64,000 bases of DNA, from the NCBI RefSeq assembly GCF_003704095.1, contig NW_020846445.1, forward strand, positions 62,001-126,000, in the 5' to 3' direction. The position numbers and the translations under genes are program-made. The notes under the pieces were generated by a model. That model did no database searches and was not told where the DNA came from. It was given only the letters and a program-made list of their open reading frames with translations. The DNA is from Pocillopora damicornis. Its lineage: Eukaryota. This document shows, one piece after another, positions 1 to 64,000 of the stretch. The stretch's first letter is position 1. Each line of letters begins with the position of its first letter.

Positions 1-534
1 AGAAGGGAGACTTTTAAATATCTATTCCTTCTAGAAAGTGAATTGAGATTCTTTGGCTCGCGTGAGTTGTTCATGGAGCTCCAAGTTTGTCCTTTTTGTA
101 CGTAAGAACAATATATTTTTAATCAATTAATGCTAATGGTGATTCGTCTCCTAACGAGCTAAGAAACACTCCAAGAGGTCTGGTTGGGGAGGCAAAAGTT
201 TAATGACGATCATTTGTCTCAAACGATTGAATTTTATATTGTTGAATAACACAATTGCTTTGTTTGTCAGAGAATGGAACGATATTAATCCACTGGCTTT
301 ACATGCAAATTTGAACGACTTCTATCGGTCAATTAATCGGCCAGGTCTTTCTCTAAATCGAAAATTTGGGAAATAATAATCCGCCCTTAAACTTTAGTTC
401 TAGTGACTGAAATTTTTCTCTCCGTTACCCACGCATTTAGATAGATAGATAGTTTATTGAAATATCATATTGCAGCCCAAAGGCTAAGTTGCTTATTATT
501 TTATAATACATACAGATAAAATTACTATAGTACA

Positions 535-700
535 GGTTATGTGAATGTGAAAGCGATCTTCGCAGTAATGAATACTACTTGAGCAGTAGTGAAAATAAGG
601 CCTGAAAAAAAATTCAGGTCTGTATGGGATTTGAACCCATGACCTCTGCGATACCGGTGCGCGCTCTACTAGCTTAGTTAACATGCCAACTGGGAGCTCC
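535..700 (-). mobile_element. tRNA-derived SINE (degenerate); a partial 3' piece recurs near 51005-51095
   Basis: The minus strand reads AGCTCCCAGTTGGCATGTTAACTAAGCTAGTAGAGCGC..ACCGGTATCGCAGAGGTCATGGGTTCAAATCCCATACAGACCTGAA, a tRNA-like head with an A-box-like segment and B-box GGTTCAAATCC, followed by a non-tRNA tail. The tail motif TGAAAGCGATCTT(C/T)GCAGTA recurs at ~51016. Confidence 0.7.
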
Positions 701-807
701 CACTTGGCTTGTTAAGTTAGGTTAGGTTGATCTCCCAAGCTAAGAATCGTAATATTCAAGAACAGGTCTTACAACTGAGCGATAAAAATTGACAACGTAG
801 TAAGGGT

Positions 808-1552
808 TTAAACCCGCTCTTTAAGAAGAACCAAGAGGCATAATCTCTTACTGGACAGAGTCGCTCCTAAAACCTTAGCGGAGTTGACAATAGAGAGTTC
901 CTTCCCATCAACGATGACAGGCTCGAACGCGTGCCTGTTCTTCTTAAAGTCGATGTTCATGACTTGACACTTGTCGGCATTCAAGGTCATCTTGTGCTCG
1001 CACGACCAGTTCTCAACAGCGTGAACACCACTCTGGATGTTACCCGGCTGCCTTCGCGGTACGACCTCGGCTACTTTAGTGTCATCCACGTATTTCCGGG
1101 TCTGAAAGCCTGAGACCTTGAGGTCATTTATCACTAATATAAATAACCAAGGGTCCAGCTTGGTGCCTTGGGGGACGCCAGCGGGGACTGGGCCTCATTC
1201 CGAGAAACATTCTGCAGATAGCTTGACACTTTGTTGTCGGTCCATCAGGAAGTCTGCAACCTAGTGGGCGACGCTCTTAGGGATTGGTAAATTGAAGACC
1301 TTGCACACCAGCAGGGTGTGGTCGATGAAATCGAAAGCCTTCCTATAATCGAAGAGGACAACTCTCACAGCAGCTCCAGTACTTTCAGTAGCTGTATTCC
1401 AGTTGTGCACCATTGATGTTAGGGCGTGAAGGGTAGAAGATCTCGGAGTTCCTCCAACCTGGTTAGAGTCGATAACATCCATCGCAGCAGGGCCCACATG
1501 AAGACCAACCACAAAATCTTTCGCAACTTTGGACAGCGCCGGAGTCAGGAAT
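808..1552 (-). pseudogene. Decayed non-LTR retrotransposon (CR1/L2-type) reverse transcriptase fragment
   Basis: One frame with two in-frame stops shows RT motifs LTPALSKV, FDYRKAFDFIDH, GVPQGTKLGPWLF, KYVDD and NWS...MTLNADKC, covering ORFs 1261-1512 and 808-1134. Confidence 0.9.
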
Positions 1553-1709
1553 ATGAAGAGATATGACCTGACGAACTATTTAATGTAATCATATAAGTTT
1601 AAAAGGTAATCAGTGACGATGGCTGTTTTTTCTTTTTCCGCGACGATTTACTGTTGCTAAAACTTGAAGTTTGGGGTAGTTACACAGAAATAAAAAGCTT
1701 TTTCTTATA

Positions 1710-1915
1710 CATAAAGGGCTGCGTCGGTAGGGCTTGTTACAAGATAATTGGTTTTACTAACTGAGTTGATAGTGTAAATTGGCCCGGCTCCGGTTTCAAC
1801 AATTGACGTTTGGGTTTCCCTTAGACGAAGAGCTAACGCTCAAAACGTCAGCTTTAGTTACTCATTAGGATGGTTGATTTGCATTATCAACTCAATTTAT
1901 AAAACCAAATGTATT
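1710..1915. repeat. Foldback repeat with degenerate hammerhead-like core (copy 1)
   Basis: ACTGAGTTGATAGTGTAAATTGG...AGACGAAGAGCTAACGCTCAAAACGTCAGC...TTATCAACTCA. Same family as 23158, 35911, 39820 and 43785. Confidence 0.7.
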
Positions 1916-3492
1916 GTAAAAAAAATTAATTTACGAAAGAGTCCAAACTCAGTAGAAAATATGTATTAAATTTGTTAAATGAACCACAAAATCTAGCTGA
2001 AATAAAAGCTCCGAAACTTCTTAAATTTCCAAGCAAAGGGGTAACAAATTTACGCGAACGAAAGCTCAAAAACAACTGACTAAAACTCCGCGAAAACAAA
2101 CTAAAAGTACGCCAAAAATGTCTGCATCATTTTTTCAACGTCAAGGTTAAAATTCTTTGACGTGATTTGCTAATTTGTAAAATCACAAAAATGAATGTGA
2201 ATACAAAAAGAATACAAAGAGGGAAAGAAAGAGAAAAACTGTTACTTGAAATTTAAAAACGAAAGAGATTTTCTACATGTGTCTCGCATTTCCTAAACAG
2301 ACGCGTGTACTCCAACAGCTAGAGCTTGAATGTTTTATTTGATTTTTTTCGGTTACCAAGATGTCTCTAGATACGTCATCAGAGTATCATCGAGCGATCA
2401 AAGCAATATTTTAAGGACTTCATGGTAAACTCCTTTTTTTACTATTTTTAGATCAAATCGAAGGCATTCCCACTGGTCTGTTCCGTTACAGATCTCAGAT
2501 GACTTCAGTCTGCGGTAAAAAAGCAGAAATTGGCCCATAATTATTGTAAATGAGTGTGAAATTGATAGTCTTACCATCTTTTGACGTCTTCAATAATCTA
2601 CAATGAGTGGTAAAAGTTTGAGTGTGTTTCATTATTTTCCCTCATAGTTGTTAGAGTTCGACTCCCTCACTCCCTCCCCACCCCTAATACAATGATAAAT
2701 TTTCTTAATCTTACCTCGCTCTCGAGGTACAACGATTTTGGGAAGGGGGGTGGGGAGGGTATGGAATAAGAATTTCTGAGGGTCACAAACTGTTTTGAAC
2801 CATGATTTTTGCGATGAGAAATCACATTCTTCCTTAAAACGAATCGAATTTGTACTGTTGCGTTCGACAATTTAATTTTTATTTTTCCTTTATGTTGAAA
2901 CTGATATGCGACCCTTGAATAATAAGACCTTTCCAATTGAGCAAACCTACTATCGCACCAAGACCCCTCACGGCCTGGCAGAGGAGGGATCTGTCTTAGA
3001 GCTCCTCAATTTCCTAGTCATTTGCATAATCTCAACATTTTTTTGGAGAAAAGAAGCGATGGTAAGATGATTATGAGGTTTGAGAGCTTTATTTTAATTA
3101 GCATATAAGCCCCAAAATATTACCGCTTCTTTAAAGAATCCTTTGTCACAGATGGTGTCTGCGTTCTTAATTAAGAAGATACTGAGAACGCTTTGGATAA
3201 AGCACACCGACTGATGATCGGCCTCGAGATGATATATCAAGAGACACAAGACAATTCTTTGTTTTGACAAGCCTTTTCAAAATAAAACTATTACTCGTCA
3301 TGACAATTAAAGGAATCCTTTGTTTAGCTTTCGTTAATTAAAAAGCGTTTGAAACAAATGCAGTTTGAATGATAATAGAATATATATGTGCGTGAAATTT
3401 ATGTTACTCAGTAAGCCTTTTGGAGAGTGATCTCGCGCAGACTACAGAATCAACATCTCTTTTAGCAGAAAAGTACCACTTCAAAAGCTAAC

Positions 3493-3699
3493 ATGGACTT
3501 TGAAAAGGAAATGCAAAAGTCTCTTAAAGTTATTTTCTACAACATCAAAGTCCTAGAAACCAAAAGGAAGACGTCAGTCTCATGGAATTATTCAAAGAGT
3601 GGAGTTAGTCAGCGCAAAATAAGTTTACCAGTAAAGAGAGTTACTCCTAAGTTTGAAGAACAGCATAGAGTAGCAAGAGAGCGCTGTTTTAGTGTTTAA
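3493..3699 (+). CDS. Micro-ORF A, 68 aa, unknown function; paralog of 8367-8591
   Basis: ATG in good context (AACATGG). The first 22 aa are 14/22 identical to ORF 8367 with several synonymous codon changes. TATA-like TATATAT ~110 bp upstream. Confidence 0.55.
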   Translation: MDFEKEMQKSLKVIFYNIKVLETKRKTSVSWNYSKSGVSQRKISLPVKRVTPKFEEQHRVARERCFSV

Positions 3700-6080
3700 A
3701 GATGGTTGGGCAGAGTTGACATGGATATTCGTACAAAGAGTTTATGATCCATATTCTTCAAGAAGACTGTAGCAGACAGTCCCTGTCATGGATGTGAAAA
3801 GTGACATAACATGGAAACTGTGCTGAATCTTTGTTGACTGACTTCAGAGAAATGAAGAAGCTGTGGCTGTTATAACTTTCATTTCTTGATCTGATGGGCG
3901 AGTCATAAATCAAAAGAGCTAGTTAATCGCCTGGAGAAAAAACCTACCGATTTTCAACTTTTTCAGAGAAAGAAAGCTCATTTAATCATGTTGTTTATGT
4001 TCAGATTAATTATGTAATGTTCACGCAATGATATAAAGATTCTTTTTTGCAACACAAATTGAATGAGCTCACTCATGTGCATAAGTGTTGTTCACGTGCA
4101 AAGTGCTCATCGACCGCTAGAAAAAGTGTGAAACCTCTCATTCTGAAGCTACATGTGATATGTAAAGGACTGATGTGAATAAAAAATTGAATGACATAAA
4201 CGTAACATTGTGATGCTTTCTTGAAAACAGTTTCCTTCTTTAAATACTCTCAATCAGAAAATTAACTTGAGTGATCTCGAGAATGGAGAAATTTTCATGG
4301 TTGGACGGTCGGCCTCACGATTATTAAACCGACTACACTTAGTTTATTTGACACTTTAAACTTTTGATCCCATAGTAACCTGCGCTTGAAACTGCCGCTC
4401 TACTTAAAGTTTTTTTTTATAAGGTTGTGACAGAAATTTAGTAGAATGTCAAAGGACGCACGTGAGTGTCATACCATTCCATATTACGTAACTCACGTGC
4501 AGTTCCACCCTATCCTGTGTTATATAATTTTCATAAGTTTAATNNNNNNNNNNNNNNNNNNNNNNNNNNNNNNNNNNNNNNNNNNNNNNNNNNNNNNNNN
4601 NNNNNNNNNNNNNNNNNNNNNNNNNNNNNNNNNNNNNNNNNNNNNNNNNNNNNNNNNNNNNNNNAAAAAAAGGATCTGTTTCCAATCTGCAATCATCCCA
4701 CCAGGGGAATGACGGGAAAATCTACCGAGAAAATTCCACTTTTCCTGAGACTTAAAGTTTGGCAATTTTCTAGTACATGTTCCGAATGACAGCATATTTC
4801 CAGTGTGCGACATGAGAAAAAAGGCGACAGAGAGTGTTATCAGGACATCCTAGTTAATTTAAGTATGGCTTAATGGGCTTTAGCCTCCTCTAAATAGATT
4901 TATCAATAATTGTTCGAGTAACTATGAAATTCTCATTATTATTATTAGTGAGCTAATACCAATCGTCGATTTAGAAAAACAAGTTTTGCCTACGATACTG
5001 TTTTTTTTGCGGTATACTTTCCAAGCAGGCAAATAAGTGCCAAGAAGAGCTAACAAAGTAAACACTTTAAAGCCCCCTCCTTAGGGCAGTTTACGTTCCT
5101 GGTTTCAAAGTTATGCTTTACTCGATTTAAAAATCAGGAATTTGTCTGAATTACTTGGTCTACAAATTAACAAATCATTCGCATCGTAATGGCGCAAGAA
5201 CGGATCCTGTTCCTCTAAGTGTAGAAGTGTTTTGTTACATTGTATCGAGTTGTTTGCCTTAAAATGACGCGTACATGTTGTCCATATATGACATTTCCTA
5301 CTTCAGAGTCTTCATACTAAAATCTCCAAGCTGAAGTTTCAATCCTTTACGAAAAGTGAGAACCAAAAGGCGAGACGTTTTCATGTCGCAAGATGAAGAA
5401 ACTGCCTCACGATTTGTGAGTCATTTTTTTTGCGATCAAAAATTTACCAGCAGCGTCTAAGTGATCACCAAAAAAATCAGTTTGTTTGGACAGAAAAAAA
5501 AACACGAAGGGACAGTATTATTTCGAGGTGGGACAAGGACGTCCAAAGATGGAGAAATTGAAAACGCTTGCAAATGACGATTATGGAAATTGAAGCTATG
5601 CTTTTCAAGATGGACAGACTGTGATGTTGCTCTTTCAGAATACGACAATAGGAGAAACACCAGACCCACATCATTCATATTGCAACAATTCTCCGATTGG
5701 CGTCTGTATATTGCATCAGGAATTGATGTTACATTTGACGTTTTAAAGACACAAACAAAAAGCTTTAAGTTCACAAAAACACTCAGCGCTTTTGTTAGAA
5801 TGTCATCACCTTGCTTCGTTTCAGTTTCCATGTTTGTTTCCCACTGTTTTAAAAGTGAGCATTTGATTAGTCACTTTGGGCGCGGCTATACCAGATAACA
5901 GTTTGATGCATGTTGTGAAATGTTGACGTAGGTTAATTCAAGAGGCTGCTTTCACCAGGCAGACATTTCTTTGATCAAAGCAGGAGGACATCACGATAAT
6001 TGTGAAATGAGCTGCGTCTGTTAAACTGAAGACTGAACTCACCCGCACCGCGTGAATTACGACTCGTGACAATTTTTCAG

Positions 6081-6854
6081 ATGGAAAACAAAAAAATCAG
6101 AGGCAATCGAGTGGACGATGATTTACGCGAGAGGAAGATTTCAAGAGGTTTGGTGCGACATGTTTTGACAAGGAACACTGGTGACAGGATTGCTTTGGGG
6201 AGAGTAACAAAACAACTCGACAAAGAAAGGATAGCAAAGGAATTGGATTACCAACAACAGAAACAGAAGCTTCTACTCCAGAAGTTTGAATCTCAGATGA
6301 AAGAGCGATCCGCGAAGGATTCTCAAGAAACATCAAACGAGCTCGATGGCACAGCGGGGTTGCGAAAGGCTACTGGAAAACATGTCATGTCGCGGTATAG
6401 AAGTTATTCCGAGCTGGAAATGTCGAGCTCGCAATTGCAAAGGTTGAAGTGTTCTGCAGAGATTCCTGAGGCGCTTGAGAAAAAAGCGAAAACAAACAGG
6501 GCACTCAATTATTCGCGACTGGCAGTCGAAAAGAGAGCAAACGAAACTAACCGGCCGAGGTTACGCAAAACAGGAGTGATTAAAGCTCCGGAGCGTTCAG
6601 GCCTTGTTGAGGAAGTGAGAATGAAGCGGACTAAGACGCTATCAGATATTTTACCTCCAGTTATTCTTCCACCAATATTTCAATCTGGCGCAAGTTCATT
6701 GGAAAAGAGGACTGTTCTGGAGAACCAGCGGACACAAGCAAAAGAATCTTTTTCTGAGGGTTCTGGCTCTAATCAGACACCAATGATGACTGAGATAAGA
6801 GAGTTGGAGGACCTAGAGGACTGTCGATATCTTAGAAAGAGCAATTTTCGATAA
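6081..6854 (+). CDS. Uncharacterised protein B (257 aa), N-terminal coiled coil, LPPVILPPI and C-terminal DCRYLR motif; paralog of 14376-15422
   Basis: Long intron-free ORF whose ATG at 6081 directly follows a splice acceptor (TTTTTCAG|ATG). It shares three motif blocks with ORF 14376. Confidence 0.75.
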   Translation: MENKKIRGNRVDDDLRERKISRGLVRHVLTRNTGDRIALGRVTKQLDKERIAKELDYQQQKQKLLLQKFESQMKERSAKDSQETSNELDGTAGLRKATGKHVMSRYRSYSELEMSSSQLQRLKCSAEIPEALEKKAKTNRALNYSRLAVEKRANETNRPRLRKTGVIKAPERSGLVEEVRMKRTKTLSDILPPVILPPIFQSGASSLEKRTVLENQRTQAKESFSEGSGSNQTPMMTEIRELEDLEDCRYLRKSNFR

Positions 6855-6971
6855 GCTCAGCTAAGCATGTATAACCATGTGATGCAGGAGTCAAAGTTTT
6901 ATTTTAAACTAATTCCTTTTGTGTAGACGAAGGAAGCGAAATTAGTAACTGGAGGGGAAATTAAAGAATTT

Positions 6972-7120
6972 ACGGACCATTTATTTTCTATCAACTGGGG
7001 GGGTGGTCTTAGGATTTCTTTGGGATTACAGAGCCTCAGGGGTGGATTTCATGGTGACACAACCAAAAATTCTCCAACTCACCCTCCCCCCTCCCCCAAG
7101 TAATATATCATGACCGGTCC
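6972..7120. repeat. Short degenerate MITE-like element; a related partial copy lies at 12719-12832
   Basis: Imperfect terminal inverted repeats (GGACCATTTAT...ATCATGACCGGTCC) and shared internal GACACAACCAAAA(A)T(T/C)CTCC. Confidence 0.4.
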
Positions 7121-8366
7121 CGGTCCTGGTCCCGGTTTAGTTTGAAAATTATTTCCTTGCGGTCATTAGGCCTTCACTCTCCATGTTGTGCATATGATCC
7201 GAAGCATGGAATATATATTGGAAAAATAAAGATTGGGTAAGATATAAGCATTTCAATTTAATCGCTGTTACACCCTTAAATTGACCAGTGAAATAAACTC
7301 ACTAACACTTCTCTCGGATCTTATGCATCTTCAGACTTTTAAGATGCATTAAGATGCAAGACTCAAACGGAAACACGTCAAGATCTCAAAAAGGCAACTA
7401 CTGCTTGACACATGATCACTCGCTATTTAAATTAAATGAATATTTTTTGTTCATCTGAAGGACTTCTGTACTGTTTAACGCTGCTCAAATCAAGTATTGA
7501 GTAGCTTAATGGCACCTATATTGATAGGGTCCTATAATTAGAAATAACTAGCTGTACCTAATGTGATTCTTTGCATTGAGGAGCACGAATAACACAGTTG
7601 GCATGGCCTTCAAAGTTAAAAATGCTGAGTTCTGCATTCTTAAACTAGTCAGACCCGGGTTCATCCACTTTGTTTCAGCTTTTCTGCGGACCCACGGTTC
7701 AACAGGTGTTTTGTATCTATTGTACTTCTGGGCGGGCATAATGGATTTTGTTTATAATGCTGGTTTTGTTCCTAACTAATCATTGTCAAACCACAAATAC
7801 ATTAAGCAATTACAATCAAGAAAACTACAATCAAACTGGCCGAGAAATGACGTCAGTGTGGTAATAAAAAACTGTGATTACCATAAATTGACTCGTTCAT
7901 GTGACATAGTCAAGAGCCCTTAGGGTCGAGTGGGGTTACGGGAAAAAAGCCTCAAAAGATGGTGCATTAAATAGTCCTATAGCAAAAGGGTTTTGTGCCT
8001 TAGACTGACGGTTTGGTATGGAATTTCACCTAACTTTGTCAAGAAAACAGGAGGGGGGGAGTAGTGGTTACGGTTTAGGATGTTTACCACTGCTTTTAAT
8101 CAGATTTTGGATAGAATGAATTATAAACATACAAAAAAACTATTCATTGTGTGCACTTAACCATCAATGGGTGTTTGTCAAGCCTGTGAACAATAACGAA
8201 ATGACGGCATGACTAAGGTAAAATAAAACATTTCTATTGGTTACAATCACATTGAGCAGTTATATAAAAAAGTCTAAGTAATGATGGTATTTTTAGAACC
8301 GTCTAGTCGTTGAGGAGGTTTGAATGAACCCACGTACAACCAAAGAGTCGGTAGAAATCTTAGAGG

Positions 8367-8591
8367 ATGGACTTCGAGAGAGAAATGCAGAGGGCTTTCA
8401 AAGTAATTTTTCACAACATCGAGGCCATAGAAAATAACAGAGTAAGAACACCACTCAAGTTGAATTACCCCGTAAAGGGAATCAAAAGATGGCAGAGGAA
8501 ACTGCAATCTCTGAGTTTATCGGATTTACGAGCTTCCTCCGAAGAGATCAGTTCAGCATCAGATTCTTCGTTCAAGAAACACTCTCTTTAG
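8367..8591 (+). CDS. Micro-ORF A', 74 aa, unknown function; paralog of 3493-3699
   Basis: AGGATGG start and TATATAAAAA at ~8261, ~105 bp upstream. The N-terminus MDFEREMQRAFKVIFHNIEAIE matches ORF A. Confidence 0.55.
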   Translation: MDFEREMQRAFKVIFHNIEAIENNRVRTPLKLNYPVKGIKRWQRKLQSLSLSDLRASSEEISSASDSSFKKHSL

Positions 8592-9893
8592 CCTTCTTGG
8601 CAGATGAAGCACAGTTTGACTTTTAATTTGAAATGTGCACCAACTGCACTGTTCGAAAGAAAGACACTTTCCTGATTTAAGAGTTGAAGCCATGGGCGTC
8701 ACAGTCCACCTGTGAAGACGAATACATTTGGGCCGTGTCCAAGCAGGCCCATAGCTCATGAAAAGTCACACCGAGGTGTATGAATGTCCACTTAACTTCA
8801 GCTTAATGAGCTTGAATTCAACATGATGAACTGATGAAATCATATCTTACTTATCTTGAATTTTTTTGGTATATCAAGAACGGTTGATATTAATTCAACT
8901 CCAGATTATTGACTTGGAATTCAACAGGAATTCAAGACAGCTCAATTATTGTGGTAGTCAGTTTCTAGTCACAGCTTAAAGTTCGCATTAGCGCTGTAGT
9001 TAAACTCCCCTTTCGAGAAGTTTTAGACAGCGTTATGTAGCGTTTAATTGAATTGTTTTAAGGATATCTAACGTGGCTTCAAGCGCTTCAGGGTGTGCTT
9101 TGCAAACGAATTTGCATTGCGATCGGTGAACTAAGAAGAAGGAAAATTTGTCCATCGCTAGCTGTCAAATAATTTCCTTTCATAATTTACCTCGCCTATT
9201 TATAGATTGTAAGTGTAATCAGTTTATTTTTTTTTTTCAAGTCCTATCAACCTTATATTGTTTCCCCATCATTTCTTCGTGTTTTTTATTATTAACTAAT
9301 GTAGTTTACAATCTACAAACAATGACAAATGAAATGAAAACTCTGTGGAACATTCCATCTCGTGTGGTGGCGCGTACAGTGGGAAATTGTAAAAGACATT
9401 GTAAGAAATTCGTTCAGAACCTTACAATCTGTTCGTTATGGCTTATGGAGGGAATAGATTTACTTTGTACTCCACAGGGGCGAGTGTTTGTCCATGTAGA
9501 ACAGATGTATGCTATTCAAATAAAAAATTTGTGCTTGAAATTTGCCAAAGTACAATTCTTGGATCATTGAGGTAAAATACCTGGAAACGCTACTTTTCAC
9601 CTTCGTGGACGTTTTAATCACATCTTTGAAAGTCTTCTGCAGTTGAAAAACGTGAATGTTATTCACTGATCTGGAACGGAATTACGAGAGCCACTTCAAA
9701 TCGTCTTTTCTAGAAGCATTATCTTTTTCTCGCGTGATACGGGCGTGGCAAAGCCGAGCTTTCGAGTGCGTAACTGAGAGAGGATCTGGACTATGCATCC
9801 TCCTTGTGTCCGGACATAGACGTTTCATACGTAAATCCTGTAGGCTATTTCCTTTCCTCAGACGTCTGGCACCTCAGACGGAGTCAGGTCTTT

Positions 9894-10104
9894 TTAACCA
9901 TTTGACTTTCATGAGTGATCAAAACAGAATTCCTCCTTACAACATCAAAACAAAACCAAGAGGACAGGTGGTGAGACTAGAGAAAAATATCAACTAGGGG
10001 ATTTTCAGTTAATCCGATACCAAATTCTCCAATAGACATCATGAGAACTCTATGGCAGATAGTAAGGAGAATTTATAATGAGATATTGGGTGTGAAAGGG
10101 TTAC
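9894..10104. mobile_element. Degenerate piggyBac-like MITE
   Basis: TTAACCATTTGACT...GTGAAAGGGTTAC ends. The internal sequence resembles 47317-47528. Confidence 0.6.
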
Positions 10105-13100
10105 AATGAGCAGATAATGTCTTTCCGATGGCAATATAGAAGACATTTCACAATCAAAAGAGACCGAAACTACATTTTTTAGATCAGAATAGAACAAATT
10201 TCTGAAGGTAATTCTTCGAGGGAAATTTTTTGTATCCAGATAACTGCTACCAGTAGAAAGGGCATAAAAAAATGGTCTTTGTGTGACTAGATCTAAAGGC
10301 TTAGTAGCTCTGTTCGATTTCGAGCTCTCTCGCCCGTGAAAAACGTGAGAAACGGCCCGTTCAGTTCTAAACACACGGATGAGAGCATCATTAATGAGAA
10401 CAAAAGCAAAGCGTTTAATTACTGTCTGACTCAGACAGCAGACAGACGTACATGCACATGTACGCGAACATCATTGCACAATCTCATCTCCGCTTAGATT
10501 TTTTTAGTACCTTCGTCAGGTCTCTTTTGTTCTGCTTTGTTCATCTGTGCAGTATCAACGTGCTGCTCCGATTTAGTGCCGTCGATCAGTCAAACTGTAT
10601 GACAAGCGCGAGACTGCTAGCTCCTCAGTTAGACGGTCGGTCACACTAATTCAGTTTTTCAGTATTACTCTGAAATTTGAGACCGATTCAATGAACGAAA
10701 GATTGCAATTTCGTACTAATTTCAAGTGAAATAATGCGTATCGACTTTTTATTCCAATATTCAAGGAGACGTGAAGAAAAAGTTTACATATTGATGAAAT
10801 GTAAAGTTTAATTCCCTAAGTGAAACTGCGATTTCAGATGAAATAGGAACATTGTTTTTAGTCATTCCGCCAGAGTTTAAGACCCTCAAAATCGTGTGGT
10901 GGTTAAACCTTTCCTTTGAATAAGGACTATTTTTTCGTCAATGACGTGTCTACTCGGTCATGCATTCTATATCACTTTCAAGTAGTTATTTGTTGACAAT
11001 GCAGTCAAATTTTGTACGAGCCTTCAACCATTAGCGGGTTGTTTTCATTTACCCACGCGACTAAGAGCCGATTTTCGACTCACTTTAGATAGTAGTGTTT
11101 ATTTTTTTACATCCGTTTAGATCGTACTTTGTTAATTTGTTGCGTGGAGGGTGGAGGTCTTAATTATTTCGAGTTGAAAATTTTCCAATCACTGCACATT
11201 CACAAACTGTCGTTCTTTAATTGGCATTAGTTACTGTGCCAACAGTGTGTGTAAATTCGATTGCAACCATCGTACAATCAAAAGTCCAGAATCACCTTTA
11301 CTTCCCGAAGACTAAGCAGCAGTCAAGAAAGGAAGAACTTGAGTGGAGGGATCAAGGCACTGCTTTACTGCTTCACTTGGCTTAAGGCGTATCACTGCCT
11401 TGAGGAGCTGAACTCACATCAAGCTCGGTTATGAAATTCTTAAACTGCGAGGATCGTACAGCTTTCCCCATCCAAAATCGCACACTTTTTTTAAATGAAC
11501 ACAAGAAAAGATTATTATGTTTCGGGGATGAGAAGCGGACCAAAGACATGTCTACTGACCTGAGCTTTGTTGCATATTATGCCGGTTTTTGTCGCACAAC
11601 ATAATTGCATAGCTGCTCAAAAGTCACTAGCGCCCACTACCTATAACCAATCTGTAATCTTTTGATACAACATATAGGAGCATCGACTTGGACTTGATGA
11701 TAGCTATCATCAAGTCTTACTCTGTAGTGAGAGAGTGAGTTTCCCAATTACCTTCAAAACATTCAAAATATTACAAGCTATTTTTTTAACGCCAATCAGA
11801 GAAGTGTTTTCCTTTGCTTACGCTCAAGGTTTCAGTCAGTGAGCTGGCAATTATATGAAGAGAACCAATCAGATTCTTGTATTCATACTCCGATATCAAG
11901 ATCAGTACGCACTAATGGTCTACACTAGAAAAAGCCCTTAGTAAAGAGCGGATCGGAGTCAAGACATTACAACCTGTCTCCTTTTCTATTTCGGGTCTGC
12001 TAAATCCGCCTACAAAATCCACCTAAATCTTTTAACCTCTTTCATAAATAGACCTTATAAACTACTCCAGGCATAATCCAACCTTTCTCGTTCTCTCGCG
12101 CTCAGTCACACAACCATTCATTGAGTGTTTATTGTTTGGCAGACAAGACGAGGAAAGAAAAGAAAGGAGCTATTCTATACTTTTTCAGTTGATAAAAAAT
12201 TGTGACCGATATTGAAGTCCTGCAAGTATTCTTGTAAAAGATATGTTTATACTAAATGCACTTGAACTTTTGTTAACAAAAGCTTGGGTGTAAAAGAGGC
12301 TGGAAAAGCAGGCNNNNNNNNNNNNNNNNNNNNNNNNNNNNNNNNNNNNNNNNNNNNNNNNNNNNNNNNNNNNNNNNNNNNNNNNNNNNNNNNNNNNNNN
12401 NNNNNNNNNNNNNNNNNNNNNNNNNNNNNNNNNNNNNNNNNNNNNNNNNNNNNNNNNNNNNNNNNNNNNNNNNNNNNNNNNNNNNNNNNNNNNNNNNNNN
12501 NNNNNNNNNNNNNNNNNNNNNNNNNNNNNNNNNNNNNNNNNNNNNNNNNNNNNNNNNNNNNNNNNNNNNNNNNNNNNNNNNNNNNNNNNNNNNNNNNNNN
12601 NNNNNNNNNNNNNNNNNNNNNNNNNNNNNNNNNNNNNNNNNNNNNNNNNNNNNNNNNNNNNNNNNNNNNNNNNNNNNNNNNNNNNNNNNNNNNNNNNNNN
12701 NNNNNNNNNNNNNNNNNNGGAGGGGAAGGGGGATTCTAAGAATATTACAGAGAATTAAGAAGGGATCAGGAAACTTTTAATCTGACACAACCAAAATCCT
12801 CCGATTTCCTAAGGCGATAAATGATGACCCGTCTCTCCCATAAACGTAATGTCGGACGAAAGTGGGCGACAAACAGTGTAGAAAGGATTCATATTACACT
12901 AAACGTATATAAGACTAGAAACTGGCTGCTCCCCTTGAGGAAAAGAAACCGTGAAATAGGAACAGGAATTTCCAGCGCCACATTTATAATTTGGTCTTTT
13001 GCGATGTATATATATGTGTTGTCACCCAAACAAATGACAGATAACTCTGACGGCCGTTTGTGTTACGTTTCTTTAGTGTGTCTTTGAGACAACAAATCGC

Positions 13101-14375
13101 ATGGAAAATTACCTGTTCTGGTATTTTCCACTGGCAATAACGGAACAATAGCATTTAAATAGTGTTCGGAGGCAATCATTGTATACAATTACGATTAAGA
13201 TTATCTTTTGACCAGGATTTAAAAAGCCTATTTAATCAGTTGAGCTCATCGCAGTATGTTTTTGGTTGCTCGCACAGCGTCTAAAAGAACCAAAAATAAT
13301 TTTGAGTCAGAGTGGAAACTCTCGGTCGTCACTCCAATGGAGCGCTCTGCAGTTTTCTGTCCAGATATCCGATTGTAACACATTTTGTGTTGCCGATTTT
13401 AACTATTTGCTGGCAAAATTTCAATTAGGAAAACAGCGGACTTCAAAGTTCGCTATTTAACATTAACTGAAAATAACTCCTCAAGATCTAGTTATCGTGA
13501 CTTTGTGATGTCGGCGCTATTTAATCAGCTTAGACCAAGAGCACGGAGTGTGCAGTCAACAATCATGCCCCCTCTTACCGCCAAACGATTCTAAACACGT
13601 GATTCTGAAGTCGTAAACACAGAGGTGAGAAATTGTTATTTCTGCTGGCTGCAGGGATTGGCCAAGGGTCTTATAACACCACACGGCAGCTTTCGCTAAA
13701 AGAGCTAATTTGTCATGCCCAAAACCTATTAACCTCTTTTTTTTATCCAAATTTGAAGATTTACTGCACGGACAATGGAGACCAATTGACTCTACTTTGA
13801 CTCAGGCTATGCATGCATAACTTAGATCCACGAACTTTTGAAAAATTAGTGGGATTAGTGGTTAAAACAGTGTGTAACTTGCCAATACAACACCCAGACA
13901 CTCAACACTCTTGTCATCACCTCTGCAAAATCTCCTCCATGGCTTTCTTAAAAATCGATTTTCCTCCAGCTGAAATATACTGATGATTAGCTCTTTTGCA
14001 TAAATTAAAAACAGATGGAAACAGTCAGAGCATACTTGTCTCTTAGACAAAACGAACAACCACGACTCTAACTGGTGTTTGTTTACAAGCAGTCAATTCA
14101 GCGCAAAACAGGTCACTTCAGGTCAATCGCTTTCGCAATAAGGTGAGTAAAAACCTAAAATATGCTTGGAATCGTTCGTTGGCGCATGCTTGGTAACAAG
14201 TTAAGTAAATAATTGCTATTTCGGAACAAATACAACAAGGATTAATTTCACGGGGTCATTCAGAGCTAAGACGCCCCCGTAAACATACAGGGAATAGAAT
14301 GTCGCACACATGTCTACCAAGACAGAAGAATAAAATCGGAATCCGTGCAAGTTCTGATAAAAATTCAAGGGTAAA

Positions 14376-15422
14376 ATGGCTAAGAATATGACGAGCAGAG
14401 AGAAACTCACGTACGAAGGATATACTTTGCCAAAACCTACCATCAAAGAGCTACTGGCCCGTAACGCACGGAAGGATTCGGAGTTAAAAACCCTCCACAA
14501 AAGACTCGACAAGGAGAAAGAGGAACTCGAGAGCGATTTTTCCAAGACACGCTCTCAGTTTCTTTCCCGAGTTCACAATTTGTTGTTGGAGGGACAAACA
14601 CACGATCTTGGGTTTAATCATGAGAGCAATTCTGACGAAGAACAACAGAGTACTTTCGAAAGTGGTGCTAAAAACGATAATGGCATTAACGATTTAACTC
14701 CATCATGGGAAGCGAATTTGAAAAGTCTGTCCAGCTCTCAGCTCGATGAGGACATAAACAGGGCTGGATGTAATCGAAACTCACGCCACATTCAACCATG
14801 GGCACAAAAAGTCAAACACTACAACCATTCTTTGGCCACAAAAGCTGAGTCAGGTTCATCAAAACTCTCGCGTTCTAGACGTAAAGTAAGTTGGGGAGGT
14901 AGGGCAAACGTTATGCCTGAAGATTGGGACGCGAGAAGCGTTCTCAGCAAGTCGAACTCCGAAGGAAATCTTCCCTCCGCTCAAGTCACATGTCCGATAA
15001 GTGACACCTTACGCTCTAGAATTCGGAGACACTCCGTTGTCGGTCGATCGCGATTTGATACCTTTAATCCCAGAAGCAACAGCCTCATGAAGGAAGATTT
15101 AAAAAACCAGAAGTCGTCGAACACTCCACGCCAGGTAAAACAACGAAGGCACACGGTTTGTGCTAGAGGAATTTTTGAGCCGAAACTGACTTCTACCGAA
15201 GAGGAAAAATGTAAAGCAAAAAAACCTTTGTCTGAACTTCTTCCTCCAATTACACTACCTCCGATTTATCTGCAAGAATCAAAAGGAAAAGAAACAGGCA
15301 AAAAGAAGAGCTTCGTAAAGACACACGTACGACCGAAAGCTGCGGATTCCACACAGCTCACAGAAGATTTAGACTATTGCCGCTACTTACGATTGAATAG
15401 AAAAGACGGCGATTACAGTTAG
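14376..15422 (+). CDS. Uncharacterised protein B' (348 aa), coiled coil, disordered basic/Ser-rich middle, LPPITLPPI and CRYLR motif
   Basis: 1047-nt ORF with AAAATGG start. Paralogous motif blocks shared with 6081-6854. Confidence 0.8.
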   Translation: MAKNMTSREKLTYEGYTLPKPTIKELLARNARKDSELKTLHKRLDKEKEELESDFSKTRSQFLSRVHNLLLEGQTHDLGFNHESNSDEEQQSTFESGAKNDNGINDLTPSWEANLKSLSSSQLDEDINRAGCNRNSRHIQPWAQKVKHYNHSLATKAESGSSKLSRSRRKVSWGGRANVMPEDWDARSVLSKSNSEGNLPSAQVTCPISDTLRSRIRRHSVVGRSRFDTFNPRSNSLMKEDLKNQKSSNTPRQVKQRRHTVCARGIFEPKLTSTEEEKCKAKKPLSELLPPITLPPIYLQESKGKETGKKKSFVKTHVRPKAADSTQLTEDLDYCRYLRLNRKDGDYS

Positions 15423-16778
15423 CTACAAAACTAGGAAATAATGATGTGATTTATTGCAACCGGAAAACAACGCTGATCACTTTAAAAAGACGCGTTGTTT
15501 GCCCATGAGGGTTAATCTATGCAACTCCTTCTAAGAGTCCAATAAATGGATAATGGATTTAACGCTAATGCCTGCAGCAAAATCTGGTGTTTTCAAGCGA
15601 TTGCCAGTGCACGTGACAAACGCACCCGTGAAATCTTACAAACAAGCTCACAAAGTTCGATTGCTGATCGACATCACAGAAAAAATGTATCTGTTGAAAA
15701 TGTAATGAGCAAAACTCGTTAAGACAAAACATTCAGGCTGTGCAAATTTCGATTATGATGATCATCGTAAAGTTACAATATAAGTAAAAAACAATCAATG
15801 TTAATGTTGCCTTCAGGGTTGATAAGGCTAAAATTTCAGTGCTCAATTTGTCTCCGAAAATATCCTCTTCACTTACCATCTTCATTACTTCTTTCCGCTA
15901 TGCTTTTTGAGAAAAAAATATTCAAGAATTACACTCGAGATGCTAAACAGGGGATGATTTCTTACGACAATTCAAGAAAAATATGCCTCAGGGTCTTGCT
16001 CAGAAAGGAAGATTAGTTTAATTGAAGCATCTTTCAACCATGTGTTTAGCCAAACTTATTATTTTTTTTACATTCCATGCACACAGCTTGCAAACAAGGA
16101 TGTTCAAACACGTCAAAAACTCCTAATTAAACAGTTTGCTATTTACAAGTTAAAATTTATGTGTACTTAACATGTTTACAATTGATATGGCACAAAAACA
16201 AAGCTTATTTGCACACTAAATACCGACACAAAAGATTTTGGAACCTCAACGAATTAGAGAGATGGAAGATGCTGTATTAATTAACAAAACCGCCTCAAAC
16301 AAAAACCTTTGGCCTTTTGTTAGACGCGCCTTTTTGTTATCTGATTTTCCGCGTTAGAGTGGTGAAGGGGGTGTAGGTTACCCGATTTACCTGCTGAACA
16401 GATGATCTGCACGGTGACCAGCAATGGGCGGGCGCCACTGACAGCAAAAACATTGCAGGGATATTTTTCTTAAATTTTTAACAGTTTTTCTCAAAAAGCA
16501 ATTCCTACACGTACTCTTACAAAGCCGAAATTCGTAGCAGAGAGTCGTCTAAATCCCCTATACAGACATCATATCGACATAACCTAGAGCGTCAACAACA
16601 CGTGAATATGTGTATGTACGAGTAAAAGCAACATAACGTTAAAAAATTTCAACGTGTTGTCAGTTATCGTCGCCAGAGCTTTGTGAGTACTCTCACCAGT
16701 TACGACGCATCGCAGGTCAGATAAACTTCATAATAGTCTTGGGGTTTACACTAAGGTGACGAAAGCAGGTGTCACGCT

Positions 16779-19700
16779 CTACATGGGCCCCGTGACTTCA
16801 TAACTCTCAGCTTCATCTCTAAAGTGATCCACTAAGTTGTTTATCTCGGAAACTCTTTTGCGGTTTCTTAACACCTCGTCATTGTGGATCTTCTCGTTCA
16901 AAGTTTGCATTCTGGTGGTTGCTCTGGTTAACATATCATCCTCCTAGAAATGCACCACAATGATTAAGACTAAATTCTCTAAACCTATCTCTCGCAAAAA
17001 TAACGAAGCAGGTTTGGAGAATTTGGACCGTAAGTACTGAATTCAGGAAGACACCTGATTTTTTAGGACATGATATCAAGATAGATTATAGAAAAAGTAT
17101 AGAAAACGTATTGAGGGGGAATTTGACCACACACACTTATGTACTGCTTCACTACGCTGTCATTAGCCTAGTATGAACGAAGAACAAGCGACGTGAAAAA
17201 TAGAGGGCACCACGAGGCTTTTCCCATGAAAAGAGAAAAATTTCTTTGGCGAGATTTTACACCTATGCGTAAATGCTGGTAAACCCTTGGGAAAAGCCTT
17301 TGATTATTCAAACTTACAACAACAAACCCAAAAAGGAACACAGCAAGATAAAAAACGACAGCATTTTTTTTTATCTACCTTGTTATCAATCTTTAGAAGG
17401 TGCGTATCATGAGAAGCACTGACGGCGTTCATTAGTGTGTCCTTGTCAACAAATAGCTTTGAGAAACAAGCAACAACACAATTAGTTAAGACGACAACGA
17501 AAAAAATAAAAAACGGACCAAAAAATAATGAAACTTAGCCATTCCAAATCTGAACTGTTGAGGGCGAAAATTGACCATCAGACTTCTACCTTACCAGATA
17601 TATTAGATACGAGATTCTTCAGTTCATTCCATGATTGGCGGTACTCAGTTTTGAGTGAAACCTTCTGGATTTTTCCCAAGCGTGTGGACTTCAAAGTTTG
17701 GTTTCTTTTGTGCTCCTAAGCAACGCTAAATTCTGCTTTGTTCCAATCCTTTAACCATTTACACCCTAATATCAGCATTAATATTCTCCACACTGTTCAT
17801 CGTACATTTCCTAGGGTACCGACAAGGAGATTTGCTTTAACAGTCAAGAGCTTCTTTAGTAAGTGATCATTTCCGTTATTCTCGTGACCTTAATGTTTGA
17901 TTTAGGGGGTGATATTGTGAGGAGAAATTAGACGCCAGTCATTCTTAGGGGCTAAAGGGTTACATGACGCACTACAAAAAAAGGCGTATGTAGCGCCGCA
18001 AAAAGAGAAAAAAAACATATCCATACCTTTCAGCTAGGTTTGTTTGTTATATTTCTTTTTAGTTAATCCAGTCAGCAAGACAAAGATAAAACTTCATCTA
18101 AAACGTACGCCAGTTTTTTCATCTTTCCCGATAAGTTCCGGCAGCTATTAAACCAAAGCCAACTTACCATTCTCAAGTCATCAGGCAGATCTTCTTCCAG
18201 CTCGTTTTTCATCAGTTTTTCAAGTGTGACCACAGCGATATCTGACGTTTTTTCGTGATGTGCGTTTTCCAGGTCACGTAACTGCGTCATTGTGAACAAA
18301 GTTAAGGATAAAGAATGCAAGGCACAGCTGATAAGGGCTCGAGGAGGAAACTTATTTCACGTCTTTCAGTTCTACCAACTACGAAGCACATCCGCTTGCA
18401 GTTTTCGCTTAAACGCTCTTAGACAAAATAATAGTGGATTTTTTGTCAGATTAAAAATTTTGTCATTAGTAGTTGAGGTTAAGTTCCAGTACCAGTACCA
18501 GTACCAGTTCCAGCACAGGAGGTTCACAATCTCATAAACGAAAAGGTCTCAACGGCAATCTGGCCCTAGCAACCTGAAGGCACCTGCCAACTCAATGCCC
18601 AAATGTGGAACGAATACTTGCCCACAAAGTGTGAGGAAGGGAAGGCAGAAATAAAAAAGCAAAGTAGTAAGATAATTAAATAAAAGCATATAGCAATACG
18701 GTTATGTCCCTGTAAACCTTACTGACCCCACCCAAAGCACACTAATGAAACCGCTGCATTGACTTGGTTCTAACCTAAATTCCAATTGGCCTTGAAAAAA
18801 AAGACCGAGATTTAAAAGCTATTGCTTGGTATATTCTCAAGCACACTCTCAAAATTCCCTGATTTACCCACAAGTCTCCAGTAAAGGATATAATCCTTGC
18901 ACGTGTTCTACAAATGCGGTCACAAGGTCCGCCATGTTCCTTTCAAAGTCTTTAATTGTGTCCTGTATGTTGAGATACACGTGTTATTTATTTGAATAGT
19001 CATTTATAAGTCTTTATAAAATGTTCAGAAAAATGCGCGCGCCGTTATTGGTCAGAACGAGTTAATTATATTTCCATAAAGCACGCGCCTTACGTCAGAC
19101 GAGTGCACTGTTGAGATATAGTGCATGCAGCCAACGTCATCGGTACGAGCGCGCGCAATTCACGATGCATTTTATGAAAGAAATTAAAAAACCTTGCTCC
19201 TCGTGCACCGTTGAGTTATATAAGCATTAGGGAATTTTTAGAAACACTCGAAAAGTGCGAGAAGCATTCGCCTTCGGCTTTTACTTCTTCTCACTTCTCG
19301 AGTGTTCTTAAAAATTCCCTAATGCTTATATAACAACGATACATTCGGCGCGTTTTCTAATTCTTTATAACCACTAGCATTAAAGCCGTCTGTTTATGCT
19401 TTTTTTCTCCGGCGCGTGCCAGATTCGTGCAATTCTGAAGAAGTTCTGGATCAGTTCAGGCACTGATTTTTATCAACAAATTAGATTCAAGTAGATTGGC
19501 CACCGTTTCAAAGCTAAAACTGAAAATCTAAACGGTGGCCAATTTACGTTATCAGTTCAGCTAATAATAGCAAATTACCTAGTTATTTTCACCCACAGAC
19601 GCAGCAGCACAAATGATTTAGAAACTTACCCCCTTTATAGATTTAATTAAGTTGAATAAAGGGGGTAAGTCTCTAAAGAAACTGTGGTGCAGCGTCGGAG

Positions 19701-22700
19701 AGGGTATTACTAGATTATTTGATTTTAAAAACTGAGTTGATTATGAATATTGGCCATCGTAAAGAGTTATTTAAGTCCTTGAGCTTCAGAAGCTCTTTAC
19801 GGTGGTCAATTTACATTATTAACTCATTAAAAGACACAAATTGTCTTACAATTACGTAGGTTGATTACCTCTAACTGGTCCACCAGCTCCATTTCCAGTC
19901 CCATTAGTGTGTCCCACAGTTTTCTTATTTCTTCAACGATTTCCTTCATCAAGGTTTCCATATGACTCTGGTCAGTTAGGCTAGTATAGTCCAAAAATAC
20001 CTGAAATGAAACATAAGGATTGCACTCATTGCAAAAATCGGGAATTACTAGTTCGGCTCAGTACAACAGGCATAAAATAAATGATGTACTCTTTTGTGCA
20101 AGTCGCGTGTAGTACAGAAATATAATAAAGCAAAGATACAACTTGTAGATGCAGTCTTACTTTCAGGGACAGTCGTTTTCGATATACTGTTTAAGTTCAC
20201 TCAAGATTAAAAGAGTGGTCAGTTTAGCAGTTCAAGGTGGAAGACATGTCGCAGAAAAACGAAATGCAGATTGACCAGAAATCTGCAATCATTATTAGAT
20301 TATCCTTCCGCTCAGGAGAGAGTCAAACTCATATGAACACGTAACACATTTATGAGGTTCTTATTGGTGGGGGTGGGGAATTGGGGGGTTCAATTTCAGG
20401 CCGTTTGACAGCTAACACCATTGAACTCCTGTGTAAGTAAATTCTAGCAGGAAGAGCCATTTAGCTCGTGCGTTGACTGCACGTGTATATCTGCTTGCCA
20501 TTTACAAAGAAATGCTCCATACCTTTTTCTTGTACTCAATGTAGCTATGAATGTGCTTGACACCTGTGTTGTTGTTTTCTTGCGTTGCTTCTTCCAAACA
20601 AGAAAAGAATGATGCAATTTCTGCTTCTCTCTTTTCATGCTCCTTCAAGCCAAACTCGAATATTTCCTGGCAAATTGCTGTAAACTTCTCATTGTATCTT
20701 GCATAAGTAAAGGTGCGTAATCTTAATTAAGAATACATGGGTGTACAATTCTGAAATACAAATCCATTTACTTAATAAACAATGTTGCTACATACTATAA
20801 TGTATGCTGTTTGTAAAGGATACCCATTGAGGATTTCTTCCATTCCAGGAAGAGCCCCAAGTTTACCAGCCTCAGGATCATCAGCATACATGCTTTCAAA
20901 GAGCCATGGACCATTCAGGTCCTCCACAAAGGCCATCTAAAAATTTGAAAGGAGAAGTGTGTGCTAAGAATAGAAACAAAGGGCATACAAACACAAGAAA
21001 AAATACCAGTCGTTCAATGAGATCACCCAAAGGAGGGTACAGTCCTGCAAAAGACTGCAACAACTAAACTTAGGTCAATGTCAGTCTGATTTTTCAATAA
21101 ACTAAAACAGAAGTCATAATCAGAGCCACATGGAAAGGTGTTTGTAGTTGAATTTCAATAAGTCTAGTAGAAAAATAATTGTGTGAAGTTTATCATTCCT
21201 GAAGGAGGTATGGGCAGGTGATCAATTTGAAAATGTCATCCAGGCTAAAGCAACCTGGATGAAATACTAGGGCAGAGGTAGGGCAATTTTCAACTGAGTC
21301 TGTAAAGCAATCTGAGATTGCCCTGGTTTTGCCTAACTTTCCTCTGTAATTGACCCATTAAAAACTTGCCCCACTGATTCAACCAATCAAATACAAAACT
21401 AAATCTAATTGGATCCAGGATACATGCATTTCCCCTTGCTTTAGACAAAAAGCCTTTCTATGGGCCCAAGTGGTCCATGGGGCCGATGCTTAACTCCAGT
21501 TTTCTTAGCATGAAGAGGCTAGGAGTATTGCTACTCCCCCCCTGGATGGGATGCTAGTCCATTGCAGGGTTACCCCCAGCACATTTGCTGGTACCCATTT
21601 GTACACCTGGGTGAAGAGAAGCTCGGTGAGAGTAAAGTGTCTTGCCTAAAAACACAACACAATGACCAAATTACTTTTTAGACAAAAAAAGAGGGGAAAA
21701 AACTCTGACCGCTTTTTGCAGTATTTTCCTTTGTTCTGATTGGTCAGTATCAGAGATTAGTTTGGTTTTGGTTCTATCACAACACTCAAATGAAAAGAGC
21801 TCTAATCATTAACTCCAAAGATCTGAGTACCAATCCTTCCTCCTTCCTGCTATACATTACTTTTACTTATTGATCAAAAGGAAGCAAACATCGTACAAGT
21901 GAAGTTGCCACCAAATTCCACCCATTGGAGCTCTCCTTTTGGTATACATGTACCTTGTGCAACTGTCTCTCCTTTTGGTTTTCTTCAACTTCATCCTGTT
22001 TTCTCTTGGCTATGGTCTCATTTTGGACCATTTCCTCTATAGAATATTTGTATTTTTCTGTTGCAGCTTCTCGGGCTGATTCATCGATCAGACGAAAGTC
22101 CAGGTAGACAAGTTCTGATAGATGTGCAATTACATATTCTTTGTAATTAACTTCCTCAGAAAATGGGTTTCCACTGAGGTTTAAAGTTCTCAAGGACTTG
22201 AATCGTCTGAGATAAACAACCTAAATTACCAAAAATGATTTTAATGAATACTGTTGTTGGACACAATAAGAATCAGGAAACTTTTATACATTTTCCCTTA
22301 ATTTAACGTATAAATCTCGATGAAATTGTCTTTAAGGTATTACTGGCAATTTAAATTTGCACCATTATCATTTTTATTTAATGAGATCAGTTTAAAGTTT
22401 GCATCCCATGGATGAATTGGATTGTTATATCTCTCAGTAAGAACATGCCCTGTGACAGGTCAATTCAGTGGTCCGTATTTCACTGTGCTGTCACCTAAAT
22501 TCAAAAGTTTGTTTGAACTGAAATGTTTCTCCAAATTTTGAACCCAGAGATATAATAATAAATATCCTTGGCTACGGACCTTGTTTCCTTGGTCCTTACT
22601 CTAAGTTTAAGATTCAAACCAGGTTCTATCTGCTTATATTTCAGGCCTGTGTCCTTTTTGCTTGGACCACAATTAGACCAAGCCAAAAAAGAAATACAGT

Positions 22701-24886
22701 CTGCAACTGATAGTATGGACCTTGACCTCATTTAATATGAGGTATATATTGTTCCCTGGAATAGGTCTGGGAAACTGTTGTGTGTTTTAGCTTTTTCTAT
22801 TCCTATAAATATTATGTGCTTAATAAACTAAATTACAGAGAATTAAAATGTTTCACCAGAATTTGAACTCAGAGATATAATAAATATCCTTGGCTACCAC
22901 CCTTGTTTCCTTGGTCCTTACTGTAAGTTTAAGATTCAAACCAGGTTTTATCTGCTCATATTTCAGGCCTGTGTTCTTTTTTCTTGGATCACAATTAGAC
23001 CAAGCAAAAAAAGACATGGTCTGCAACTGACAGTATGGACCTTGAACTCATTTAATATGAGGTATATATTGTTCCCTGGAATACACCCGGGAAACTGTTG
23101 TGTTTTAGTTTTTTTCTATTCCTATGAATATCACGTGCTTAATAAACTAACTTACAAAGAAAGAGGGGATAAGTTTTTAAAGAAACTGTGGTGCTACATA
23201 AGTGGGAGAGTATAGCTGGTAATTTAGTGCTAATAACTGAGTTAAAAGTGTAAATTGGCCACCATAGAGAGTAAAAAAGCTTACATTTCGAGCGTTAGCC
23301 CTCCGTAAGAGAAATTGATGAAGGGGTAATGCTCGAAATGTCAGCTGTTTTACTCTTTACAGTGGCCAATTTACATTTTCAACTCAGTTGTTAACACTTT
23401 ACCTACAGAGAAAGAGCCTTGACATTAGCTGTGTAAGAAAGAATCTAATTAGCAATTAAATTATTGCCTAATTTTTTGGAAACAAATAATCAAATGAAAT
23501 TAATCCTTGAAAAAATCCAATTTGAGAAAAAAATGCTAGAAAATTTGGTTGAAAATACTCTCTGAATGCTTCCAAAAAATTAAATAATACAAAATTCAAT
23601 TTTGCCATTCCCCATTTATCCCATAAATGTATTGCTAACCAGTGGGCCATCAATTGTTGGAATGTACTCACATTATCCAGTTGTTTGAGGCTGTTGTTTC
23701 CAATGGAAAACACATGAAGCTGAGTAAGAAAGTCCATGTTTTCAATTTTTGATATTCTGTTATTGTAAAGTGTAAGATCCTTCAACTTGGTTAGTTTATC
23801 CAGTCCCTCGATAACTTCAATATTGTTAAATGAAAGATCTGCAACAAAGTTAAGCCAAGCAAATTTAGATGTTGATAAACTTTTGATCTATCTAGTTATC
23901 ATAAATTGTTAGTATTAGGCTGATATCAATGCTAACAACTTTAGCTTTAAACATATTACTGCAGCTTTAATTACGTGGACTTTTATCAAATGATAACAAA
24001 TTTGAATACGAGTATCAAATTTAACCTGAAAGAGAAAAATTGCCATATGTCGTTTGGATGAAAGTGTTGTTCTTCAAGTGAGACATGGCTAAGGATGTTT
24101 CTCATTTCTGTAAAACTTCTGTACAGCATCATACTATTGCCAAACAAAGTTGCAATACCAAAGACAGTCTAATTTTTCGCTTTTGCTATCTTTATCCAAG
24201 AACTGTAGGTTAAATGAAGTCTAGGGCTCTGCAGATTAAATTCTTACCCAACTCTCTAATGAAGTTACCAATTCCTAAAGGAAAGGTTACTTAATTTTAA
24301 TGCTCTACCAGTCTAAACGTTTAACTTCCGTCAAACCCTTCTCCAACGGCGGATTGGTTTTGCCCTCAGATGGCAGAAGGAGACGTAGGTTTTAAGTGCG
24401 TTAAGTGTACGTATTCGTGGAAGTTTCTGTCTAAATCTTAAAGCTTCAGGTTAGCTACTTATTTTGTAAAGTTATGTGTATGCCATTATTATAAAATAGC
24501 TAACTACCTAACCACTCCAAGTTCACGAGCATATCCAGGCCTTCCATCCTCTCGATGATATTGTTGTCCATTTGCAACTTGGTCAGGTTCACTAGACTCC
24601 ATAAGTTGTCGATTTTCAAAATATCTTTGTACAGAAAAGAAAATCAACGCACGGTTATAGAAACATATAATACACGCAAGAATTCTGGAGGTATTTCCAC
24701 TCTTTTAAAAGAAATTTAACCCCTACTTTTGAAATCAAGTCTGAGGGAAAGTACATCTCCAAAGTCGGTTCCCTCTTGTTTTGCTATCCTTCCAGCTTCA
24801 CCTTTCGGCCCTTGTTCCTCGATAGCATTTTTTAGCATCTGCTCATCGATAACAGAGGGCTCGATTGTGTCATAAAGACGACTCAT
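16779..24886 (-). CDS. DRC3: Dynein regulatory complex subunit 3 (LRRC48), ~11 coding exons
   Basis: Start MSRLYDTIEPSVIDEQMLKNAIEEQGPKGEAG, SDS22-type LRRs (LTLYNNRISKIENM, LNLSGNPF..Y..YVIAHL..LVYLDFR), then coiled-coil exons (YNEKFTAICQEIFEFGLKEH; LFVDKDTLMNAVSASHDTHLLKIDNK; RNRKRVSEI), ending EVTGPM* at 16779. Approximate exons: 24886-24727, 24624-24509, 23838-23672, 22220-21954, 20936-20824, 20697-20524, 20000-19869, 18963-18892, 18291-18167, 17457-17380, 16944-16779. Confidence 0.93.
17751..17963. mobile_element. piggyBac-like MITE, second subfamily; relatives at ~31460-31650, ~57993-58158 and ~61647-61838
   Basis: TTAACCATTTACACCCTAA...TTAGGGGCTAAAGGGTTAC terminal inverted repeats. 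Shared internal ATATTCTCCA.ACTGT...AAGGAGA.TTTG.TTAAC. Confidence 0.7.
18292..18891 (-). other. U12-type AT-AC intron in DRC3
   Basis: 5' site ATATCCTTT, branch site TCCTTAAC (18308-18301), 3' end TTCAC. Splicing gives in-frame VQGL|MTQLRDLEN. Confidence 0.9.
19010..19370. repeat. Non-autonomous repeat with a ~55-bp-arm internal hairpin (19215-19333)
   Basis: TTATATAAGCATTAGGGAATTTT...CACTCGA pairs with TCGAGTG...AAAATTCCCTAATGCTTATATAA. The element is bounded by TCTTTATAA at both ends. Confidence 0.55.
20698..20823 (-). other. U12-type GT-AG intron in DRC3
   Basis: 5' site GTATCCTTT, branch-like CCTTTAC ~11 nt before AG, no polypyrimidine tract. In-frame join ILNG|YNEKF. Confidence 0.8.
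21279..21803. mobile_element. MITE with TAGRGC...GCTCTA ends, interrupted by a SINE
   Basis: TAGGGCAATTTTCAACTGAGT ... ACTCAAATGAAAAGAGCTCTA terminal inverted repeats. Confidence 0.6.
21452..21676 (-). mobile_element. 5'-truncated SINE (CORE/V-domain-like) with 12-bp target-site duplication
   Basis: Minus strand TGTGTTTTTAGGCAAGACACTTTACTCTCAC...CCAGGTGTACAAATGGGTACC...GACTAGCATCCCATCCAGGGGG. TTTAGACAAAAA occurs at 21440-21451 and 21677-21688. Confidence 0.7.
22536..23158. repeat. Direct tandem duplication of a ~320-bp intronic unit
   Basis: TGAAC(C/T)CAGAGATATAATAA...CCTTGTTTCCTTGGTCCTTAC...GTGCTTAATAAACTAA appears twice, starting at ~22539 and ~22864, with high identity. Confidence 0.9.
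23158..23407. repeat. Foldback repeat with hammerhead-like cores in both arms (copy 2)
   Basis: ACTGAGTTAAAAGTGTAAATTGGCCAC...TTTCGAGCGTTAGCCCTCCG / TTGATGAAGGGGTAATGCTCGAAATGTCAGC...GTGGCCAATTTAC..AACTCAGTTG. Confidence 0.8.
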
Positions 24887-25140
24887 GGTGTAAAAAAACA
24901 GAAGAATTAGACTAAGAGGCTACATTTGTGCAAATGGCCGAGAAAAACTTTCAAACTTCGCACTGTTTCTTGTTGTCCTGGACAACGCCGTCGTTTTAAG
25001 TAGACTGGTATCGAAGTATTACACTGCTCATGCTCTTGAAGAAACCGCTAGTAAACAGAAGGCTCAAGATATTTGTAAGAGATCAAAAACTGATCAAATC
25101 AAAGTTTACGAACGACTTCAAAATATTTTATTCCTTCAAA
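24887..25140. promoter_or_regulatory. Bidirectional promoter DRC3/PICK1 with RFX X-box-like palindrome at 24972-24986
   Basis: Start codons are 254 bp apart, head to head. GTTGTC-CTG-GACAAC palindrome. Confidence 0.6.
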
Positions 25141-28100
25141 ATGATGGAATATGAATATGAAATAGACCCCAGGTATGTGAGAAGTAGTTATAACCCTTAT
25201 TAAATCCTTTGATATCGAAGTTCGTTTCATTCAAGGGTTTCTTTTCTTGATTTCTTTTTTCTGCCAGGGGACTACAAGGAAAACCAGGATCGGTGGTGTT
25301 GAAAAAAGACAAGCAAAATTTAATTGGAATAAGCATCGGTGGAGGAGCTCCTCTTTGTCCTTGCCTGTATGTCGTTCAAGTATTTGATAACACTCCAGCT
25401 TCTCGAGAGGGTGTGCTTCAGGCAGGCGATGAAATTGTCGGTGTAAATGGAAAATCTCTCAGAGGAAAAACAAAAGTCGACGTGGCCCGAGCTATTCAAG
25501 CCGTTAAAGTAAGTTCTCTTTTTGGTCCTCTTTTCTGTACACATGCGAAAGAAATTCATTTCATAGCAAACTGTTTGGTAAGTAGAATGGAGTATAAGCC
25601 AAATTTAGCTCTGGGTGGAAAGCAGAGCCTTTCATGACTGAATGATTGGATTTATTATTGTTTAAAAGTTTCATCAATTATTGATTAATTAATGAAACTT
25701 TCATTGGATGTCAATATGATTAGCTTTTCCATTCCTCAAGACCTGATTTTGAACTTGAATTAGTCCTTCCACTCTCTCAAGAGACCAATCAGTAATTTCT
25801 GCTTAAGATATCAATTTAATGTCAAGCAGAAATGTTATAAGAATTATGAAATCATAAACCGGGGAAAATTGCTCGTCTCAGCATCAAATTTCCTGAGCTA
25901 AAATTGCAAGGAATGGATGATAGACAGTAAGGATAAGTAATATGCAGATCTTAGAAGTTATGTGATCCATATGTGGGATTACTTAATTTTCATGCTTCGT
26001 GTTATTGTTGTTGTTGTTTTTTTAATCAACAAATCACAGTAATTAATTACTACTCTCCTGTTTGCTTATCAAATTAGGAGGAAGTTACTATAAACTATGT
26101 CAAACTACATGCCGAACCAACAGAAGGAAAAACTCTGGATATCAGTGAGTGAAAAGAGTGAAAATATGATATGTAAAATAATTAATGATACAATTATCTA
26201 TTGATATGGTATGTTTTATTTAATTATATATTTTTTATTTTAATGTTTACTTGTTTATGAACCACCTTCATTAAAAAAGCCCTTGGAAGGCCATTATTTA
26301 AGGGATTTGTTGAAGACCTGATAGAGTGCTGGATTCTCCTTTGAAATTTTCTCACATTTCTTTGAAAAATACAAGGAGAAATTGGTGTTGCTGAAAAAGT
26401 CAGTTAAGGCTTAATTACATGTTCTCCTTCAGTTTTACAAGGTAAGAGGCAGATCTGCCCATGTTCATGAACTTGTTTTTGTTTTTTATCACATAGTATT
26501 AAAGAAAATGAAACATCGTATAGTGGAGCACATGAGTTCATCAACTGCAGATGCTTTGGGTCTCAGCAGAGCAATTCTGTGTAATGGTAAGTGGTAGAAG
26601 ACAGAAAGTACTGTAACCTTTATGTGTCAATCTCTGTCTGTCTTTTTTTTTTTTACCTTTCATTGTGTCTGTGACTGTCAGCCCATTTCTTCATATTCCA
26701 TTAATTTTGTCAGTTCAATACAGATGAGAGGTTTATAATAGAGTTGCTATTTGTTTTGCTAAAAAGGTTGAAGAAACTGTTATTTTTACATTTAAGAGGG
26801 GTTATATGCCAGTTGGCCAGTTACCCCCTCTTTGAATGAAAATTGGTATAGTTGTTTTACATGCAGATACATATTCCATTTTGTTTTAAGTTATTTAACA
26901 TGTCACTCTAAAACATTTAATATTTTGTTTCCCTTCAGATGGACTGGTTAAAAAAATGGAGGAACTGGAGCAAAATTCCAATATCTACAAGGGTACCTTT
27001 TTTTGCTGTTGTAATTTTGGACATAACTTTGTTTATTCCAAGGTTCTCAAAATTTATAGGAAAAAAAACACTAATCCATTTATCTCTTTTTCAGGTCTTC
27101 TTGATCATGCCAGACAGTTTCTACAAAGCTTTTATAACTTAGCTCAAACACATAAAGGTATGAAAAGATACTAGCATTTTTTAATACATGGAGTTAATTT
27201 ATTTGCAGAATTAGCCAGTTGGAAAATACAGACTTGAAGATTGTCATTCTTGGGTCTTGTGAAAAAAATATCCAATTTATAACTTGAAATTCAATTGATC
27301 TTATTTTGCAGAACTTGGAGAAATATTTGCTTCCATTGGTGTGAGAGAATTGCAGCCAAATGCAAGTGAGGCATTTGCAATTTTTAGCGAGGCTCACAGG
27401 TAATAAAACAAGGCAGCAGTAAACAGGTATACTAGAAAAAGATAAGCTAGAAAAAAGATAGATCAAATGAAAAATTCCTGGGTTTTATTTGAAATGAAGA
27501 TTACACTGATCAGGATCATGGCTGTTTTTGGAGCAGTTATCCTTGCAGTACTTAAATTTGAAATTATCATCTGGTATTTGATTAAATCTTATTTATTTAT
27601 TGTTTCTTTCAGAAACTTTGAGAAGCTAGGAATGGATTATCTAAAGAAAGTCAAACCCATGTTGAGTGATCTGAACACTTATCTTTCTAAGGTACATTTA
27701 ATTGATACAAATCGGTACAGATTTTGATAAATTAGCTTTAGGTATTTTATTGTTATGCCAGAAATATAAACACCATCAACTAATAGTAACACCTTTCCTT
27801 TTACAGGCTATCCCAGATACCAAATTGACTATCAAAAAATATGCTGATGCTAAATTTGAATATTTGGTAAGTTAAGTGCAGCTTAAAATTTAATGCAATA
27901 ATGTACAGTAGTCCACTTCAATAACCCACAATGCTCACTTTACCCCAAAAATCCAAGATATCCTGCTTGATAATAATTTGTTACACTTTTTTTTTTGCAG
28001 TCATATTGCCTGAAAGTAAAGGAGATGGATGATGAAGAATATGCTTATGCTGTAAGTTTGGCTCCTGTCTCCTGTTCCTTTTCTTGTTTTAGAATCAGTT

Positions 28101-29076
28101 ATCAGTGGTCAATATTTGTGAGTCAATGCATTTAGTAAGAAGGATCGATTCATTGTTGTCTTTCCTATTATAAGGTATGTGTCTTCACAGTTGTCTGTGA
28201 TTGACTGTAAACACTTTTGCAATCACTATTTTTCACAGGCATTGCATGAATCACTTTACAGAGTAGAGACAGGAAACTATGATTACAGGTACATCTCTTG
28301 CTCTTCAAATTTTCTCTCAAAATGCATGCTTGCATGTTTCTGTTTTTTTTTATTTTTGCTGGCATGTTTTACAGGTTTATGATTTAAACTGTTCTATGGC
28401 ATGAGGAATAATGCAACCTTTTCTCATTTGGGTATGATGTAGGGTGGTATTGCGTTGTCGTCAGTTAGCCAGGGAGAGATTTGCAAAACTACGATCAGAT
28501 GTTCTTGTGAAACTTGAACTTCTTGACCAAAAACATGGTGAGTCTCTATGCATTAGAATTTCTCTGTTTGTGCTGTGTAACTTTGGCACTACTCTTGGGA
28601 AAGATTGGGGTCATTTTTTACCATTTTTTACCCAGTGTTCACTAGGCTAGCAGTTCCAATTTCTTCTAAGAATAGTTGGCCAAAACACCATCAAAATGGC
28701 AATACAATAACACATGGTTGCACAAAAATCCTCAAAAATTACTCTCCATTTTAGGTGCCTTTACCTAACAAAAATACCAAAAAAGTCTGAATCCTGAATT
28801 CACCAACTGAAGGCCTTACCTCAACCACTGACTTTAACTATCCAAGATGATACTCTTAGTAGACTACTAATTTCGGTCAGTAGTGAAGTTTCCTTTTTTT
28901 AACACTTTTTGCTATTTTTCATTTCCACAGTACAAGACATTGTTTTTCAACTTCAGCGGTTTGTTGCAGCTGTTACAGAATACCATGAGAACTGCTATTC
29001 AGTGCTGAAGGATGCCAATGTTTTCCCCATTGAGGTAGATTTAACAAGAGGAGCACTGGGAAACACACTCAAATAA
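25141..29076 (+). CDS. PICK1: PRKCA-binding protein PICK1 (PDZ + arfaptin/BAR), ~13 exons
   Basis: PDZ KKDKQNLIGISIGGGAPLCPCLYVVQVFDNTPA, then LKKMKHRIVEHMSSSTADALGLSRAILCNDGLVK, AIPDTKLTIKKYADAKFEYLSYCLKVKEMDDEE, RFAKLRSDVLVKLELLDQKHVQDIV and FPIEVDL. Stop TAA at 29074-29076. Confidence 0.96.
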
Positions 29077-30815
29077 CTTTCAACTTCATTTCATCACACA
29101 AAATGATGGTGAAGAAAAAAGGGGCATTAGTATTGGGAATAGAAGTTTAACTGATATCTCTTCATCGTCTTAATTTATTTAAAGAGCTATGTAACAGTAT
29201 TTGGAGTCTTTTTTGTGTATCTTTAAAGCTACCTTCAACTTTATGGGATTAGTACAGAATATATTATGTAGCCAATTAGGCAAAGCTAATCCAAGAAGGA
29301 TTGAAATTGGCAAAGAATAGGGAAAATCAACCCAGATTGAAAGTAATAAATGAAAGATGTACGCAATTCACGGTTTTCTTTTTTAGCATACTGAAAACCA
29401 TGACTGTAACCATTACAACAAGTTTTTCAAAAAATATCATTTCAACAGTTAAGCAACGAGGAGCTCAATTGCCTTATTCAGAATAAAGTTTTTGTAGAAG
29501 GTACTGTATGTGACAGTCTTGTAACTTGCATGCATCCATCAACAAAACCAAGTATACCATAAAATTGGTTTTTTCCTCTGGAGAAATAAGGTTCTAACCA
29601 GTCAAATTCTAGTTCAATATATTTGGACAAAGGAGGAACCAAATGATTATTAGAGAAAGGCTTACTATGTGGAGGACTTCTCTGCTGGATGTAACCTAGT
29701 CACATAGAATCTTAGGTTGTTTATGACAAGGGAAGTCAGGTGGGCACCAAATGGTATTGTCACTTTTTGTATCAGAGTTTACTTGTCAATGTGGAAGAGT
29801 AAAATATAAATATTTGTACACTGCATATTTGCAGAGAGAATGCCAATGGAATTATGTTTAAAGTTCAATAAATTATTGTAGATTGAAGAAGTCAGTGTAC
29901 AGTCATGCATTTACTCCATGGTAATGTTACCAATAAAGTTTGAGAAACTGGAGATTGTGTAAATTCTGTGTTTTGTCAAATATTTATGTTCCCTATGCAG
30001 TGTGTACCACGGGTGGTTTGTGGCTTGCATCCTCATGTTTGTTTGGTTTTTTTTTTTACACTTGACATGAAACATAAATTTAAAGACTTGCTGAGGTAAT
30101 GACGTCTTGATTTTGCCTTTAACAATGGCATGGCGGTACCTTCAGTTTTGAGGATCCTGCCTCAGTTTTTTCAGTGATTCCAGTAATTTCAGGCAATGCT
30201 CAAATGTTCATGCCAGGAGACACAAATGTTCCAGATGATCTTTACAAAATAATGAATGTAATTGCTATTTGATCTCTAACTTCTCTATAGGTTTGTACAT
30301 CTCATTAAGAAGTTATCTGCTAGAACAAAATTTGTCCTTGTTTTAGTATGCTTGGGTTTAGTTCATTGCAAACTCTATTTTTGTTTTTTTATCAGCACTT
30401 GCATTACAAAATCAAGTTTTTGGTTTAAGTCACCTTTAGGCACACCAAAGTTCCAAAAGAGATATTTCCAAACATTTAAATAAAAACTGAAAATTTGCTT
30501 GTTGATGCAGAAAATCTATACAAAATTTTGAAAAGTTTTTGCCTAGTTTGTGACCTAAACTCATTCCAAGGTTCTTTATCTTTCTTCCTTGAAAAAGGTC
30601 CAGATTCCTCTCTTCCAGGGCACACAGGGAATGATTTTGTCCAGTTTTAAGGTAAGGTACATAGGCTAATGATTCCATTTAGAATCTGTGCCACAGAGCA
30701 TGGTCTTGAAATGCCGACTGTTGAAAAAGATCCAGCCAGTTTTTCTCAATGCTTTGGAGGCCCTTTGCAAACATTCTCCGAGAAACTGCAGAGCAACTGT
30801 AGAAGGCAGAGGAGA

Positions 30816-33114
30816 TCACAGTACACCTTGCTCATCTGAAGACCACCTCCATAACTTGATGCTCTTATCAAGTGAACCTGATACAATAACTTGATCTGAT
30901 GGATGAGCATCACAGCTTAATACAGGTTTTGTGTGTCCACTCAGCTTTCCCACAATTTGACAAGAGTTTATTTCCCACATATACAGCTGATTGTCTTCTG
31001 ATCCAGATAATACCCACTTGCCATTCACTGTGCTAAGGCAGCTCATTACACAATAGTCCTTGTTTAGATGTCCTGTTGATAGATTAATACATTATAAATA
31101 ACTAAAGTATCATACATGCAGGTAGCATGTTTGATGGGGACAAAACAGCTCCTCAGATAATGCCAAAATTAACTTAAATGATGTTATTGGTATCTAATTA
31201 AGAGAAACTGTCATGTTGCATTGGCAAGGAAGGAAAAATGACCTGTGGGGTAGATATCAAGCAATTGCAACATTAACCTGATAACTACTTAATGATTTAA
31301 CATTAAGTTAGCTTTGGTTGCAATTAGGGGTATTGTGGGGAAAAAGTGTCACAAAGAAGAGTGAGATAAGCAAACAACAGGACACTATAGTCTCTTGTTG
31401 GTTACTGAATTCTTTGTGATCACCTCTTTATGTTTGATCCTTTATTACAGTACCTATCCTGTACCTAATATCAGTATAATTAGCATATTCTTCATACTTT
31501 TCTCCATACATTTCCTAAGGCACTAACAGGGAGAATTTGTTTAACAATCAAGAGCTACATTAGTTGGTGATCATTTCCTTCATTCTTGTGACCTTAATGT
31601 GTGATTCAGGGGTGACACTGTAACGAGAAATTGGATGCTAGTCACTCTAAAAACAAAATGAAAAGGTGATCACAGGGTCAAAACTTAGAATGATACCTTG
31701 GTAGGTTTTGATAATCCTTCCTTGTCCAATTTTGTAATCCCACATTGTAAGTGTGCTATCAAGGGTTGAAATCAACAGATATTTGCCATTTGGTGACATT
31801 GTGGCATGAGATATGGGTAAATTTGACTGCTGGCTTACTGAGATGGATTTCAAACAACAGCCAGACAGTACATCCCATACACAGCATTTGCTGTCATAGC
31901 TACAAGAGATGACAAGGGTCCCGTCCCTGCTGAACAGCACTGCTGTTACTGCTCCACTGTGGCCAACTAAGGTTTTCAGACAAGTACCTGATGATAAAAC
32001 AGCCCATAAGTGTACAAATAGATATTAGCTGAAAAAGAAAAATATCAATGATGAAACTTAAATGGTAAGTGGAAGTTGGACAGAAAAGTGAGGTATACCT
32101 TGATTAAAGGGCTTCTTTCTTTCCCCCACCCCAAAGGAGCTTCAAAACATACATTTTTTTTTACATAAACTGCTCCAAAATTTACCCCACAAATGAACAA
32201 ATGCAGCAAGCTTAGAAAACCAAATTGTTTGTGGTTGGGATTATCACATGCTTACTCTTGTGGAGGAAATCAGTTTAACTTCTTCTGGTTATAATCTGCT
32301 CACCAAGCTACCAGCTATTGAAAACATGCTGCTGTATTTTGTTAGTTGTGGCAAGCAAGTTAATACTGCCCACCCCCCCCCCCCCCCCCCCNNNNNNNNN
32401 NNNNNNNNNNNNNNNNNNNNNNNNNNNNNNNNNNNNNNNNNNNNNNNNNNNNNNNNNNNNNNNNNNNNNNNNNNNNNNTTTTTTTTTTTTTTTTTTTTTT
32501 CATAGGCCACTTATTGTGATTGGAGGCAAACCTCTACCTAGGGCCCCTTCCACCTCAAACCCCACCCCAGCGCGGTGTGCGTAGAATGAAAGAGTTTGAT
32601 ATGCACTTGCCATACTTTACATATTGAACCCCACCAAACCCTTCACCTTCATAATTTGCAATAGCTATTCCTATATTGCACCTTCAGACACGTCCCAGAT
32701 CTTGATGCTTTCATCAAATGAACCCGACACAACCAAAGTTGTTTTCAAGTTAAAACAGCAACAGAAGGCATAATCTTGATGACCAAGAAGAATCTTAACA
32801 CAAGTCATGCTGGCAAGATCCCATATCCTAACGCTGGTGTCGTCTGACGCCGAAACAAGAAACTGACTCGCAGAATTCCAAGAAACTTCAGAAACTTCAA
32901 GCTTATGTCCTTTCAAAGTCCCTTCTAATTTTCCAGCCAAGTTCCATATTTTGATCAGTTTGTCGGCTGAAGAGGAAACTATAAATTGCCCGTTTGGGCT
33001 AAACTTAACACAAGAGACTCCCTTACGATGGGAATTAATCGTTTTTTCGTCTGTACCAGTAAATTTATTGCTGTTTTTTGGCAATTCACAGCTGACGTCC
33101 AGACTGACGTCCAT
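30816..33114 (-). CDS. Divergent WDR5-like 7-bladed WD40 protein, 3 exons (33114-32682, 31987-31697, 31072-30816)
   Basis: Colinear with WDR5: [63 protein letters not shown]. Canonical GT-AG joins keep frame. Confidence 0.88.
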
Positions 33115-33351
33115 CTTTCCGCTAAAGAGCCATTTGTCAACAATTTCAACCCCACCCGGGAGCGTGACGTTTTTACCTCATCATTTTGAGGCTGATTGCG
33201 AAGTGTGGTAATATGGCTACCGTAGCGACCAAACTTCGAAGGAGATATCTGACCTAGAATACACTTTTTGAAACGTCCCATTTAGTTAAAAAGAATTGTA
33301 CCGGAAAAATACGTTTTGGTGGAAAGCTTATCAAGAAATCTCGTCGCCAAA

Positions 33352-42186
<8,835 letters not shown>

Positions 42187-42866
42187 ACCAGCCGAAAGGC
42201 TTGCCAAGACACAAATTATCTGCACTTTAATTTAAAAAGTCGTGCTGTCAGTGTGAAGTGTACAGATGAAGTTCCAACGGAGTTTGAGTTCCATAACAGT
42301 GCATTTTAAAGCCCTTACCGTGTTCGTAAAGGTCTGATTCAAATCTTTAGCGAAAACAGTCACAACGTCCCTTATAGCAAACCGTCATTGAAAACGTGGG
42401 ATGACTTGAAAAAACATTGTCATGGATAGCACGAAGTTTTGTAACGTATTTGAAAGGGACGCTCACTCATCTTTGTGGAATGTATGATTTGTAAATATAC
42501 ATTAATTAAACGTTATTTAACCAGTTGACTGTGTAGTCTGAGGAAATGAATAGGCAGCCACGTTTGCCATACACCCCTCGCTCGCAAGTTCAGCTCTAGA
42601 AACTCTTTACAGTGGCCAATTTATATTATTAACCAAGTTGATAAAACCAAATTATCTGACAAATATGTAATCTTAATAAATTTATGCAAATTATCAAAAG
42701 GCAACAAACTTTAGAAAACGAAAGAACATTTATTGATTCGATGATCCACTTCAACTTGTGGTAAAATCATCGCCTTCCAACTTTTATAAAAGAAATTTGT
42801 TTAGCAGATACAAATATAAGGCATCTCTAACAGCCCAGGAAAAGAAAACACTGATCTTCTTAACAT

Positions 42867-45800
42867 CTAAGAAATCTTCAAACCAGCAATGGAAGATTCC
42901 AGGGACTGAAAAAACAAACAAACAAAAACGATTGTAACACATAGAAAATGAATTAATAATCCGTTAATCATAATGGAAATTTACAAACACTCCTTCCATT
43001 TTAAATAAATATTACTAATAATTATTATCAGGGCTGTGCTGTGGCGAAGCACACGTACTACAGGGCTTACTTTTGTCCACGAGCGGCTTGCGAAATGTTT
43101 CATTTAATTTATCTATAAAGATCTTTTAAAGCTGAGCATCCTCAGCTATTTCCAATAGCAAGAATGGCAGGAAATAAATTGGAAAGGGTAATAATACACA
43201 TAACATGGTATGTAACAAGTAGCTGACCAGTTACCTTGACGTTCCAAATGACAAGACGACCATCAACACCAGATGATGCAAACTTGGTGGCACCTGCCTT
43301 AGTTCCACTGTGGATCTGCACTTGACTGAGAAAAGGAACAAAAAAAGAAGGCAAAAACTTTCTAAATTGTAGTAAACTAATCTTTTAATAGAAGCACAAA
43401 TATTAGTGCCTTCTCTCTTTGCTTCAAAGAGGATTGAAGAGGTATATATATATGCCAAATCTGCCTACACGAAACTTGTACTCACTAAATCCATGCCTGA
43501 TGGAGATAGTGAATAGAGTGGTATCAGCTATAATACGCACTAAAATAGAATTGTTTCCTACTGTTTACACTTGCTTGGTTACTGTCACCCAATCCATGCT
43601 TGATTAGAATATATCCAGTTCCCTCTAATTTCTTAACATAACAACTTTCATAAGTCCTCTCACGTAAGATTTGTTTGGCTCTACTATGTACATCACTATG
43701 CTTCATCAAAACACTTTTTCCAAAAATAATCAGTAGGATACAAAACTAAAATATTCCATTACCATGTAACTTCTTAATATGACAAAAGGGGGAAAGTTTC
43801 TAAAGCATGCATCAGTGGGAGAGTATAACAGGGTAAATTAGTATTATCAACTGAGTTGATAACGCAAATTGACCACGGTGAAGAGTTTAAAAGCTGACAT
43901 TTTGAATGTTTGCCCTTTGTCAATCATTCAATGAAAGGCTAGCGCTTGAAATATCACCTTTGAAACTCTTTACAGTGGCCAATTTACCTTATCAATTCAG
44001 TTGATAATACTAAATTATCTTTTTATGACACTCTGTCCAAAATAATTTTAATAAAGTACAAATTGATTGGAATTTCTTACTTAATGGCATTTTGATGGGT
44101 GGTCTGCACTCCTGTACCAGATTCACTGTCATCAGCACTCTGAGCTCGTTTGTCCATGGTGCGGAACTTAGCCATGGCACTGACAGTTCCAGAGGATTCC
44201 TTCTTCTTAGGTATATCCAGCTTTTGGCCTCCACTCAGAGTATCATTATCATCATGGTTGAACAAGATTGGGACATAGTCATACCCTAGAATAAAAGAAG
44301 TTTGTTGACATTGCTTAATATGCATAAAGAAATGATAGATAAGTGAAAATACAGACTTCAAAACCTTGGAGAAATTTGGTACAAATTTTTGAAATTACAT
44401 TTACATGCTACTGGTGCCCAGAGGGTTAGTGACGAAATAAAACTAGCTGCTTTCCCAGCAAGAAGTCTATTTTTTCACAAGCCATGATCAGATGGATCAC
44501 ATCTAAGGCAGCAAAAATGCTGGAATACCAGCACCCATTGATAGACAACATGTGGCCCTCCTTCCAATTGGAGCACCAAATTCCCAATTTTGTTTTCTAT
44601 AAAGCATCATAGAAAACAGTGGTGGCTCATGCAATTGCTGATCTTCTAGGTTTATGAGATTAACAACTCAAACCATATTCCACAAAATATTTTTGGGGAG
44701 CTAATGTATTGACCTCCTGGAGAAGTTTACAGCAGCCATAAGTTCAGAGTTCTTTGTTCTTTCCCCCCAAGGCTTGGGGTCTTAACCTTTTAACTCCCAA
44801 GATCTCATTAGTAATTCTCCTTACTGTCTGCTCTAAAATTCTTGCAATGTTACTTCAGAGAATTTGGTATACTGGATCAACTAATAATCACCTAATTGAT
44901 ACTGTTCTTTATTCTCATTGCTTGTCTGCTTGATATTGTATTGATATTATAAGGAGAAATTCTGTCTTGGTCACTCATGGGAGTTAAAGGGTTATGTAGA
45001 GTTTTGATGCTGAAGCTATCATTATCCAACTAATAAGCTGATGACAGAGTATGCCAATAACAGTTGCATCCACTTTCTACTTAAGTTCCCTGTTTTAATA
45101 CAAGGCAAGGTATCTCTTGCAAACATTACCAGCAGTGACAATACTGTTTTCAGTGACCCACACACAAGCTGTGAAAGGCAAGAAATCGCCTTTGATTGTT
45201 GCCATTTTGGATTCATTAGCAGCATTCACCACACTGATGCTAGAATCATGACCAACCCAGGCAAGTTTGTTTCCTGAGGCAGAGAAACTAACACCATGCA
45301 CCCAACCACCTGCAATAAAGATAGAGACAAATCAATGGAAACAGTTCTTGTGATCTTTTAACAAATTTTTCTAACTTTCACTTTGCAAATTCAAAGTTAT
45401 CAAGTCAGAGGGCATGGACTGGGGAGATTAACCTCCAATCATGGTTAGCTTAGCTCAGCAATTATGCAATTTAGCAACCATACTAGGACCTCAAACTGTA
45501 ATTTAGAGGCAGCACTTCTTTGTGGATTTGAAAAGCTTTAAACTTAAAAATTTTGTGCCAAGTCTAAATAAATTAATAAACAGCAACCAAACTTTAGAAT
45601 CTACCCAAGCATACTCTACATCAATAAAACAACCTGGCATAAATGCTTTACTACAGGCCAAAGTCACGCTGCTGAAGACTGTTACATGTACATACCTCTG
45701 CCATTAGAAAACTCAGACAAACAGCTTCCAAAACTGGATTTCTTTCCCCAGATAGTGTCTGTGTTAGTCTTTCCATCTACTTCCTTTATAAAAGCAGAAA

Positions 45801-48598
45801 ACACCCTATGCGAGCAAATGATAGGGAAGTTAGGCTTTCTACAAATGCACATAGACAACCACCAGAAGGAATTGATACACACACTGCCAAACACCCATAA
45901 TAGTAAATGTTGAACACACAGTCCTACCATGAATCTTTTAAAGTGAGGAGGATTAACAATCTTCTCAAGATCCTGCCTACCTTGTCTTGAAGTCAGAAGA
46001 ACCAGCAGCCAGCAATAAGTTGTTTGGATGCCAATCAAGACTGCAGAAATTTTAATCAGACACAAAAGGAATTAATTTTAATGTTAAAAATTAAGTTACT
46101 TTGCTCTATCAATTTCTTGAATTATTTCACACCTTATTACAACATACACACACTGGGCCATAATAGTACCTCCTTTTTCAGTTTGAAATAACACTTCCAA
46201 TCTAACATTATATTTAATATAAAATTTTTCTTTATACATTTTAACACTCATACAATTTCCCCATAACTCTAGTCAGTAAAAAATTTGCTTAAACTTTGAC
46301 AAGGGAATGTTTCATGAAACACTCCAAAGATTATTATTAGATGTTTGCCTGAATAATATAGAAAGGGTTGTCCACAATAGGAGCTGCAAAATGAGTAATA
46401 ATGCTCACCACAAGACAGTGGAACGGATTGGCTTCTTGATGTGCTTGCTGACCCACCTACATGCACACAGAACAAGGAAATCAATCGATTGAATTAAATG
46501 TTTACTAACCTATATATAAGCACTACCAAAATGCAATGTGCCTTGCACTAAACAAGATCAAACAGTTCCTAAATAAGAGTAAGAAAATCAGACAGCATCA
46601 TATTACTAACCAGTCATTCTCCTTTTCAAAATAGCACACTGAAATGAGACGAGCACTGCTTCCTACAGCAAACTTGTCCTCTACAAACAACAAAAACTCT
46701 ATTTTAGAATCCACAGGACTTGAATAAAAAATTGCCTTAGTTTGCAGAACCTTAAGATATTTAATTGCCTAATCTGCAACTTAAGTGTGGCAGATTCATT
46801 TTCTCCCTTTCACTGTATATGCAAGCTTACTTATGAATATATCTAGTGTGCTCATTCCTACTCAATAAACAGTATGGAAAACTTTATAACTTGACTAAAC
46901 TACTACTACTACCACTTTCCCCATACATGTCAGCCTACTCACGAGTATATCTCACGAACAATTTGGATGTCCAAAACCCAATGTCATAATCCCTCACTGC
47001 AGTTCTAAAAGTGGTATTATGAGAAGAATTACAGTTACCTTTAGGAGACCAGCAAACACAGGTTGCAGCACGATTGATACGCAAAATAACAAGCATAGGT
47101 TTCCACTGGCCATCTTGTAGGTCCCATACATAGGCATTTCTGTCCTAAAGATGACAACAGTATTCATAATGATTCTATGATGCCAGATTGAAAATTATTT
47201 GTTGAAGGAGATGCAAAAAGAGGGTCCAAAACATCACCTGGCCACAAACACAAACTAATGTCATAGCCCAATGGTTTGTCCCAACATGACAAATGTTGGC
47301 AGAAGTGGACAAATCTTTAACCCTTTAACTCCCGTGAGTGACCAAGATAGAATTTCTCCTTACAATAGCAATGCAATATCAGGCAGACATGTGATGAGAA
47401 TGAAGAAAAATATCAGTTAGGGGATTATAAGTTGATCCAATATTAAATTATCCAAACTAACATCGCAAGAACTGTCTGGCAGACAGTAAGGAGAATTACT
47501 AATGAGATCTTGGGAGTTAAAGGGTTAAATGCATGGCAAACAGAGGGACAAAATTGTGATAAATTTGTCAATCACTAGTTGTAAAAGCTACAACCAGCAT
47601 GTAATTGAACTGAAATCAGTTTGCTAGGAGGGCAAAAACTGTCTTTCATTGCAGAACTGTCTTTCATTGCAAAACTTGGGGATTCTAAAATTTTAAAACG
47701 ACTTTGGATAAATCCTGGAAATAAGAGGTGGAATCCTTTGCCAAACTATGCTGGCCAGTCTTATGAACAGATCAGGCATTGACAAAATTTGATGGATTTG
47801 AAATTTTTAATGCAGATGCAACAGACGAGGCAAAAATTTGCCATGACAAAATTTGTCCTTTGATTTTGTTAGGACAATTCTAGTTTAGTCCGATAGTGCG
47901 GAAAGGCCCTCAATGACACTTTTTATCACAAATACTCACCGCTCCACAGGTGACAAGCCTGTTACTGGTTGGGGCCCAAGCCATTCCTGTCACACGTTGG
48001 CCATGCTAACAAAAAACAAAATCAAAGTAAGCTCAAAATGAGAAAAACTTATGGGGTTCATTTGCAGAGAAAGCGACAAAATAATTCAGAATGAAGTAGG
48101 CAAACAGTAAAACCTATTAGAAATGATCGACTGCTTAGGGCTGTAGAGGTATGATCATTTGTTAAAAAAAAAAATTATTCAACAGAGCACTTCAATACTT
48201 AAGCAACTAGATCAGACACATCTGATTGTGGTTAATTTTTCTATTCATCGTCCGCACCTCAGACAGTACAACTCCTTTATCCCATGTGTTGCCAGCTCTC
48301 TTGCAAATGTGAACGGTGCTGTCATTTGGAGAAAACGCCAGCTCTGCCGCATCAAAAACAAAAGTATCAGAATTTTTCATTCAGGCAAGGAGTTATCAAC
48401 CCCTCTACAATCCATATCGATAACTTTCACCGCTATTAGACATTAGGATGAGTAATTTTTAAGCAGACAAAACTGACTTCAGCTGTACGTAGCGGAAGTA
48501 AACTAATGAATCGGTAAAGACTTACGACTGCAATCCTTGTTGAAACAGAAGCAAGTAATCGGGCGGATAGAAAGCTCGTGAACTTCCTTATCCGACAT
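42867..48598 (-). CDS. ARPC1: Actin-related protein 2/3 complex subunit 1 (WD40), ~12 exons
   Basis: [113 protein letters not shown], ending [12 protein letters not shown]. Confidence 0.95.
43785..44022. repeat. Foldback repeat (copy 5, degenerate); partial copies also at ~19490-19850 and ~42595-42657
   Basis: ATTATCAACTGAGTTGATAACGCAAATTGACCACGG...GTGGCCAATTTACCTTATCAATTCAGTTGATAAT. Confidence 0.75.
44782..44995. mobile_element. piggyBac-like MITE
   Basis: TTAA-CCTTTTAACTCCC...GGGAGTTAAAGGG-TTAT. Confidence 0.8.
47317..47528. mobile_element. piggyBac-like MITE with perfect TIRs and TTAA target-site duplication
   Basis: TTAA-CCCTTTAACTCCC...GGGAGTTAAAGGG-TTAA. Opposite orientation to 44782 and 50405. 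Confidence 0.88.
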
Positions 48599-48889
48599 TT
48601 CGGATAAATACAATTATCAACAATTGCTAGTAAAGGTAAATTTGCCACGGACTCTGGTCAGTCTACGCAGCAAGATGGCGTCGAAGAATATCCGCCTCTC
48701 AAGTGGGCGTGGCTTTTACAAAACAAAAACTTGTACTGATTGGTTAGAATAAAAATTTAGGCCAATCAAAAGGTAGATTAATTTTAGTATTTTCATTCTA
48801 GACAGCTGTGCAGTAGTAGTGCATATTCAGTTTCCGGAGATGTTGTTTCGGTTGTGGGGGAGAGGTGTGTCTGGTACGACTTGGGGGAA
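48599..48889. promoter_or_regulatory. Bidirectional promoter ARPC1/CRYM
   Basis: 291 bp between start codons. YY1-like CAAGATGGCG at 48671, GC-box GGGCGTGGC at 48705, inverted and forward CCAAT boxes at ~48736-48743 and 48762-48768, ETS-like TTCCGG at ~48832. Confidence 0.7.
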
Positions 48890-53087
<4,198 letters not shown>

Positions 53088-53789
53088 CCAATGATAATTT
53101 TATCATTGTTTTCTGGGAAAGATGCCTGGGAGAGAAAAGACTGATATATTTTGAATGTGCCAAAGGCTAAGTGAATATTGTTGAATACCCCCAATACTAA
53201 GTATTATTAAATAAATGTATATCTCTCATACACCACTTTTTAAGATGAAATAAAAGGTGGGCTCTTCAAGGGCTTATATTTAAGCTATAGGAAGTCATTT
53301 ACCTTTCGTTTTCTTTCCTGTTTTCATTCAATGACTAATGACGAGTGCAACGAGGCACTTACCCCTGCCGGGCAACCTTCCCCCTTCCTTCCCCTCCCCA
53401 CTTCCACCATCTAAGTACCCACAAAATGGTTTTGACATCGAACCAGCTGGGAAGGCACAACAGCCCAAGACTTCTAGTGGCCTTGTATTAGGTTTGTTTT
53501 ATGCTAGTCCCAAGTGTGGTTAACGCACTCATTTTCCAACTTGTTTGAAAAAATACTTAGTTTTATTTTACCACACATTCCACATATTTTACAGACTAAG
53601 TTAATACAGTACAACAGGAGGAAATTACGCCGTCCAAACTTATGTTACGAAAAACTACTTTTTTTGTCGTGTAGCTTAATAATTTGCTTCTCACTATTTT
53701 AATACTAAAAACTACTTTCAGTGGTCTGCCAACACAGAAAAAGAGACAAGTTATTGTTGCTTATAATGTCGGTCACGTGGGATTTGCCG

Positions 53790-55995
53790 TCAGTTCTCGA
53801 TGACCTCTTTTTTCTCAGGTTGAAGCATTTGCACTGACTTGCAGTAGTCGATCTTCCATGTCCTGTCCCTGTGACAGAAAAGGAACGTGAAATTCGGTTA
53901 GATTGCTACTATTACGCACCGATAAATTTTCAGTTCCATTTCCGCTGATAAAAATCTAAGATTCTATTGGTTTAGCCCTATTGCTCCGCGTGATTGGTCG
54001 AGACAATTTGCAGGACCCTCTCAACCAATCAGATGGAAAACCAATTGTGATTTGCAGGGGCTTCAAATGGTACCTTGAAAAATTGTGGGTCTCACCAACT
54101 TTTTATTCGATTTCGAATAGTCGAAATCTCGAAAGCCTTTTCCATGGATCTCAAGTTCTCATATTTCTCCCAGACCTCTGTCAAAGGATGGCTGGATTAG
54201 CCCAGAGTTGTCGTCGGGAGCGAAGAAAGTCGTGATAGCGTTACAGTTTGAAAATAATGCATTGTAGAGGCTGATGTATCAACAAAACGAACTTAAATAA
54301 GGAATCCAATTAAAAGGAGTCATGAGGCTTAAATGTTTAGTCGCTCTCGTATTTTCGAACTGGGATCTCGGTGTCTCGTGAGTTTCGGGTTTCACCATTG
54401 GTCACCTTGCTTCTGTATTCTCGCGCTTCAGGCAGTTTGCTTTTTTTCCCGTCTTCTTTGAGTACGTACTTAAGTTTAGGTGTGATACTTACAATTGAAA
54501 TGGGGTCCACATGGTGTGAACCAGTTAATAGTTTAGTAAGTGTTCTAACCTCTTGTAATAGTGAAAGCAGCTGGAAATGCCAGTGATATAATCTCGCTTG
54601 TCTCTATCGACCTTAAACTCTAAGTTTTCCCCGGCCTTGTTCAGTGTGGGGGACTGGTGACAAGCTTCATGGTCAAATCTTCTGTCATTGCAACATTTAA
54701 ACTTGTAGCGCCGATCTCCCACTGGAAAATATTCGGCTTTCACACCTATGTATGAAAAATAAACCAAAATAATACACAGTTAATAATTATAATAATGATA
54801 ATTTTTCTTTTAACAAGACGACGTTCATTTGTACCCTTGAAACTTCTCCCCCAGGCAACCCCGTTCCGGCTGAGTTATTGCTTTGTAGTAAGTGTTTCGC
54901 TTCACGTTGGGTAACGATGTAAGACTCTGTTTGTGAGAGCAGTAATTGTCATGTTTCATAAGAAAATATCGACAACCATTCCAAGAGGTCTACGAAGCGG
55001 CCTTACCTGCTACGAAACCATGATTCGGGCAGTTAAAGAAGATGCCATCTCTTAGGTCATTGGCGAAATTGTGTTCCCAGAAGCAGTGTTCATAAGAGGC
55101 CTCGTTATACCCACAACCGAACGCCCAGATTCGGTCATGATGGCATTCACTGTAGTCGCTCTTCATGTAGATCAATGTCTGGCCTGAAATATCGAAATGA
55201 TAGAGATGAGATACTTTTGGCAACTATTTAATCATTAGATATCGTGTATATGGTTATGGTCAGAATATAAACTGAGCTAGGGGAAACAAGAATTTCAGCT
55301 GGTTCGATGATCTTCAATCAGCGACACCTGGCGATGGTTTTTGCGTATCCTTTGCGAGCCAGAAACTTCCTAGACAGTCGTGAACGCTCTTCGTTGTACT
55401 CCGTTGACAACTTTTCTTTCTTCATTCTCTTTTTCTTTACATTTTTATTACTACATTATCGTTATTGCTACTATTTTTATCGCCTTGCTGTTATATCTAG
55501 ATCTCTCGCGCAAAAGATCATGATCTGTAAGAAAATAAGAGCTCTTTAAACATGCTATTTTCTTGTAATTTTGGAGAAGGACTAGATCTGACCCTAATGC
55601 GCATGCGTAAATGCCTTACCTTTTGGACACTCGAAATCAAGAGATTTTGTCCACTCATTTGCCCACTGGACACCGTCTGGCCTTGATGAAGAACAAGGCA
55701 CAGAAGTAGCTGGTGTTGGTGGCGGCGGTGGATGTGTGTGATGCGGCGGGTAAGGTCTACGCGATGGGTACCGACGTCTACGATATCCTTTTCTGTATCT
55801 AAACCTCCATCTCCAGCCGTGTGGATCGTTTTCGGGTCCAGGTTTCTTTTTGTCGTCTCCAGGGGCATTGGCAACCTTAGGATCTATGTCGAGAAGTAAG
55901 GAGCCTTCTGGGCTCTTTTTGACGTCAGTCCCTTTGCAACATACGCAGACGAGCCCCAGGACCACGACTAGTGTTAACAAAATAGCTCCGCGCAT
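53790..55995 (-). CDS. Secreted dermatopontin / hemagglutinin-amebocyte aggregation factor-like protein, 4 coding exons (55995-55620, ~55182-55006, ~54745-54550, ~53869-53790)
   Basis: Signal peptide MRGAILLTLVVVLGLVCVCCKG, then dermatopontin repeats WANEW...DFECPKG, HDRIWAFGC, C.W...AND...FNCP..GFVAG, DRRYKFKCC, ITGISS and DRTWKIDYC, ending VIEN*. Confidence 0.88.
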
Positions 55996-56639
55996 GATTT
56001 TATCCTGAAAATCGTAAATTTGACTGATCAGTGAAGAAAACTGCAGATTTCAATTTTCACTGCTCTCATTCAGTTTTGGCACTAGAGGTTTAGCTGAGCT
56101 AAGTGCCCTAAAGGCATGGGAGTGAACGAATTTACATTGAGATTGACGTCGGTCGATGTCGCTCTGCGCCCCTCAGACAACAAACATTTTCAGATCTTTA
56201 TTTTGCCCAGATTTCGAGCTGTTTGTGAGTGGATAGGGCTCTGAATGCATGTATATCGATATTTGCATATTTTTCATTAGTCTTACGCGCGCAGACAGTT
56301 TTCATAAGTAACCTAAAGAGTGATCTGTCAAGTCAAGATAAACACACCGAACCCATTTAAAGTTCATTTGAATTTAAATAGCAGCAATATTAAACTTCAA
56401 ATGCCTGACGGGAATTTAAGCGCATTCCTACGAAGGTTAGCTGGATCGTTTCTGCTTCACTGTTCTAATTTCTCTGAGAATTTAATTTTGTTTCCTTTCT
56501 CAAATTCACGCTGCATGAATAGAAATCTCTCCGGTGTGAAACTATTTAAAACTGATGCACAGCTTTGCAGAGCTCTTTTTAAATTATTATTTAACCAAGG
56601 TATGCTACGATTAAAAAAACAACATACCGATGTTGAAGA

Positions 56640-59611
56640 GTTAGACTTCATCACGAATTGAATTCTCGGCCATTTTTGAGCATTAGATATAACGTAGAAA
56701 GGGAGTTTTGAACTCTTCGAGACAGAGTGACTTTCCAGCCTGTCTCTGACAAACTTAAGTTTACTCAAACATTTTATAATGAGTAGAAGTTCAAGAATTA
56801 AATACTTGGAAAGACAAAAATTCGAAATGATTTATAGCTTTGTGTTACCTGAATTTTTTGCAATTTACCTTAGTGTAGAAACGAATTACAACACGTCTTA
56901 GAATGGAATCTAGATTTAGGACTATACATTCATGAAAATAATGTTAGATGCTTGTAAGTGTTGAGGAATTTCAATTATTTATTTTCCCTTTAAATCTTAA
57001 ATTTTGATCCCTCGACAGGAGAAGACGGTGAATTTATCATTTCTGGGGTGCCCTCGATCGCAAAATTTAAGACTCCACGCAAAATGAACGAGATAAAGCC
57101 GCCAATAAACCATTCTGGATGCCAAGAACACACCGCGCGCATCAGACAGAACTGTTGCACCCCCAGGGGACAGAGGAATGAATGTAAGAGGGCAGAGTTT
57201 AAAATACGATTTCTCTTTTCTTTTAGCATTTTTTACGTCATCTCATGATTAACTGCTTGGGTGGGTTATTTCCGCTCCACATCCGCTCAAAAAAGATAGC
57301 AGTCGAGAGCAACTTAAAACTGAGGTGACACACCTTACTGATGGAAACACAGAAGTGCAGTAAACTCTGCTCGAGTGTTGGCGAAAAACGACGGAGCTGC
57401 ACCACCAGATAGAAATTGGTAAAGGTGAAAAGTGATCAGAGCCTTTCAGAGGTTTAAACTTACCTTTCTCAACTAGATACCGAAGCAGTGTACGAAACTG
57501 CGATGTTCGAGACCTTTGTAAATCTGACTTAGCGACAGATCCAGGCTTCACCAGATCAGGAGATTGCGGCGACCGCCTACGTAATTGTGTTATAGTTTAC
57601 GTATCTCTATGGTACAAATATTGATTTTATATGTTTATAAAGCAAACACGCGCTACATACCTTATAATTACTGTACTCTTTTAAAAGTGCCGGGCCTTGG
57701 GGTCACTTGTTTAACCAATGGATTTTCACTCGAAAGTGTTTTCTTTTTATGAAAACTATTTTAAAATTTTTTCGCAATTTTTCAGTTACCTTTCAATTGA
57801 ATTGAAAAAAATAAAGATAAACGTGCCGACAAATATGTGTTAGAAAAAGAGAAATCTGAAAAATCTACTGCAACTTGGTTCTTGCAGTTCTTGATTAATT
57901 CGCTTTTTGATTAAGCAAGAGAATTACACTCCCTTGTAAGAGGCCGTTTGCCTTTCATGCTATTCAGGTAGTTTTTTTTTGTTTCTACTACTGAACCTTT
58001 AATTACACCTTAACATCAGTATGCATATTCTCCATACTGTCCTCCATACATTCCCTAAGGTGTTAGCAAGGAGAATTTGTTTGACAATCAGGAACTTCCT
58101 AGGCTTAATATGTGATTCATGAGTGACATTGTAAGGAGAAATTAGATGTTAGGGTTAATGAGTTTTCATTGACTTTTCCATTTCTCTAATTGGTCATTAC
58201 TAATGATTGCATTGGTATTTAGTTTAATGAAACTATGCTCAGCCCTGATACCAAAAAGAAGTGAAATCGGATGAGTGTGTCGTAGAAAAAATTTTTTCAC
58301 TGAAAGAAGAGAAAGAGGATTTCCATAGATATTTGTCAACTTACGAGGAGTTGTCCATAAAGCGCAATAAAGAGTTGTTCACCTACCCCTCCCCTAACCC
58401 AACATTGACCCTGACTTATTAATAGTTGACTATTGTTGGGTTAGGGGAGGGGTAGGTGCCCAGTTGCACAGAGACTGATATTAATCCTTTCAATCTTCAT
58501 CCTGATAATACACATGAAAGAATCACGCGCTTCTGATTGGCTGAAACGAGCGCATTTTTAAAGTAACACGAGTGCAAAGTTGTAGCACGAGTCCTAATTA
58601 CAAATGTCTGTCTTGAATTTATGTGATCTTTTTCTATGTAAATTATTAATTAGTAATAACATGAATTGAGCGAAATTTGGTGTAAATAAACAGCCCATGC
58701 AGTTTTGTTGTGCTTGAAAAATTTACTGGTGCCTATTTAAACCAAATTGCTTTTGAATTCATATCAGTACCTATACTAATAGCAGAACAAATTAAAATAA
58801 AATTACCCAACTAAATGACAAGCGGCTTTTATGTAAATTATATGAGAATGTAATTGAGAAATATGACTCATCTGGCTTATTCTAATTACGACTTTCATGA
58901 TCGACAGCATCATCCATGTTTTGACGACTGGTAAAACTTCCTTAGTCTTAAGTTGTAATGTATTTGACCAGTCTGCGTTTGGAAGCAAAAAGAACCTCTT
59001 TATTTTTAATATTCGGCTTTAATCTAATCAAAAATACACGAGAAATTCCTTCTTTTTGTTTTGTTTTTATGTTTTCACTTTTTTAACAACATCTTTTTGT
59101 ATGTAAATATATCGACGACCACCTTTTTCCTCCTTTTCGTTTATTTTTACCTTGTTTTATTCTCGCGGCCAATCTATGATGAAAATGAAGACTTGAAACA
59201 CGGGGGATGATATCACAAAAGGAAAGATTGGAATCACATCGAGTAATATCAAGGCATTATTATTCATATCCTCTACTTTCAGCTCTTATAAGCTCTCGGC
59301 ATTACATAATAGTGACAAGCTGCCAGCTTTAGTAAAATAACTGAAAATTAACATTTGTTTCAAAAGTCAGTTTATATGCCAAATGTCTGGTATATCACAT
59401 CCCTAACTTAGAAAGTCTCGTGAATTATTACCTGTAATACGTAGAGTGCAAGCACTCACGCAATTTTGTGACGTCTGAAGAAAACAGATGATGTTCACAA
59501 CTGAATGCCTTATCTCATTGTTTATTAACGGATTAATTAAGAAAGCGTTTCAACCAGCTGGTTATGTGCTAAGATTAGTTTATTTAGTTTGAGATCGGCA
59601 GGGAGACCGGC
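56640..59611. repeat. Left arm of large inverted duplication
   Basis: Reverse complement of 60152-62667 at many checked anchors, e.g. TTAGACTTCATCAC at 56641 vs GTGATGAAGTCTAA at ~62653, and GAGATCGGCAGGGAGACCGGC at 59591 vs GCCGGTCTCCCTGCCGATCTC at 60152. Confidence 0.92.
58380..58460. repeat. Short hairpin/MITE-like element; mirrored copy at ~61345-61425, partial copies at ~52025 and ~53355
   Basis: CACCTACCCCTCCCCTAACCCAACA...TGTTGGGTTAGGGGAGGGGTAGGTG perfect inverted repeat. Confidence 0.75.
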
Positions 59612-59681
59612 AGTTAACCGCGGAATTTTTCATACAAACGATCACTTGAAGTCCAGAAAATTATCTATAACTCAGTGAAGA

Positions 59682-60051
59682 ATGATAAATATTGAAGTGC
59701 CATCCACTTCAGGGCTCATCGTGAACGTCGTCTTGAACGTCTTTTCTGCATTTACAGCGATCGTTTTCAATAGCATAACGATACAAGCTATAAAGAAAAC
59801 TTCCTCTTTACCAAATCCTTTGAAAATATTACTGTTGAGTCTTGCCCTTTCTGATCTTGCTGTTGGTTTAGTCGCTCAACCATTATGGATTGTTAACATT
59901 TTGAGGAAAAAGGATACCGAAGTGTTATGGATCATCCAATCTACACTGGCCAACGCTTCGTTCCTCGGTATCATGGCCCTGAGCGTGGACCGATTTCTAG
60001 CAGTTCATCTTCATCTCAGATATCGGGAACTTGTGACTTACAAGCGCGTTC
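59682..60051 (+). CDS. Rhodopsin-class GPCR (melanocortin/adenosine-receptor-like orphan), TM1-TM3 only, truncated by assembly gap
   Basis: TM1 TAIVFNSITI, TM2 LLLSLALSDLAVGLVAQP, TM3 ALSVDRFLAVHLHLRYRELVT. No intron is visible before the Ns. Confidence 0.88.
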
Positions 60052-60151
60052 NNNNNNNNNNNNNNNNNNNNNNNNNNNNNNNNNNNNNNNNNNNNNNNNN
60101 NNNNNNNNNNNNNNNNNNNNNNNNNNNNNNNNNNNNNNNNNNNNNNNNNNN

Positions 60152-62667
60152 GCCGGTCTCCCTGCCGATCTCAAACTAAATAAACTAATCTTAGCACATA
60201 ACCAGATGGTTGAAACGCTTTCTTAATAAATCCGCTTTTAATACATAATGAGGTAAAGCATTCTGTGGTAAACATCATCTGTTTTCTTTAGTCGTCACAA
60301 AACTGCGTGAGTGCTTGCACCCTACGTATTACAGGTAATAATTCATGAGACTTTCTAAGTTAGGGATGTGATATACCAGACATTTGGAATGTAAACTGAC
60401 TTTTAAAAAAAATTTCAATTTTCAAAACTTTTATTAAAGCTGGCAGCTTGTACATGCTAGTATGTAACGCCAAAAGCTTATAAGAGCTGACAATATAGGA
60501 TATGAATAATAATGCCTTGATATTACTCGATGTGATTTCAATCTTTAATTTTGTGATATCATCCCCCGTGTTACAAGTCTTTATTTTCATCATAGATTGG
60601 CCGCGAGAATGAAGCAAGGTAAAAATAAACGAAAAGGAGAAAAAAAGGTGGTCATTGATATATTTACATACAAAAAAAAAGTTGTTGAAAAAGTGAAAAA
60701 AAACAAAACAAAACAAAACAAAAAGAAGGAATTTATCATGTATTGCGGATCAGATTAAAGCCGAATGTTAAATATAAAGCGGTTCTTCTGGCTTCCAAAC
60801 GCATACTAGTCAAATACATTACAACTTAAGACTAAGGAAGTTTTAACAGTCGTCAAAACATGAATGATGCTATCGATCATGAAAGTCGTAATTAGAATAA
60901 GTCAGATGAGTCGTATTTCCCAATTTCATTCCCATATAATTTACATATCATAAAAGCCGCTTGTCATTTATTTGGGCAATTTTCTTTAAATTTGTTTTGC
61001 TGTTAGTATAGGTACTGATGTGAATTCAAAAGAAATTTGGTTTAAATAGGCACCAGTAAATTTTTCAAACACAACAAAACTGCATGGGCTGTTTATTTAC
61101 ACCAAATTGCACTCAATTCATATTATTACTCATAAATAATTTACATATAAAAAGATCACATAAAATCAAGACAGACGAAATTTTATGAGCGCGCGCGTCA
61201 TTTGTAATTTGCACTCGTGCTACAACTTTGCACTCGTGTTACTTGAAAATTGCGCTCGTTTCAGCCAATCAGAGGCGCGTGATTCTTTCATGTATTATCA
61301 GGATAAAAATTGAACGGATTAATGTCAGTCTCTGTGCAACTGCGCATCTACGCCTCTCCTAACCCCACAATAGTCAACTATTAACAAGTCAGGGTCAATG
61401 TTGGGGTGGGGGAGGGTTTAGATGAACAACTCTTTATTGCACTTTATGGACAACTCCTCATAAGTTGACAAATATCTATGGAAATCCTCTTTCCCTTCTT
61501 TCAGTGACAAAATTTTTCCTACGACACACTCACCCGATTTGACTTCTTTTTCGTATCAGGACTGAGCAGTTTCATTAAACTAAATACCAATGCAGTCATT
61601 AGTAATGACCAATCAGGGAAGTGGAAAATGTCAATGAAAGCTCATTAACCGTAGCATCTAGTTTCTCCTTACAATGTCACTCATAAATCACGCATTAAGG
61701 TCACGAGAGTAAAGGAAATGATCACCAACCTAGGAAGTTCTTGATTGTTAAAAAAATTCTACTCGTTAGCGCCTTAGGGAAAGTATGAAAGACAGTATGG
61801 AGAATATACATACTGATGTTAAGGTGTAGTTGAAGGGTTCAGTTTGAAAGGCTCTGATCACTTTTTACCTTTACCAATTTTAATCTTGTGGTGCAGCTCT
61901 GTCGTTTTTTGCAAACACTCGAGCAGAGTTTACCGCACTTCTGCATGTGTTTCCATCAGTAAGGTGTGTCACCTCAGTTTTAATCTACTCTCGACTGGTA
62001 CCTTTTTTAAATGGATGTGGAGCTGAAATATCCTAGCCACAAGCAATTAATATAATCTTGGGATGACGTAAAAAAATGCTAAAGAAAAAAGAAATCGTAT
62101 TTTAAACTGCCCTCTAACATTCATTCCTCTGTCCCCTGAGAGTACAACAGTTCTGTCTGATGCGCGCGGTGTGTTCTTGGCATCCAGAATGGTTTATTTG
62201 CAGCTTTATCTCGTTCATTTTGCGTGGAGTCTTAAATTTTGCGATTGAGGATACCCCAGAAATGATAAATTAATCGTCTTCTCCTGTCGAGGGATCAAGA
62301 TCTAAGATTTAAAGGGAAAATAAATAATTGAAATTCCACGACATTTACAAGCATCTAACACTATTTTCATGAATGTATAGTCCTAAATCTAGATTCCATT
62401 CTAAGACGTGTTGTAATTCGTTTCTCCACTAAAGTAAATTGCAAAAAATTCAGCTAACACAAAGCTATAAATCATTTCAAATTTTTGTCTTTCCAAGTAT
62501 TTAATTCTTGAACTTCTATTCATTATAAAATGTTTGAGTAAACTTAAGTTTGTCAGAGACAGGCTGGAAAGCCATTCTGTCTCGAAGAGTTCAAAACTCC
62601 CTTCCTTTCTACGTTATATCTAATGCTCCAAAAATGGCCGCGAATTCAGTTTGTGATGAAGTCTAAG
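60152..62667. repeat. Right arm of large inverted duplication; both ends abut N gaps
   Basis: Reverse complement of 56640-59611 with scattered substitutions and indels. It lacks the ~540-bp segment 57449-57989. Confidence 0.92.
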
Positions 62668-64000
62668 NNNNNNNNNNNNNNNNNNNNNNNNNNNNNNNNN
62701 NNNNNNNNNNNNNNNNNNNNNNNNNNNNNNNNNNNNNNNNNNNNNNNNNNNNNNNNNNNNNNNNNNNACAGGCAAAAGAATGGAGTCTTTTATTAAGATT
62801 AAAGAATCATATTACGACATTTATAACATTAAAAGGAGCAAAAGAAGATTTTATTTGTCAGGAATCAAAAGTGATTTCCATTTCAAGTNNNNNNNNNNNN
62901 NNNNNNNNNNNNNNNNNNNNNNNNNNNNNNNNNNNNNNNNNNNNNNNNNNNNNNNNNNNNNNNNNNNNNNNNNNNNNNNNNNNNNNNNNNNNNNNNNNNN
63001 NNNNNNNNNNNNNNNNNNNNNNNNNNNNNNNNNNNNNNNNNNNNNNNNNNNNNNNNNNNNNNNNNNNNNNNNNNNNNNNNNNNNNNNNNNNNNNNNNNNN
63101 NNNNNAAAAGGGGGGATGCAATATGACCCGTTTTCCAGTAATTATAAACCGCAGCGTCTGATGCCAGTGTGTTAGTTGTTTGATGTTACTGTTTTAAACT
63201 ATTTTGCATCTTCAGTTATCGCCGCTGGAAGGTGAAAAGTTGCACACTGAAATACAAAAGTCTAAGAAGAACCAGTAAGCCATTGAAAGCCGGTCCAGTA
63301 AACACACCAGTGAACCATGAAAAGCTCAGGAATCATTACTTTACATGTGAACGAAACAGTTTGCAAAAAGTCACGTTTTTCTGATCCACTCAAGGTGGAT
63401 CAGAAAAACCTGACTTTTAGTTGATTACATCTAGAAAAACTACATTAAAGAATAGAGGAGTAATTTAGAAAAACACAGAGAAAATACCGTTGTAGACCTT
63501 GAGTTACAGAACAAAAGCGTAGTATTTCTATTTAATATCATTTGTAATAAACGAGGCTTTTTTAGATCCATTTGTGGTTGTAACTAACAGAACTTAACAA
63601 AAAGTCGTCAATGGAGGCTAAACACTACAGTTCATACTTAAGTTATAGACCTTCAATTCTCGCCAGTTCAATCTATCATTTCCACACTTACGTCTCAATG
63701 ACAAAAAGTTTTCCGTTACACACGCAATCGATCAAGAGTCGTGCTTCGAGCCTTTTTAATCCGCTCTCTCTGTACTTTTCATTTGTTATTAGATGAAAAT
63801 GAGACCTTTTCAAAGTAAAAGGGTTATTTTGAGTTTGCATTAGAAAAAAAAAAAGAGAAAAGAAAAACTTAAAGAAAATATTATGTAGATCTAGATGAAC
63901 TGGTAAGTAATTGCAATGTTCTGCTTTGGTTATCCCCAATTAAGTCTTCTATCTTTTGTGTGTACATGTATTTCTCAGTATGTCCTTGATAGCGTGTCGG

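What the first reader, a model, noticed from the sequence alone, without database searches (positions are those of the whole stretch)
3493..15422. Duplicated two-gene module (micro-ORF A + CRYLR protein B) in A-B-A'-B' order, both families unrecognised
Seen: four same-strand, single-coding-exon ORFs alternate as A (3493), B (6081), A' (8367), B' (14376). A matches A' and B matches B' only in short protein motifs, and no obvious DNA similarity was seen in the flanks. This points to an old duplication with selection at the protein level. Inference: retaining both partners in order suggests a functionally coupled pair, e.g. a phospho-regulated scaffold and a small partner peptide. The cluster sits next to a run of cilia/cytoskeleton genes. 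I recognise neither family.
Basis: partly seen in the sequence, partly recalled or inferred. Interest (0 to 1): 0.75.

Follow-up and report, generated by a model that had tools for sequence, protein, structure and literature searches.

The report
Four separate coral genes, two uncharacterised families
Two tiny-protein genes alternate with two larger genes of an unnamed animal protein family in an old, conserved coral gene cluster, but each gene makes its own messenger RNA and nothing yet shows that they work as pairs.

Summary
A (3493-3699) and A' (8367-8591) are related (BLASTP E 3e-13). B (6081-6854) and B' (14376-15422) are related through their C-terminal LPPxxLPPI and CRYLR motifs (E 7e-9). 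Flanking DNA is not alike. Neither assembly gap touches an ORF.

Contigs from four poly-A/cDNA RNA runs lie colinear and unspliced as separate blocks, each ending just past a poly-A signal: A 3378-4245, B 5771-7876, A' 8304 to about 9533. B' relatives all start at their own Met.

Both families are real and unnamed.
- A/A' are short members of a coral small-protein family. This genome holds at least 10 loci on four contigs.
- B/B' belong to a family with 106 representative clusters. Named members come from Nematostella, a crinoid and a hemichordate, all "uncharacterized".
- B and B' end a five-gene tandem array.

Each of the four genes has its own orthologues. In another coral all four share one 3.13-Mb contig, so the cluster is old. 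Elsewhere the two families are unlinked. The tree does not place B beside B', and a B+B' clade is not rejected (AU p 0.10).

Functional coupling and PP1/PKA-type regulation remain inference. The scan noted this stretch before (s1-766482).

The parts
3378..4245 (+). Transcribed block of gene A: unspliced mRNA of about 0.85 kb
   Evidence: Colinear RNA contigs 3378-4245 (X5), 3475-4170 (X2) and 3422-3950 (X1), plus X12 pieces 3477-4150; no joints. Strand is inferred from the ORF and the poly-A signal.
3493..3699 (+). A: 68-aa micro-protein CDS (MDFEKEMQKSLKVIFYNIKVLE...; basophilic sites KRKT, RKIS, KRVT)
   Evidence: A profile of six long family members built without A hits it at E 2.1e-6 among 3208 ORFs. 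Close relatives P0226 (68 aa) and P0229 (70 aa) keep the whole ORF.
4178..4183 (+). Poly-A signal hexamer (AATAAA) of the A mRNA
   Evidence: RNA contigs end at 4150-4245.
4544..4664 (.). Assembly gap between genes A and B (not filled)
   Evidence: The scan's program note. X5 contigs stop at 4543 and resume at 4665 with loose letters.
5771..7876 (+). Transcribed block of gene B: unspliced mRNA of about 2 kb
   Evidence: Contigs 5771-7876 (X1, 2123 nt), 5978-7218 plus 7189-7837 (X2), 5913-7003 (X5) and 7061-7965 (X12); they run straight across 6080/6081.
6081..6854 (+). B: 257-aa CDS of the CRYLR-tail family (RKIS site, LSDILPPVILPPIF, EDLEDCRYLRK)
   Evidence: Orthologues are P0037/P0255 (54% identity, 257 aa) and P0048 (41%). 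Clade support is 99 SH-aLRT.
7863..7868 (+). Poly-A signal hexamer of the B mRNA
   Evidence: The X1 contig ends at 7876.
8304..9540 (+). Transcribed block of gene A': unspliced mRNA of about 1.24 kb (the end is inferred)
   Evidence: Contigs start at 8304-8318 in all four runs and run past 9349. The X5 record reaches about 9533 and there is a poly-A signal at 9519. The contigs cross the GTAAGA at 8442 unspliced.
8367..8591 (+). A': 74-aa micro-protein CDS (MDFEREMQRAFKVIFHNIEAIE...LSLSDLRASSEE...)
   Evidence: P0022 (69 aa, 90%) and P0023 (73 aa, 78%) keep the full ORF. The long-family profile scores E 3.2e-8. The only indel listed inside the ORF is an in-frame GCG at 8540.
12314..12718 (.). 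Assembly gap between A' and B' (not filled, not covered by reads here)
   Evidence: The scan's program note; outside the stretch laid.
14376..15422 (+). B': 348-aa CDS of the CRYLR-tail family (EGYTLPK..., RRKVSWGGR, RRHSV, RRHTV, LSELLPPITLPPIY, EDLDYCRYLR)
   Evidence: 21 relatives of 327-412 aa; the ten aligned all begin at the equivalent Met. They include Oculina patagonica LOC144633843 (347 aa, 59%).

Best explanation
The stretch holds four independent, same-strand genes, each with a single-exon coding region, rather than two coupled units on shared mRNAs. A and A' are paralogous micro-protein genes of 68 and 74 aa. Each has its own short polyadenylated mRNA. They are the short branch of a coral family of small basic proteins that share an N-terminal amphipathic motif ([FY]E[KR]EM[QE]K.L..IF.NI..LE). 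B and B' are two anciently separated members of a larger family of about 200-450-aa basic, low-hydrophobicity proteins. That family has an N-terminal helix-like block (L..RNA.....LK...LDKEK), a LS[DE]ILPPxxLPPI[YH] motif and a [DE]L..CRYLR tail. It is present in cnidarians, a crinoid and a hemichordate. In this genome B and B' close a five-gene tandem array (C1, C2, C3, B, B'). The A-B-A'-B' interleaving is old: orthologues of all four sit on one contig in another coral. It most likely arose by local duplication inside this cluster and has been carried along by conserved synteny. Whether one A-B block doubled, or A and B doubled separately, is open. Shown here: the ORFs, their relatedness, the separate transcripts, family breadth, linkage at contig scale. 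Inferred: the products are largely disordered regulatory or scaffold proteins controlled by basophilic kinases, given conserved RRxS/T-type sites in all four. B' and the long A-family members would dock protein phosphatase 1 through RVxF-type motifs with an embedded serine (RRK[VI]SW; RRKV[SR]FAD). The A/A' helix would be a protein-binding element.
For: Relatedness. Separate transcripts: four RNA runs from three studies give no joints. They give discrete colinear contig blocks at 3378-4245, 5771-7876 and 8304 to about 9533, with zero depth at 4750-5149 in all four runs. AATAAA/ATTAAA hexamers lie at 4178, 7863 and 9519, just before the block ends. B' is complete on its own: 21 relatives of 327-412 aa, and the ten aligned start at the same Met. 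A/A' are coding. Of 21 short-type rows (68-92 aa, 18 of them 68-82) from many assemblies, 20 keep the MDFE[KR]EMQ start and P0022 begins at the inner Met. All 21 keep the VIF/AIF core, a conserved R/K-rich ...LS site and similar stops. The one indel inside the A' ORF is in frame and reproduces the extra Ala of P0022. Family breadth of B: 106 representatives at E<=1e-3 and 43 at <=1e-10. Named members are Nematostella vectensis LOC116616611 and A7SDZ4, Anneissia japonica LOC117124344 and Glandiceps talaboti LOC144446773. A CRYLR-type motif is in 96 of 125 family proteins and an LPPxxLPP-like motif in 63 of 125. Tandem array. Old linkage: the same longest-contig length, 3,133,938, is given for the B' orthologue P0016, the B orthologue P0255, the A-type P0236 and P0246 and the A'-type P0241. 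Length 422,689 is shared by P0010 and P0233, and 1,254,309 by P0021, P0250 and P0251. P0238 (A-type) and P0242 (A'-type) share one 5,709-nt contig. Composition: 61-69% polar or charged residues and net charge +5 to +18. The Atlas model of the A' orthologue P0023 has pLDDT 0.48.
Against: The RNA data are assembled contigs, which cannot show strand, true ends or rare isoforms. Low-depth pieces at 4410-4543 and 5317-5820 (depth 1-9) leave room for minor read-through from A into B. One X1 contig carries 17 unexplained letters before 5771. No A-like ORF lies within the 180-2,606 nt available upstream of eight B' orthologue loci; that is uninformative because the spacer here is 5.8 kb. The function is not tested at all. 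The K of KVIF is missing in 2 of 21 short rows and in every other A-like paralogue of this genome (LLIY, TLIF, AVIY, TIIY, NSIF, GMIF). B itself has no RVxF-like motif. Translation of A/A' is not shown.
Confidence: 0.75

Rival explanations
1. One reading: A and B are a functionally coupled pair (a small partner peptide plus a phospho-regulated scaffold) that was duplicated as one block. Selection keeps each A next to its B.
For: The alternating same-strand order occurs only here, among at least four A-like and three B-like loci in a 234-Mb genome. All four orthologues share a contig in another coral, and A-type plus B' share contigs in two more. A B+B' clade is not rejected (AU p 0.101). A and B are both present in the same RNA runs.
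Against: B-family genes C1-C3, B'' and the C1291 member have no A-like neighbour, and A-like arrays on C3966, C4004 and C3580 have no B-like gene. The B family occurs in Nematostella, a crinoid and a hemichordate, where no A relative was found, though the A search works by shared words and may miss them. In the free tree B groups with a Nematostella clade (SH-aLRT 83) and B' with another clade. Conserved synteny alone can explain retained linkage.
Confidence: 0.2
2. A (and A') is an upstream ORF or first exon on the same mRNA as B (and B'). In that case the 'pair' is one gene or a bicistronic message.
For: An AG sits directly before B's ATG and a GTAAGA follows codon 25 of A' in phase 0. Weak RNA contigs lie between A and B.
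Against: There were no joints in four RNA runs. Contigs cross 6080/6081 and 8441/8442 colinearly. The A block ends at 4150-4245 after an AATAAA at 4178, and the A' block ends near 9533 after a signal at 9519. A' orthologues keep the whole 73-aa ORF beyond the putative donor. The ten B' relatives aligned (of 21 found), among them the Oculina model from NCBI, start at the Met of B'. The longest contig carrying the A' orthologue P0023 is 1,242 nt, which matches a 1.24-kb monocistronic mRNA.
Confidence: 0.03
3. A/A' act as inhibitor-1/DARPP-32-like PP1 inhibitors: an N-terminal KVIF docks PP1, and a downstream basophilic site switches inhibition on.
For: KVIF fits the loose RVxF pattern and is present in 19 of 21 short-type rows. 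RKIS, RRLS or similar sites follow about 25-35 residues later.
Against: Pfam gave no family for A or A' at E<=1, so no DARPP-32 match. The basic residue is absent in SAIF and SVIF rows and in all other A-like paralogues. The motif sits inside a heptad-like hydrophobic pattern (F3, M7, L11, I14, I18, L21; my reading of the sequence), whereas RVxF motifs bind in an extended form (recalled). The phospho-acceptor is Ser at variable spacing.
Confidence: 0.1
4. A and A' are non-coding RNAs whose ORFs are chance features.
For: They are only 68-74 codons long, have no Pfam match, and no translation evidence was obtained here.
Against: E 3e-13 between the two copies. 21 short-type relatives keep the start, core motif and length. 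There is profile-level kinship to longer paralogues. The indel in the ORF is in frame, while four of the five indels listed in the 3' part of the A' transcript are not multiples of three (three 1-nt deletions or insertions at 9191, 9227, 9281; 3 nt at 9194).
Confidence: 0.02

Closest known systems
Uncharacterized proteins LOC144633843 (Oculina patagonica), LOC116616611 and A7SDZ4 (Nematostella vectensis), LOC117124344 (Anneissia japonica), LOC144446773 (Glandiceps talaboti)
   Same: They belong to the same protein family as B and B' by profile search and carry the same N-terminal block, LPPxxLPP-type motif and CRYLR tail.
   Different: None has a described function, domain or paper: a search for five locus names returned 0 papers. 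B and B' are separate branches of the family.
PP1 targeting subunits with a serine inside the RVxF motif (PPP1R3A/GM 'RRVSFAD', KNL1 'RVSF'; recalled, not from a call)
   Same: B' has RRKVSWGGR, and an ISW/VSW core is kept in 11 of 11 B'-type rows. Long A-family members have RRKVSFAD or RRKVRFAD near the C-terminus.
   Different: There is no CBM21 or other domain and no Pfam hit. B, A and A' lack this motif. PP1 binding is untested.
Inhibitor-1 / DARPP-32 small disordered PP1 inhibitors (recalled)
   Same: Small, basic and probably disordered, with an N-terminal [KR][VI]xF-like tetrapeptide and a downstream basophilic phospho-site in A/A'.
   Different: No sequence kinship. The tetrapeptide lies in a helix-like motif and its basic residue is not conserved in paralogues.
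Conserved micro-protein (smORF) genes of animals in general
   Same: An ORF under 100 codons on its own short mRNA, conserved in length and sequence across species.
   Different: No named smORF family matches. Here the short form is a truncated branch of a 130-155-aa family.

Membership tests
CRYLR-tail family (unnamed; defined here by alignment A4) | C-terminal [DE]L..[CI]RY[LIV]R within 40 residues of the end | tested here: met
   B has EDLEDCRYLRK and B' has EDLDYCRYLRL. The motif is in 96 of 125 family proteins.
CRYLR-tail family (unnamed; defined here by alignment A4) | LS[DE][IL]LPPxxLPP[IL][YHF] motif | tested here: met
   Present in B, B' and B''. It is degenerate (LPDI[HN]) in C1-C3. 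An LPPxxLPP-like motif is in 63 of 125 proteins.
CRYLR-tail family (unnamed; defined here by alignment A4) | Significant profile match over the whole length | tested here: met
   In the genome search with A4, B' scores 6.9e-106 and B 6.7e-52, but both are rows of the profile. As an independent check, a C1-C3-only profile gives B E 0.001 and B' 0.56 among 3208 ORFs, which is weak.
Short MDFE[KR]EMQ micro-protein family (unnamed; alignment A6) | Start MDFE[KR]EMQ followed by [KS][VA]IF.NI..[LI][ED], total length about 68-92 aa | tested here: met
   A and A' both have it; 21 short-type rows. A profile of long paralogues built without them scores A' 3.2e-8 and A 2.1e-6.
Micro-protein-coding gene (smORF) | Own transcript | tested here: met
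   Separate colinear RNA contig blocks with poly-A signals. The evidence is contigs only, not raw reads.
Micro-protein-coding gene (smORF) | Evidence of translation (ribosome footprints, peptides) | not testable with these tools
   No such data were reachable.
RVxF-type PP1-interacting proteins | Conserved [KR]-x(0,1)-[VI]-{P}-[FW] in a disordered stretch | tested here: inconclusive
   B': RKVSW, with the ISW/VSW core in 11 of 11 B'-type rows. A/A': KVIF in 19 of 21 short rows, but not in paralogues and inside a helix-like motif. B: none.
RVxF-type PP1-interacting proteins | Binding to the PP1 catalytic subunit | not testable with these tools
   This is a bench assay.
Inhibitor-1/DARPP-32 (Pfam DARPP-32 family; name recalled) | Match to the family profile | tested here: not met
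   The Pfam scan of A and A' returned 0 families at E<=1.
Upstream ORF / bicistronic unit with the downstream gene | Both ORFs on one mature mRNA | tested here: not met
   No joints. The A block ends at or before 4245 and the B block starts at or after 5771. The A' block ends about 9533, 4.8 kb before B'. Rare read-through is not excluded.

The most novel reading that the evidence does not exclude
The short MDFE-type micro-proteins are dedicated partners of the neighbouring CRYLR-tail proteins. The A helix would bind the N-terminal helix of its B, and basophilic-kinase and PP1 sites on both would make a two-component phospho-switch. That would explain why the A-B-A'-B' order has been kept across scleractinian corals.
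Probability: 0.12. Interest if true: 0.6.

Novelty: new member of a known kind. Interest (0 to 1): 0.35.

Why it matters
It turns an apparent two-gene module into a clear gene map: four transcription units, a five-gene tandem array and two unnamed families. The B family reaches from cnidarians to ambulacrarian deuterostomes without any annotation. The A family is a clean case of conserved micro-protein genes, each with its own mRNA, in reef-building corals; such genes are easily missed by annotation. If the conserved interleaving reflects a real partnership, it would offer a tractable small-protein/scaffold pair, with obvious phospho-sites, to test in Nematostella or coral cell systems. As it stands this is an ordinary conserved gene cluster of unknown function.

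Tried and rejected
The idea that A is the first coding exon of B was my first guess and I rejected it. The ten B' relatives aligned start at their own Met, A' orthologues keep the ORF past the GTAAGA, and RNA contigs are unspliced.

Searches that gave nothing:
- Pfam scans of ten proteins gave only sub-threshold noise.
- Profile searches of PDB sequences with A4 and A3 found only tau at E 0.16 and Lmo0919 at E 1.2, which I treat as chance.
- The ESM Atlas gave no feature hit for B' or for P0023. The structure hits for P0023 rest on a pLDDT 0.48 model and mean nothing.
- Eight metagenome loci carrying B' orthologues hold no A-like ORF, but they have at most 2.6 kb upstream.
- The weak L017 ORF hit from the long-A profile (E 0.2) is low-complexity noise.

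The 17 loose letters before 5771 in one X1 contig remain unexplained. A 9-letter part of them does not occur in the window and there is no clean acceptor at that point.

The tree and the AU test could not decide between a block duplication and separate duplications. The tested group was named after I had seen the tree.

Papers:
- 'CRYLR' matched 26 papers; I saw only the listing of 10, and none of them looked relevant from title and abstract start (suture material and the like).
- The micropeptide/coral search listed nothing on corals among the 10 shown of 679.
- Five locus names matched 0 papers.
- I read no paper and opened no supplements, which were closed.

Not examined further: the C3143 hit (E 0.54), beyond a motif scan.

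Full report
WHAT IS THERE. The four ORFs exist as described.
- A is 3493-3699 (68 aa), B is 6081-6854 (257 aa), A' is 8367-8591 (74 aa) and B' is 14376-15422 (348 aa). All are on the + strand.
- A and A' match at E 3e-13, with 22 of 46 residues identical and the best match in the first 25 residues.
- B and B' match at E 7e-9 over the C-terminal LPPxxLPPI...CRYLR part, and weakly (E 0.011) at the N-terminus.
- At DNA level only the first 67 nt of A/A' are alike (76%). The flanks are not alike.
- No Pfam family reaches its cut-off for any of them.

THE GAPS. The gaps at 4544-4664 and 12314-12718 lie between genes. No ORF or frame depends on them.
- RNA contigs of one run enter the first gap from both sides with letters that are not in the window.
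- Real sequence is therefore hidden there, and the A-B distance is only an estimate.
- I did not use those letters.

ONE mRNA OR FOUR? I first guessed that A/A' were first exons of B/B'. That is wrong.
- 21 relatives of B' (327-412 aa) were found. The ten aligned, among them Oculina patagonica LOC144633843 named by NCBI, begin at the Met of B'.
- Two relatives of A' keep the whole 69-73-aa ORF at 90% and 78% identity, well past the GTAAGA that follows codon 25.
- I laid the contigs of four RNA runs (poly-A, oligo-dT or cDNA libraries, from three studies) on 3350-9349. There was no joint at all.
- Three separate colinear blocks appear.
  - A: 3378-4245.
  - B: 5771-7876, crossing the AG at 6079-6080 without splicing.
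  - A': from 8304-8318 in all four runs to beyond 9349, about 9533 in the longest record.
- Depth is zero in all four runs at 4750-5149.
- Poly-A signal hexamers lie at 4178, 7863 and 9519, just before the block ends.
- Limits: these are assembled contigs, which cannot give strand, exact ends or rare forms.
  - Weak pieces at 4410-4543 and 5317-5820 leave minor read-through possible.
  - One contig has 17 unexplained letters before 5771.

THE A FAMILY. Searching the window's own genome gave further A-like frames.
- Reading them showed at least five tandem genes on contig C3966 at about 87-100 kb and one on C3580.
- These are 130-155 aa long. They share the core motif EM..F..I[FY]HNI.RL and carry a C-terminal RRKV[SR]FAD-type motif.
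- A profile built from six of these, without A or A', scores A' at 3.2e-8 and A at 2.1e-6 among 3208 ORFs. The next non-training ORF scores 0.2; the top hit, L025 at 5.3e-64, is the C3580 training member itself.
- A profile of the short forms finds two more A-like ORFs on C4004, 2.4 kb apart.
- The word/profile search returned 70 proteins among 1528 candidates.
  - 21 of them are short-type rows of 68-92 aa (18 of them 68-82).
  - 20 start MDFE[KR]EMQ and P0022 begins at the inner Met.
  - They continue K[AS]LKVIFQNIQALE, then a basic ...LS site, and often a PRKxLS-like end.
  - KVIF is present in 19 of these 21 rows. For that count I dropped P0254 and P0232, which are pieces of long-type members.
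- Two types recur: FEKEMQ, as in A, and FEREMQ, as in A'.
  - Both types sit on one 5,709-nt NCBI contig (P0238, P0242).
  - Both types sit on one 3,133,938-nt contig (P0236/P0246 and P0241).
  - The A/A' split therefore predates the divergence of these corals.
- The only indel listed inside the A' ORF in the RNA contigs is an in-frame GCG. It reproduces the extra Ala of P0022.

THE B FAMILY.
- Directly upstream of the window on the same strand lie three more single-ORF genes with the same head and CRYLR tail: C1 (205 aa), C2 and C3.
- B and B' therefore end a five-gene tandem array.
- A sixth member, B'' (281 aa, with LPPASLPP and CRYIR), is on C2792 and a seventh is on C1291.
- A profile of 16 family rows found 106 representatives at E<=1e-3, 43 at <=1e-10 and 7 at <=1e-30 among 1.84 billion.
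- I looked up 20 of them. Five carried names, all "uncharacterized" or "predicted" proteins. They come from Nematostella vectensis (two), the crinoid Anneissia japonica and the hemichordate Glandiceps talaboti, plus one MetaClust row with an empty name.
- B has its own orthologues: P0037/P0255 at 54% and P0048 at 41%. So do B', B'' and the C genes.
- I built a quick tree of 83 rows, leaving out 33 of 110 library proteins because they lacked a tail motif or fell outside 180-480 aa.
  - B sits in a 3-row clade (support 99), next to a clade that holds Nematostella LOC116616611 (support 83).
  - B' sits in a 10-row clade (support 100) with a different sister group.
  - B and B' are joined only through an unresolved node.
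- Holding B and B' clades together costs 14.3 log-likelihood units, with AU p 0.101. This is not rejected, and the group was named after I had seen the tree.
- Pairwise bit scores agree with an old three-way split: B-B' 41.6, B'-B'' 39.3, B-B'' 31.2.

LINKAGE. Inside this genome the two families are adjacent only here.
- C1-C3, B'' and the C1291 member have no A-like ORF nearby.
- The C3966, C4004 and C3580 A-like loci have no CRYLR gene.
  - 3,133,938 is shared by the B' orthologue P0016, the B orthologue P0255, A-type P0236/P0246 and A'-type P0241.
  - 422,689 is shared by P0010 (B') and P0233 (A-type).
  - 1,254,309 is shared by P0021 (B') and P0250/P0251.
- Identical seven-digit lengths almost certainly mean the same contig, but order and spacing there are unknown.
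- Three of the six B' orthologues on contigs over 100 kb show such a match. The other three show none, which may only reflect which cluster member was listed.

HOW IT MOST LIKELY WORKS. Shown here: four transcription units, two unnamed families, and an old linkage that is conserved at contig scale. The rest is inferred.
- All four proteins are basic (net charge +5 to +18), 61-69% polar or charged, and carry [RK][RK]x[ST] sites.
- The Atlas model of an A' orthologue is low-confidence, pLDDT 0.48. This fits disorder.
- B' carries RRKVSWGGR, with the ISW/VSW core in 11 of 11 B'-type rows. The long A-family members carry RRKV[SR]FAD.
- Both resemble PP1-docking RVxF motifs with a phosphorylatable serine, as in GM and KNL1. 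That comparison is recalled and comes from no call.
It is less convincing.
  - Its lysine is missing in 2 of 21 short rows.
  - It is missing in every other A-like paralogue here.
  - It lies in a heptad-like hydrophobic pattern.
- I therefore favour disordered, kinase-controlled adaptor proteins. On this reading the A/A' helix is a binding element and PP1 docking is limited to B' and the long A forms. My confidence in that functional part is about 0.2.
- The gene-structure part is well supported.

COMPARISON AND NOVELTY.
- Nothing known matches by sequence: Pfam, PDB and the Atlas.
- No paper names the family members. The listing for 'CRYLR' and the micropeptide/coral search showed nothing relevant among the rows listed.
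- Predicted proteins of both families already sit in public databases, unnamed. The arrangement is a tandem cluster of a usual kind.
- I file it as a new member of a known kind, with moderate interest.

ORGANISM.
- Coral metatranscriptomes hold the stretch.
- A member of a 90%-identity cluster of a long A-family protein is from Pocillopora meandrina.
- The assembly size of 234.35 Mb in 4393 contigs matches my recollection of the Pocillopora damicornis assembly. That identification is recall, not a tool result.

The Atlas could not read A' itself. Supplementary files of papers were closed and not needed.

Noticed in passing
L011:4144-4761, L013:2004-2708, L013:5024-5776 (G000:C3080:54144-61776, just upstream of the window): Three more same-strand single-ORF genes of the CRYLR-tail family (205, 234/223 and 250/243 aa). 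Together with B and B' they form a five-gene tandem array.
   Followed up: yes
G000:C3966:87061-100300 (L003, L005, L022-L024): Tandem array of at least five 130-155-aa A-like genes with EM..F..I[FY]HNI.RL and a C-terminal RRKV[SR]FAD-type motif. There are no CRYLR genes between them. One copy abuts an N gap that has the same peptide (MRDHKSSEKMSNGQSRR) on both sides, which is probably an assembly artefact.
   Followed up: partly
G000:C4004:50073-52623 (L028): Two further A-like ORFs 2.4 kb apart (MNYEKEMEKCLNSIF..., DYEKEMEKALGMIF...). They lack the lysine of KVIF.
   Followed up: partly
window 808-1512, minus strand: ORFs that look like reverse-transcriptase fragments (a YVDD-like stretch) lie between the upstream array and gene A. 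They are probably a decayed retroelement. This is my reading of the translation; I did not scan it.
   Followed up: no
window 5771: One RNA contig (run X1) carries 17 letters before 5771 that are not in the window. They could be a far 5' exon or an assembly chimera.
   Followed up: partly
window 6968 and 8540: Run X5's contigs carry a 28-nt insertion in B's 3' untranslated part and an in-frame GCG in A', which is the extra Ala seen in P0022. X5 therefore holds a different allele or a close relative.
   Followed up: partly
window 21867-23785 (minus strand) and 25293-25637 (plus strand): Leucine-rich-repeat exons and a PDZ-like exon lie downstream of B'. I did not search them.
   Followed up: no
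L012:140-2080, minus strand (G000:C2792): Exons resembling a leucine aminopeptidase lie upstream of B''. I recognised them by eye only.
   Followed up: no
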